Below, in pieces: positions 1 to 64,000 of a DNA stretch of 64,000 bases; positions within the stretch are counted from its first letter, which is position 1; every line of letters begins with the position of its first letter. The DNA comes from Macrostomum lignano. Its lineage: Eukaryota. The stretch covers positions 248,001 through 312,000 of the forward strand of contig NIVC01000300.1 in assembly GCA_002269645.1 (NCBI GenBank), in the 5' to 3' direction. A model generated the notes under the pieces. That model was not told where the DNA came from, did no database searches, and worked only from the letters and a program-made list of their open reading frames with translations. The position numbers were made by a program, and so were the translations under genes.

Positions 1-313
1 TTATTGTTTATCAACTGCCCCACTTATGTCTCGACCAATCGTGCATCAGTTTACCCGGAAACGTATACTTTAAAATAAAGTGTCAGGGATTTGCGCAATG
101 ATTCTAGAGACAACATACACTATAAATTTTGTTTAACTTATAATTGATTATGTCATATTGATACACGGTAAATGGATATGTGATCCAGCCATTGTTCAAT
201 GCATAGATTTTACAATGCACTTAATTTTAGTGTACTAACTGTTTACGTGCAATATTAATATTGTACATGTTTTCAGAACATTAACTACGAGTAAATGGAA
301 TGTGTCTTTCCAG

Positions 314-3300
314 GTGCAATTCGTCTGCACAATGAACCCGGTGTCAGTGGGTGGAGGCAGACAGAATCTGTCATCATCGTTAACCAAACTGCTCCTGAAT
401 GTGCACATTGAGGCGATGTCGAGAGAAGATACGGCTTTGATTATTAGAGAAAGATTTGCGAATAGGTTTCATGGAGAAGTTTAACGAGTAATTCAGTACC
501 ACCTGAAAATATTAGACTTTTCGACGAATAATACAGCTCGTAGGTTCAACATTAGGGATGTGGAAAAAGTTGCTGACCTAACCGATGTCATGCGCGGCTC
601 TGATCCGATTGGAGCTGCTTTGCGAATAGTTTACCATGAATGCGATCCTGAGGCGATCTCAGGCCAGCTTGGCGAAGCTCTGTCAGACGATTGTATGCTG
701 CCATCGCACCTTGATATCGGAGAAGTCATTCACTCACGAGATAGTCTTCGGAAGGTAAAGCCGACTCAAAGACTGCTTTCATTACTACACGCTTCAATAG
801 CGGCAAAGAAGGTTTGCCTGCTGACGGGTCCCCCAGCCTCGGGTAAAACTAGTGCAGTTTTCGAGCTTGCCCGGCGCCTTAAAAAGAAGATTTACTTCAT
901 CCCCATCCACGCCGAAACAAGCATTGCTGATCTGCTTGGCGGAATCGCACCCACTGATCTGCAAGAAACCGGTGACGATCAAAGAAAAAATGCGCAAAGT
1001 TTGGCAGCAACAATGGCAAAAAGGTATCCAGATGATGCAATTCAAATTATTGCTCCAAAGACTGCGAAGATAAAAAGGCATGCTGAACACAAGCCGACAT
1101 CTCAAAAAAAGAAACTCAAAAATCTAAAAAAGATTGTCGGTGAGAGTGCAATCGGCAGTGAAAAATATAAAAATGACGGATTCAAATTTATCGACGGCCC
1201 CTTGCTATCAGCATTGAAAGAAGGAGCATGGGTGCTCCTCGACGGAGTGGACTTGGCTCGCCCAGAAGTACTTGAGCGGCTGAACTCTCTTGGAGAACGA
1301 GACTCTTATCTATACACGCATGAACTAGCAGCTGGCAAATCTACTGAGCACAAACTCAAGCCTTGCGAGGGTTTTGCACTCATTTGCACAACTACTGACC
1401 AAAGATCAAATGGCAGTCAGCTATCTGAGTCCTTCAAAAATCGGTGCATACAGATATATTGCCCAAGATTCGATGTTGATTGTGATGCTTTGTGTGGCAC
1501 GCAGGTACTGATTGAGCCAGGAGCTCTAGTAGAACCTTTAAAAGTAAAGCTAGTGAAACTTTTAGTAGATGCCTTTCTGAAAGACAAAAGTCAACTTGGA
1601 TTTAGGTGGTTACAAAAGCAGATAAATGCAATTTCGCATATAAAGGACTCAAAAGCAGTAACTGACCTGCTGCCCGATTCCTGGTCAGATTTTGTACCCA
1701 GTCTAGAAGCAATTTTCAACGAGAAAAACTTTGGACAGCATCGAAATTTCTCAGGTAAAATTCAACTACTAAAGTTCGAGCTACCTGCAATGAAACTGGC
1801 TTCTGTGGAACTGAAGAAGCCCCTATCTGAAATTTTCGAGCTTCTTTCCGAAACATGCAGTCCAATTGGCCTATTGAAAGATGCGCCCATATTCTGCAGG
1901 AGGCGGAATGCGATTGCCCGCTTAGAGGAAAATCCAGAAGCGCAAGTGCGTTTGAAAATGGAAAGTGAGCCGTTTAAAAACAAGATTTTTAGTTCGATCT
2001 GGTCCCGAGATGTGCAGTTAACTTGCTCCAGCCTCGCCTTGAACCCACCAGGAGGACTGGAACGGTGGACTCTGTCTGGGATAATCGAGGATCAACGAAT
2101 CAACGAACTGAAATGGAAGCTGCACAGTCCTATTGGTGAAAAAACCATGTGCCTCGATATTCAAGCATCCAGTACAAATCTTCAGTTGGAAGACTTTTTG
2201 AGCAGGAAAACTCTTTCGCACATTGGCTATTTGGACGATCTCAAATGCATTAAGTTTCAGTCAGGGGAATACAGATGTCATATTAATAAAGCGAATGAAC
2301 TGAAACCAGAAAAAGCAGAATTGCAGGGTGGCAACGGAATTTTGAGTGGAGTAAATGTTAAGAATGCTACGCTGGTTATCAATATTTCAAAGTCACCTGC
2401 CAATTGGAAACTAACCAGCATGATTGGCCTGCTGACAAGTGGCGAGTTTAATGTGCACTTGACAAGCGAAAACCCTCATGCCGAACAAACAGACAAGTTT
2501 GCTACTCTTGATTTACTACCAGCTCTTCAGCTCTGTTTTCCGAATTACTTTAAAGCACCGAGTAAATTCACAGCTGAGGCGCCAGCAATCAGCTTTTGGC
2601 AAACAAAAAAAGCCCAAACAAATTTTGGAACTGTGAAAATCAAAATAACCGATGGACACTGGAAATCACCGTTTGGGCTCAACGCCAATATGAAGCTTTC
2701 TAATAAAGAGAGCAAAATGACACTAAATTTGCAAGATAAATGTGGCGAACTGCAGATAAATGGTGACATGCTTATTTGTGCTGTCCACAGTGGCCTTCGG
2801 GTGACTGTCTGTCTTCAGAGAGCAGGTGAAGTCAAATTGGTTTCTAATCACTCAGACAAAGACTATATGGAGAGGCTGCTCTTGCAATACATTTCCAAAG
2901 AATACCTCAAAGGTCAAAAAGAGGCCGAATCTCCAAAGCTACAGCTGATGACTAGTAGCAGTACTGATAAAGTACGTGAAGACAACTGTATCCTCGAACT
3001 TGATCTTCGCGGTGAATGGTGCATTCTCCGGTTTCTGCATCTCAGCCATGCAAAACTCAGAGTCTCCTCGACACCTGGGCCAATTCTCGAGTTTTCTGCA
3101 AAGGTTTTTAAATCTGCATTCATAAACGTTAAAGCAAAATTAAGTGAAAGCTCCATGTCCATTGACTCGTTCGCAGTGGAACAAGAGATCGATCTGCTGA
3201 CAGTGCTGTCAGTGCTTAGCTACGAAAAGCCAGAATTGACTGAAGCACTTCAAAGCAATAACTTTTTTACAAAGCCTCAAAACATAACGCTATCTGTCAA

Positions 3301-6300
3301 AACTATGATACTTCAAGACAAAAGAACACAAATTTCCCTTGAAGTAACTTTCTCGAATTCTATTCGGCTGCCGGAGTTTTCAGGTCAAGTGAGCATTAAA
3401 AATGCTACCTTGCATATGGAATATCAAGAAGAGCAATGGAAATTTGAAATATATGGTACATTATTTGCCTTCGACTTACAACTCGCAAAGGTCACGTGTA
3501 ACATCGGAGAAAACGGAATGGAGTTGAATGCTGCCAATTCAGAACAAAAATCCTGCCTAAATTTGCAAACGATCCTTGCAAAACTCTGTGGAGAGACCGA
3601 AGCCCTGCTAGTTTCTGAAACCTCAATAATTGGAGCGATCGATAATATACACGGGGAGCAGAGAATAGAAGAAGCGAATGACAGAGAAAGCAGAGAATGG
3701 GATTTGGAAGGGAAAGTTGAAAATTTCAACTTGTGCCAGGAATTAATTTCGAATATGCAGTATGAGGACACGAAACTGAAAGCAAAATTTTCTGAAACTA
3801 AAACTGACTGCAGGGTCGAAATTTCAGGTGACTTCATTCTCGCATTAACCCTTCGGCTCAAATATACTGTCGAATTCAGAACAGGGTCAGATATTGTATT
3901 AACAGCAGAAAGCAGTGCCATACAGGAAAATGGAAGCTTTATGGACTGCCTGCTCAATATTATAGAAATAAATGACGGATCGCAACAAAATACTGAAAAA
4001 CTCGGCATAAATAAAGTAAAACTGACGCTGAATATTTCGAAACAAGTTCTAAGTATCACCGGATCTATCACTGACGATTCAGTACTAAGTCTCGCAAACA
4101 TAGTGGAGTCGTTTGAGTCCCTGTTAGATGTAGAAGCCGGTGTGAGCAAAACAGAGTTTCTATCCGAGATGAAGTTCCAGCAGATAAAGGTTGAGTACAA
4201 AAACGAGAGAAAAAAGCATGTTAAAGAAAAGGCGTCGCAAGCTTCGCCTGTACAAACAGGTGACGAAAAGCATGAAGACAAAGCTGTTGAATCAAAGACT
4301 GAGAAATTGAATACCGAATCTACTACTGGCGAATCAGATAGCAAACACAGCGTGGCTGTGAGCGCAACAATGCCCTCTTTCCGATTCCCATTCACTGAAA
4401 TGATGGAACTAAAGAATCTTAACTTGTCCATCAACTGGAACAGCGTCGAGGGCATGAAAGACTTCAAAGTAACGGCTCAACTTTTAATTGCAAAGTACGA
4501 AGTCGGAAAGGTGGCCTTCAAATACGGAAAGAATGAAGATGGTGAGAACTCGTGGCTACTAGCTCTTCCCGAATCGTTTCAGCCTGACGCAGAAGCGCAG
4601 CTTGAGCCGCAAGCACTAGAACAGCCGATAAAGTTGAACGAACTGCTCATGTCGCTTCTGGGCATGAGTTCTATGCCAGACTTCAAATTGGAAGTGACCC
4701 ACATCAACCTGTTCATGTCTTGGAAGGAGAGAATACAGCCTGACCGTTGGAAGTTTGTCCTTCAACTCAACGAGCTAGAGATAGGCAGCGAGGATTTGAA
4801 GTTTAAGCTAAAAGATGTCAAGCTAATTGCAAGCAATATGAACGAAAATAAGGATGTTGACATTAAGGAGACGTTTACGTCTGCAAAGATATCGTTTAGT
4901 CTCGAGTTTGGCAACCAACGCACTGCAAAAGTGTTCCAGTTGGACAATTGTGAAGCTGAGCTACCTATAAGCAAAAATGCAAAGTGGAGGCTAAAAGTTC
5001 CGAAAAAGTCGGTGGACTACAGTATTGGAGACCTGGCATCGGCTCTGCTACCGCTTAGGGATACGGCAGGTAAAATCAATGATTTGGACCTGCCATTCGA
5101 CTTGACAATCAAAATGCTTGCCTTGGACATGGAGATGACGCGGGATCTCCATTTTTGCGACTTTGATTTTGAAGTGGTAGGAGAGTTGCAGTCTAGCTTT
5201 AAGTTTATCGATCAAATCATATTCGGAGTGAAGATTTTGCTCCTTAAGAAAAGCGTGACAGAAACTTCCGTCGCTAAGAAGAGCATCGAGTCAAACGAGC
5301 AACATGAAGCGGATAATAACACATCAGAGAAGGACAAGAGTGAAACAAATAAGCGTCAAGAAGGAAATTCCGACAATACAAATCAAATCCCAGATACAAA
5401 CGGTTGGGAAGTAGTGGGCTTCTGTTTTCTGAACATATTTACTCTCCCCATTAAGATGGTGCTAGTTGTTAATAACGAGCGCTGTGTTTTGGAACTCAGA
5501 TCGGAATTTCAATCTGGTCTCGTCGGCTGTCTTAATCCTTCATTCGGCGAACTAAGAGACGCTGCTCTAAATAAAATAGATGAATCAATTCAGCCAAACG
5601 AACAAACTATTGAGAGCGATGAAAAGCCGACTTCTCCAGAAAACAGTTCGACAAGTGAAGTTGGCGACAAAGCCAACGTCGAAAAGTGTGCACTCGTAGC
5701 CAGCGAATGTGATGCTGAGGAATCTCGCGAGTCAATGCTAGCTAGAAAGCCTCAAGAAAAGACTTTAAATGTAGCCAAAGTTGTTGCGGATCTTTTGGAC
5801 CTTCAGCCAGAACAGCTGCCCAATCTGATGCTAAAGTGGGATCCAGCTAAACTGTTTGATGCACACATCGACTTGACAGAAAGGAAAGGAGAGTTTCAAC
5901 TGCAATTGACTCAAATGAACTTTGAAATGCACAAATTGGCTATGCAGTTCAATAACACAAAGCTTTCTGTATCAGCAAGTCTCGGTGCAAAGCCTGTAGC
6001 AGCTCCAGCAGCTTCCATTGAAGGAGCACCAGCCCCAGTGTCTGGTACAAAAACGGAAAAAGAGGAACAATCAAAGTCGAGCAGTGATTCGTTGAGTAAA
6101 AAGACACAACAGCCACAACAGAGCAAAGCAGATTCGCCAAAGTATCATGTTACTCTTGAAGGAGAGCTAAAATTTCTTCGTTTGCCACCACTCGGATACA
6201 AAGCGGATTTAAATTCAAACGAAAAAGAAACTATTTTCTCTCTCACATCGGAGTGCAATTCAGATTTGAGCCTCGCAAACATAGTGGAGTCGTTTGAGTC

Positions 6301-9300
6301 CCTGTTAGATGTAGAAGCCGGTGTGAGCAAAACAGAGTTTCTATCCGAGATGAAGTTCCAGCAGATAAAGGTTGAGTACAAAAACGAGAGAAAAAAGCAT
6401 GTTAAAGAAAAGGCGTCGCAAGCTTCGCCTGTACAAACAGGTGACGAAAAGCATGAAGACAAAGCTGTTGAATCAAAGACTGAGAAATTGAATACCGAAT
6501 CTACTACTGGCGAATCAGATAGCAAACACAGCGTGGCTGTGAGCGCAACAATGCCCTCTTTCCGATTCCCATTCACTGAAATGATGGAACTAAAGAATCT
6601 TAACTTGTCCATCAACTGGAACAGCGTCGAGGGCATGAAAGACTTCAAAGTAACGGCTCAACTTTTAATTGCAAAGTACGAAGTCGGAAAGGTGGCCTTC
6701 AAATACGGAAAGAATGAAGATGGTGAGAACTCGTGGCTACTAGCTCTTCCCGAATCGTTTCAGCCTGACGCAGAAGCGCAGCTTGAGCCGCAAGCACTAG
6801 AACAGCCGATAAAGTTGAACGAACTGCTCATGTCGCTTCTGGGCATGAGTTCTATGCCAGACTTCAAATTGGAAGTGACCCACATCAACCTGTTCATGTC
6901 TTGGAAGGAGAGAATACAGCCTGACCGTTGGAAGTTTGTCCTTCAACTCAACGAGCTAGAGATAGGCAGCGAGGATTTGAAGTTTAAGCTAAAAGATGTC
7001 AAGCTAATTGCAAGCAATATGAACGAAAATAAGGATGTTGACATTAAGGAGACGTTTACGTCTGCAAAGATATCGTTTAGTCTCGAGTTTGGCAACCAAC
7101 GCACTGCAAAAGTGTTCCAGTTGGACAATTGTGAAGCTGAGCTACCTATAAGCAAAAATGCAAAGTGGAGGCTAAAAGTTCCGAAAAAGTCGGTGGACTA
7201 CAGTATTGGAGACCTGGCATCGGCTCTGCTACCGCTTAGGGATACGGCAGGTAAAATCAATGATTTGGACCTGCCATTCGACTTGACAATCAAAATGCTT
7301 GCCTTGGACATGGAGATGACGCGGGATCTCCATTTTTGCGACTTTGATTTTGAAGTGGTAGGAGAGTTGCAGTCTAGCTTTAAGTTTATCGATCAAATCA
7401 TATTCGGAGTGAAGATTTTGCTCCTTAAGAAAAGCGTGACAGAAACTTCCGTCGCTAAGAAGAGCATCGAGTCAAACGAGCAACATGAAGCGGATAATAA
7501 CAAATCAGAGAAGGACAAGAGTGAAACAAATAAGCGTCAAGAAGGAAATTCCGACAATACAAATCAAATCCCAGATACAAACGGTTGGGAAGTAGTGGGC
7601 TTCTGTTTTCTGAACATATTTACTCTCCCCATTAAGATGGTGCTAGTTGTTAATAACGAGCGCTGTGTTTTGGAACTCAGATCGGAATTTCAATCTGGTC
7701 TCGTCGGCTGTCTTAATCCTTCATTCGGCGAACTAAGAGACGCTGCTCTAAATAAAATAGATGAATCAATTCAGCCAAACGAACAAACTATTGAGAGCGA
7801 TGAAAAGCCGACTTCTCCAGAAAACAGTTCGACAAGTGAAGTTGGCGACAAAGCCAACGTCGAAAAGTGTGCACTCGTAGCCAGCGAATGTGATGCTGAG
7901 GAATCTCGCGAGTCAATGCTAGCTAGAAAGCCTCAAGAAAAGACTTTAAATGTAGCCAAAGTTGTTGCGGATCTTTTGGACCTTCAGCCAAACAGCTGCC
8001 CAATCTGATGCTAAAGTGGGATCCAGCTAAACTGTTTGATGCACACATCGACTTGACAGAAAGGAAAGGAGAGTTTCAACTGCAATTGACTCAAATGAAC
8101 TTTGAAATGCACAAATTGGCTATGCAGTTCAATAACACAAAGCTTTCTGTATCAGCAAGTCTCGGTGCAAAGCCTGTAGCAGCTCCAGCAGCTTCCATTG
8201 AAGGAGCACCAGCCCCAGTGTCTGGTACAAAAACGGAAAAAGAGGAACAATCAAAGTCGAGCAGTGATTCGTTGAGTAAAAAGACACAACAGCCACAACA
8301 GAGCAAAGCAGATTCGCCAAAGTATCATGTTACTCTTGAAGGAGAGCTAAAATTTCTTCGTTTGCCACCACTCGGATACAAAGCGGATTTAAATTCAAAC
8401 GAAAAAGAAACTATTTTCTCTCTCACATCGGAGTGCAATTCAGATTTGAGCCTCGCAAACATAGTGGAGTCGTTTGAGTCCCTGTTAGATGTAGAAGCCG
8501 GTGTGAGCAAAACAGAGTTTCTATCCGAGATGAAGTTCCAGCAGATAAAGGTTGAGTACAAAAACGAGAGAAAAAAGCATGTTAAAGAAAAGGCGTCGCA
8601 AGCTTCGCCTGTACAAACAGGTGACGAAAAGCATGAAGACAAAGCTGTTGAATCAAAGACTGAGAAATTGAATACCGAATCTACTACTGGCGAATCAGAT
8701 AGCAAACACAGCGTGGCTGTGAGCGCAACAATGCCCTCTTTCCGATTCCCATTCACTGAAATGATGGAACTAAAGAATCTTAACTTGTCCATCAACTGGA
8801 ACAGCGTCGAGGGCATGAAAGACTTCAAAGTAACGGCTCAACTTTTAATTGCAAAGTACGAAGTCGGAAAGGTGGCCTTCAAATACGGAAAGAATGAAGA
8901 TGGTGAGAACTCGTGGCTACTAGCTCTTCCCGAATCGTTTCAGCCTGACGCAGAAGCGCAGCTTGAGCCGCAAGCACTAGAACAGCCGATAAAGTTGAAC
9001 GAACTGCTCATGTCGCTTCTGGGCATGAGTTCTATGCCAGACTTCAAATTGGAAGTGACCCACATCAACCTGTTCATGTCTTGGAAGGAGAGAATACAGC
9101 CTGACCGTTGGAAGTTTGTCCTTCAACTCAACGAGCTAGAGATAGGCAGCGAGGATTTGAAGTTTAAGCTAAAAGATGTCAAGCTAATTGCAAGCAATAT
9201 GAACGAAAATAAGGATGTTGACATTAAGGAGACGTTTACGTCTGCAAAGATATCGTTTAGTCTCGAGTTTGGCAACCAACGCACTGCAAAAGTGTTCCAG

Positions 9301-12300
9301 TTGGACAATTGTGAAGCTGAGCTACCTATAAGCAAAAATGCAAAGTGGAGGCTAAAAGTTCCGAAAAAGTCGGTGACTACAGTATTGGAGACCTGGCATC
9401 GGCTCTGCTACCGCTTAGGGATACGGCAGGTAAAATCAATGATTTGGACCTGCCATTCGACTTGACAATCAAAATGCTTGCCTTGGACATGGAGATGACG
9501 CGGGATCTCCATTTTTGCGACTTTGATTTTGAAGTGGTAGGAGAGTTGCAGTCTAGCTTTAAGTTTATCGATCAAATCATATTCGGAGTGAAGATTTTGC
9601 TCCTTAAGAAAAGCGTGACAGAAACTTCCGTCGCTAAGAAGAGCATCGAGTCAAACGAGCAACATGAAGCGGATAATAACAAATCAGAGAAGGACAAGAG
9701 TGAAACAAATAAGCGTCAAGAAGGAAATTCCGACAATACAAATCAAATCCCAGATACAAACGGTTGGGAAGTAGTGGGCTTCTGTTTTCTGAACATATTT
9801 ACTCTCCCCATTAAGATGGTGCTAGTTGTTAATAACGAGCGCTGTGTTTTGGAACTCAGATCGGAATTTCAATCTGGTCTCGTCGGCTGTCTTAATCCTT
9901 CATTCGGCGAACTAAGAGACGCTGCTCTAAATAAAATAGATGAATCAATTCAGCCAAACGAACAAACTATTGAGAGCGATGAAAAGCCGACTTCTCCAGA
10001 AAACAGTTCGACAAGTGAAGTTGGCGACAAAGCCAACGTCGAAAAGTGTGCACTCGTAGCCAGCGAATGTGATGCTGAGGAATCTCGCGAGTCAATGCTA
10101 GCTAGAAAGCCTCAAGAAAAGACTTTAAATGTAGCCAAAGTTGTTGCGGATCTTTTGGACCTTCAGCCAAAACAGCTGCCCAATCTGATGCTAAAGTGGG
10201 ATCCAGCTAAACTGTTTGATGCACACATCGACTTGACAGAAAGGAAAGGAGAGTTTCAACTGCAATTGACTCAAATGAACTTTGAAATGCACAAATTGGC
10301 TATGCAGTTCAATAACACAAAGCTTTCTGTATCAGCAAGTCTCGGTGCAAAGCCTGTAGCAGCTCCAGCAGCTTCCATTGAAGGAGCACCAGCCCCAGTG
10401 TCTGGTACAAAAACGGAAAAAGAGGAACAATCAAAGTCGAGCAGTGATTCGTTGAGTAAAAAGACACAACAGCCACAACAGAGCAAAGCAGATTCGCCAA
10501 AGTATCATGTTACTCTTGAAGGAGAGCTAAAATTTCTTCGTTTGCCACCACTCGGATACAAAGCGGATTTAAATTCAAACGAAAAAGAAACTATTTTCTC
10601 TCTCACATCGGAGTGCAATTCAGATTTGAGCCTCGCAAACATAGTGGAGTCGTTTGAGTCCCTGTTAGATGTAGAAGCCGGTGTGAGCAAAACAGAGTTT
10701 CTATCCGAGATGAAGTTCCAGCAGATAAAGGTTGAGTACAAAAACGAGAGAAAAAAGCATGTTAAAGAAAAGGCGTCGCAAGCTTCGCCTGTACAAACAG
10801 GTGACGAAAAGCATGAAGACAAAGCTGTTGAATCAAAGACTGAGAAATTGAATACCGAATCTACTACTGGCGAATCAGATAGCAAACACAGCGTGGCTGT
10901 GAGCGCAACAATGCCCTCTTTCCGATTCCCATTCACTGAAATGATGGAACTAAAGAATCTTAACTTGTCCATCAACTGGAACAGCGTCGAGGGCATGAAA
11001 GACTTCAAAGTAACGGCTCAACTTTTAATTGCAAAGTACGAAGTCGGAAAGGTGGCCTTCAAATACGGAAAGAATGAAGATGGTGAGAACTCGTGGCTAC
11101 TAGCTCTTCCCGAATCGTTTCAGCCTGACGCAGAAGCGCAGCTTGAGCCGCAAGCACTAGAACAGCCGATAAAGTTGAACGAACTGCTCATGTCGCTTCT
11201 GGGCATGAGTTCTATGCCAGACTTCAAATTGGAAGTGACCCACATCAACCTGTTCATGTCTTGGAAGGAGAGAATACAGCCTGACCGTTGGAAGTTTGTC
11301 CTTCAACTCAACGAGCTAGAGATAGGCAGCGAGGATTTGAAGTTTAAGCTAAAAGATGTCAAGCTAATTGCAAGCAATATGAACGAAAATAAGGATGTTG
11401 ACATTAAGGAGACGTTTACGTCTGCAAAGATATCGTTTAGTCTCGAGTTTGGCAACCAACGCACTGCAAAAGTGTTCCAGTTGGACAATTGTGAAGCTGA
11501 GCTACCTATAAGCAAAAATGCAAAGTGGAGGCTAAAAGTTCCGAAAAAGTCGGTGAACTACAGTATTGGAGACCTGGCATCGGCTCTGCTACCGCTTAGG
11601 GATACGGCAGGTAAAATCAATGATTTGGACCTGCCATTCGACTTGACAATCAAAATGCTTGCCTTGGACATGGAGATGACGCGGGATCTCCATTTTTGCG
11701 ACTTTGATTTTGAAGTGGTAGGAGAGTTGCAGTCTAGCTTTAAGTTTATCGATCAAATCATATTCGGAGTGAAGATTTTGCTCCTTAAGAAAAGCGTGAC
11801 AGAAACTTCCGTCGCTAAGAAGAGCATCGAGTCAAACGAGCAACATGAAGCGGATAATAACAATCAGAGAAGGACAAGAGTGAAACAAATAAGCGTCAAG
11901 AAGGAAATTCCGACAATACAAATCAAATCCCAGATACAAACGGTTGGGAAGTAGTGGGCTTCTGTTTTCTGAACATATTTACTCTCCCCATTAAGATGGT
12001 GCTAGTTGTTAATAACGAGCGCTGTGTTTTGGAACTCAGATCGGAATTTCAATCTGGTCTCGTCGGCTGTCTTAATCCTTCATTCGGCGAACTAAGAGAC
12101 GCTGCTCTAAATAAAATAGATGAATCAATTCAGCCAAACGAACAAACTATTGAGAGCGATGAAAAGCCGACTTCTCCAGAAAACAGTTCGACAAGTGAAG
12201 TTGGCGACAAAGCCAACGTCGAAAAGTGTGCACTCGTAGCCAGCGAATGTGATGCTGAGGAATCTCGCGAGTCAATGCTAGCTAGAAAGCCTCAAGAAAA

Positions 12301-15300
12301 GACTTTAAATGTAGCCAAAGTTGTTGCGGATCTTTTGGACCTTCAGCCAGAACAGCTGCCCAATCTGATGCTAAAGTGGGATCCAGCTAAACTGTTTGAT
12401 GCACACATCGACTTGACAGAAAGGAAAGGAGAGTTTCAACTGCAATTGACTCAAATGAACTTTGAAATGCACAAATTGGCTATGCAGTTCAATAACACAA
12501 AGCTTTCTGTATCAGCAAGTCTCGGTGCAAAGCCTGTAGCAGCTCCAGCAGCTTCCATTGAAGGAGCACCAGCCCCAGTGTCTGGTACAAAAACGGAAAA
12601 AGAGGAACAATCAAAGTCGAGCAGTGATTCGTTGAGTAAAAAGACACAACAGCCACAACAGAGCAAAGCAGATTCGCCAAAGTATCATGTTACTCTTGAA
12701 GGAGAGCTAAAATTTCTTCGTTTGCCACCACTCGGATACAAAGCGGATTTAAATTCAAACGAAAAAGAAACTATTTTCTCTCTCACATCGGAGTGCAATT
12801 CAGATTTGAGCCTCGCAAACATAGTGGAGTCGTTTGAGTCCCTGTTAGATGTAGAAGCCGGTGTGAGCAAAACAGAGTTTCTATCCGAGATGAAGTTCCA
12901 GCAGATAAAGGTTGAGTACAAAAACGAGAGAAAAAAGCATGTTAAAGAAAAGGCGTCGCAAGCTTCGCCTGTACAAACAGGTGACGAAAAGCATGAAGAC
13001 AAAGCTGTTGAATCAAAGACTGAGAAATTGAATACCGAATCTACTACTGGCGAATCAGATAGCAAACACAGCGTGGCTGTGAGCGCAACAATGCCCTCTT
13101 TCCGATTCCCATTCACTGAAATGATGGAACTAAAGAATCTTAACTTGTCCATCAACTGGAACAGCGTCGAGGGCATGAAAGACTTCAAAGTAACGGCTCA
13201 ACTTTTAATTGCAAAGTACGAAGTCGGAAAGGTGGCCTTCAAATACGGAAAGAATGAAGATGGTGAGAACTCGTGGCTACTAGCTCTTCCCGAATCGTTT
13301 CAGCCTGACGCAGAAGCGCAGCTTGAGCCGCAAGCACTAGAACAGCCGATAAAGTTGAACGAACTGCTCATGTCGCTTCTGGGCATGAGTTCTATGCCAG
13401 ACTTCAAATTGGAAGTGACCCACATCAACCTGTTCATGTCTTGGAAGGAGAGAATACAGCCTGACCGTTGGAAGTTTGTCCTTCAACTCAACGAGCTAGA
13501 GATAGGCAGCGAGGATTTGAAGTTTAGGCTAAAAGATGTCAAGCTAATTGCAAGCAATATGAACGAAAATAAGGATGTTGACATCAAGGAGACGTTTACG
13601 TCTGCAAAGATATCGTTTAGTCTCGAGTTTGGCAACCAACGCACTGCAAAAGTGTTCCAACTGGACAATTGTGAAGCTGAGCTACCCATAAGCAAAAATG
13701 CAAAGTGGAGGCTAAAAGTTCCGAAAAAGTCGGTGAACTACAGTATTGGAGACCTGGCATCGGCTCTGCTACCGCTTAGGGATACGGCAGGTAAAATCAA
13801 TGATTTGGACCTGCCATTCGACTTCACAATCAAAATGCTTGCCTTGGACATGGAGATGACGCGGGATCTCCATTTTTGCGACTTTGATTTTGAAGTTCGT
13901 TGTGGGTTCAAGTCAAGCGTAGAAAAGTTTGAAATAGCTTGTCTGGGCTTCAAAATTTGTTACGGAGACGTAAAAAAGAATGCTGCTTCTTCACAAGAAT
14001 CGAAAATCGATTACGTTTCCTCTGGTGATGATTCAAAGAATTATTCAGGTGGGCTACCGTTAGGAAATAAATGGAAAGTATCGGCTTTTTGTTTGTTTAG
14101 GTTGTTTAATTCCGATTTTTGGATGCTTTTGAATGCAGAAGAGAAAGAATTGATATTCAACTCTGATTTTATTGGCTCTCTAAAGAGCATTGATCGGACG
14201 GGCTCGAAATCGTTATCTTTTTGTGATTTTGCACCTATTGATGACGATGAGGAAGACTGGAGCGTGAAGCCTTTATTAGATAAATTTGGAGAAGTTCCTC
14301 TGCCTGAAAATTCTTTGATTGTGAAAGTGAATTGGAGAAGGAAGACTTTTGTTTTGTCATCTGACTTGGATCGCTTTCAGGTGGCCGTCGCTGGCACAAA
14401 ACCTGGAAAAAAGCAGCTTTATTTAATTGGCTTGATGTATAAGCAAGACGAAAAATTGAGTTCGATTTGGAGCAAGCTGGAATTTTTGGATAGCATTGAT
14501 TGTCTCCCTACGTTTAAGGACATCAAGTTATTTTTATTCTTGCATTCAAGGAAGCTTGACTGTGCCTCAAAGTGTCGGGAGCTGTTTAATGATTTGCAGA
14601 AAGTAATGTCGTTTGGTTCAACCGATTTGCCAAATTTCGTTCAATCGAAAAAAGTCTCGAAGTTAATAGCGGTATTTTCGATCACGGCGCAGATGCCTGA
14701 CAATTGGTTATATACTGTACTCAATTTGGACGGCAGTCAATTTTCTGCCAACCTAGTGGTGCATAGATCAAAGGCTGCATTGGTCGCCTCTCTCGGAGAA
14801 TGTAGGTTGACCAAAAAACTAGTTTTGAATGCTGAGCTTCGACTTGTTAAGGTGAATTCAAAAGTTGATTTTTGCCTTGACGTCAGTCTAAAGTTTCCCC
14901 TGCCAACAAACTTCAAGTGCTCAGAGTTTCACAACGCTGCTTTGGCAGGTTCTCTGGAAGTAAAAACAGCTAAAAAGTCCGTGAGTGGCAGACTGGAGCT
15001 CAGAGGTGATGATGGAACGGCATGGCCCACTCCGTTTGGTCTTAAGTGTTTGACTGTGAGAAAGCTTTCGGCTGAGTTTGGGCTGCAGTTAAAGAAAGCA
15101 ATATCTTTTCAGATTCAAGTAGAAGTGAAGCTTTTCCAAACTGAACTTGGATTGACTGTTCAAGTGGTGGATGGCTTGATAGTAGCAGCAAATTTTTATT
15201 TCTATTATGATGGTAGTGTAAAAGAGCCACTTAGTCTCGTTGACTTATTAAAAGTTTTTGAAGGAGAAATTGATCTTGAGGTGGCTCGACTACTTCTTCC

Positions 15301-18300
15301 TGCATTCGATCACTTGTTTTTCTTGTACATCGCGCCTAGATTTAGTCTGGAGAATGTTAAATTTCCGGATCGAGCAGAATTCGTCCAGAGAATTAGCCAG
15401 GCTCAGGAGCAAAGTTGTGAGGGCAAAACCAGTGAAAAAACTCATGAATCTGACGGTAAAGGAAGTGATGTGGCTGGTTTCGTAACTTCTTTTGATTTTT
15501 CCGGACCAGTAGTAAAACTTGACGCTTCGATAACTTGGTTTGGTGCAACTGTAGCTCTGTGGGGAGAAATTTCGTGGGGAGATCCTAAAAATCCACGGCT
15601 ACAGTTTGGCGGATTGGTTAAAAAGCCTGTCAGAATTCTGCAACTTCTTGAAATATCGGAGTTCGACCAGCCCGCTGAAACGGGCCCGTATATCAACTTT
15701 CTAGTCAACAGGCAGGACGGTGTGAAGTTTTATTCAAGTGCTCGAATAAAGTTTCTCTTCTTGTGCGTTGGCGTGAAAATCGAACTCGACAGCAGCAGAA
15801 AATGCTTTAAGATTTCCGGAACATTTGAAATTCTTCACACGCTAAAAGTTTCAGGTTATATTTGCTTCGGCCTTCGCGGCTTCGTACCAACAATTGACTG
15901 GAATTTCAACTTTGAAATTAGCGAAAACATAAAAACTTTCATCGAAAAAGTCGTCAACAAAGTCACAGAGTTCTTTAGCGACATCGAGAAGAGCCTTGAT
16001 TCTAAAATCAAAAGCTTAGAAGAGAAGATTGAAAATTCGGAAGGAATCTGGAACATTGTACTTCGTGTCACAGATTCACTGCTTAAAGTTGGACGAGCTA
16101 TCATGCATGGAATAATGGCAGGCATAGATTTTATCGCTAATTGCATACAAGGGATCCGCGACTTTTTCAACAGAATATGGAACGAAAAATCTCCCCTAAC
16201 AACGGAGAACAGTCCCGTCAAGAAAATGTTGGTTTCTGGAGAAACTGAGAAGGATGGAGAGTTTCGAGCTTCCGCGTGCTACCATGTAGAAATGGAGGGC
16301 CAAACGTGCGCTGGAAAGTTCGAGTTCATGTTCAGTGATGCCTCCGGAGAAGAGTCCAGGACAAAGTTTGAAAACGGAATCGTAGACAGCATAGCGTCAG
16401 ACTACGTCGCCGCAAAATCTACGCAGCACGGGGGAGATCAAGAGCCAAACTTTTCTGACACGAACTTGACGGAAGAAAACCGACAGCAACTGAATTCAAT
16501 GAAGTCGCGCCTCGAAAAAGTCCAATCTCTGATGCAGGAAGCTAATAACAAAAAATTGATATCCGAATTTGACGACGGAGATAGTCGACGGTATTGCGGT
16601 GACAACAATGACCAGGGTAAAAATTCCGAAGGTCTTGACACATATGGACAAACCACCTGTGAAAATGATCAAGTTGATTCAGCGAGCAGAGATTGTGCAA
16701 CACAAAAAACTGAGAACGAGTGTAAGACTTTTAAGAACCGTGAAACGGCAAATGATAGCGATCGAGAAAATTTTGAACTGAAGTCTGAATCCATAGAGGA
16801 GCAACCAAAAACTGAACAAAAGGAACCGGATTGTGGAGAGAAACGGGAAGAAGAGGAGCATGAAAAACGAGTGAACGAGCAAGTGAACTCTGAAGAAAAA
16901 CAGGAAGAAAAGCAGGAAGAAGCTGAAGAAAAGCAGGAAGAAGCTGAAGAAAAGCAGGAAGAAAAGCAGGAAGTAGCTGAAGAAAAGCAAGAAGAAAAGC
17001 AGGAAGAAGCTGAAGAAAAGCAGGAAGAAGCTGAAGAAAAGCAGGAAGAAAAGCAGGAAGTAGCTGAAGAAAAGCAAGAAGAAAAGCAGGAAGAAGCTGA
17101 AGAAAAGCAAGAAGAAAAGCAGGAAGAAACTGAAGAAAAGCAGGAAGAAGCTGAAGAAAAGCAAGAAGAAAAGCAGGAAGAAACTGAAGAAAAGCAGGAA
17201 GAAGCTGAAGAAAAGCAGGAAGAAGCTGAAGAAAAGCAAGAAGAAAAGCAGGAAGAGGCTGAAGAAAAGCAAGAAGAAAAGCAGGAAGAAACTGAAGAAA
17301 AGCAGGAAGAAACTGAAGAAAAGCAGGAAGAAGCTGAAGAAAAGCAGGAAGAAACTGAAGAAAAGCAGGAAGAAGCTGAAGAAAAGCAGGAAGAAGCTGA
17401 AGAAAAGCAAGAAGAAAAGCAGGAAGAGGCTGAAGAAAAGCAAGAAGAAAAGCAGGAAGAAACTGAAGAAAAGCAGGAAGAAGCTGAAGAAAAGCAGGAA
17501 GAAGCTGAAGAAAAGCAAGAAGAAAAGCAGGAAGAGGCTGAAGAAAAGCAAGAAGAAAAGCAGGAAGAAACTGAAGAAAAGCAGGAAGAAACTGAAGAAA
17601 AGCAGGAAGAAGCTGAAGAAAAGCAGGAAGAGGTGGAAGAAAAGAAGGCAGAAGCAGAAGAAAGGCAGGCAGAAGCTTCAGACGATCAGCCAGAATCTGA
17701 AGTTTGTGGATCGGAAATCAAAGACAATCACCTAGAAGCAGAAGACAATGAACAAGAAGCTGAAGAAAATCAGGTACTCGAGGAAGCTGAACGCAGTGAA
17801 GTAAAGGCTGAAAACAAGCAGTCTGAAGCTGAAGAATATCAAAGAGAAAATAGCTCAAAGGAACCAGATACCGAAAGAGTTAAAATCAAAGAGAGTTTCT
17901 CCAAAACTGAAGAGAGTGTATCAGCAGAACCAGTATCAGCAACTGAAAATTCTGAGAATGAAGAGAGCCAACATGTAACTTCAAGTAGCCAACCTCAGGC
18001 TGAACGGAGCCACTTTGAATCCGAAGAGAGCCAACCTGATGCTAAAGAGAGCCAACCTGATGCTAAAGAGAGCCAACCTGATGCTAAAGAGAGCCAACCT
18101 GATGCTAAAGAGAGCCAACCTGATGCTAAAGAGAGCCAACCTGATGCTAAAGAGAGCCAACCTGATGCTAAAGAGAGCCAACCTGATGCTAAAGAGAGCC
18201 AACCTGATGCTAAAGAGAGCCAACCTGAAGCTAAAGAGAGCCAACCTAATGCTAAAGAGAGCCAACCTGAAGCTAAAGAGAGCCAACCTGATGCTAAAGA

Positions 18301-21139
18301 GAGCCAACCTGATGCTAAAGAGAGCCAACCTGATGTTAAAGAGAGCCAACCTGATGCTAAAGAGAGCCAACCTGATGGTAAAGAGAGCCAACCTGATGCT
18401 AAAGAGAGCCAACCTGATGGTAAAGAGAGCCAGCCTGAAGCTAAAGAGAGCCAGCCTGAAGCTAAAGAGAGCCAACCTGAAGCTAAAGAGAGCCAACCTG
18501 AAGCTATAGAGAGCCAGCCTGAAGCAAAGGAGAGACAGCCTGAAGCTGCCGAATATCCATCAGAAAATCAGGACGAGAATATTGCGACAGATCAAAAGCG
18601 ATCGGAGCCAATAGAGAGACGAGTTAGTTTTGCTAGCTTAGATGATGCAAGCCTGCATGGAGAACATCATGGCAATAATGATGGACCGCTGGTGCAGGAA
18701 CCAAAAAATTCCTATTTGGAAGATGACGATCAAAATGATGACTCACCAAATGGTAACGCACTTGAGGATTCTATGGAGCAACAGATGAAAGAAGTTGGAC
18801 ATGATGATTTCGATGGCGATCCGTGCACGATACGGTTTGGCTTTGAACTGAGTGAAAACGATGCTGCAAATCAAGGATCAGCTGAAGATTCTGTTTCGGT
18901 TGAAGAGGAAACTCAAAATGATACCGAAAATGATACTGAAAGTGGCACTGCGGATGACACTGAAAGTTCCGATTCTGAGCCACAAAAGCCAACACCTGAA
19001 AGTGGCGGTTACCTCCTGCGAGCATCGGAACTGACCGATGAGGATAAAAAGCAGCAAGTGCCTGAAAGCAGCTTGCAATGCGACATGAGCGGCAAAAATG
19101 TTCCAGGAGAGTGTGAATTCCACGAGACCGAAAGCAGAGAGGATTCGAATGACAACTCCTTAAAAACCGAGATTGCTCCAACTGAGAGGCGCGAACGTGT
19201 CCGAAGAAATAAGAAAATCGCAATATTTAAAGCGGAAGAAACCAACTGGTACAACATTCGTCACCTTGAATTTTACAACTTTTTTCTGTGTCAAAAAAGA
19301 AAATCAGAAGACCTTTTCCAACTTGCAGAAGCAATGAGCGTACCAGCTTCCGGCTCCAGAGTTTTGAGTCCCAGTAGCAGGCTGCAAGAACAGAAGGCGT
19401 TGATATTTATTGACTTTCGATGCATTGAAAGAGGCTATAGTGAGAGTTTGAATTACTTGTTGTTTCGTCTTCTGAGAGAAGCGAGCAGGAATGGAATACC
19501 TACAGATGTTGTGCTGACCGGTGACAGAAACTTTCAGGTGGAAAACCAGCGCTACGAATGCGTGATAAATATTCCTGCCGTCGTGTTTGAGGCTAAAAAG
19601 CCAATAATGCCACACAGCTTCCGCAAGCTGCTCCACAGGCTCCGTAGCCACACAGATGACGAGGCCATGATGCAATTCTACTGCGAGCACATTCAATGTA
19701 CCCCTCAATGGCTGTTCCTGATCACGAACAATTTCCGGTCATTTTCGCAGTTAGCAAAAAGACAGCTTGCAGATGTCAAGAGACCTGAAGCGTATTACGC
19801 TTTGCTTGGTGATGAAGCTGGTTCAATTGAATTCGGGAGCATTGCACTTGACGAACCCGAACCTCAGTTTGTTCCTGACGACTTTATTGCATCTCTAAGC
19901 TTTATGAAGACCGGGAGCGAATCCCCAGCCGAGCAAGACTGGAATAATCTATTTATGATTCCTGAAACTTTCAAAAAAGAAGTATTAGAAGAATGGGGAG
20001 TGCTGGAAAGTGCCGAAAGGGAAGTTGATACCACAGTGTTGAAACCACGCGGTGTTGATACTACAGATCGAAGAATAAAGGTATTCATAAAGGCCACAAA
20101 ATGCTTGCCAGCACTTCAACGAACATCATTATTGCCAACAGAGCATTTGAAATCTCATCAAACCATCAATTTTTCTGAATCTGAAACTAAAGAGGCGAAA
20201 GAAAGCTGGATGCTGATAAGGGAAACGACCGAGTCGGTTTGGATACAAATTTTTAAAGAGTTTCAGGGAATTTTTGCCAATTCCCGAAAGCGATATCGGC
20301 TAGCCGCTAGAGGCAAGAAGCTGAGCATTCGGGGGTTAATGAACTGGTACATGACAAACGGAGCAAACAACTTGATTTGGCTTCGGCCAATAGAATCACA
20401 GCGACGCGTCAAAATTGCTATGGGCATTGCTGTTGCTCTCACCAGCAGCACCATCAGCGCCAGACCCCTGCTGCTCCACAGTTTAGTGACCCTAGTCGAG
20501 GCATTTGAACGATTGAAGATTTCCGTATGCTGCGTGTCATTCTCAGAATCCTTGACAGTCATTAAGAACCCTGGCGTGGTCTGGCAGGTATCCGATAAAA
20601 TTCAACTGCTGAGATCCTTCACAAGCTTGGAGATTGTCCAATCAGTAAAAAGAGAAAAAGACATATATGCACTGCATCATTTAATGGCTCTTCTGCTGAA
20701 CGACGCAACCTTATCTTGGAATGACTACCGCACCATTCTGGTGCTCACGGACTCGGAGGTACCACAGTGTCAAAGGGAGAAAATAAGTGACTTTGAATTG
20801 CAAGCAGCCAGCAGAGGCGTGAAATGCTTTGCACTGAGTGTTGGAGAAGCAATGGCTGACCAGTACGGACTGTCAAAAAGCGTTCATGCCAGCAACATAG
20901 GTGGTTTGCCAGCTGCAGTGAAAACTATTCTAATGCAGCCTACGGGAGAAGAAGCAGAGTCAAGTCAAGCTCGGCATAACTGGTCAGATACTCCTGACAG
21001 CGAGAAACCATCATGGGATAATTACTGTGATGATTGCAACTGTATGAAACTGAATCCTGTCAAGCCTGACGGGGCTAATCCAAACGATGGAAAGTATTTG
21101 TCGGTCGGATTTGATTACTGCACTTTGGACAAAAAATAA
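314..21139 (+). CDS. Giant midasin-like AAA+ / beta-repeat / acidic / VWA protein (5'-partial, ~6,940 aa after repairing 1 in-frame TAA and 3 single-base deletions)
   Basis: AT-rich intron ending TTTCCAG at 313, then VQFVCTMNPVSVGGGRQNLS (midasin-type TMNP..GGR..L). ORFs 302-484, 560-8008, 8008-9465, 9345-11954 and 11954-21139 join into one frame. Walker A GPPASGKTS at 827-853; DLLGG...GFKFIDGPLLSALKEGAWVLLD; C-terminal GKKLSIRGLMNWYMTNGANNLIWLR resembles the midasin pre-MIDAS segment GKRLNMRKIIPYIAS..KDKIWLR. Not called MDN1 because the central region is unlike midasin. Confidence 0.8.
800..1480 (+). other. MoxR/midasin-type AAA+ module with long helix-2 insert
   Basis: VCLLTGPPASGKT (Walker A), ETSIADLLGG, ~75-aa basic insert, DGPLLSALKEG, WVLLDGVDLA (Walker B position), EVLERLNSL, ICTTT, QLSESFKNRC (R finger region). 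Confidence 0.85.
4091..13896 (+). repeat. Coding tandem repeat, 2,181-bp (727-aa) unit, ~4.5 near-identical copies
   Basis: CTCGCAAACATAGTGGAG recurs at 4091, 6272, 8452, 10632 and 12812; identity is lost after TTTGAAGT at ~13896. The same shadow ORFs recur at this spacing in the ORF track. Confidence 0.97.
16892..17640 (+). repeat. Coding low-complexity repeat (EEKQ / EEKQEEA / EEKQEET; 12- and 21-bp units)
   Basis: GAAGAAAAGCAGGAAGAAGCT-type units read in frame in ORF 11954-21139. Confidence 0.95.
18024..18545 (+). repeat. Coding 21-bp heptad repeat (ESQPDAK), ~25 copies
   Basis: GAGAGCCAACCTGATGCTAAA tandem units with D/E/N and A/G/V variants. Confidence 0.95.
20290..20940 (+). other. 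C-terminal midasin/CobT-type VWA domain, MIDAS motif degenerate
   Basis: GKKLSIRG...IWLR...KIAMGIAVALTSST...SLVTLVEAFERLKISVCCVSFSESLTVI...TILVLTDSE...CFALSVG follows the VWA beta/alpha order; the DxSxS aspartate is absent. Confidence 0.7.
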
Positions 21140-23573
21140 TCGTCGAATGAACAGCTCAGTCTCCGTGGTAAGTAACTTTTTTACACATGAGGTTCCATAA
21201 AGTTGCTGAAAGAAGTTTCTCGTCCATCAGAATAGTTTTCCCTCTTTTTACCATTGCAGACCTGATAAATGATAATGTGAAAGTATGGACATTATACAAG
21301 TCTGTCTGATTCATAACTAAATCAGAAATTTCTGACTTAACATTTTTATATTTATTTTTCGTCTACATGTTCTACTTTGCTAAAATTAACTATTCTTCTT
21401 AACTTCATTCGAATTAAATTGTTTAAATCGAAAAAATCTGAAACGATTCAACGAACTAAAACAAAATTTTGGCTACTATCTAAGCATCTAGGTTATAATT
21501 AACGTGTCTACGAGATAATCAACCAAAAACAATTGTCTCTGAAATTTCCAAACAAATCTTGTGACATCTTGTGATCAAGATTGATCAAGTACTGTATAAA
21601 AATACGCTGGTAGCAGTAATAAAGATTAATGCACTCTCCAACACGCTTTTGTGCTATCTGATACAAAGATATATGTTCATGAAACGCGAATTATATTTCT
21701 TTATAACAATTTATTTCGAATGATGCACAAATGCTCTGACTGAGATTCTTCGCTTTGTTTGGAGCTTAAAAGGCTTCGCTGTTTGTTTCATATACTCCGC
21801 AACTGCTTCTAGCTAAGCTCTAGCTCTAATTTCCTTTTAGCTAATGCTGCTTAGTTCTACAGTAGTGTTTTCTGTTGAATACTCATAGTAGTATATATAG
21901 TTAGGCGATCTTTTACTTTTGCACGATAAGTTAATTCTTTGAAAAATTGCAGTTTCTGTTCAGTTTAATGAATTCAATGGATAGATATTGTCAACTGTCA
22001 ACTAGTGAAACTGGTGAACAACGTACTCAATCGGCTTGAACAGGTCACCAACTATATGAGTTGTAGTAGAATAGTTGTAGGTGCAGGTGGGCGGCCAACT
22101 ATGGTTTCAGTTGCGTACGAGCTAACTGCTTAAGTTATGAGTCTACTGCATCTGCCCCATACTGACTGAATCTAGCCTGATTGTAAGAGACTTTGTGTCA
22201 GAGACAAATCTTTTAAGCCACATCATTCTGCGGCTGTGTGCCCATTCAAATTGCAAATTTACAAAGAAAACAATTAAACGCGGAAAAGTAAAAAGATCTT
22301 TGATCGTTGGTTTTATATAATATTTTTCTTAAACACCACTTAACAAATTGTAAACTGTTTGATATAGGATACAAGATCAGAATTATTAAAGGCCTAACTA
22401 AAGTTTATTTATACGAATTTCAACAGTTAAACCGTAATCTATAGTTTTCTGGACACTGCAAGCAAGCAGTTCGCCCAAAAGTTCATATGTAGCAATCGTA
22501 TACAACGTGTTTTTTATAGATTTTTCACTAGTTTCACATGTATGCTTTTCCCGTTTGATCCCAACAGCCATGATTTTTTACTTTTACGATCTTTTAATTG
22601 CAGACCTAGCCCTTTCTTAAGTCTAAGATTAATGTGAGACAAATAATTTAGTACTCGTAGCGTTTAAAAGATTAACCTTCAGACAAGCGGCTTCTGTAGG
22701 ACTTAGATTTATTTGTTTTTTTCATTACTCGATCTTTTTTAAAACTTACGGTACAGCCTGATGATTATTTTGCTCCACACTATTAGAATGAAACACGATT
22801 ATTAAATTTTATGCTTTATCATTATAGCTGTATTCGCTTGTATATTGTGGTTTTGACCTTGCACTTTACTTCATCGAGGTTGTAAATGTTTTTGCGCATG
22901 TATATTCCTGCTATACCGGATTCGCAAATTTCACTATCCAAGAATTCAGTTTTTTATAAGTATAATCTGAATCGTTGTTTCTTACGCCTATATATAGAAA
23001 TACTCAGCAACATCGAAAAGTCGCCATCACAGAAGATTCCGTCTGTGGTCGCCACTTTTGACAACAGAAGTTTCTCAATCCTTGCGAGTGACGCAACTTT
23101 AGCTAGCTACACAGACTTGAGTTGAGGAATGAAAAGTGGGGGAGCGGTGTGCGAGGGTTGGACGGATTAAAGCTACCTGATCAGTTTTCTCGCATCTTTT
23201 ATTTCAGAATAGGCCAAGAGAAATTGCTCACTGGCGCATAGAGTGGCAACTTTTCAATATTGCTGAGTATAACAAGTATAGCAAGTATAACAAAATGAGT
23301 ATAAGAGTTGTTAAGTATAACAAAGACTTTTTTACTATATAATAATAAACGTTTATTGCATCAGCCGTCAATAAAACTTCTGCTACAAATTACCATTTAA
23401 CTATAAAATCGTAAAGAGATGTCCCTGGTGTTCAACTTCCTTGTAAACTTAGGATACATCACTGTAAAATACCTACACGTTACCGCTAACGATGGAAAGG
23501 ATTCTTATTCACTCGTTAAGTTTCTGATGTTTGTATAAATTACTCACTGCAAGTGGCATATACTAGAGTGGTG

Positions 23574-23778
23574 TTGGTTTTGTCAGCCTGAGAATAAAGC
23601 CATCCAAAGTGAGAATCCTGCCTACGCTGAATACGAAGGCAGTGAACTTTGCTTGTCCTTTACGAGTATGGTCTATGGCCCATAGACTAAGGCTGCACGC
23701 AGCCAGGCCCTTCGCAGTCAGCGTAGGCAGGATTCTCACTTTGGATGGCTTTATTCTCAGTTAGGCTGACAAAACCAA
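23574..23778. mobile_element. MITE-like foldback element
   Basis: Perfect 43-bp inverted repeat (23588-23630 / 23718-23760) plus a 14-bp outer inverted repeat (23574-23587 / 23765-23778) and an 87-bp spacer; no ORF. TSD not identified. Confidence 0.65.
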
Positions 23779-23880
23779 TACTCGTACAACGCAATATTAC
23801 TTTGTGAGTTTTTGTTTACTATTTTATCACCAGAAACACTCTTTTAAATCCCTGCGAAGCTCTTTTCCGGGATGTATTTT

Positions 23881-25548
23881 TACCATAGACACAAAAAACC
23901 GAGCTAGAATTTGTATTTTTCAGGTTGTATACTTTATATTTCATTCTGGATGACAAAAAACAAGATTATGAATATAACGGGAAAACGAAATTTTCCGGGT
24001 CTTATTAGTAGGCAGCAAAGTAGCTTAGTTTACTTAGGTTAGTTAGTTAGTTTCGGCTTAAGGTAAATCAGTTTTTAGTTACTAACAGTTGGGTTCATTG
24101 CATGCTTGTAATCATTTTTGATGAGGACTGAGCAGTTATTAAAACTGAAATTCAGCTGACGCTCACCGCGGACGCTAGCTGCGTCTGTCTCAGCCTCGCG
24201 TAGTATTTTAGCGTCCAATACAGCGCAGGAATTGGCGATTTAAATGTCGGACGTCCGCTTGTACGTGCGGACTCCAGCCAAACTTCGGTGGCCTGTTCGT
24301 TCCATTATTTGCTGTTCTTCAACGCCAGCTTGGTAAAGACGTGTAGCACACGTAGCGCGTAGACTATGATTAGTCTTGTGGCCAGAAATCTCGGCTTCAG
24401 TGCAAATTTCATGCAGAAACTTTGCCAGGGTGTTTTTGCCAATTGGACGATTCGAGTACCATTGCTTCTCCGATGGTTGCTTCAGCGGCAGAAGGTAAAA
24501 TCTATTACTCTGGCTAGGCCTGACTTTCTTAAAAAGCTCGAAAAGCCGAACGTGACAACGTTCCGGATTGGCTGCATTGGCGAAGTGAAGAACTTCCTTT
24601 GGTTTGAAGCGAGTGTCGCGCAATCCACCAGCATTCGTCTTCGTGGCCATCTCTTGGTAAACAAGACATTTCTGTCCCTCTCGCTCTTGCACACTGAATT
24701 GCGAAATGCACAGGACACTGTTCCTGACCGCAACGTAGAGCGAAATGCAAGCCGTTAAGATAAAACAAAGTTCTGATCAGACTCGTAGGATCTTTGTCGC
24801 CTAACACTTTCTCCCAAAGTTTCTCCTCATCTTCGTAGCCAACAACTTCAGCAGATTTCCTGGCTAGTCCTAAGCCATTTCTTATCCCAATCTTCATGGC
24901 GGCGTTCAGACTTTCACGCACAATGCTGAATCGCTCATTGCGAAAGAAATCAACTTTACGCACCTTGCAGATTGTTTGTTGCAGACCAGCAACAATTGAC
25001 ACGAGTGTGTTTGGCGGATATTGAGTCCCATCGGCACGGGTCACTTCGTGAATGAAAACAGGAAGGTATTCGTTTAGCTCATCATCGCTAAGTTCTTGCA
25101 CAGCACGAATAGAATCGTTGGAACGGCCAGAGCGCCACCTATCAAAGACGCCAACGGACCACTTGTTCCGATTGGCGGTATTGGCAGGCTTTGTCGACTC
25201 GTTAAGTGATCGAACCGATCGAGAGTCAAGTCCTTGGGCAGCGTTGATGGACCAGGTTCTTCACGCGACGATCGCACCCCTTGCAATGCGTAGGGGTTCC
25301 TCAAATCTGCACCAGCGTCTAGCAGTAGGTCTAAATCGTCCATCGTAAGCACATTTGGATCATAGTCTCCGACGTAGTCTTTGGAATAATCAACCAACGG
25401 GTTTAAAATGAGTCTTCGTTCTGCCATTATTTGTTTCAGTTAAAGTGAAATAAACTAGAGTCAATTATTTGAAGTTAAATTTGTTACAGTTAGGCTTTCC
25501 AGCTATTTATCTGTCCTCTGTCTGTCTTTATAAAATATGTCTATGGTA
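23881..25548 (-). mobile_element. Putative boundaries of the Crypton element (11-bp terminal inverted repeat TACCATAGACA)
   Basis: TACCATAGACA at 23881-23891 and its reverse complement TGTCTATGGTA at 25538-25548 bracket the recombinase ORF. A second TGTCTATGG at 25591 makes the right end ambiguous. Confidence 0.45.
24075..25427 (-). pseudogene. Crypton-type tyrosine recombinase (DUF3504 / ZMYM-QRICH1-KCTD1-related), disrupted
   Basis: Joined frames read KPANTANRNKWSVGVFDRWR...LPVFIHEVTRADGTQYPPNTL...FALRCGQE...ATKTNAGG...TNHSLRATCATRLY...RTGHRSLAGVRTYKR, i.e. the R-K-HxxR-H-Y catalytic set. Frameshifts at ~25202 and ~24718, premature TAA at 24240-24242; the frame continues to FSFNNCSVLI and stops at 24075. 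Confidence 0.88.
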
Positions 25549-25987
25549 TAGAATGTGGGGGCTTCGTCCCACACCCCAAAACAGTATTGATGTCTATGGC
25601 CAATTTGCGGGTTGTAATTAAATACAACCCGGAGATTTTTTACTAGCTGTTATATAAATTAGCGGGTTGTATTTTTAGCGCATGAATTTAAGTGAGATGA
25701 CACATAGAGTTAAGGGATGTATTTTTCTTAAACCCCTCGGCCCTCGAGGCTTAAATAAATACATCCCTCAACTCTATGTATTATCTTATACATATTGCGT
25801 ATATCTTGGATTTTATTTCCTGTAGGAAGTCTCAATTTTTACTTGTCTACAATGGTCTGATCTTATATATCGCGACTCAAAAGTGAGAAATTTTATGATA
25901 TATCGGGCCCAAAAACGAGACAAATTACATGAACCCTAGTCTCTCTGTATGAATCAAACGGGTTGCTACAAATTAAGATTTTCTTGG

Positions 25988-26229
25988 TGTAAAGACTGCG
26001 ATAGTGAAGGCGGCAGTGTGAGCGCGAAACCAAAGGCTTAAGGCCCCATATAGCCGTGGGCCCAATATATATATATTTGTTAGGCGACAGTGAACGATGC
26101 GTACATTCATGAACATGTACATTGCTACGCTATTGATGCTATTGATTAGGACAGAGCGGGCGAGAGAGAGAGAGAGCGCTGGCAACAGGCACCGCCCTGC
26201 TAGGCTAATTCAACTAGGTGGCAATAACA
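25988..26229 (-). repeat. 3' LTR
   Basis: Direct repeat of 30377-30618 with TG...CA ends. Confidence 0.97.
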
Positions 26230-26333
26230 CTTCTCCCAAAGCAGAAAGAAACAAAGAGGGGATAAAAGCTCGAATGACAGTCATCGAAGTACTCGTACAA
26301 TAGTTCCAGTCCTTAATCAGCCCCAACCCCAAA

Positions 26334-29300
26334 TCAGTCCTTGTAGCTGATTGGCTTGTCTTTGGCCGCGCGGGGATGCGGCCGCTGGGCAATGCCGCAT
26401 TCTGGCGGCGTCGGTTCCGCGTTCGCCGCAGCGCCCTCTGCCGCCACCAGCGGGCGGATGTGCGTCAGGTGTCGAGTGCAGGTGCGGTCGCCCTGTTGTA
26501 GCACGTAGGAGTCACCCCGCCTGTCCACGACGGTCCAGGGCTCGACCTCGAAGGGTGTCTGAGTCTTTGTTCGCTGATTCCGCCTCCGTAGCACCGCACT
26601 ACCCGGCCTCACGCTGCAGGCCTTGGCCCTCCGGGAACGGTTGAAGTCCCTGGCCAACGCTCTGGTGTAGGCCGAGTGTCGCTGGGTCAGCTGTGTGCGA
26701 TGATGGTACACGGGCTGCGAGGGGCGCGCCGACGGGACGGTGTCGTTGAAGGTCCGGCCCATTAGCAATTCGGCCGGCGCGACTCCGGTTGCCGAATGAG
26801 GAGTGACGCGGTATGCGAGGAGCCAGTCGTCTAGGGCACTGCGCCAGCTGCGGCCTTCGGCGATGGCCGCCCTGACGACCTTGTTGACGCATCGGTTGAC
26901 GCGCTCGGTCGCTCCGTTGGCCTCCGGGTGCAGCGGGCAGATGCGGCGGTGCTTGACGCCGTGCTCAGCGAAAAAGCTGTAGAACTCTGCAGAGTTGAAG
27001 GGTGGGCCGTTGTCGCTGATGATTTCTTGTGGGATGCCGTACCTGCTGAAGAGAGTTTTCAGGTGTGGCAGCACAGCCTCTGTGGAGGTCGAACTGACGA
27101 TGTTGATCTCTGGAAACTTTGAGTAAAGGTCTGTTGTCACTAGCAGCATTTTGTCCTGCACCGGACCGCTCGTAGAAGTCCATGCCGAGGACGAGCCAGG
27201 CTCCGTCGGGGAGCTGCGAGGGCTGAAGAGGTGGCGGATTGGTCGTTTTAGGCGACGTTGCTTGGCAGGCGAGGGAGCTTTGCACGAAAACCTGGCAGTC
27301 GCCCCTCATGCCTGGCCACCACACCTTCGTTTGAAGCCGGTCTAGAGTTTTCCGCCAGCACTGATGGCCTTTGTGCGCCAGCTGGAGTACTACTCGCCGA
27401 AGACTCGCTGGCACGATGATCGAAGAACCGCGAAGCAGAACGCCGTCGTGGGCCGACAGTTCTTGCCGGATGCAGGCAAGCGCACGGAGCTCATGGTCGT
27501 TGCTGGTCCACTGGTTGGTCTGTAGTGCCGAGATGGCTGCCTGAGTGACACCGTCGAGCCTGGCCGCATGCTTGATTGACTCGAAGCTGAGACCTTGTGG
27601 CGTCGATCCGAGGGCGATGGCGTTGATGAACTGCCGGTCGAGCACTTCGCCGGGGTTGTCGGTTGTCTGCATTTGCGGCTGCCTGCTGAGCACGTCGGCT
27701 GGGTTTTGCGGCCCGGGCTGGTAGATGATGTTGAAGCTGAGGTGCTGCACTCTCAGTGCCATACGCTCGATTCTGGGCGGCGGCCGAGACCCCGGCTGGA
27801 AGAGTGGTACCAGCGGGCGGTGGTCTGTCACGATGGTGAACCTTGGGCAGCCGCTGAGGTAGTGCTCGAATCGGAGGCAGCCAAACTTCACAGCAAGTGC
27901 CTCCCGCTCTATCTGAGCATACCGTTTCTCGACGGCCGTCAGCGATCTGCTGGCGAAGACGATAGGTCTGCGGACTCCTCTCTTGTCCGTCTGGCTCAGG
28001 ATAGCGCCGAGGCCGACCGGCGAGGCGTCCACGTGCACCTCCGTCTCCATGTTGACGTCAAAGAAGGCCAGAATGTTTTCTGAACAAATGGCGGCCCTAG
28101 TTTGTTTGAAGGCTTCTTGCTGCTTGTCCGTCCAGCTCCAGACGTGGCCCTTCTTGAGCAGCTCTCGCATCGGTTGAGTCAGGTCGGATAAGTTAGGAAT
28201 GAACCTTGACAGGTAGGTTGCCAGTCCAAGGAATGAGCGTAGCTCCGATGTGTTCGTGGGCTCCTTGAAGGCCTTGAGCGCCTTTATTTTCTCCTCTGAT
28301 GGCTGGACGCCGCTGGCGCTGATGCGCATTCCGAGAAATTCGATGGAAGGTTGGGCGAAACGGCACTTATCGGGGTTAAGGGTGATCCCGTGGTCTCTGA
28401 GGCGCTGGAGGCACGCCTTCAAACGGCTGTTGTGTTCGGCCATGTTGCGCGCGAAGATCGTGATATCGTCGTGGGCCCACCTGACACCATTTAGGCCGCT
28501 GAGGACTCCCGTCATGACTCTCTGCAGCACCTCCGACGCGTTGGTGAAACCCATGCTGAGCCTGGTGAGTCGCATGAGGCCCAGCGGGGTGCTGAAGGTG
28601 AAGAGGTGGCGGGACTCCGGGCTCACGGGGATCTGGTGAAAGGCTTTCGTGATGTCTAACTCGCTAAATACGGTCGAGCCCGCCATGTCGTCAGTGATTT
28701 CCTCGAAGGTCGGGATCGGCTGCTTTTCCGGCACGGCAAAAGAGTTGACATTGCGAAGATCCTGGCAAATACGAATGCCGCCAGACTCCTTTGGCACGAC
28801 AACCATCCGGGAGACCCACGGTGAAGGCCCATGCACGCGCTCGATGATGCCTTCATCTAGCAGGAGCTGTAGCTCGTCGATGACGGCCTGTCGCTGGTGG
28901 ACGGGTATCCTGGACGGTGGATGGCACACTGGCACGGCTTCGGGGCGCAGCCGAACATCGACTTCAACGTCCTTGACCCGGCCAAGGCCTTCAAAAACTG
29001 GCTGGAACTCGCGAAGTATGTTGCCTAACCGTGAGTCCGGTTGTAGGCCGTTGTCCAGATTTTGATCGTGTTTGGCGAGTAGCTTCTTCAATGTCGAGGA
29101 TTCGGCGCTGTCACGAGGTTTCACAGCGTTGATCTGTCGGGCCGGCTGCTGGATGTGTAGGATTCCCATGTCGAAGGCGGTGTTGCGCCCAAGCAGAGTG
29201 ATGCCACTGCCCTTGGTGATGAAGAACGGGGCTTGTAGCTCATCTGAGTCGGTGCGGAGAGCTAGATCGGCAAGGCCAAGCACTTGCAGCGGTGTTGATG

Positions 29301-30336
29301 AGCCATAGCTGAAGATCTGCTGGGTGGCGCCACGCAGGGGAACGTGCTGCAGGTGTTAGAAGTTCTGCTCGCTCATGACATTGCAGCTCGCGCCGCTGTC
29401 GACCAGCACGTTGAATTCTTTCCCTTCGATCTGCAGGCGCATGTTGGCCGATCTTTGCCCTGACGACGCAGCCGGCGTCTGTATCGTGAATGCTTCTTCG
29501 GTGAGGTTGTCGGGCGAGACATAGATTGAGCTGCCGTCCGTGTTGTTTGCAACCACGTTGATGCTGGAAGAGTTCTGCTGCCGGCGTTGCCTGCAGGCCT
29601 TTGCGAGGTGGTTGGGCTTGCCGCATGACGAGCAGGTCTTCCCTTTCGCGGCGCCGCAGCTGCTGTGGCCGCGCTCTCCACAGCGGTAACAGGTGGTGTT
29701 GGAGGCGAATGTCGGCCTCTGGCCGTTTGGCTGTGGCTGGTCTCTGCGCTGGTTTGATGCCGACTTGTGAATGGCCGCGATGCTGCTGCTGCTGCTCTCC
29801 ATGGCTGTGGCCTGCTCTTCCGCGGCTTCTAGTGCGCGAGCCTGTCTGAGAGCATCGTTCAATGCGATGTTGCTCTCCTGGAGCAGTCGCCGTCTGAGCT
29901 TGTCGGAGCAGCAAGTTGCGACGATCTGGTCTCTAATGAGAGAATCCTTCAGGGTGGAGAACTCGCAGGCTTCAGCAGCTGCCTTTAGTCTAGCGTACCA
30001 GGCGTCCACCGGCTCTCCAGTCTGCTGCACGCAAAGTCTGAACTGGTAGCGGGCGAAGACGATACTCTTGCGTTCGTCAAAGTGTGCTGTAAGAGCGGCC
30101 AGCAAGTTGCTGAGGCTGTCTTTCTTGTCGTCCGGCAGGTCCTTGACGATTTGGGCGATCTCCCTGCCTGCCGTGTAGGACAGCAGTTTGCACTTCTGAG
30201 TTTCGGCCGTAATTCCGGATGCGTCGATAAAGTCGCGGAAGCGATCGGCCCACACGGTCCACCGTTTAGAGATGTTTTGTTGATCAGTGTTTGTGCTGAA
30301 TTGCTCAGGCGGTGGCAGGGAGATGAAATGCGCCAT
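26334..30336 (-). pseudogene. Gypsy gag-pol (single frame, interrupted)
   Basis: Gag with Cys/His knuckles (CYRCGERGH..C; CSSCGKPNHLAKAC), protease LVDSGAS, RT (LDITKAFHQ, WAHDDI), RNase H (VDASPVGLGA), integrase (MDF, ISDNGPPF, NGATER). In-frame TAA at 29356-29358 and a frameshift at ~27170. Confidence 0.92.
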
Positions 30337-30376
30337 TGTGGCTAACCGTAGGGGTAAGCTCTGCTTGCGATGCCAC

Positions 30377-30618
30377 TGTAAAGACTGCGATAGTGAAGGC
30401 GGCAGTGTGAGCGCGAAACCAAAGACTTAAGGCCCCATATGGCCGTGGGCCCAATATATATATATTTGTTAGGCGACAGTGAACGATGCGTACATTCATG
30501 AACATGTACATTGCTACGCTATTGATGCTATTGATTAGGACAGAGCGGGCGAGAGAGAGAGAGAGCGCTGGCAACAGGCACCGCCCTGCTAGGCTAATTC
30601 AACTAGGTGGCAATAACA
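30377..30618 (-). repeat. 5' LTR
   Basis: Direct repeat of 25988-26229 with TG...CA ends. Confidence 0.97.
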
Positions 30619-33410
30619 CTTGGGAACGTTGAATCAAACAAATAACTGTGTATTTTCAGTCATTTAACATCACGAATGAAAACCAGGAATAAATAGAAAT
30701 AGGAATAAAGACAACCTGTTCTTCGTTGAATGTTGCGAATCATTTATTAGTAGCCGAGACAGCCTCTTGATTGGTAGCAGCAGCAGCCGTCGGAGCGTCT
30801 TGATTAGTGGTTAGTGAATCAAGCCAGGTAAATCACCGTCGAAAAATTCAAAGCTCTCCATTATAGTACTTTCTAATCTATACTCCAGGGTGCCCTTCTC
30901 CTCTCCATAGCCACGTCTTAAATTTTTTTCGACAAATGTCTTTGGCTTTCTTAAAAAATTTCTCTACGGTGCTAAAGTAGGAGCTTCGCCCCTAAGCCCG
31001 TTCTATTCTATTCTGTTCTATTCTGCGTAGTGTTTCAAGGGGTTAAATTTTACAGTGCATAATAGCCTCTGAATTCCGGTTCTATGGAAAAGAAAGTCCG
31101 AGACTGCATATAACAGAGTTATATGTGGTCGAGGACTTTCGACCATAGAACCGGAATTTGGCGGGGGTTATAAATACACTTAACCCAGCTCTCAATCCCG
31201 TACCTCCTAGCCAGGGGTAGATTTCTGAGTCTTAAACTCTTAAACCAAGCTCGTTTTTGCTTAGCATTTTAAAGAACACAAAGCCAAAAGGGAGGTTGCA
31301 CAAATAGAAACACAGAACGGGATGCTTTAACCGGCTTACATGTACGTACTGGTGTATGCTTACACGGTATATTAGATCTGCAGTACACTGGCAGCATGGT
31401 AGATCGAAGGCAGCAGTCAACTTGTCACAGTTAATTGTCACACTTTTAGCACATGTAGGTGAAAGTCTGGCTTGGTCAATACTATAGTTTAGTTTTAAAC
31501 CGTTAGCTAGTGTTACATGTGGCCTGTTTGCTGTTTGACGTAATTCTGGCTTTATTCCTTCCTCGGTTGACTAATTTAGCGGAATTTCTAGTTCTTTCCC
31601 ACAAGCCTAAGTCGTATACGCACAAGGTCATAATTGAAGGTCGCGATCAAGTCCCTAGGGGGCTAGGCTAAATGTAGATTGGTTGCAGGCCCCGTTCGGC
31701 TGATATACTTGTGTACTTACAATTGTACAGTATTGGCAGACAGACGCCCCTCCACTAGCTAGATACGCTTGTAATACAGTTTATTTGGTGTGGACTGGGC
31801 AGCGCTAGTCTAGAAATCTGCATGTACTGTACATGTTCATGTATGAATATATATAATGACACAGTGCACCGCTGCGATCGGGTGCTAAAACACTTTTGAC
31901 TCCTTAATCTTTAAGAGGCATAACCGTAGGTAGGAACTTAAAAAAAGTACTTACGTGTAATTTGACCCCTTTATTTGAATTTAGGAATCAAGGGCATTCC
32001 TTGAAGATTTTTTAAAAAAGGGTATTTCCAATTCTTTTTGCCTCCTGGGAGTTCCAAACCATTGGCTGAGATCGCTATCACTTTCTAAGCAAAAGAGGGC
32101 CTGTGCAAAGAAAGGAAGAAACTACAATATCCTGAGTGACAGTTCGTATATTGAGTGCTCTCTGCAGCTCTACAAGCCGACTCACTGGTACATGTACACT
32201 TTGAAAAGGTAGGTAAACGGGCACATGCGCTCGTTCTCGTATGACACGCCTCGGTTGAAAGCAGGATATTGAGTTCTACTCTATGCCAGTAAATTCTCAG
32301 TTCTGGCTGAAATATTGCTAAATCTTTTGGGTCGTGAGTCTATGCTGTAAGGCGATTTTTTAGACAGTGATAATTAACTGTACTGTACTTTGGGGGTTGG
32401 CCCTTATAGGTGTAAATCGTGCACAAGTCCCAAATGAATGTCCGCGCACGGAATGGAACCAGGGGGTTGCTGTGCGAGAGTCAGAGTCAGTGCGACTGCA
32501 GAGCTATCCTAACACAATGGTGTTACCTGGTACGTTGCTTTAGAATCGAGACAGTCTGCTAGAAGATGGTGTTTTACTTTTGACAGTGAATTTACTCTAC
32601 CACTAAACAGCGTACAAAAACGAATCAAGCAAAATTACGAGTTGCCAATTTGCGAGTGAAATTGCAAATCAGAAAGTTAGTATAAATTAACAAAAGTTAA
32701 TTACCGCGAGTTTATTTGATGGATTTGTAGAATTACGACTTTTTAACTTGTATTATTCGTCGTCAATGTAAAAGCGCAGAAAGTTTTGGTTTTACAATTA
32801 CGCTCGTAGGTTTGCAAAGGTTTGCAAATCCTAAGCGTGTGCAAAGGGAAACACTTAAAATAAAAATAATAATAACACAGTATCATGCTTTACCAACTAT
32901 ATCAGTATATGATGACACAGAACTCTATCAACAGATTGTTTCCTTATAGTCGCTTCGACCCATTTTTGAAGCTAGTGTGTCCGACAGAAATCAACTTAAA
33001 AAGAAAGACATGTTTTTGTTTTTTTGCCTTCCAAAAATCCAAAATAGCCTTCAGTATGTATGGAGTAAAAAATAATTGAGTAGATCCAAGCAAGCTTGAT
33101 CTTTTAGAATACGAGTCAGCTTAGTTAAGTAAACAGATCAAGACTCTTCAACTTTGTAGTTGCCGCCGCCAACCTGAAAGTGGAATGATAATTACAATGC
33201 AAATCAATAAATATCAAATGGTTATCATATCAAATCATATGGCATAACTCAGAACAATACATATAAACCATAAAAGGGACCTCAACTTAATTACACTTTT
33301 AAATTTAGACAATTTGCATGATTTCAAAATAAGACCTCTTTTGTCACCAAATCGATAATAACAGCAATTGCACAGGTAAACATAGTTGAATATTTAAGAA
33401 GCTCAAGTGA

Positions 33411-34046
33411 TTAAATTGGTTTTATAATTACCTTCGGTTTGTTGGGGTTGTTTTCTAAAAGCCAATTAGCAAGCCAAGTGATGGGATCGTTTGGCTTTTT
33501 CTTGCAGAGTTCAGTCAGGCCCTTAAGAACAGTGGGATTTACGGTGCGAGCTAGGTAGGACTTGGCGGCCTCTCCAATCGGAATGGGCTCCACAATGCTG
33601 TCCGGAAAGAAAAAACGAATCTCCTTCTCAGCAGTCGTAAAGCTATCACTTCCGTGTAGTGCATTCTGCTGGTCGTCTGTGCCGTATTTTGCTCTCAAGC
33701 AGTCCGGATGAGTCTGTTTTGCAATCAGAGAGTTTGTAGGTCCAATGAGCTCTCGCCAGGAACTGATGGCTTGATCTTTGGCGAGAACCAACGCAACAAC
33801 AGGTCCGCTACTCATGTACGTAATCAGACTTGGAAAGAACATCTTTCCGAAATGCTCCGCGTAGAATTCACTGGATTGTTCGGGTGTCAGTTGAACCTTC
33901 CGCTTTTGTAGGACAGAAAATCCAGAGCGAGTAATAACATCCTCAATCTCGTCAGCATGGTGGACCGCGTCAGGCTTTATGACTGCGAGCGTTCTTTCAA
34001 CGTAAATCTGGGGCTTTGACATTTTATTTTCTCCTTCTTCAGGCAT
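33411..34046 (-). CDS. NME5: Nucleoside diphosphate kinase homolog 5 (NDK domain + C-terminal Dpy-30 domain), 211 aa, intronless
   Basis: ERTLAVIKPDAV, FYAEHFGKMFFPSLITYMSSGP, SSWRELIGPTNS, NALHGSDS, then VNPTVLKGLTELCKKKPNDPITWLANWLLENNPNKP; length and domain layout match NME5/NM23-H5. Confidence 0.95.
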   Translation of the reverse strand: MPEEGENKMSKPQIYVERTLAVIKPDAVHHADEIEDVITRSGFSVLQKRKVQLTPEQSSEFYAEHFGKMFFPSLITYMSSGPVVALVLAKDQAISSWRELIGPTNSLIAKQTHPDCLRAKYGTDDQQNALHGSDSFTTAEKEIRFFFPDSIVEPIPIGEAAKSYLARTVNPTVLKGLTELCKKKPNDPITWLANWLLENNPNKPKVIIKPI

Positions 34047-34922
34047 TTAGATCCGCAATTTTCTGTCCTTTAAGTTATAATAAAAATATACACTATACAG
34101 ATAATATAGCTAATTGAGCCAACAAGGTTAAACTAATAAGAAAAAATATAAAGATTTATAATGTCAAACTTTCGTAAGTATCTTGACAACACTATTTTAT
34201 ATATAAATTATGTTTATTATCTAAAAAGATATCTTCAATTTTTTTGGACTTGTAGAATTAAATAGCCTTTGTAGTCAAAACTACAAAGTTTGCAGCTAAT
34301 GTTTTGTTTAACTATTTAAAGAAAAAAGTTCCGATTGCATGATCAGATAATTTAATAAGAACTGGGCAAATGTTTGTCTGTAGCTCATGTATTAGGGCCG
34401 TGCATATTAAAGACGCTATACTTTGGGATTTATCTAGTACCTGTAAATTTCACTTAGATGCAAATTAACCTATGATCAAGAACTTCGGTTTGTAATTACC
34501 TTCGGTTTGTTGGGGTTGTTTTCTAAAAAATTGAGCAAGTAAAAATATTGTTCTTAACTTGACCATCGTCTTTTATTAATCTAAATTTGGGTAATTTAAT
34601 ACGTTAAACATAGGCAACATGGATCGCAATTGATAGGCTGATAGAATCAATTAGGAACATAGTCTGCGAACTCAATAGAGGCTGAATTTTTTTTAGATCC
34701 TACACTCAACACCGTCCTTACTCTGCAAAACTGCAAAACAACGAAAACAAAAATATAACGATAATAATTTGCGCTGATTTAAGTGACATAAGCATGGAAT
34801 GTTGCAATCGTGACTCACTGTACCTAGGCAGTCGAAAGGCCTATTGTCATATACTATTTTGATTGGTTGCTTGAATTTTAATAGGCCTAGACCTAACTCA
34901 TTGTTTGTTTGCGATTGAAAGC

Positions 34923-37900
34923 ATGTCTTCTACAAACCCTAACAAGTTATATCAAAAGTTGTTTACTGGGCTCAAGAAGAAATTCTGTTGCAATGAAGTA
35001 GACAATTTGCTTGAATATAGTCGTAAAAGAATCGATAAGAATGATAACAAAAATATAGTGCGTTTTGTCTGTATATCTGATATTCACACACCTAGCAGGA
35101 TAAGAAAAGAAAGGTAAGCCATCATGCTGATGCTACTATAATTCCAAAAAGCCTAAAGGGTGTTTCAAAAGTAATAATAATTTTAATTTTGTAACTTTTG
35201 TCTTGAATATCAATAAGCCTAAGTTAACTTAACTTAAAGTTTTCATTTAGGCCTAGTAATTTAGCAGATTTAGGTTATACTAACCTGGGTTTTTTTATCC
35301 GAAATCCAGTTGCCAAACGGCAACTGGAGCTCAAAATCTATTTGCCAATTGCCATCCTTAGTTGCCAATTGGCAACTGACCTATTTCTTTAGGTTTTCTT
35401 TATAAAGTTGTTTTTGCAACAATTTTCATGTATTAACAAAAATTTGAAAAAAATAATATGCTCAAATCAGCTTAGGCTTCAGGTTTTCAGCCAACCCAAT
35501 CTTAGCAGTAATAAAATGTGACAGACTGTTTTATTATTGGCAACTGCCTTGGTTCAAGTTGGTTGCCAGATTGGCCTCTGATGCCACAAATCCAGTTGCC
35601 AATAGCTCTTTTGGGTAGCCAGTGGCTACCATATGGCCTAAAAAAACCCAGATACTAACATATAGCTTTGCCTTTGGTTTTCAATTTATTAGCCTAACCT
35701 ATATCAGCTATCCTGTAGTTTCGCATGTTAAATTATTTTTTTTGAAAATAATATCTTTTAAGTCATTTTAAGCTTAGTAAGTGACAAAAAAGATAATAAA
35801 GGGTAACAGGGTCCAGGGAGTCCACAGCGTAGATCATGTAGTGCATGCGAGAATTTTCCCACGTGCATTTTCAAAAGTGGCGTGCACCGGCGTAGTGACG
35901 GATCCGAATATTCGGATTCGGAAATTTTTTTTCCGAATATTTCCAAATGTGCTTCTAAAATTCAAATCTAAAATAAATATTACAAATCAAGAAACCAAAG
36001 CATGCAACCTGTTAAATAAAGAAACTAAAAACTAAAAAGAAAGAAAATTAAAAGGCAAAGAGCAAAATCTATCACGTTATTCTTTTTTTCTACGATTGTC
36101 TATTTTTGCAGCAATATATGTTTAAAAAAGGTTAAATAAGTAAATTTACTAAACCTAGGGACCCATAAGACGATAAACCTAAAGTTACAGAAATATTTTG
36201 GTAATTATTGTTTAAGTGTAATAACAGGTTTTTTCAAAATGCAAAATTGCAACTGCATGGGTCACATGGACTGTACGTACGTACAGTAAAATTATCATTA
36301 TTGCACTGTATATATATGTCACTCATTAGCTATAGTCAGTAGTACTAGAATTAGATGTTCATGTAACACGGTAGAAGTAGAACTGAATTTCCTATCTAAG
36401 TCCATCTCTAAATTTGGTTTCGCGATAGACATCAGTAGAGGTTGGACAAGTAGAAGATTTTGGTCATGCATGAATTTTTCAAAGGCAGGCGTGATCGTGA
36501 TTGTGAATTTATATTAGCATACATGTATATTGAGCTCGTAAGTTACAAGTGTTGAAAATAACAAACAAGAAAAGAAATCATACTCGTATATTGATAATAG
36601 CTACTCGGCCGTAATGCTATCAAGTCAACAAATTTAAAATTTGTTAATTCTTTACACATTGTGTTCAACGTTTTTTGGTAAATCAAGTAGAAAAGTTATA
36701 TTTCTAATAAAAACGTAAGCAGAAATTCACAACTGTTGGAACAGGTTTCAACAAAATCACTATCGTGAAAAAATGGTCTTAAATTCACGATTGTGATCAC
36801 ATCCGACCCCTAAGATAAAAGTACAAGTACGAATATAATCCCAGGAGAGATGGAATCTTGTCAGTCAATTTATGTGCGCACTAATTAGATGACGAGACAT
36901 TTTCGTAAATTAAAAGAGTCATAGTTACTCCCGCCGTTTACCTTACACTTTTTGCTTACATTCGGAAACATTCGGATTCGGATTCGGATTTTTTTTGTAC
37001 ATTTGGATTCGGTTTCGGAAACTTGCAAAAATCCACATTCAGTCCATCACTACACCGGCGTGCGATTAGGTAAGTGGCATGCATTTGGCATGCATAATGC
37101 ACACTACATAAATACTAGCGTGCCTGGCGTGCGCCGCGTGCCACGTGCCTGGCACATGATGTGGCAAAGCTGCCAATGCAATGGTAAGCAGACATAAAAT
37201 ATGTATTATTGTATTTAACTTTTGAAAAAAACTATTGTAAATAAACAGTGTATAAGACTGTTAAATAAACTAATGTATGAGAAATACACGTTTTTAAAGA
37301 TAAATCATTTCTTTTGTACATTTCTCCCAAACAGTTTCCCAAACAGTCTCCCAAACAGTTATGCAAACTGAAACAGATACATCAGCAGTGTAATAAATCC
37401 ACTTTTCAGTTGTTTATTCATTTACTGTCTTTTTTAATTTCCTATTTAATTCGTCGTTAATCGTTAGACATTAAGTTCATTTAAAGTGTGTTTATGCTCG
37501 TTTTTCACGCTTTGAAATATCACGCAATTTCAAAAATACTATATCTTTTTACAAAAGGGTCGTTCGCAAATTCTAGGAGGAGCAAAAATTTTAACAATTT
37601 TCCGAACATTTGCTATTGTTACTGCCATATTTAAAATAATAGGACACTTTTATCTGTGAATAAAGATAACTTTTGGGTTGAACTTTATCATGCAAAAGTG
37701 TTTTTAATCATCTGGCGGTATTAAGCGATAATTAGCGATGAAAAAATTCAAATTCAATCATTTCACCGATGTTAATTTTTGATACTACAAGATGTCTGTA
37801 GCTAAAAAAAGTTGTTGTTGTGTTGAAACCTTGCTATATTACATTTAAAATGAAAGCTTATATAAATTTAATTTAAGATTTTTTTAAAGCTTAATAAACT

Positions 37901-40900
37901 GCACTATAAATTATTTTATAGACGCTTAACTGTACGCCTAGCATTTCTGGTGGGATAGCCTCTTCTCATCTCACAAAATGTATTTTTCAGCTGACGTCTA
38001 GAATGTGCGCTTAAAATGATACATTTTGATGCAGATAATTAGAAAAACATGTCTTATTATCTTTTTGTAAAAAATTGTTATGAAATAGAGCACTATTGTT
38101 GATAAAAATAATTAAAAGCAACCATGCATCGCAATAAACTCCTACTTTGAAGCACAAAATAAATATCCTGTAACCACATTAGCATTCTCCATGGAGCACC
38201 TTTTGAGCTGAAATTTTACACAGATATCCAGTAAAGTAAACTGAGCAAATGATTTTTTTGTTTTTGAAAATACTTCAATTTGGCTATGTATCAGTTAGTT
38301 CATTGGACATATTTATTATATTTTTATTAGAATCCTTGTAACCAAGCTACAGAGAAACATGTGCAAAACTGGACCTTGAAATTTGACCTGAATGATCAGC
38401 AAATGTGTATCTCGAAATGATTTTTTTTTGTTTTCATCAAGTCATTCTATGCTAATTTTTTCTGAAGGGAAAGATACCATGTATTTAGAGTCAATAGGGG
38501 AAGCATTTAGACTTATTCAATAGTCATTAAAATTGCAACTATATTATTATAATACAGTAATAATATTATACATGTATTATATAGTAATATTAACTTCTAA
38601 GATGCCCTTATAAATTTAAGTAAAGACAACAGGCCTTAATTAATTAATCAGCATTTTGAAGAAACTGACCTTATACAGATGGGCCCCAAGCTAAGAAATG
38701 AATGTAGAGCTTATTTCGTGTAAGGTATAAAAATCAATTTATTATAATATTAAATACTCCTAATAAATTGGTTAAATTAGTTATTTACCTTGAATTAATT
38801 TAATTTAATAATTAAATATATAAGTTTGTTTCACTTCTTACTGCATTTAAATAGAGTACCTCTCTACTATACTATAGAAGTATAGTAAAAGTATATGGTA
38901 AAAAAGTATAGTAAAAACTTTTCTTTGGTTTAATCCCAGCTTGCCTCAGTTTTTTAGTCTTAATACGAGCTAGATAGTAAGTGTTGATTAATTTGCTCCA
39001 TCACCTTTTGCCACGGAAACAGCACATGTCGGACATGCAACACTCTTCCTGATCCCTGGATCCAAGATGACTGCTTCTGCTTCTTCAATGCTTGAAAACT
39101 GAGCTCATGGAGCTTTAGGTTATGCTGTCAGAGTGCTGCTGCCGGTGCTGTGTGTGTATGTGTGTGTCTTCTGCGGGTAGGTTCCCTGTCCCTCAGTTTA
39201 GCCACTGTTGTGGGCTAACTGGAGGAATTGCCGTTGTCGGTGCTGCAGGTGGCACTGCATGGTAGTATTGACGCTGTCAGTGACGCTGGCAAAGGCTTGG
39301 ACGAAGCTAGGTGCCGTCATTGTCAGGAGGACATGCGTGTGCTGCTTAGACCAGTGCGCACATTCGACTGGACTCGTATCTGGTGCAGTCTGGTGTATTC
39401 ACTGAGATTGTGTGGATCTGCCTCCTCGCATCATCTCAACCAGGCTCAATTTCTTTTGTAGAATTTTCGTGCGCTGCTTAACTGCATCTTGTGCCTGCTG
39501 AGTGATGCCAAGAATTGTGCCACACAATAATTTGGCCCATAAACTACTCGTATATTATACATATGTATGCACAGCACACACACACGCAGTTCATTCATAT
39601 TAAATGTACTAGTTTATTGAATTCTCATCTCATGAGCTCTAGTCTATGGACAAACCTGAAATTACTAGAATATCTAGATAGATCTAAGCTTATTTGAGCA
39701 GCGCGCTGCGCTGCGAGCAAATACATGTAGATTCCTTAGCGCAACTAATTAATAGTGTAGTACAGTCTACAGCCTGAAGTAGCCTGTGTAAGATGCGGAG
39801 GGATGATTTTTGCATAGGAAGCCACTACGGTAAGGTTGATGGAACTATGGGGAGGTGAGAGATTCAAAGCGAGGGACGGAAGCCATGCATAGTTCGATCA
39901 TAAGTTTGATTACTGCATGAGTCTGGGGATGCATTAACGAGAGGCGGACGAGAGCATAGAAATAAAGCGGGCTAAATATATTAATACACAAAATTACATG
40001 TGCTAGCTAGTAATTTCAGAATGGTCAGCGACTCCTCCGATTTGTATCCGCGACCGCGTGCCCACAAATCCCCTGGCAGACCCTGTCGCAGTTGGTGGTT
40101 GTGCACAGAATAAATGTTAATTTTCGAGCTTCTCTGCAAAAAATGCGTGATGCACTCAAGATGCGTGCTAAAGTCTACTTCTTTGATTGATGGCTGGGTT
40201 TTGCCTTTTCGCTTGTGATCATCAAAAGCTTGGGCGTCATTGCTACTGGTGTTTCAGTGTGCGCATTATGTCTGGTTATCATATTATGTGCATGTGCAGT
40301 GTCTTTTACCTACATTTTTGTTTGTCTCTGTTTCCTGCATGCTCTTTCGCATTTTTACACCTCGCACATCCTCATTTTTCTCAATTAACAAGTGAAATCT
40401 TTTCTTAAAGACTAATTGCTATTTCAGTTAAGCTAGTAGGTTTTTGGTAATTAAATAATTCAATTTTGTCTATTTTCCAAAAAGTTTCAAAAAATGAATT
40501 AATAAAAATAAATTTGAATTATTTTAAGTTAATTGGAGTAAAATGTCTAATAAGTAACCATAATTTTTTATTTTAAGTACATGTAGCTTTGGTATAAGTA
40601 TTAATGTAATGAGTACTTAAAGTAAAATCAAGCAAGTTATAGTTTTCAGAAATTATGCTACAAATAATCAAATATATACTAGTATCCGAATTCCTTTATT
40701 AAGGAACATGCAGTCGATATTAAATCCACAATTTGCTTTTTGGTTTTCAAGGATAGTTCCCTGACTTTTTCTATTATTAGTTAGATTTTATTATATTTAA
40801 TGTAAAAATGAACAATTCTATTCAAGGTAAAAATGAACATTCTTTATTTGTCGAATCATCTTGCCTTTGAAAAGATACATAGTGAAAACTTGATTTTTAA

Positions 40901-43900
40901 TTCAACCTTTCAAGACTTATTTAGACTTCTTAATTCAGTGATTAGTTAAACTGATCGAAGTTCTTTCGAGTGCATGCTATAATAATTTCGCACTTTTTCG
41001 CACACGATAATTTTAAATGTCTGGGATTTAGAGCAGAGTAACAAAATGCTGTGCTCAAAAACATTTCCTTTGTCAATTTCTTGTTCTTTTATTTTTGCAA
41101 AAGAAATTTAACTGCATATTTAAAATAAAAATGGAAGAACATTTTATTTTCTGTTTAATATTTTTGTCGTTTATTTTCCGCAACAAAGAATAACAAATAG
41201 CCTTGATTTCTTCTCAATTTCAAGTTTTCTTGTGGTTTTAGTAGCAGCTTCTTACAGAAATTGTCGAAAGAATTTTTTTTGTACGATTATTGGTCGATGT
41301 ATAAACTTTTTTTGCAATAACAAAAAGTTGTGACCTAGCTTTGAGAACGACCCAAAAATGCCTATTATTGAGAACAATCCTTAATTTTACTATATATTTG
41401 TTATATTGACAAAATAATATTTAACTACCTTTTTCTCTTTCTGAATCACATTTTAGAATAATCGTTTTGCATTAAGGTCATATATATACAACATCGATTT
41501 TCTATTTTTCCCTGCTTAGAATCTTGCTGCTCCGTCGTTAGTCGTTAATCGGCTGAAAAAAACTGTAAAAAAATTCTTGATGCTCTTTCAAATACCTTAC
41601 TTAATACAAATATCGTGCAGTACTCGTTTTCAGCGATCGTGTAAATTTTAACCTTTTGAATAAATACTAAATAAATTAGATTATACTGGCATAACAGGCT
41701 CCTTAAGCCTGAGCCAAATTTACTACTACTTTACTTTACTTTACATCATTTGTTGCTTTGTTTTACACAATGCAATTCAAAATATGTTTTTGTCTTCAAT
41801 TTGAATTTGAATTTATCGTTTTTTGTATTGAATCTATTGATTAATCATCAATCATATTCATAATTGATTAAATTGATTAACTGATTTCTATTATTACAGT
41901 TTTAGTAGTGGTTATGGTTAGGGTGTTTTAAGTTTTGTTATTTGTTGTTACCTGTGGTTAGTAGTCCTTGTCCTAGTAGGCGTGCATTGGCATGCATTCA
42001 CTTGTCGTCGGCGTGCTTTTGGGAATTAGCTTTGGGTCGTTTCTCGCGTGCACTTAGCATGATCCACACTATGGCAGGGAGTAAGATAAACATGGAAGCA
42101 ACTGTCTAATTTTGTTAGTCTGCAATTGAAACGGATTAAAATGGATAATAATGCGACACCCAATAGAGGAAGTTCCCGAAAGTCTTGTTTGAGAAGAGGC
42201 GCCACCAGAGGTACTCCTGTAGGTGTGACTCAAACAGTCCATTAGATGTACCGTGCATCTGGTGAAATTTGGCCTTTACGTGAGCCCATATGCCCTCAAT
42301 GGTGTTAGTGTGGACAGTTTTACAATATACATTTATTTATCTATTTATATACTTTATATATTAAACTACTTCAGGACTGGTGAAGTTAAACAAATTGGAT
42401 CAAAGAATGCATTTAATGAAGAATGGAACTTAGACCATTAGTCTTAGCCGCATGGCCAGATATACTATATAGAACTTTTAGTTAAGCTAGGATAAAGCTT
42501 ATTAGACAACTAGAAGTTCTTAACTTGTTTATTTACTAGTTGGATAGGCCTAACTTCATCTTATTTATATTAGACTTTATATGTTCAAATTAATTTTTTA
42601 GTTTTTTTAATAAGTCAAGTTGTATTTGTATTTTAGGCCTTATATTTTATTTTAGTATTATATTTTAGCTAAAATATATTCAAACTTAATTATATAATAA
42701 AATTATAATAGACAAAAACCTTAGGTTAGGGCTTGACAAACTCTGGCCCATATGCCACAACAACATCAACAACAAAGTACACTGGATAGTCTCTAGTGTC
42801 ACAGGGTGTATTTTAAGGCCAGAGTGCAAACATAGGCTGCTCTGCTGCCCTGGGGTGCTGGCATCAGCCAGTAGGCAGTTGACAAAATGCCGAGTACATG
42901 CCTGTTCTCGCCAGTAGGGTGCCTACAGTGTGAGCAGCAGCACCTCCTGCACTGGCTGTGGGCAGTACAACTCGGCGCAGATGATATGACCTGCCAGCTG
43001 GAGTCGCTGACGGCGCAGCAAGTCACTTGGATGGGCCAGGCCAGCGCGGCAATAGAGTGCCAGTGCCACATTGGTGACTCGCTCATCGCTGATCTTGAAG
43101 GCGGCGTGCAGCAAGCCAGCATGCGCCGCATCGACTTGATGTTCGAGCGAGTCTGTCAGCGTCCAGGTCTCGGCATTGTAAAGCAGGACGGTTTCGACTA
43201 CCGCCTGGAACAATGCCGCCCTCTGGCAGTCCAGAAGGGCCTCAGACTGCAGGACTGCCCTCACAGAGCGGAAGGCAGCCCAGGCAAGCCTGCAGCGATG
43301 ACGCAGATCCTCACGTACGTCGGGGACCAGACCACCGAGGTAGACAAACTGCTGACATTGCGGAAGTTCCGTTGCCTGTCCGTCAGTGCCTCGGCATAGG
43401 ATAGCAGCCTCGATGTCGTCCGGCATGCACAGCATGACGGTCTTCTGCACGTTGATCATCAGGCCGACACTCGCCGCAACAGCAACCAGTCGATCAAGCT
43501 GTCGCTGGGCGCCCTCAACGGTAGAGGACAGCAGGGCGAGATCGTCGGCGTAACCAAGCACGCTGAGTCGCCTCTGCGGTTGAAGTCGACCCACGCGTCG
43601 CCGCAGCAGGAAGCCATCGTTGTTGGAGGGAAGTGCAGTCTGCAGCACTTAGTCAAGCACCAGCACGAACAAGAACGGCGCTAGCGTATCTCCTTGAAGA
43701 ACCCCCGAGGAAGTCTCGAAGAAATCCGATAGGCCGTCCGGCGTTGTCACAGCAGCTTTCGTGTCGCGGTACATCGCCATGATGGCGGAAACCAGCTGCT
43801 CTGGCACGTTGTACGCACGGAGCACCATTGGGAGCGCAGCCCTGACAACCGAGTCGAACGCCTTCTTGAAATCAACAAAGATGACAATCAGGATCGACTG

Positions 43901-46900
43901 GCGTCCGCGCCTCCTCGATGACTCGGTGAAGAGCCAGGATCTGCGTCACTGTGCTGCGATGGGGTCGGAAGCCGTTCTGCTCTGGGCGCAGGCACGGATC
44001 CAGCACCGGCTGTAACCGCGATAACAGCAGGCGGTTGAACAGCTTCGCAGCGCAGGACTGAAAGCAGATGTCTCGATGCTCTTCAAGCCTCGTGGTGCCC
44101 GGCTTCTTAGGAACTGCGACGATGTGTGCCGTGGTCCATTCGTTGAACGCCGCCTCACCGGAAAGCACTCGATTCATCAATCTGGCGACCTCACTGGCCA
44201 CACAGTGGATGCGCAGTGCTTCGATGGGCACCTCGTCCGGACCCAGCGCCTTGCCGCCCGGTGACAGCTGGGCGAGCTTCACAACGTCGGCTGTGCTGAC
44301 TGGGGCTACACTGAAACTCTCCTCTGCCGGCAACGGCGTCTCCGGCGGCAGCGTCAGGTTATCCAGCAGCAGGGGTGGCGGCGCGTTGACGATGGCGGCG
44401 AAAAACTCACGAAGCTCATTTCTGCGCTCATCCGCAGTGTCGCCTGCCAGGTTTAGCGCCAAGCGCCGTTTTCGTCCCGTCAGAGCATTGATGGCAGACC
44501 AGGCCACGCGCCCTCTGGCATCGGGCCCAGCAGCAGAGACGGCCTGAATAGCGTCGTCGACAGCGGCCTGCTGGCGCTTGAGATAGATAGCCGCCAGTAC
44601 ATTCTCTGCTTCGCGGGTTGGCTGTCTGCTCAGACGGAGCCTCTCCACCTCCTCCTTCGCTTGCCGAATCTCGGGGTCGTCCTGCCAGACCGGCTGCCCG
44701 CGCTGGGCCGGTTGCATCAGCGGGACTGCTTGCTCTGCGGCGGCCCGAACTGCAGCGCACACATCCGCGTACTCAGCACCTCCACGCTTGCCGCCAAGCG
44801 CAGTGATGAAAGCGCTGGCAAAGCGGCGATGCGTGTTGGCGTCCCTCGGCGCGCGGTAGTAGCGCCGCGGTGGCCGCTTCGGCGGACGGTAGAGCTGATC
44901 GCGAAGTCGAAGTTTGCATATAAGCAGACGGTGATCGGACCGCAGAGCCAGCGGCGTGATGGCGCGGCAGTTGGCGGCGCGACGGTGCTTACGAAAGCGC
45001 AATAGCACGTGGTCGAGCTGTGCCTGCCTTCGTGTTGCGTTCCGCCTGCGCGCGTTCCGCCGCCCCCTCTTGCAGCCCACGAAAGTCGCGAGCCCGCCCG
45101 TTGACTTGCGGAAGCGGGTGTTGGCCGACACCATGTCCTGCCTCTCCAGGAAGTCCTCCAGCGCTCCGGTGTTGCCGTTCTTGCGCGGTGTCACGAACAG
45201 CGACCGCTCGGACCTACGCAGGACCGCGTTCAGGTCTCCGAGAACAGCCACTGTGTCACGCTGCGCCATAGCCTCCACCTGCACCGAGAGCTGCTCAAAG
45301 AAGGTCTGAGCCTCATCAGGGGGGGGGGGTGGCAAGGGGCGCGTACGCGCAGAACAGGCGAGCGTTCCGGCCGCGAAGCCGAACGTCGACCCGAAGCAGC
45401 CGAGGGGACAGGGAGATGCAGTGACAGCTCTGCTGCAGCCTCGGTCCGATCAGCACTCCAACTATTCCACGACCTCGTTCGTCCGCCGATGTGTAGTGAA
45501 GCGTCCACCCGGCGCCCAAGTCCTCACATTAAAGTCCCGGGTCGGCCTTGATGGACACCTCCTGCAGAGCAATGACATCACAGCTAAGGTCGAGCGCTAG
45601 CTTCGCTCGATGCTGTTGAGCCTCACGGTCCCCGGCGCCACCCGGAAGATCCGTCTGGACCAATGCAGAAGCAGCTCGGCGGGCGGCTCCACGCCGTCGG
45701 CCTCGCCGGTTTCGCTCACGTCGACGCTCAACACGCCGGCGTTTGCTCCGCTGCCCCCGTTTAGTCCTGCCCCTGTTGGCCGCCGCAGCAGTTAAGCGCG
45801 GCTCTCCGCCCAGACCACTTGGAGGTCGCGACATCTATCTGTCTGCACCAAGGTGCAAATAAATTAGGACTGCAAATCAATTAGGACCATGCCACATATG
45901 GTCTATGAAGCCTCTCAATCTGGCCCTCAGGTCCTTTAAAACTTTGCAATAGCAATCTAGCCTGCTTAAGGTTTGTGTCTTCTTTTGCAGTTCTTCTCTC
46001 TCCCCTTACCTTTCTCCCCATGTCTCCTTTTCTATCTCGCCTCATCTTTCTCTCCTCTCTTCATATCTCTCCTCTCACCTCTCTTTGCTTTCCTCCTTTT
46101 TCCTTGTCTCTTCTCTCCCCTCCCTCCCTTCTCTACTCTCCCATTTTCTGTCATCTTACCTAATAATACTTTGTCCTTTCTACTTTCCTCTCTCATTTCC
46201 TTTCCATGGCCTGCTGCCATGAATTGTATTTTCTATCTGGCCTTGAGGTAGAAACTTCTACCTCATGAATTATATACCTGCCTTAGGTATATAATTCATC
46301 AAGTTTATCCAAAGAAAGCTAATCCCACATAATATGATAAACTAATTGATGGTAAATTTATATCAAAATCTTAGATGAAAAAATATTAGGTCTAGTCAGC
46401 TAATTACCCAAATATTATCCAAGTTTAGTATAATAAACAAACCTATGCTAATTTAGAATTCATTAAGTGCAAAGAAAACATATAGAAAGTCTATATAAAT
46501 TAACAATACATCTCTAGGCAAGCAGTGTAAAATATACATTGTTTATCATTAGCCTTGTTATGCCTGTGGTAAGCAACTGCCCAATAAGATAGAGTTGATG
46601 AAAAGGATGTTAAACTTTTGATTATTAAAAATCAATCAAAATTTAAGATTTTGTAAGAACGAGATTAACTTTGCCAAATCGACCTGCTGGTCACTTTCAC
46701 GTTCCTCTAATTTACATTCCTCTATTCAATTCCTACTCGACCAAGGATCCCGTGGCAGTTCCCTCAAGGCGACGTGCTGCTGGTGGCTGGCGACCTCACC
46801 ATGCGCGGATCCGCCAGGGAGGTGAGCCAGGTGGTTGACTGGCTGCGCGACACCCCCTACTCTCACCGGGTGGTCATTGCTGGCAATCACGATTTCTGCC

Positions 46901-48131
46901 TGGACCCGCAAGATGATGACTACTCGCCTGAGGCTGAGGCGGCCCTGCAGCGCGAGTGTATTTACCTAAGAGATTCCAGTGTTGTCCTGTTTGACAGCTT
47001 GAAGATTTATGGCTCACCTGTGACACCAGAGTTTCACAGCATGGCCTTCAATGTGGCCAGGGGCAGCGACATTGAACAGGTTAGCGCTTTTAGGACTGTA
47101 CAATGCAATAAAAGAGTTGTCATGTAAAATGGGTGCCAGCATTAGCTGGGGTAATTAAGGGTGTGTGGCTACCTCCCAGTCCTTGGACTGAACAGCCGTA
47201 CGCAGCCTTCAGATGCGCTGCGCAATAGCTGCGGCTGAGCTGTCGGTGCACATCTGGCCCAATTGAACCAGATGTAATCAATTATTATTCATGTTTTTTA
47301 AACCTTTTATACCGTTGCTTACCTGTACGAGCTTAATTACCGGCAAAACAAGAAACAGTATTTGTTATAACCGATTATTAAAACTAATACATGATTCGCT
47401 GAGCATACGGCATCGTTAGGTAACACTTGAGAGCATAGGAAAGTGGAGCAGAACTGAGAGAGTCAATGAGTCAGACCAATTTATAGATCCGGCCGGCTGG
47501 CAAGGGGCCCAGCCAAAGTAAGTCCCAAAGATTCACAGTCGGAAAATAGACGTAGTACTAGTTAGATGACGAGTCATTTAGCCTTAAATTCTACAGTCAT
47601 AGTTACTCCTGCTGTGTACCCTAAATCTCACGTTAATTTTGTTTGTTTTTCATGGGTAAGTCGCATTTTTATCAAAAAGTAAGCCGCACGGCTGTTGTAA
47701 ATCTGGGGTTTGCGCAAGGCTCCCAAGATAAACGATTGGCCGTGCTGTTTCATGCGATCGATGATTTATGAATTGCTCTGGCTCGGCCCCAACAGGTTTG
47801 GTCTAGCATCCCGGAGGACACGGACATCCTGCTCACCCACGGGCCGCCGCTGGGCCATGGCGACCTCGTTCACAACGGCATTCGGGCGGGCTGCGCGGAC
47901 CTCCTGATGCGGGTGAGCCAGGTGAGGCCAGCCTATCACGTGTTCGGCCACATTCACGAGGCCTACGGCGTCACTACGGACGGCTACACAGCGTTTGTGA
48001 ATGCGGCCTGCTGCAACCTGCGCTACTTCCTGGAGCACCAGCCGCTGGTGTTCGAGTTCGCCGTTGCCGAGCCGCAACAGAAGCCCTCTCTGGATGAGCA
48101 GCTCGAGTCCGGCCTGTCTTTGGGGAACTAG
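34923..48131 (+). CDS. MPPED: MPPED1/2-like calcineurin-family metallophosphoesterase, 3 exons (34923-35113, 46746-47079, 47796-48131), 286 aa
   Basis: Motifs in order: RFVCISDIH (exon 1), GDVLLVAGDLT and VIAGNHD (exon 2), LLTHGPP and HVFGHIHE (exon 3). Donors GTAAGC at 35114 and GTTAGC at 47080; acceptors AG at 46744-45 and 47794-95. Phases 2/2 and 0/0 match and the spliced length is 861 nt. Confidence 0.9.
35285..35651. mobile_element. hAT-type MITE, 367 bp
   Basis: TIR CTGGGTTTTTTTA / TAAAAAAACCCAG; 8-bp TSD ATACTAAC (35277-35284, 35652-35659); subterminal GTTGCC/GGCAAC motifs. Confidence 0.85.
35893..37052. mobile_element. hAT-type non-autonomous element, 1,160 bp
   Basis: Imperfect TIR TAGTGACGGA / TCCATCACTA; 8-bp TSD CACCGGCG (35885-35892, 37053-37060); subterminal ATTCGG repeats at both ends. 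Confidence 0.85.
42760..45878 (-). mobile_element. Decayed RTE-clade LINE (APE + RT) inside MPPED intron 1, antisense
   Basis: APE motifs VIALQEV, AYAP, VLGDLNA; RT motifs QNGFRPHRST, GVLQGDTLAPFLF, LGYADDLALL, FVYLG; several frameshifts and stops; (GTT)n-like 3' tail near 42760; candidate 8-bp TSD ATGCCACA (42752-42759, 45879-45886). Confidence 0.9.
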
Positions 48132-48548
48132 TAGCCTGCAATGAGTCTTATTGATTGGCAATATTAGCTATCAAATCATGTTCTTTCATAGATTTTCCGG
48201 CTTGAAAACTGATGCATTGATTGATTGATTGATGTATTGACAATACGATTGGCTGCCGGGGAATAGGCTGAGTCAGTTTCATTGACAGCTGTACTGTGCC
48301 CTGTGACCAGCTTATTAGTTCACTGTGGACAGCAGGTTTGTTTAGATAAGTTGAGATTTTCCTGCATTCTCTTTCACGTTTGTTTTGCTGAAGCGTAAAA
48401 TTTCACAGGAATACCATGTGCCTGCTAAAAGTTATGAGCATTTCAAAACTGTACACAAGAAATGTCTGTCTAACACGATTTTGAAGTTTGCACTTTTTGA
48501 CGTAAGCAAAACGGCATACGCTCTGATTGGTGTCAAAAAGCGTCCTGG

Positions 48549-49129
48549 GCCATAGACTAAAGCCATAGACAAAAGCCATAGACTAAAGCCATGGACTAAA
48601 GCCATAGACTAAAGCTATAGACTAAAGCCATAGACAAAAGCCATTGACTAAAGCCATAGACTAAAGCCATGGACTAAAGCCATAGACTAAAGCCATAGAC
48701 TAAAGCCATAGACAAAAGCCATTGACTAAAGCCATAGACTAAAGCCATGGACTAAAGCCAAAGACAAAAGCCATTGACTAAAGCCATAGACTGAGGCCAT
48801 AGACTTAAGTCATAGACAAAAGTCACAGACTAAAGCCATAGACTAAAGTCATAGACAAAAGCCATAGACAAAGGCCGAAGAAAAAAGCCATAGACTAAAG
48901 CCATAGACCAAAGCCATTGACTAAAGCCATAGACTAAAGCCATGGACTAAAGCCAAAGACAAAAGCCATTGACTAAAGCCATAGACTTAAGTCATAGACA
49001 AAAGTCACAGACTAAAGCCATAGACAAAAGCCATGGACTAAAGTCATAGACAAAAGCCATAGACAAAAGCCAAAGAAAAAAGCCATAGACTAAAGCCATA
49101 GACCAAAGCAATAGACTATAGCCATAGAC
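48549..49129 (+). repeat. 13-bp minisatellite (GCCATAGACTAAA)n
   Basis: Direct reading of tandem units. Confidence 0.95.
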
Positions 49130-49949
49130 CCCTTTGCAAGCTTCGAAATCGTGATATAAATTTCTTGGTTACAGTTTTGCAATCCTTGTGACTTTAATCA
49201 GCGAGCTAGTTGACCAGCTAACCTGCTAGCTGTCTACAGAGAACACAAAAAATTTGCAACACCCCTCGTATATATTTTCCTTCTGAGAGTCATTCAATTC
49301 ATTCGTGAACCAAATCAGGTCTTTGTAGTTGTAGGCTTTGACGCCTTCTTGTGTAAATCTTTGTGATCTCTGTTTATTGAGAATTCTCTCTATTTTTGGT
49401 ATGCTTTTTGTTTTTAAATCCCTCACTATAACTGTGAAATATACAGTAAGATTGCCAAATTTACCATTGATACTAATGTACATATGCTAATCTGGTCTGA
49501 TATTTACCGTACTTTTTATTCACAATACAAGTTAAAAAGTTGTGCAACATGCTACTGATTCAGTAGACAGTCGGAAATGTTTTATTACATTTGTTATCAG
49601 ATTTAGGGGTCATATACAATCACATTACAACAATAATCAAGTTGATAATTACTAAACACTAATCAGTATCTCATAAAATCATTTGGTAAGCACTGGCAGA
49701 TGTGGATCCCGATCGGTTTTAAATGCCGCTGCAGGCGCAGCCGAAATCGGGATTGACGCTTTCTTGGAAATACTCTGCTTAGTTCTCTGTCGCATAGGAA
49801 CTGAGGACTGTGGGCTTTTTTTGACTGAGGTCAAAAGATTATTAAATAACAAATTACTGTCTGTTCCAGAAGCCCAGACACCGCTATGATATTCTAATAT
49901 TGATCCTTTTTATAGACTGGCGCCACTTTACAGATCCTACATTTAAGTG

Positions 49950-51445
49950 CCAATCTATAGAGCCCTGGGGCCACTCTACAGAATCCTAGCGCCACAGACC
50001 CATAGAGCCACTCTACAGACCAATAGCGCCACTCTACAGACCCATAGCGCCACACTACAGAACCCTAGCGCCACTCTACAGACCAATAGCGCCACTCTAC
50101 AGACCCATAGCGCCACTCTACAGAACCATAGTGCCAATCTACAGACCAATAGCGCCACTCTACAGACCCATAGCGCCACTCTACAGAACCATAGCGCCAC
50201 TCTACAGAACCCTAGCGCCACTCTACAGACCGGCCATAGCGCCACTCTACAGAACCATAGCGCCACTCTACAGAACCCTAGCGCCACTCTACAGACCCAT
50301 AGCGCCACTCTACAGAACCCTAGCGCCACTCTACAGACCGGCCATAGCGCCACTCTACAGAACCATAGCGCCACTCTACAGAACCCTAGCGCCACTCTAC
50401 AGACCCATAGCGCCTCTCTACAGAACCCTAGCGCCACTCTACGGAACCCTTAGCGCCACTCTACAGACCAATAGCGCCACTCTACAGACCAGCGCCACTC
50501 TACAGACCCATAGCGCCACTCTACAGACCAATAGCGCCACTCTACAGACCAGCGCCACTCTACAGACCCATAGCGCCACTCTACAGAACCCTAGCGCCAT
50601 TCTACAGAACCCTAGTGCCACAGACCCATAGAGCCACTCTACAGACCAATAGCGCCACTCTACAGACCGATAGCGCCACTCTACAGAACCATAGCGCCAC
50701 TCTACAGAACCATAGTGCCAATCTACAGACCCATAGCGCCACTCTACAGAACCATAGCGCCACTCTACAGAACCATAGTGCCAATCTACAGACCCATAGC
50801 GCCACTCTACAGAACCATAGCGCCACTCTACAGAACCCTAGCGCCACTCTACAGACCCATAGCGCCACTCTACAGAACCCTAGCGCAACTCTACAGAACC
50901 CTTAGCGCCACTCTACAGACCAGCGCCACTCTACAGACCCATAGCGCCACTCTACAGAACCCTAGCGCCACTCTACAGAACCCTAGCGCCACTCTACAGA
51001 ACCCTAGTGCCACAGACCCATAGAGCCACTCTACAGACCAATAGCGCCACTCTACAGACCAATAGCGCCACTCTACAGACCGATAGCGCCACTCTACAGA
51101 ACCCTAGCGCCACTCTACAGACCAATAGCGCCACTCTACAGACCAATAGCGCCACTCTACAGACCAATAGCGCCACTCTACAGACCGATAGCGCCACTCT
51201 ACAGAACCCTAGCGCCACTCTACAGAACCATAGCGCCACTCTACAGAACCATAGCGCCACTCTACAGAACCCTAGCGCCACTCTACAGACCCATAGCGCC
51301 ACTCTACAGAACCATAGTGCCACTCTACAGACCCATAGCGCCACTCTACAGAACCCTAGCGCCACTCTACAGAACCCTAGCGCCACTCTACAGACCCATA
51401 GCGCCACTCTACAGAACCATAGTGCCAATCTACAGATTCCATAAC
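49950..51445 (+). repeat. ~21-bp minisatellite (AGCGCCACTCTACAGACCCAT/AACCCT)n
   Basis: Direct reading; gives SATLQTH/SATLQNP shadow ORFs. Confidence 0.95.
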
Positions 51446-51754
51446 ACGCCTCAGTCTAAAATCCCAGTAACGTAAATGTAAACGTACGTTGTACAGAAAT
51501 CTGCGAGAACAAAACAATGGGATTGAATGAGCGACCAAAACGGAAATGGGGAAAACCAAATACGCTCGTAAATTTACGCGAAAGTTCGCATTTACACGTA
51601 CGGCTCAATTGGTTGCCATGGAAACCAAAGCATCCGTTAGATTATTAAGATACTCGTATGTGAAAATTAATCTAGATAGTGCCATTGCAAAGGGCAAAAT
51701 TTACACTGGGCGACACTCGGACACGCGGGATATCAGAACGGGTTGCCATGGTTA

Positions 51755-54700
51755 CTAATAATAAAGCAAGAAAAAGTTGCAGAATTGTGCCAGCAGGAGC
51801 AGCAAGCAGAGCGATGGGATCTGAGACGGCCTGGCAGCCGAGCTTCCCAGTCGACGGCCGCCACCCTGTGGCCGCGACCAGCTCAAGTCGGGCGACTGCG
51901 GCGGCGGCTGCGGCTGGCGCCAGCGGCTGTCTGCGGGTCCGCGCCAGGGATTCGCTGAATACTGGGACTGGCCTGCGGGCGCAGGGGGTTGGCAGGTGTT
52001 AGACGGGGCTAACAATGTTAGACAGTTCCAACTTTTAGACAGAGCTAACAATGTTAGACAGAGCTACATCTAACAATGTTAGACAGAGCTAACAATGTTA
52101 GACAGAGCTAACAATGTTAGACAGAGCTAACAATGTTAGACAGAGCTAACAATGTTAGACAGAGCTAACAATGTTAGACAGAGCTAACAATGTTAGACAG
52201 AGCTAACAATGTTAGACAGAGCTAACAATGTTAGACAGAGCTAACAATGTTAGACAGAGCTAACAATGTTAGACAGAGCTAACAATGTTAGACAGAGCTA
52301 ACAATGTTAGACAGAGCTAACAATGTTAGATAGGGCCTAACAATGTTAGATAGTTCCAGCTTTTAGATGGGGCCTAACAATGTTAGATAGAGCCTAACAA
52401 TGTTAGATAGGGCCTAACAATATTAGATGGTTCCAGCTGTTAGATAGGGCCTATCAATGTTAGATAGTTCCAGCTGTTAGATAGGGCCTAACAATGTTAG
52501 ATGGTTCCAGCTGTTAGATAGGGCCTAACAATGTTAGATGGTTCCAGCTGTTAGATAGGGCCTATCAATGTTAGATGGTTCCAGCTGTTATATAGAGCCT
52601 AACAATGTTAGACAGTTCCAGCTGTTAGACGGGACAATGCAATTATGAACCACAGTATTGGCAACACAAAATTACTGAGCTGGCCAAATATCTAACAATA
52701 GCAGCGCTTGTACTTTAATCAGCTGAGTACACCGAGTCCAGCAGCATATATTGTGCATGCAGCATTGATTTATAGCGCGCTATCAATTTCAGCTTTGAGA
52801 AGAGGAGGATCTGCTCAATCCAGATAAAATCTGTAACAGTATGCTCACACCAGCCAGGTGGGTCACACTATGAACTTGCCGATTCCTCCCACGCTTCCGT
52901 CAAATCTTTGAACTTTACAGGCCAGCCGCTAGCGGTAAGCGGCAAACTACTAATTCCTTCTGCCCGGCGTGAATTCTCATGCGCTCGATTGCTTCCAGGA
53001 GTAGCTGCAGGCAGGCTGATTGATAATTTCGGGCGGCCCTGTGACCGCGGCCCGACCTTTTTTTACTCCTCATTCTCTTCTCCCTTCCCCTTCTCTTTGA
53101 ATCGATACGGGAGCCGGCAAGGAATGAAATGAGAAAGAGACTTTTTCTCTAAGGCGTCCTGTTGATTGAAGATCGATTGGGGTATTGCGCCTGCTCTCTG
53201 CCTGTTCAAGTGGCAGCCTTGGACCCTTCAGCACAATGTGCCATAGTCTATGGCAGCTAAAGTGCACCGGCTGGGGGCAATTCCAGCATTTCAAGATTCC
53301 CTTCTTCGAAATCGATGAACTGCTTCAATGTTTTGAACTTTGCAAAATAATGAAAATATGTGGCTGATTATTGAGGTCTGACGGCTGAGATTTACTGACT
53401 GAACTGCAGGCCGAGATCCGATGTGTTCTAATGGAAAACTCTAAATAGTGAGGATAGCGGGAGAGACTGAGGGAGAGTTGGGGAGATTGGGTGAGAGCGA
53501 GAGAGAGCGGGAGAGAGTGGGGGACAGTGGGGGAGAGCGTCAGAGAGTGGGGAAAAGTGGGGGAGAGCGTCAGAGAGTGGGGAAAAGTGGGGGAGAGCGT
53601 CAGAGAGTGGGGGAGAGTGGGGGAGAGCGGGAGAGAGTAGTGGGAGAGAGTGGGGGAGAGCGTCAGAGAGTGGGGGAGAGCGTCAGAGAGTGGGGAAGAG
53701 TGGGGGAGAGTGGAGGAGAGCGAGAGAGAGTGGGGGAGAGTGGGGGAGAGCGAGAGAGAGTGGGGGAGAGTGGGGGAGAGCGAGAGAGAGAGTGGGGGAA
53801 AGTGGGGGAGAGCGTCAGAGAGTGGGGAAAGTGGGAGAGAGTGGGAGAGAGTGAGGGAGAGCGGGAGCGAGTGGAAGAGAGTCGGGAGAGTGGGGGAGAG
53901 TGGGGCAGAGCGGGAGAGAGTGGGGGAGAGCGGGAGCGAGTGGAAGAGAGTCGGGAGAGTGGGGGAGAGTGGGGAAAGCGAGAGAGAGTGGGAGAGAGTG
54001 AGGGAGAGCGGGAGAGAGTGAGGGAGAGCGGGAGCGAGTGGAAGAGAGTCGGGAGAGTGGGGGAGAGTGGGGCAGAGCGGGAGAGAGTGGGGGAGAGCGG
54101 GAGAGAGTGGGGGAGAGCGGGAGAGAGTGGGGGAGAGCGGGAGAGAGTGGGGGAGAGCGGGAGCGAGTGGAAGAGAGTCGGGAGAGTGGGGGAGAGTGGG
54201 GCAGAGCGGGAGAGAGTGGGGGAGAGCGGGAGAGAGTGGGGGAGAGCGGGAGAGAGTGGGGGAGAGCGGGAGAGAGTGGGGGAGAGCGGGAGAGAGTGGG
54301 GGAGAGCGGGAGAGAGTGGGGGAGAGCGAGAGAGAGTGGGGGAGAGTAGGGAAGAGTGGGGGAGAGTGTGGGAGATTGGGGAGAGTATAGGAGAGCGGGA
54401 GAGAGTGGGAGAGAGCGAGAGAGAGTGGGGGAGAGTGGGGGAGAGTGGGGCAGAGCGGGAGAGAGTGGGGGAGAGCGGGAGCGAGTGGAAGAGAGTCGGG
54501 AGAGTGGGGGAGAGTGGGGAAAGCGAGAGAGAGTGGGAGAGAGTGAGGGAGAGCGGGAGAGAGTGGGGGAGAGCGGGAGAGAGTGGGGGAGAGCGGGAGA
54601 GAGTGGGGGAGAGCGGGAGAGAGTGGGGGAGAGCGGGAGAGAGTGGGGGAGAGCGGGAGAGAGTGGGGGAGAGCGGGAGAGAGTGGGGGAGAGCGGGAGA

Positions 54701-57700
54701 GAGTGGAGGAGAGCGCGAGAGCGCGAGACAAGTAGAGAGCGGAGACAGATGAAGATGAAAACAGAGGCAAGGGAAGGAAGAGGATGAGCGGTATTGAATG
54801 TCTGAAAGACAACTCGAGCATTTTCAGCGCACCATCGTTGAGCACGCGGCCCTTCTCATAGCTGGCGCCCCTGCTGCGCTGCCACCAGCCGTTGGCGCCG
54901 ACCGGCGAGCCAGCGACAGGTGTGGGCCGAGCTGCTGGAGTTGTGGTGCTCATGAAGTACTTGTGCTGACTGCGGCTCAGGCGCACTGCGGGTGTTGAGG
55001 GTTTGAGAGCATTGTGACAAGCTGGTATTGCAACAGCTGGCTAGAGTGCTTGGGCTTGTTAAATATTACTTCTGCAGACTACTTCTCTACAGGCTACTGT
55101 CTACAGGCTACTGTCTACAGGCTACTGTCTACAGACTACTGTCTACAGGCTACTGTCTACAGGCTACTGTCTACAGGCTGCTGTCTACAGACTACTGTCT
55201 ACAGGCTACTGTCTACAGGCTACTGTCTACAGGCTACTGTCTACAGGCTACTGTCTACAGACTACTGTTTACAGGCTACTGTCTACAGGCTGCTGTCTAC
55301 AGACTACTGTCTACAGGCTACTGTCTACAGGCTACTGTCTACAGGCTACTGTCTACAGGCTACTGTCTACAGGCTACTGTCTACAGGCTACTGTCTACAG
55401 GCTACTGTCTACAGGCTACTGTCTACAGGCTACTGTCTACAGGCTACTGTTTACAGGCTACTGTTTACAGGCTACTGTCTACACGCTACTGTCTACAGGC
55501 TACTGTCTACAGACTACTGTTTACAGGCTACTGTCTACAGGCTACTGTCTACAGGCTACTGTCTACAGGCTACTGTCTACAGGCTACTGTTTACAGGCTA
55601 CTGACTACAGGCTACTGACTACAGGCTACTGTCTACAAGCTACTGTCTACAGACTACTGTCTACAGGCTACTGTCTACACGCTACTGTCTACAGGCTACT
55701 GAGCCTCCAATTACCCGTGAGCGTCACCCGCGCCACATTGTCCTGGCTAGGCGCGAACCCGGGCCGCCCGATGAAGGACCGTCGGCACTCGTACAACCCG
55801 GCGTCGCTCAGCCGGACATCGGGAATCGTCAGCATTGCCGTCATCTGCGACCTCACAGACTGCTGTCCTCCGTAGCCACCCTCGCCAGACACGGCGGGTG
55901 AGTTGCTCCACCGCTTGGTGGGCCGAGTTCGGGACGCTCCGGGCCAAGAGCCCAGTTTCACCCAGTCCAGATCGAGGTCCTGGTCCTGACGCGGTCCCTG
56001 GCGTTCTAGCCACGTGCTGCACTCCAGGGTGGCGTTGTCACCAAGGCGAACCAGCTGTGGCACCTTGGTGATCACTGGGTTGGTTTGGGACAGGCGTGAC
56101 AGTTTAGAGACAGGTGTGACAGTTTAGACGACACAGTGTGACAGTTTAGAGACAGGTGTGACAGTTTAGAGACAGGTGTGATAGTTTTAGACACAGTGTG
56201 ACAGTTTAGAGACAGGTGTGATAATTTTAGACACAGTGTGACAGTTTAGAGACAGGTGTGACAGCTTAGAGACAGGTGTAACAGTTTAGACTACACAGTG
56301 TGACAGTTTAGAGACAGGTGTGATAGTTAAGACACAACTGTGACAATTAAGAGATGGGTGTGACAGTTTAGAGACAGGTGTGATAGTTTAGAGACAGGTA
56401 TGACAGCTTAGAGACAGGTGTGATTGTTTAGACACATCGGTGATAGTTTGGAGACAGGTTTAACAGTTTAAGGACTGGTTTTACAGTATTAAAACACATG
56501 TGACAGTTTTGGGACACAATTTGGAGACACATTTGACAGGTACGAGACATTTGTGACAGTTTTGGGACATGTGACAGTTCGGAAACAGGTGTGAATATTC
56601 GGAGACAGACGTGACCCTCTAGACGCCGGCATAACAACTCAGGGACAACATGCAGAGCAAAAACAGTGTATAAGTGCATTTGATATCCCAACATTTCCAT
56701 CCAGCCCTAATCCTAAATCTTTTCCACGCCGGCGCAAAGGACACGGCCGGGTGCGCCAGCAGTTCAATGGCGGTGCGCCTCTTTATCAAACGGGATGCGA
56801 AACCCCGATGCCAGGTCTCACGCAGATCGCAAACCACACAAACAGTAGCTCAGTCCTGCACTTTGTCAGCTCCCCACTCCTTCCTGGCTAAACGAACTGC
56901 AAAGCGGATCAAACAGCCATTTAGCTCCAGCCGGGCCAGGGGGCGGGGCTGAGGCCGCACTCTGATCCCCAGTGCAGGCCACTGATTGCCCATTCGAAGT
57001 TGAATCGAACATTTTTGCAGCCCCAACTGAATCCAGCAGTTTTTGCGGCTGTCAGGGGGGAGTGAGATTGTTGGGTGAGATTTCTAGGGTAGCAAATCCC
57101 CTGAACTCGAAAACTCCAAGGGAAATTATCTCCTAAAATCTCCCAAGCTCTGTCTGCGGGGCAGGTCTTGGATCAATGCGGATTGTGAATTCAACTTCTA
57201 CCGCGATACCTGGCAACTAGGGAGTGGGCCGGCCCTGGGGAACTGAAAGTGATATCCCTGTGAGCAGAGTTTTATAAAAGTCCACGCTGAACCTATGGAG
57301 ACAAGAATGATACGATATAAGTAATTGACAGATACGCGTGCAGACAGATGGAAGTCAAAGTTAATGAATGTTATTCATGCTTGACAATATAATCTGATTA
57401 CAAATTATAAGTCTGCTCATTAAACTGATGTGTACTTTTCATAAATTTTAGCTGTTGTGGGATAAAACCGCCCAAGAGGGGCTGATCTAAGAAGGGGAGT
57501 AAAAAGGCTGGGGTTCAGGAATGGGGTGGGGCTATCTGGGGAGGGGTAGAAAAGACTTGGGTTCAGGAATGGGGTGGGGCTATCTGGGGAGGGGTAGAAA
57601 AGACTTGGGTTCAGGAATGGGGTGGGGCTATCTGGGAGGGGTAGAAAAGACTTGGGTTCAGGAATGGGGTGGGGCTATCTGGGGAGGGGTAGAAAAGACT

Positions 57701-60487
57701 TGGGTTCAGGAATGGGGTGGGGCTATCTGGGGAGGGGTAGAAAAGACTTGGGTTCAGGAATGGGTGGGGCTATCTGGGCAGGACTGGGTTCAGGAATGGG
57801 GTGGGGCTATCTGGGGAGGGGTAGAAAAGACTTGGGTTCAGGAATGGGTGGGGCTATCTGGGCAGGACTGGGTTCAGGAATGGGGTGGGGCTATCTGGGG
57901 AGGGGTAGAAAGGACTGGGGTTAAGGAATGGGGTGGGGCTATCCGGGGAGGGGTAGAAGAGACTGGGGTTAAGGAATGGGGTGGGGCTATCCGGGGAGGG
58001 GTAGAAAAGACTTGGGTTCAGGAATGGGTGGGGCTATCTGGGCAGGACTGGGTTCAGGAATGGGGTGGGGCTATCTGGGGAGGGGTAGAAAAGACTTGGG
58101 TTCAGGAATGGGTGGGGCTATCTGGGCAGGACTGGGTTCAGGAATGGGGTGGGGCTATCTGGGGAGGGGTAGAAAGGACTGGGGTTAAGGAATGGGGTGG
58201 GGCTATCCGGGGAGGGGTAGAAGAGACTGGGGTTAAGGAATGGGGTGGGGCTATCCGGGGAGGGGTAGAAAAGACTTGGGTTCAGGAATGGGGTGGGGCT
58301 ATCTGGGGAGGGGTAGAAAGGACTTGGGTTCAGAAATGGGGTGGGGCTTATCTGGGGAGGGGTAGAAAGGACTGGGGTTCAGGAATGGGGTGGGGCTATA
58401 ATAGAAAGTACTTAATTTATCAAGAACTTCTTGAACCGTCAAAAACTCAACGCTCTCCTTGCAGCTAAAAGACTTTAGCCTACTACACAGAGCATTTCAT
58501 TGTTACACTGTGCGTAAACAATATTTACTGAGTCTCTGACTGAGTCAATGCAGACTTTGCTCGAGCAACCAGCAGGCTTCATCAAAACTAGCCCTCTCTG
58601 TCTGCTTTCGTAGGTGGAGAAGTTCTAGAGGAGGGGAAGTGGGAGCTCGGAAAGAGAACTGCTGCAGAAGCTGTCATTAATAATGCATTGCAGCCGGGGC
58701 CATTCATTGCGGTTTGTCCAGCCCCCCCCCACTGGTTCCACCCACGCCCAGGCCGTGTCACTTGTGCTTTTGAATTCCCTCACTGAGTAGCAGGCTGGAC
58801 AACCTCAACCTCAACCGGCCGAGTGTCGCTGTGTTTTTTCACCGATTCCATTCGCAGAAGAAGAAATCAATCTTGACAGGGAAACGCGAAAGCAAGAAGG
58901 GCCCTAGGGAAGCAGCTACGAGCGGGGGGGTTCGCGAAAGATCTCGAGAGTAGAGAGAGAGGCAAAATTTAATGCGGCCGAAAAGTGCTGATATGATTAA
59001 GGTGAGACATGACTGAGAGGCGCGACTCGTGCTCAATGAGGTGCGGGGGGGGAGCCTTCGAGTGAATGTCTGCCTCTTTGGATGGTAATGAGCGCTGGGA
59101 CTCTTGAAAGATGAAAATTCTGAAAACTAAAAATTATCAAGTTTGTCAGAAACTTACACTTCGATCGGTGATGCACGATGGTTGGGTGGGCTGAAATTGG
59201 ATTGGGCCAGTTTTGATGAGTTATTGTGCTTCTGTCAAGGTCTGCTTCAACGAGATTGTCTTGTTCTCAATCCTCTGATCTGCCCCTCAATCTCACCCTG
59301 AATCTCTCTCTCTCTTGATCTCACCCTGAATCTTCCCTCAATCTCACCCTGAATCTCTCTCTCTCTCTCTTGATCTCACTCTGAATCTTCCCTCAATCTC
59401 ACCCTGAATCTCTCTCTCTTGATCTCATCCTGAATCTTCCCTCAATCTCACCCTGAATTTCTCTCTCTCTCTCTTGATCTCACTCTGAATCTTCCCTCAA
59501 TCTCACCCTGAATCTCTCTCTCTTGATCTCATCCTGAATCTTCCCTCGATCTCACCCCGAATCTTACCTTGATCACATCCTGAATCTTCCCTCGATCTTA
59601 CCCTGAATCTCTCTCTCTCTCTTGATCTCACCCTGAATCTTCCCTCAATCTCACCCTGAATCTCTCTCTCTCTCTCTTGATCTCACCCTGAATCTTCCCT
59701 CGATCTCACCCTGAATCTTCCCTCAATCTCACCCTGAATCTTCCCTCGATCTCACCCTGAATCTTCCCTCGATCTCACCCCGAATCTTACCTTGATCACA
59801 TCTTGAATCTTCCCTCAATCTCACCCTGAATCTTTCCTCAGTCTCACCCTAAATCTCTCTCTCTCTCAATCTCACTCGGAATCTTCCCTCAATTTCACCC
59901 TAAATCTCTATCTCTCAATCTCACCCTGAATCTTTCCTCGATCTCACCCAAATCTCTTTCACTCAATCTCATCCTGAATCTTCCCTCGATCTGACCCTGG
60001 ATTTCTCTCAATCTCACCCTGAATCTTGCCTCAATCTCACCCTGAATCTTGCCTCAATCTCACCCTAAATCTCTCTCTCTCAATCTCATACTGAATCTCT
60101 CTCTTAATCTCACCCTGAATCTTTCCTCTCAATCTCATACTGAATCTCTCTCTTAATCTCACCCTGAATCTTTCCTCTCAATCCCCACCCTCTTCATTTC
60201 CACTCAGTCGCTCTGCCGCTCCCATCCTGACGCAAACTATCAAGCGATCCCCCAGGCCACTCACAGATGACATTCAGGAACACGGACTGCTCAGTGGCCG
60301 GGGAGTCCTGGTTGCTGCACCTGTACACGCCCGCGTCCCTGACGGACACGAAGCTGATCACCAGGTTGAGGAACTCTTCGTGTCCGAGCGACTCCCGCTC
60401 CACGCTGATGCGCGGGTCGGTGGTGAAGGTCACGTCCCCGATGGTCAGCGGGATGCTCGGGTTGCTGGGCCCGAACCAGCGCAGGTG
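51755..60487 (-). CDS. Dpr/zig-8/lachesin-like two-Ig cell-surface protein, probably GPI-anchored (5'-partial; exons 60487-60265, 56074-55715, 54985-~54833, 51972-51755)
   Basis: Exon A LRWF...LTIGDVTFTTDPRISV...LVISFVSVRDAGVYRC; exon B VRLGDNATLEC...LDWVK...LTIPDVRLSDAGLYEC; phase-1 junctions are compatible throughout; last exon ends GSSAARPSQIPSLCLLLLLAQFCNFFLLYY*. The donor of the third exon (GTGCGC at 54832) is the least certain. Confidence 0.72.
52005..52640 (+). repeat. 19-bp minisatellite (CTAACAATGTTAGACAGAG)n grading into longer variants
   Basis: Direct reading of tandem units. Confidence 0.95.
53450..54720 (+). repeat. Purine-rich ~20-bp repeat (GGGAGAGAGTGGGGGAGAGC)n
   Basis: Almost only G and A on the + strand. 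Confidence 0.95.
55075..55700 (+). repeat. 14-bp minisatellite (ACAGGCTACTGTCT)n
   Basis: Direct reading of tandem units. Confidence 0.95.
56090..56600 (+). repeat. ~20-bp minisatellite (GTGACAGTTTAGAGACAGGT)n, degenerating rightwards
   Basis: Direct reading of tandem units. Confidence 0.9.
57510..58397 (+). repeat. ~48-bp G-rich minisatellite (GGGTTCAGGAATGGGGTGGGGCTATCTGGGGAGGGGTAGAAAAGACTT)n
   Basis: Direct reading; internal deletion variants recur as a higher-order pattern. Confidence 0.92.
59280..60190 (+). repeat. Pyrimidine-rich ~23-bp minisatellite (TCTCACCCTGAATCTTCCCTCAA) with (CT)n inserts
   Basis: Direct reading of tandem units. Confidence 0.92.
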
Positions 60488-60584
60488 CTGCAGGTGTCAG
60501 GCGGATATTGAGGTGTGCAGATAATAGGTGAGGCGTCAGGGTTCAGATAGTATGTAGGGTGTCTGATGATAGGGTAGATTGTTA

Positions 60585-60850
60585 CGGGTAGGGTGTCAGA
60601 GGGTGTCAGAAGGTAGGGTAGGGTGTCAGATGGTGTCATAGGGCAGGGTAGGGTGTCAGAGGGTGTCAGAGGGTAGGGTAGGGTGTCGGAGGGTGTCAGA
60701 GGGTAGGGTAGGGTGTCGGAGGGTGTCAGAGGGTAGGGTAGGGTGTCGGAGGGTGTCAGAGGGTAGGGATGGTGTCGGAGGGTGTCAGAGGGTAGGGTAG
60801 GGTGTCAGAGGGTGTCAGAGGGTAGGGTAGGGTGTCGGAGGGTGTCAGAG
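60585..60850 (+). repeat. G-rich 10/30-bp repeat (GGGTGTCAGA / GGGTAGGGTA)
   Basis: Direct reading of tandem units. Confidence 0.9.
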
Positions 60851-61671
60851 GTTAGATAGTGTGTCAAGGGTCAGGTGGTGTCAGATAATTTGCGCGGGCG
60901 TAAAGTGGTCAGTGGGATGTCAGTTGGTTGATGTCAGACTGCCCAATAATGATCTGATAATCGGTTGGGATGTCAGATGAAGGTCGCCCTAGAGATGGAT
61001 TTCAAATGTCAAAGTGCGTGGGAAAATATTCGTAAATAAAAGAGAAAGAGGAGGTCAGACAGGAATTTCGGAAGCCAAATCCCTCTCCGGTTTTTTAGCA
61101 CTCAGTTCCAGAAGCCCTGCTGCGTCAGTGTAAAGCCCCCACCCCGAACCCCAGGCAGACAGTGAGACGACACAAAGAGTCTGCACCAGACTGCGGACAA
61201 GACGGTGTTGTCAGGCCGTCTTGTAGCGACCGAATCTGCTGTAGTGCAAAGAGGAATAAAATTACAAAGTCGGGGATCAAAGGATAATGAGAAACCGACT
61301 AAGAAGGCAATCTGGGAAATCCCCCCTAATCCCAATCCCGACTTGAGGCCTCAGCCGAGCGTCTCAGGATTAGCGAGAACCCGGAGACGCTTCATCTGGG
61401 AGTCTGTGAAATTCGGATTTTCGAATAGTTGTGGGCACACCTTTGCCAGGCTTGGGGCCGCGGCAGTTTCTCAGAGTGTGGCGGAAGAAACTTCCATTTC
61501 TGCTATCGGCAATCCGCATGTCAATCTAGCGGGATCTCCAACGAGATCCTCGGTGGGGGAGAAACGCTAATGCGATTGCAAAAAAGCTGTTGGCTCCGAC
61601 TCGAGCTCAGGAGCGATGCGTCTTCAAGGGTCTTCAAGGGATGCGGGGATAGATGGGCCTCAGGATTGGGT

Positions 61672-61975
61672 AAAACAGACTTCAGAAGATGGTAAAACAG
61701 ACTTCAGAAGATGGTAAAACAGACTTCAGGAGATGGTAAAACAGACTTCAGGAGATGGTAAAACAGGCTTCAGGAGATGGTAAAACAGACTTCAGAAGAT
61801 GGTAAAACAGACTTCAGGAGATGGTAAAACAGGCTTCAGAAGATGGTAAAACAGACTTTAGGAGATGGTAAAACAGACTTCAGGAGATGGTAAAACAGAC
61901 TTCAGGAGATGGTAAAACAGACTTCAGGAGATGGTAAAACAGACTTCAGAAGATGGTAAAACAGACTTCAGGAGT
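61672..61975 (+). repeat. 22-bp minisatellite (GAGATGGTAAAACAGACTTCAG)n
   Basis: Direct reading of tandem units. Confidence 0.93.
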
Positions 61976-62663
61976 TGTTAGACTGGGCCTCAGTCATTTG
62001 TACTCGTAATGCGTGGCTTGGGAAGACACTACATGCCTCCCATCAAATAATAAATTCTAATTTCTGATTTTTCGCACCCCAGTGATCCCCAACCTGGGAG
62101 AAATGCCCTCTTTTTCCCATAGCAACCAGCATTTATTCTCCTCATTTCCTTGATTTCCCACCACAATTCCAACGCACACTTTGAGGAGAAGCTCTGGCGG
62201 CAAGAGTTTTATTGCCGGTAATGCTGGCTACTTGCAACCCCCCCAAAAACTTGACAGGCCAGAAAACCGCCGTACAGGATTAACACGGGATTAACGCTTC
62301 ACTCTGGCGGACAGCGATGAATTTGGCGTGGAAGTTTTATTAAAAACCTGAGCGACTGAACACAAAGCCGCGAAATCGGGGATACCCTCTGATCTCTAGC
62401 GACCTCTGCCCCCCCGCTGCCTCCCTGCTCCGCTCGCCTCTCCCAGCTGGGTGGATGTGGCTCACGCGAACGCAATAATTGTCTTTATTGTTCTCTCCGC
62501 AGCCGGGCGAGGTGCTAATAACCGGTGCGGTAAACTTTTCGGCCCATTACGGCTTCCCCTCTCCCTTTCTCACCCAGCCAGCAGCACCGGCCGCCTCAAC
62601 TCACGCTAAGCTGCTGCGTTTGAAAACCGCATTAACCTCTCGCTTGCTATCGGATATCTGACT

Positions 62664-62847
<184 letters not shown>

Positions 62848-62894
62848 CAGCTTAGACTCGCATCTCATTCGCTAATTCACAACAATTCATCCCA

Positions 62895-63252
62895 AGCTCA
62901 ATCAGCACAGTCTCAAACTCCAGCTCCATCAGCACAGTCTCAAACTGCAGCTCAATCAGCACAGTCTCAAACTGCAGCTCAATCAGCACAGTCTCAAACT
63001 GCAGCTCAATCAGCACAGTCTCAAACTCCAGCTCCATCAGCACAGTCTCAAACTGCAGCTCAATCAGCACAGTCTCAAACTCCAGCTCAATCAGCACAGT
63101 CTCAAACTGCAGCTCCATCAGCACAGTCTCAAACTCCAGCTCCATCAGCACAGTCTCAAACTGCAGCTCAATCAGCACAGTCTCAAACTCCAGCTCCATC
63201 AGCACAGTCTCAAACTGCAGCTCAATCAGCACAGTCTCAAACTCCAGCTCAA
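62895..63252 (+). repeat. 27-bp minisatellite (AATCAGCACAGTCTCAAACTGCAGCTC)n
   Basis: Direct reading; translates on the - strand as (ELxFETVLI/M)n. Confidence 0.95.
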
Positions 63253-63840
63253 TCGTGCATCTCAGGCCCTGTCGCTCTTGCAGCGAAGCGTTTTCATTTC
63301 TATCAGGACTTTGAGCAGCTGCCCGCCTCCTCACACAATTAGTCAGATCCCACGGTCTGCCGATCCAGTCGCACTGATGGGGTAAATTAGCACGCGGAAA
63401 AGAAGTCCCTCAGTTAACTGACAGGCTGTTTCGCAGAGAAAGTACTACACATGCTGCAAACAGGAGCTGCGGCTGCCGGGTGTGAAACCTGCAGCTTCCG
63501 CCCCGGGGTCCCCTTTCAGCCCGCAGCTGTCAGTCAGGCTTGGCAGCGGCGCCTCATCCGGCGGCCTTCCCGACGCCGGCCTTGGGGAGCAGAAAAACTT
63601 AACAGGGGATCAGAGGGGGTGCGGGCAGAGACTTTCTGGGGCCGGGGAGGGGGCTTTCAGTTGCCAGGAGCAGCTCAAAGTGGGGCACTTTCAATAGCAA
63701 CTGACTAAATGGGAGTAGAAAGAAGCGGAGGAGTTGGGGCACAAAATAGGGGAGAAATTGGAGCGCTTGTGAAAATTCCATGGGGATCAGAAGTTCCTGT
63801 CCATTAAAATCACTGGCGAGGGCCACTAGGACCCATATAT

Positions 63841-64000
<160 letters not shown>

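Follow-up and report, generated by a model that had tools for sequence, protein, structure and literature searches.

The forward strand of the window (the whole stretch of 64,000 nucleotides that was analysed, on contig NIVC01000300.1 of the Macrostomum lignano assembly Mlig_3_7, GCA_002269645.1) carries at positions 314-21139 one giant gene segment, which encodes, from its 5′ end, the end of an AAA module (AAA5), a further module (AAA6), a linker that looks strand-rich, an acidic tract of ~900 aa and, at the C-terminal end, an alpha/beta region (Table 1). The bounds originally predicted hold: the exon is preceded by an AG acceptor (312-313), coding runs from 314, and the TAA stop stands at 21137-21139. 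The segment is the 3′ ~80% of a giant gene, the remainder of which lies upstream of the window. Apart from a TAA at 482-484 and three frameshifts, its ~6,940 codons are stop-free.

Table 1. Features of the giant gene, with positions counted from the first letter of the window.
Feature	Position	Strand	Basis
Exon start after AG acceptor; C-terminal part of the AAA5 large domain (FVCTMNP...GGRQNL, sensor region)	314-481	+	Sequence read, translation; 48% identical to matching Owenia exon
In-frame TAA in otherwise continuous coding sequence; assembly error or real nonsense change	482-484	+	Translation
AAA5 lid and AAA6 module; Walker A GPPASGKT (827-850); Walker B VLLDGVDLA (1229-1258), catalytic Glu replaced by Gly	485-1700	+	Pfam AAA_5 1e-16; midasin 4e-59
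Unique strand-rich linker segment, ~796 aa	1701-4087	+	Beta periodicity ratio 1.56, z 5.1; no Pfam, NCBIfam or PDB match
Tandem array, 4.5 copies of a 2,181-bp (727-aa) unit, 99.8% identity	4088-13896	+	Self-comparison; 9,809 nt = 3,270 aa as assembled
Array copies	4088-6268, 6269-8448, 8449-10628, 10629-12808, 12809-13896	+	Self-alignment
1-bp deletion, copy 2, alignment column 1723 (others G, A, G); frame 2 to 1	~7990	+	Copy alignment
1-bp deletion, copy 3, column 928 (others G, G, A, A); frame 1 to 3	~9375	+	Copy alignment
1-bp deletion, copy 4, column 1235 (others C, A, A, A); frame 3 to 2	~11862	+	Copy alignment
Post-array strand-rich linker, best-conserved part; invariant AWPTPFGL (15020-15043)	13897-15925	+	28% identity to Owenia P0009 and to relative P0010, E 1e-99 to 1e-102; 47% strand in the structure model
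Predicted long helical hairpin, helices of ~37 and 46 aa, closing the linker; conserved KLGRAI.HGI motif	15926-16189	+	Structure model, alignment
Acidic low-complexity tether; EEKQE-type repeats (16890-17677); 21-nt unit (KESQPDA) x25 (18024-18547)	~16500-19200	+	Composition, repeat scan
Region upstream of the VWA-like domain; conserved with Owenia, mixed alpha/beta prediction	19202-20383	+	Alignment, model
VWA-like domain, degenerate MIDAS; beta1 loop IAMGIAVALTSST (20414-20452); ILVLTDSEV (20735-20761); VKCFALSVGE (20819-20848)	20384-20942	+	Foldseek, hhalign
TAA stop codon	21137-21139	+	Sequence read

The gene has an orthologue in the annelid Owenia fusiformis (CAH1795990.1, annotated as an "uncharacterized protein"), which is collinear with it over the array unit, the post-array linker, the acidic tract and the C-terminus (1e-42 to 1e-81); a neighbouring gene 47 nt upstream of the orthologue aligns collinearly with the ring of M. 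lignano (33-48% identity). When 1.84 billion proteins were searched exhaustively, only four relatives besides the Owenia orthologue were returned. Pfam and NCBIfam hold no family outside AAA_5 for the protein, and no described midasin-like paralogue was found in the literature, in agreement with the original prediction that this architecture is undescribed as a family. The AAA and VWA parts are not products of a misassembled join: one open frame runs through AAA6 into the linker, a second runs from the linker through the acidic tract to the C-terminus, and the order in Owenia is identical.

The upstream DNA contributes an N-terminal domain of ~500 aa and AAA1-5; retrieving these exons and counting the modules therefore gives a ring of six AAA_5 modules, with six Walker A/B pairs at a spacing of 275-390 aa across the upstream exons and the window. 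Against a gathering cut-off of 22 bits, AAA_5 (PF07728) reaches 61.6 bits in the window, and the exons upstream of it score 60.3 and 179.5 bits. The midasin-type AAA motifs predicted at the N end were recovered (Pfam AAA_5 1e-16), and the closest PDB relative of the AAA part in the window is Rea1/Mdn1 (4e-59). In the PDB search with the whole ring, Rea1/Mdn1 matched at 5e-83 along 2,445 aa, several midasin modules being hit and their order being partly collinear, followed by NorQ/CbbQ; a protein-database homology search with an AAA-plus-linker query gave weak AAA matches only. Walker B carries an intact DE in AAA3 and AAA5, EE in AAA1 and D-G in AAA6; the nucleotide motifs of AAA2 and AAA4 are degenerate by the Walker motif scan. 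In Owenia, the DE motifs of AAA3 and AAA5 are intact and Walker B of AAA6 likewise lacks its Glu (D-N); the motifs of AAA2 and AAA4 were not detected there by the same scan. Residues 1-500 of the N-terminal domain have no match in PDB, Pfam or NCBIfam, and show no helical periodicity.

The linker, for which ~4,700 aa had been predicted, is mostly not unique: 3,270 of its ~5,000 aa are the tandem array, and the unique part comprises ~2,500 aa. About half of the gene's apparent length is a very recent fourfold internal duplication, and the predicted size of at least 6,900 aa, which holds for the gene as assembled, is inflated by 3.5 extra copies of the 727-aa unit (the Owenia gene encodes ~6,500 aa including the ring). 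The unit is homologous to residues 1137-1479 and 750-960 of Owenia P0009. When the array is collapsed, the M. lignano protein retains a single weak, old self-similarity (residues 412-592 of the unit to residues 31-199 of the post-array segment, 22.6% identity); Owenia carries an old duplication of its own in the same linker zone.

It is possible, although we consider it doubtful, that the 4.5-copy array is an assembly artefact, over-expanded or mis-collapsed, and that the true gene has ~1 to 1.5 units as do its relatives. The 99.8% identity of the copies and the error-prone assembly speak for it; the ~50%-identical relative L005 has pre-linker, T, H and post-linker parts without a multi-copy array, and Owenia has just two old, diverged modules. 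However, the copy at the edge (the last one) is the most diverged, with 8 private substitutions, and the inner copies are homogeneous, which is the pattern of a real array; the 9.8 kb of the array are within PacBio read length; and the unit, at exactly 3 × 727 bp, preserves the reading frame. A genuine amplification of the module is the reading that we carry forward.

Repair of the reading frame traced the path 2 to 1 to 3 to 2 to three 1-bp deletions. All three fall on columns where the array copies differ, and we read them as mis-polishing because they sit on copy-variable columns of near-identical repeats: the three frame breaks are probably polishing or consensus errors, and the in-frame TAA at 482-484 is possibly another. 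The residues flanking this TAA align gap-free to a protein of Paulinella micropora (P0003, below); an 18-nt "intron" around it was considered and rejected on the grounds of this gap-free alignment to homologues. Mlig_3_7 is a Canu and Pilon assembly in which 64% of bases are error-free by REAPR; it contains 180-312 Mb of duplicated sequence, and the karyotype has extra chromosomes. This genomic background, together with one stop and three deletions within 20.8 kb, would also fit a recently inactivated redundant copy in a neopolyploid genome, in which the stop and the frameshifts are real. We regard such a pseudogene as unlikely: the codons are otherwise stop-free over the entire segment, every deletion lies exactly where mis-polishing would place it, and the length of the unit preserves the reading frame.

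Our analysis of the linker agrees with the strand-like alternation seen at first reading: hydrophobicity power at 170 degrees is 1.37-1.56 times that of shuffles in three linker segments (z 3.7-5.1), the same signal is present in the Owenia orthologue (z 7.7), and in M. lignano neither the AAA nor the C-terminal parts show it in the same test. An AlphaFold model of low confidence (mean pLDDT 36.9) has 47% strand and 12% helix; its predicted strands are long (median 10 aa) and amphipathic, and form successive hairpins in blocks with loops or helices between them; amphipathic helices come after these blocks. The linker therefore looks strand-rich rather than helical, as a tendency in the model and not as a structure. 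Of the "beta-repeat" originally proposed, the strand tendency stands and the fold does not; the latter is unproven because the mean pLDDT is 37. The linker has no match in Pfam, NCBIfam or PDB sequences, full-length Rea1/Mdn1 included (phmmer and profile searches, E<=10), and neither a helical linker nor an alignment to the MDN1 linker emerged from phmmer, profiles, periodicity or AlphaFold. Foldseek with the linker model returned generic beta-meander proteins (best E 2e-3, TM<=0.1); these matches are not significant, and we rejected them as evidence for any fold.

The predicted secondary structure, and only this, resembles that of the bridge-like lipid transfer proteins of the repeating-beta-groove (RBG) kind (VPS13, ATG2, BLTP1-3) and of bacterial AsmA/TamB, in which multi-thousand-residue runs of long amphipathic strands in blocks also give way to amphipathic helices at the C-terminal end. 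Such a likeness raises the thought that the linker might form a repeating-beta-groove or taco-like sheet of the VPS13, ATG2, BLTP or TamB kind, so that the protein would use ATP to bridge or conduct hydrophobic cargo, and the non-significant Foldseek matches do include LptD and ApoB100. We hold this to be improbable: in the window and in the relatives P0009, P0010 and P0011, Pfam and NCBIfam give no match to Chorein_N, VPS13, ATG2, Fmp27, AsmA or TamB; no structural match is significant, at the Foldseek E and TM values and the model pLDDT given above; and most beta-sheet folds show period-2 amphipathicity. RBG proteins are not known to occur in fusion with an AAA+ ring. As a long shot, the linker may form an unbroken rod or groove of beta-sheet, of the RBG/taco kind and driven by the six-AAA ring, with which the protein would bridge or extract hydrophobic or membrane-associated cargo at the expense of ATP; the weaker version would be a second, independent midasin-type pulling machine in animals with a beta-sheet lever, whose length is set by module copy number and whose substrate is non-ribosomal. 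If true, such coupling of a motor to a conduit has not been described in any organism.

Between the linker and the C-terminal domain lies the predicted acidic low-complexity tract (24-56% D+E per 100 aa over ~900 aa), and the Owenia orthologue has a low-complexity acidic region at the equivalent place. The "midasin-type VWA" predicted at the C end survives at the level of fold, with low confidence, and in no sequence method. Foldseek with the C-terminal model (mean pLDDT 32.3) placed VWA domains in all of the top 50 positions (E 9e-6 to 3e-4), with Rea1-MIDAS at 5e-5 and NorD among the matches; the secondary-structure order of the model is the beta1-alpha1-beta2-beta3-alpha2-alpha3-beta4-alpha4-beta5 of VWA; and hhalign gave a weak match (score 26, compared with 13.3+-2.7 and a maximum of 20.9 for shuffles). 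By sequence, Pfam VWA has nothing at E<=10 in the C-terminal region; phmmer and profile searches of PDB with the C-terminus and the VWA-like segment found neither VWA nor Rea1-MIDAS; PDB searches with the C-terminus, the VWA-like segment, profiles and the linker produced only chance matches (pyruvate kinase, RPC10, bS6; E ~0.3-1); and the C-terminus alone as query found no relatives in a protein-database homology search. The DxSxS motif of MIDAS is unrecognisable in both species: the M. lignano beta1 loop reads AVALTSSTIS, that of Owenia IALTQKTLT. We take the VWA fold as a low-confidence tendency of the model, not a structure.

The overall order, as originally noted, is that of midasin (Rea1/MDN1): N-domain, six AAA_5 (MoxR-class) modules in a single chain, a long linker, an acidic, D/E-rich disordered region between linker and C-terminal domain, and a VWA-type end (PMC6286127). 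The two proteins differ in that similarity of the rings is low; outside the ring (in the N-terminal 500 aa, linker and C-terminus) the sequence bears no similarity to Rea1/Mdn1; linker periodicity is of the strand type here, whereas the linker of Rea1 is helical; and DxSxS is unrecognisable, AAA2 and AAA4 have degenerate motifs, and distribution is very narrow. That the gene is a fast-evolving MDN1 orthologue, the midasin of ribosome biogenesis, is very improbable: the identical domain order and midasin as the best PDB relative of the ring speak for it, but the absence of detectable similarity to the N-terminal domain, linker and MIDAS domain of Rea1/Mdn1, the degenerate Walker motifs of AAA2 and AAA4, the loss of the MIDAS motif in two phyla and the presence of linker homologues in very few of 1.84 billion proteins weigh against it, MDN1 being, to our knowledge, universal in eukaryotes. 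The original view that this is not the MDN1 orthologue is supported: the ring is distantly midasin-like, and neither linker nor C-terminus is matched to Rea1/Mdn1 or Rea1-MIDAS in PDB sequence searches. The "chimeric" origin proposed along with it is unsupported by our analysis.

Other systems share parts of the design. MoxR-class ATPases with a VWA partner (NorQ/NorD, CbbQ/CbbO, RavA/ViaA) likewise combine an AAA_5 ATPase with a VWA-fold adaptor, but there the ATPase has a single module and assembles as a homo-hexamer, and VWA is a protein of its own; the giant gene unites its six modules and the VWA-like domain in a single chain of ~6,400-8,900 aa. VWA8 is an animal protein with dynein-related AAA_5 modules and a C-terminal VWA domain; by description it is set apart by its size (~1,900 aa) and by having neither a multi-thousand-residue linker nor an acidic tether. 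The lid and last AAA module are nearer to the P. micropora protein EP00808_P028605 (P0003; AAA_5 plus protein kinase) than to any midasin module: they are 29% identical over 382 aa (3e-31) and share the RPEVLERLNSLGE and NRCI motifs and the Glu-less Walker B. The rest of the Paulinella protein differs, consisting of kinase domains and having no similarity to the linker or C-terminus.

We therefore favour, as the probable though by no means certain explanation, a real and undescribed distant paralogue of midasin/Rea1 that has the midasin layout with an unrelated, strand-rich modular linker ending in a helical hairpin, that underwent lineage-specific module amplification, and whose breaks are explained by errors. 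The linker would be built of old, diverged modules of ~500-700 aa, one of which, of 727 aa, would have been recently amplified in frame to ~4.5 copies in the M. lignano lineage. By analogy with Rea1, ATP turnover in AAA3 and AAA5 (perhaps also AAA1) may remodel the ring and linker, and the resulting pull, transmitted by the acidic tether, could act on a partner bound to the VWA-like domain at the C-terminus. Binding of this partner is probably not canonical and metal-bridged, given the degenerate MIDAS motif, and the substrate is probably not the UBL domains of Rsa4/Ytm1.

Among eukaryotic motors with six AAA_5 modules in a single chain, no other than midasin is known to pull on a VWA domain by way of an acidic tether. 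A paralogue that shares this layout but has an unrelated, strand-rich linker of variable copy number and a degenerate MIDAS would show which parts of the midasin design are essential, and how force is generated by the helical linker of midasin is still open (PMC6286127). Some 4,000 aa have been kept between flatworm and annelid without any family assignment. Transgenesis and RNAi are both available in M. lignano, which makes the function of the gene directly testable there. The locus also illustrates how probable polishing-type errors in a near-identical array split a gene in Mlig_3_7; gene models for it will be broken up and its size misjudged.

A few observations concern the surroundings of the gene. 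The PBZ-type zinc-finger exon present in Owenia is absent within 5 kb downstream of the stop, and Rfam finds no RNA family in the whole window. Antisense ORFs of 167 aa, which recur once per 2,180 nt, are by-products of the repeat and not genes. An NDK-Dpy30 ORF adjoins the giant gene.

An exhaustive HMMER search with window 13001–16600 as query against 1.84 billion representative proteins returned five matches, including the window's own ORF (P0008). Another is Owenia fusiformis CAH1795990.1 (A0A8S4PQW1; P0009), a protein of 3,952 aa annotated "uncharacterized", in which the array unit, the post-array linker, the acidic region and the C-terminus follow each other as in the collapsed M. lignano protein. 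Its upstream neighbour, on the same strand and 47 nt away, is a multi-AAA_5 model of 2,544 aa that matches the M. lignano ring collinearly at 33–48% identity. Because both models are collinear with the M. lignano protein, the whole architecture is shared by a flatworm and an annelid and is not a chimera made by misassembly. The two Owenia models probably belong to a single gene, broken up by a frameshift or an overlooked small intron; the frame changes between them at 9900–10010 of the Owenia locus (CAIIXF020000010.1). The remaining relatives are fragments: P0010 and P0012 come from Logan assemblies of SRA runs (one is 56% identical over the matched stretch), and P0011 (688 aa; 30–32% identity to the linker) lies on a 2.1-kb contig (JAZBNS010000684.1) of the "Kangiellaceae bacterium" MAG GCA_036350755.1 and is probably eukaryotic contamination of that bin. 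The phyletic distribution is very narrow.

In the window, the AAA part matches Pfam AAA_5 at 1e-16, and its top PDB relatives are Rea1/Mdn1 (4e-59). The M. lignano locus extends 9.4 kb upstream of the window, where three open stretches (first residues MATDKF) encode first an N-terminal region of ~500 aa, unmatched by any family, and then AAA1 to AAA5; together with the window they supply six Walker A/B pairs at 275–390-aa spacing. In the Owenia ring, too, the AAA3 and AAA5 motifs are intact and AAA6 lacks the Glu (LLDNVDLA). Searched against PDB, the reconstructed 2,445-aa ring has midasin as its best match (5e-83, modules partly collinear) and NorQ/CbbQ next; on sequence, this match is far weaker than MDN1 orthologues would yield. 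Among single proteins, AAA6 is most similar to one from Paulinella micropora that has AAA_5 and kinase domains (3e-31). A satellite lies at 1876–2697 of the extended locus, ~6.7–7.5 kb upstream of window position 1 and immediately upstream of the putative start codon (~2923); two of its frames are open and read as five-residue repeats (frame 1, ...GFSTR...; frame 2, ...GALAP...).

The + strand is nearly stop-free from 314 to 21139 and is read in four successive frames, the frame changes being due to three single-base deletions in a tandem array. That coding sequence begins at 314, as predicted, is borne out by window 1–313, which is full of stops and ends in ...ttccAG. An in-frame TAA occurs at 482–484, within sequence otherwise gaplessly aligned to homologues. 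By self-comparison, a 2,181-bp unit of exactly 727 codons recurs 4.5 times in the array (4088–13896), at 99.8% identity. Only ten columns vary among the five aligned copies, and each deletion falls exactly on a column variable among the other copies; these deletions are more likely consensus errors in the assembly. Eight substitutions are confined to the incomplete final copy, the inner ones are uniform and the unit preserves the frame, which suggests that the array is real. Mlig_3_7 (GCA_002269645.1), whose contig NIVC01000300.1 contains the window, was assembled from PacBio reads with Canu and polished with Pilon; only 64% of its bases are error-free by REAPR, and it contains 180–312 Mb of duplicated sequence (bioRxiv 10.1101/151654). 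At the locus of a ~50% identical relative the order is pre-linker, unit tail, unit head and post-linker, without a multi-copy array, so that the fourfold amplification, if real, would be specific to the M. lignano lineage. Identical 167-aa antisense ORFs (−) at 6145–6648, 8325–8828, 10505–11008 and 12685–13188, one per 2,180 nt, were rejected as genes and are by-products of the array. As assembled with three bases restored, the window holds 56 + 6,885 codons and the upstream DNA ~1,960, which would give ~8,900 aa; a gene with just one unit would encode ~6,350 aa, and the two Owenia models sum to 6,496 aa.

Coding features and AAA modules of the M. lignano gene (window coordinates)
Feature	Position	Strand	Description
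Open stretch 1	485–8005	+	frame 2
Open stretch 2	7927–9462	+	frame 1
Open stretch 3	9321–11951	+	frame 3
Open stretch 4	11861–21136	+	frame 2
Stop codon TAA	21137–21139	+	
1-base deletion	~7990	+	copy 2; other copies G/A/G
1-base deletion	~9375	+	copy 3; other copies G/G/A/A
1-base deletion	~11862	+	copy 4; other copies C/A/A/A
EEKQE-type repeats	16890–17677	+	coding minisatellites of 21, 33 and 108 nt in acidic tract
KESQPDA repeat	18024–18547	+	coding minisatellite; 25 copies of 21-nt unit, 95% identity
AAA1			Walker A GDPGTGKT; Walker B LLLEEANLA; EE replaces DE
AAA2			Walker A GQHFSGKY; Walker B LVLRSVNQL; degenerate
AAA3			Walker A GNSGVGKT; Walker B IFIADEFNLA; intact
AAA4			Walker A GPTSYKGT; Walker B CLLRDVNLA; degenerate
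AAA5			Walker A GPPGTGKT; Walker B VILFDEVNLA; intact
AAA6			Walker A GPPASGKT; Walker B VLLDGVDLA; catalytic Glu lost

Between AAA6 (end ~1700) and the acidic tract (start ~16,500), the linker spans ~5,000 codons as assembled; 3,270 of these codons are array, so the unique linker amounts to ~2,500 aa. No family match was found anywhere in the linker (Pfam, NCBIfam), nor any PDB match by sequence or profile search of a set that includes full-length Rea1/Mdn1 chains of 4,700–4,900 aa. The alternating strand-like segments described earlier are statistically upheld: strand periodicity (170 degrees) is 1.37–1.56x that of shuffles in three M. lignano linker segments (z 3.7–5.1) and 1.51x in the 2,200-aa Owenia linker (z 7.7), and helix periodicity (100 degrees) in the M. 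lignano ring is 1.37x (z 6.3). An AlphaFold2 model of window 13001–16600, built with three homologues, has a mean pLDDT of 36.9 and an untrustworthy 3D shape; at that confidence, strand makes up 47% and helix 12% of its residues 1–960, the 48 strands have a median length of 10 residues, and next comes a long helical hairpin (nt 15926–16189). Foldseek with this model gave only generic, non-significant beta-meander matches. The linker is thus very probably strand-rich, as a predicted tendency and not a fold, and it is not homologous to that of Rea1. The corresponding zone of the Owenia linker has an old duplication of its own (521–1004 vs. 1042–1513, 25–37% identity).

The acidic tract (~16,500–19,200; 24–56% D+E) is built partly of coding minisatellites, and the tether is probably polymorphic in length. 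The C-terminus beyond it is conserved in Owenia (26% identity, 1e-42). It had been read as a midasin-type VWA region, yet no VWA domain is detected there by Pfam up to E=10, PDB phmmer or PDB profile search, and in M. lignano as in Owenia the DxSxS MIDAS signature is unrecognisable; the Asp of the beta4 "TD" motif alone is retained. What survives is the fold, which is likely VWA. A VWA-like pattern is present (IAMGIAVALTSST ... CVSFSE ... ILVLTDSE ... VKCFALSVG), and the order of secondary-structure elements in an AlphaFold2 model of low confidence (pLDDT 32) agrees with VWA. Foldseek of this model against PDB gave 80 matches with E<=1e-3; the best 50 are VWA domains only, including CMG2 (8.6e-6), Rea1-MIDAS 6qt8 (5e-5), NorD (8.7e-5), integrin I domains and factor B. 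With hhalign, the two-species alignment scored 26.0 against six VWA domains (E 0.003, probability 10%), compared with 13.3+-2.7 (maximum 20.9) for 60 column shuffles; the six reference sequences were confirmed as PF00092 or PF13519. After this domain, Owenia P0009 has two PBZ-like zinc fingers (~3840–3900; C-x-[YW]-W-x2-C...H...H; weak Pfam match zf-CCHH, E 0.019) that are absent from M. lignano; PBZ fingers are of the poly-ADP-ribose-binding type. The last ~50 residues of P0009 resemble a translated tRNA-derived SINE.

Rea1 consists of an N-terminal domain, a six-AAA ring, a linker, a D/E-rich segment and a MIDAS domain (PMC6286127). The predicted M. lignano protein shares this layout but differs from midasin in its unrelated linker, degenerate MIDAS site and distinct N-terminal domain; the structural evidence is of low confidence and the assembly error-prone. 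No family accounts for ~4,000 of its residues. The MIDAS domain of Rea1 docks on the ring, and remodelling of the linker draws the bound assembly factor off. By analogy, ATP turnover in AAA3 and AAA5 (perhaps AAA1) may move the beta-rich linker, which, via the acidic tether, would pull on whatever partner the VWA-like domain binds. From the degeneration of the MIDAS site, the binding mode and the substrate are predicted to differ from those of Rea1.

Elsewhere in the window, a Ty3/gypsy-type LTR retroelement at 26334–30336 (−; GC ~60% vs. a 37–45% background) encodes a gag zinc knuckle, protease, RT, RNase H and integrase (RVT_1, RT_RNaseH, Integrase_H2C2, rve). A second GC-rich (~62%) open frame at 43872–45335 (−), with a weak reverse-transcriptase match, is probably another retroelement fragment. 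An intronless 211-aa ORF at 33411–34046 (−), without a record by exact-sequence look-up, combines a nucleoside diphosphate kinase with a Dpy-30 motif, an NME5-like, ciliary-type architecture. Positions 48549–64000 are occupied by dense, unrelated mini- and microsatellite arrays (periods of 4, 10, 13, 14, 19, 21, 22, 27, 48 and 264 nt) with strong local GC skew, consistent with the repeat-rich M. lignano genome.

What the first reader, a model, noticed from the sequence alone, without database searches (positions are those of the whole stretch)
2000..16200. Hidden sub-periodicity: a helix-plus-beta-meander module repeated ~25 times, possibly a lipid-groove (VPS13/AsmA/TamB-like) fold
Seen: each 727-aa unit holds four related sub-modules, each opening with a short amphipathic helix: LSLANIVESFES (4085), IKLNELLMSLLG (4628), YSIGDLASALLP (5018), LNVAKVVADLLD (5765), followed by several alternating-pattern strands. 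Similar helices lie outside the recent array: LDLLPAL (~2507), IDLLTVLSVL (~3188), LNLQTILAKL (~3557), LSLVDLLKVFEG (~15230). So the 2,181-bp repeat is a recent higher-order amplification of an ancient ~130-250-aa module. Established: repeating beta-groove bridge lipid-transfer proteins are built from beta-sheet-plus-helix modules. Inference: an AAA-linked, length-tunable rod or groove.
Basis: inference. Interest (0 to 1): 0.72.

Follow-up and report, generated by a model that had tools for sequence, protein, structure and literature searches.

The report
Modular beta-rich middle of midasin-like giant
The region is the beta-strand-rich middle of a giant, barely known midasin-like motor protein of the flatworm Macrostomum lignano; a short helix does recur about every 125 folded residues, but the modules cannot be shown to be related to each other and nothing ties them to lipid-transfer grooves.

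Summary
The anatomy is largely real. The window comes from Macrostomum lignano. A 2,181-nt unit (727 aa) occurs as four near-identical copies plus a partial fifth. An annelid homolog (Owenia fusiformis, 3,952 aa) is collinear. It lacks the flatworm's low-complexity inserts and carries the same helix motif every 115-137 aa.

The claim that the four sub-modules are related is not supported. Pairwise, iterative-profile and profile-profile comparisons score no better than reversed-sequence decoys. The only significant ancient period is the whole four-module unit, about 515 aa in Owenia.

The lipid-groove fold is untested rather than refuted. Both AlphaFold models are unreliable (pLDDT 31 and 39). 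Foldseek, Pfam and PDB searches find nothing, and no Chorein_N start is detected.

The context is a midasin-like AAA ring, then the beta-rich middle, a coiled coil, a tail with 35% D+E and a conserved C-terminal domain. I read the middle as a spacer or lever in a midasin-like mechanoenzyme. Three 1-nt deletions break the frame and are probably PacBio errors.

The parts
755..1502 (+). Last AAA_5 (MoxR/midasin-type) ATPase domain of the ring, with P-loop GPPASGKT. More AAA_5 domains lie in exons upstream of the window.
   Evidence: Pfam AAA_5 at E 1e-16. PDB midasin at E 1e-52 over aa 66-314. Upstream ORFs L001:2923-5505 and L001:5953-8949 carry AAA_5 and match midasin at 8e-61.
2000..4075 (+). 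Beta-rich stretch before the array, with helices LDLLPAL (2507), IDLLTVLSVL (3188) and LNLQTILAKL (3557).
   Evidence: Coordinates checked. Alternating hydrophobic pattern enriched. No significant match to the unit, to Owenia or to Pfam.
4076..12796 (+). Four near-identical tandem copies of the 2,181-nt (727-aa) unit. Each holds modules A, B, C and D, opened by helices at unit aa 4, 185, 315 and 564. In copy 1 these are at 4085, 4628, 5018 and 5765.
   Evidence: Repeat families D3-D13. Alignment of copies shows about 10 variable columns. DSSP helices at the four sites.
7990..7990 (+). 1-nt deletion in copy 2 relative to the other copies. It ends ORF 560-8008.
9374..9374 (+). 1-nt deletion in copy 3 (GG to G). 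It shifts the frame.
11862..11862 (+). 1-nt deletion in copy 4. It shifts the frame.
12797..13897 (+). Partial fifth copy: A, B and the first 50 or so residues of C, near-identical to copies 1-4.
   Evidence: 97-100% identity per 100 columns up to about column 1100. (protein identical apart from scattered substitutions up to aa 367).
13898..15922 (+). Old, diverged modules C', D', A', E and F. These include the AVxSxTAxMP and AWPTPFGL motifs and the helix LSLVDLLKVFEG (15230). They are collinear with Owenia 1414-2084.
   Evidence: BLAST to the array unit at 32% identity, E 3e-17. 25% identity over 1,320 aa to Owenia, E 4e-101. Alignments A1 and A2.
15923..16184 (+). Two long helices (a likely coiled-coil hairpin) that close the beta-rich middle.
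   Evidence: DSSP H859-895 and H900-945, the only stretch with pLDDT up to 75. Conserved in Owenia.
16650..19400 (+). Acidic low-complexity tail (35% D+E) with two in-frame micro-repeat arrays: EEKQEE-type at 16890-17677 and ESQPDAK x25 at 18024-18547.
19403..21139 (+). Conserved C-terminal globular region. By eye it has a VWA-like strand-helix pattern with a degenerate metal-site motif. No database confirms this.
   Evidence: 26% identity over 595 aa to the Owenia C-terminus, E 4e-43. Alignment A4. No Pfam or PDB hit.

Best explanation
Window 2000-16200 is the beta-strand-rich middle of one giant gene of Macrostomum lignano, a midasin paralog.

Architecture. The order is a midasin-type AAA_5 ring (partly upstream of the window), the beta-rich middle, a coiled coil, a tail with 35% D+E, and a conserved C-terminal domain.

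The middle. It is made of segments of about 125 folded residues. Each opens with a short, proline- or glycine-bounded hydrophobic helix and continues with long antiparallel hairpins. Four different segment types (A, B, C, D) form a super-unit of about 500 folded residues.

History. That super-unit is old: Owenia fusiformis has two diverged copies, collinear with the flatworm protein. In M. lignano it gained about 220 residues of disordered polar inserts. Unequal crossing-over between two older copies then amplified it very recently to 4.5 near-identical copies.

Function (inferred). The middle is a long mechanical spacer or lever between the ATP-driven ring and the substrate-binding tail. It takes the place of midasin's helical linker, and unit number sets its length. 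It is not shown to be a lipid conduit.

Frameshifts (inferred). The three 1-nt deletions are most simply uncorrected PacBio errors in a repeat that short reads cannot polish.
For: Source and assembly: (GCA_002269645.1), and (PMC5730564: Canu assembly of PacBio reads, polished with Pilon).

Array anatomy.

Midasin-type ring.

Acidic tail.

Homologs of the middle: only two in 1.84 billion representatives. They are Owenia CAH1795990.1 and a 2.1-kb fragment labelled as a bacterial MAG.

Collinearity with Owenia: 25% identity over 1,320 aa plus a C-terminal match at 4e-43. The rotated unit D-A-B-C shows 29.6% identity to Owenia 1031-1537, and the extra length is all low-complexity inserts.

Old super-unit period in Owenia: 515-525 aa at E 1e-12.

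Conserved AAA linkage in Owenia.

Helix plus long strands.

Regular module lengths.
Against: - The mechanical role is pure analogy with midasin. No part of the middle matches the midasin linker.
- The C-terminal domain is not detectably a MIDAS/VWA domain.
- No confident 3D model exists, so rod, chain of separate domains and open groove cannot be told apart.
- The three frameshifts could instead mean a decaying gene.
- The copy number could be wrong in a Canu assembly of a neopolyploid genome.
- Expression was not checked.
Confidence: 0.5

Rival explanations
1. The modules form a repeating beta-groove (RBG/VPS13/AsmA-like) open sheet with a hydrophobic concave face, so the protein would be an AAA-driven or AAA-anchored lipid bridge whose length is set by unit number.
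For: - Segments of 112-155 aa are each marked by one short helix next to a run of long amphipathic strands. This resembles the RBG unit described as a five-strand meander plus a sixth element that usually starts with a helix (PMC7613979).
- Neighbouring modules are not detectably similar. That is also common in RBG proteins.
- VPS13C/D were lengthened by internal duplications of about 500 residues.
Against: - No Chorein_N, VPS13, ATG2, AsmA or TamB hit in Pfam, even at E <= 10.
- No such hit in PDB sequences by phmmer or by profiles.
- All RBG proteins are reported to start with a Chorein_N-like RBG1 or a membrane helix. This protein starts with an AAA ring.
- Strand counts per segment are uneven (about 4-12) rather than five.
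- Foldseek gave nothing significant. A TamAB chain appears only at rank 23 with E 0.14 and TM 0.05.
- No AAA-fused RBG protein is known to me.
Confidence: 0.12
2. The middle is a chain of separate small alpha+beta or beta domains, each an N-terminal helix packed on its own sheet. It would act as a passive modular rod or as a protein-binding scaffold, as in other giant tandem-domain proteins.
For: - Module size is regular at about 125 aa.
- A conserved proline-bounded helix plus a PD turn lies at module starts (alignment A3).
- Low-complexity inserts are tolerated at several loop positions.
- Long strands show strict polar/non-polar alternation.
Against: - Tandem domains that arose by duplication usually keep detectable similarity. 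These do not.
- No domain family is hit in Pfam or PDB.
- No clear Pro/Gly/Ser linkers are seen between modules in Owenia.
Confidence: 0.25
3. The array is not functional as written. Either the gene is a decaying pseudogene, or the copy number and frames are assembly artefacts, so no length-tuning biology follows from it.
For: - Three frame-breaking 1-nt deletions occur, one each in copies 2, 3 and 4.
- The assembly is PacBio CLR with Canu and short-read polishing, from a repeat-rich neopolyploid.
- The surroundings are full of retroelements and satellites.
Against: - Apart from those three single bases, about 20.6 kb stays open in one logical frame.
- The deletions are each private to one copy, as random read errors would be.
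- The flanking unique parts are conserved with Owenia at protein level.
Confidence: 0.13

Closest known systems
Midasin (MDN1/Rea1)
   Same: - Several AAA_5 domains with strong sequence similarity (E 1e-52 to 8e-61).
- The same order of parts: ring, long middle, long D/E-rich tail (35% D+E here), and a conserved C-terminal globular domain.
   Different: - The middle is beta-rich and modular rather than midasin's helical linker, and it shows no similarity to that linker.
- Only four canonical P-loops were found in the DNA available.
- The C-terminal domain is not recognised as MIDAS/VWA by Pfam or PDB searches.
- A tandem 727-aa amplification is present.
Repeating beta-groove (RBG) lipid-transfer proteins: VPS13, ATG2, SHIP164/BLTP3, Hobbit/BLTP2, Tweek/BLTP1
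   Same: - A rod-scale run of beta-meander-plus-helix units of roughly 100-150 residues.
- Weak or absent similarity between neighbouring units.
- Growth by internal duplication of about 500-residue blocks (PMC7613979).
   Different: - No Chorein_N-type first unit or membrane helix.
- No sequence or profile similarity.
- Uneven strand numbers between helices.
- Fusion to an AAA ring and an acidic tail.
- No structural evidence for a groove.
Bacterial AsmA-like/TamB proteins
   Same: Long amphipathic beta-strand arrays.
   Different: - No Pfam AsmA or TamB hit.
- Eukaryotic, with no signal anchor and no membrane context evident.
- The Foldseek match to TamAB is insignificant (E 0.14, TM 0.05).
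Owenia fusiformis CAH1795990.1 (uncharacterised, 3,952 aa)
   Same: - A true homolog of the middle and the C-terminus, collinear with the flatworm protein.
- The same helix motif at module starts.
- A multi-AAA_5 gene lies directly upstream on the same strand.
   Different: - Two old diverged units instead of 4.5 recent ones.
- No low-complexity inserts inside modules.
- Many introns.
- Weak PBZ-like zinc fingers at the extreme C-terminus (E 0.019).

Membership tests
RBG (repeating beta-groove) superfamily | A unit made of a five-strand beta meander plus a sixth element that starts with a helix and crosses back (PMC7613979). | tested here: inconclusive
   Low-confidence AlphaFold DSSP shows one helix at each module start. 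Between helices there are about 6-8, 6-7, 5, 12, 4 and 5 strands. Mean pLDDT is 39, so topology cannot be read.
RBG (repeating beta-groove) superfamily | A first unit homologous to Chorein_N, or an N-terminal membrane helix. | tested here: not met
   There is no Chorein_N hit in any segment at E <= 10. The polypeptide upstream of the middle is an AAA_5 ring.
RBG (repeating beta-groove) superfamily | A continuous hydrophobic concave face along the rod. | not testable with these tools
Strand alternation fits any amphipathic sheet.
RBG (repeating beta-groove) superfamily | Sequence, profile or fold similarity to VPS13, ATG2, BLTP1-3. | tested here: not met
   No match in Pfam, PDB phmmer or profiles or Foldseek against PDB. 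A profile-profile search against RBG alignments (HHpred) could not be run.
AsmA-like / TamB | A match to the AsmA, AsmA_2 or TamB (DUF490) models, with an N-terminal membrane anchor. | tested here: not met
   No Pfam hit. The TamAB chain in Foldseek scores E 0.14 and TM 0.05.
Midasin family | A ring of six tandem AAA_5-type domains. | tested here: inconclusive
   Four canonical P-loops and at least four AAA_5 matches lie in the window plus 9.4 kb upstream. Similarity to midasin is strong. The 5' end of the gene was not reached.
Midasin family | A conserved helical linker after the ring. | tested here: not met
   PDB midasin matches stop at aa 314 of the window ORF. The following stretch of more than 4,000 aa is beta-rich with no match.
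Midasin family | A D/E-rich region followed by a C-terminal MIDAS (VWA) domain. | tested here: inconclusive
   The D/E-rich region is present (35% D+E over 916 aa). The C-terminal domain is conserved with Owenia. It has no Pfam or PDB VWA hit. The VWA-like pattern rests on my reading only.

The most novel reading that the evidence does not exclude
The helix-plus-meander modules of this spiralian family join into one continuous open beta sheet of RBG type. The protein would then be the first lipid-groove or amphipathic-sheet rod fused to a midasin-type AAA motor. Its reach would change by gain and loss of a 4-module unit.
Probability: 0.1. Interest if true: 0.85.

Novelty: new variant of a known kind. 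Interest (0 to 1): 0.42.

Why it matters
Midasin has been treated as a single, universally conserved ribosome-assembly motor with a helical linker. This protein keeps the ring, the acidic tail and a conserved end domain but replaces the linker with a modular beta-rich array. It is present in at least a flatworm and an annelid, and it is almost absent from 1.84 billion representative proteins.

If expressed, it is an untouched member of the AAA+ mechanoenzymes. It also carries a natural length series: two old units in Owenia against 4.5 recent units in M. lignano. M. lignano is transgenic-tractable, so the protein's role is testable.

For the scan itself, the case shows two things. A recurring helix motif and regular spacing can be real without demonstrable homology. 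Amphipathic-strand similarity also scores about as well against reversed decoys as against the real sequences.

Tried and rejected
- Pairwise Smith-Waterman of modules A-D with shuffles was not significant.
- Chunked BLAST of the non-redundant flatworm middle and of Owenia against themselves, with reversed controls, found only the whole-unit period.
- jackhmmer from each module recruited only orthologous counterparts at strict inclusion. At loose inclusion the B profile pulled in reversed decoys at 1e-18, so loose hits are worthless.
- hhalign of module profiles, with and without inserts, gave a best P of 0.0013-0.004. Four of the six A-D comparisons aligned start-to-start. That is partly by construction, because modules were cut at the helix motif.
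- A regex and a motif matrix for the helix give suggestive spacing. The counts are not clearly above the reversed sequence.
- AlphaFold on one unit alone, and on 956 aa with a 6-row alignment, both gave low confidence. Foldseek on the second model was meaningless.
- All three word-indexed protein searches found nothing beyond the AAA domain.
- Two metagenome scans and one prokaryote-genome scan found no further relatives. One alignment was too variable to search with.
- PDB profile searches of the B-C modules, the post-array region and the C-terminus found nothing.
- A literature search for midasin paralogs found nothing relevant.
All protein work used intact stretches.


Full report
**What is at the coordinates.** One reading direction (+) carries a giant coding region from 560 to 21139. 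It is listed as four ORFs: 560-8008, 8008-9465, 9345-11954 and 11954-21139. A 2,181-nt unit is repeated head to tail with start-to-start spacings of 2181, 2180, 2180 and 2180 nt.

Aligning the copies shows four full copies (4076-12796) that differ at about 10 columns. A fifth copy is near-identical for about 1,100 nt and then drops to background DNA identity. The three ORF breaks are three private 1-nt deletions near 7990, 9374 and 11862, one each in copies 2, 3 and 4. All protein work used intact stretches: copy 1 at 4076-6256, a rotated unit at 5765-7945, and copy 5 plus what follows at 12797-16699.

**Source.** The first ORF's product occurs once in the protein collection, on contig NIVC01000300.1 of GCA_002269645.1. 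That is the Mlig_3_7 assembly of Macrostomum lignano. The assembly is PacBio CLR with Canu, polished with Pilon (PMC5730564). Short reads cannot polish a tandem array of near-identical 2.2-kb copies, so single-base deletions there are most simply read errors. This is an inference.

- All eight helices are at exactly the stated coordinates.
- AlphaFold's secondary-structure calls place helices on all five sites that were modelled. These are H2-11, H187-195, H317-332 and H566-573 in the unit, H3-11 and H133-144 in copy 5, and H630-637 for LSLVDLLKVFEG.
- Long strands of 10-15 residues lie between the helices, although confidence is low.
- Alternating hydrophobicity is enriched 2.7-fold over shuffles in the middle (z = 5-6) and not in the AAA part.
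- The helices are hydrophobic rather than strongly amphipathic.

**Relatives.** Word-indexed searches found only AAA-domain relatives. A full HMMER scan of 1.84 billion representatives with 1,199 aa of the middle found two proteins.
- P0012 is an uncharacterised 3,952-aa protein of the annelid Owenia fusiformis.
- P0011 is a 688-aa fragment on a 2.1-kb contig filed under a Kangiellaceae MAG. It is probably eukaryotic contamination.

Owenia is collinear with the flatworm protein: 25% identity over 1,320 aa (E 4e-101) and 26% over the last 595 aa (E 4e-43). The gene directly upstream of it on the same strand encodes 2,544 aa with several AAA_5 domains. The AAA linkage is therefore conserved.

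**The sub-periodicity.** Owenia has no low-complexity inserts, and there the helix motif falls at 777, 904, 1031, 1146, 1283 and 1414. The rotated flatworm unit D-A-B-C aligns end to end with Owenia 1031-1537 at 29.6% identity. The flatworm's extra 220 residues are all polar low-complexity inserts. With the inserts removed, the modules measure 131/155/137 (A), 130/129/127/131 (B), 143/115/127/124 (C) and 116/115/115 (D).

A regular architecture of about 125 folded residues per helix is therefore real and conserved between two phyla.

Relatedness of the four module types is a different matter.
- Smith-Waterman z-scores are 0.4-1.5, with C-D at 3.1.
- Chunked BLAST finds nothing off-period above the reversed control in either protein.
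- In Owenia the only significant internal repeat has a period of 515-525 aa, the whole four-module unit, at E 1e-12.
- jackhmmer from each module recruits only its own counterparts. Once loosened, it recruits reversed decoys.
- Profile-profile comparison gives a best P of 0.0013-0.004 and probability below 20%. Decoys reach 0.0065-0.012.

Forward scores are slightly higher than decoy scores, and four of the six A-D comparisons align start to start. The modules were cut at the motif, which favours exactly that outcome. I treat it as a hint and not as evidence.

**History of the array.** After the identical part of copy 5, the protein continues as a diverged copy of the unit (32% identity to module C, E 3e-17). 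It then runs through modules that match Owenia 1538-2084 and the front of P0011.

The ancestor therefore already had at least two diverged units followed by D', A', E and F. The flatworm expanded the block between two old A-B-C stretches, most simply by unequal crossing-over. The order of events is my inference.

**The fold.** A single-sequence AlphaFold model of the unit has mean pLDDT 30.6. A 956-aa model built with six alignment rows has mean pLDDT 39.3 and pTM 0.26. Only the terminal coiled coil reaches 75, and module B reaches 50-63.

Foldseek against the PDB returns nothing at E <= 0.001 and TM scores of 0.12 or below. Porins, ApoB100 and a TamAB chain appear among generic beta-rich noise. 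Pfam finds nothing in any segment or in Owenia, apart from a weak PBZ finger. PDB searches by sequence and by three profiles find nothing.

Measured against the published definition of RBG proteins (a five-strand meander plus a helix-led sixth element; a first unit homologous to Chorein_N or a membrane helix):
- the Chorein_N feature is not met;
- the strand count is uneven and uncertain;
- the groove itself cannot be tested here.

The lipid-groove reading therefore stays a possibility without positive evidence. I put it at about 0.1.

**Context and likely mechanism.**
- The window's AAA domain matches midasin at E 1e-52.
- Two ORFs just upstream of the window add more AAA_5 domains at E 8e-61.
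- Four canonical P-loops are visible.
- Two long helices follow the beta-rich middle.
- Next come 916 aa with 35% D+E, which include two in-frame micro-repeat arrays.
- Last is a 578-aa domain conserved with Owenia.

This is midasin's order of parts with a different middle. My best reading is that the middle is a long spacer or lever between an ATP-driven ring and a substrate-binding end, with its length set by unit number. That reading rests on architecture alone. The midasin linker is not matched, and the end domain is not demonstrably a MIDAS domain.

**Verdict.**
The unit, the helices, the strands and the regular spacing are real. Module homology is not shown.
The recent amplification and the AAA linkage hold. 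The ancient single module and the lipid groove are not shown.
- The family itself is a new variant of the midasin kind and is essentially uncharacterised.

Noticed in passing
window 290-480 (L001 about 9700-9890) and L001:2923-8949: An exon fragment in another frame (FVCTMNPVSVGGGRQNL...) completes an AAA domain that starts upstream of the window. It is separated from the 560 ORF by a stop. The gene's 5' part has introns, and the ring lies mostly outside the window.
   Followed up: partly
window 16890-17677 and 18024-18547: Two in-frame micro-repeat arrays lie inside the acidic tail. One has EEKQEE-type units with 21/33/108-nt periods. The other has 25 copies of a 21-nt unit encoding ESQPDAK at 95% identity.
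   Followed up: partly
window 26334-30336, minus strand: An LTR-retrotransposon-like pol (reverse transcriptase, RNase H, integrase zinc finger) and a gag-like ORF with a zinc knuckle lie in a GC-rich block (about 59% GC).
   Followed up: partly
window 33411-34046, minus strand: An ORF with a nucleoside diphosphate kinase domain followed by a Dpy-30 motif (E 1e-44 and 3e-17). This is a separate neighbouring gene.
   Followed up: no
window 43872-45335, minus strand: A second, weak reverse-transcriptase fragment lies in another GC-rich block.
   Followed up: no
window 48549-64000: A dense cluster of at least a dozen unrelated micro- and minisatellite arrays, with periods of 4 to 264 nt. They account for the strong GC-skew swings and the spurious long ORFs there.
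   Followed up: partly
P0012 (Owenia) residues about 3840-3900: Two tandem C-x5-C-x7-H-x5-H motifs at the extreme C-terminus give a weak PBZ (poly-ADP-ribose-binding zinc finger) hit at E 0.019. They are absent from the flatworm protein.
   Followed up: no
P0011 (MEE4247435.1): A 688-aa fragment filed as a Kangiellaceae bacterium MAG protein is 31% identical to the flatworm unit and has the same module order. It is probably animal DNA binned into a bacterial genome.
   Followed up: partly
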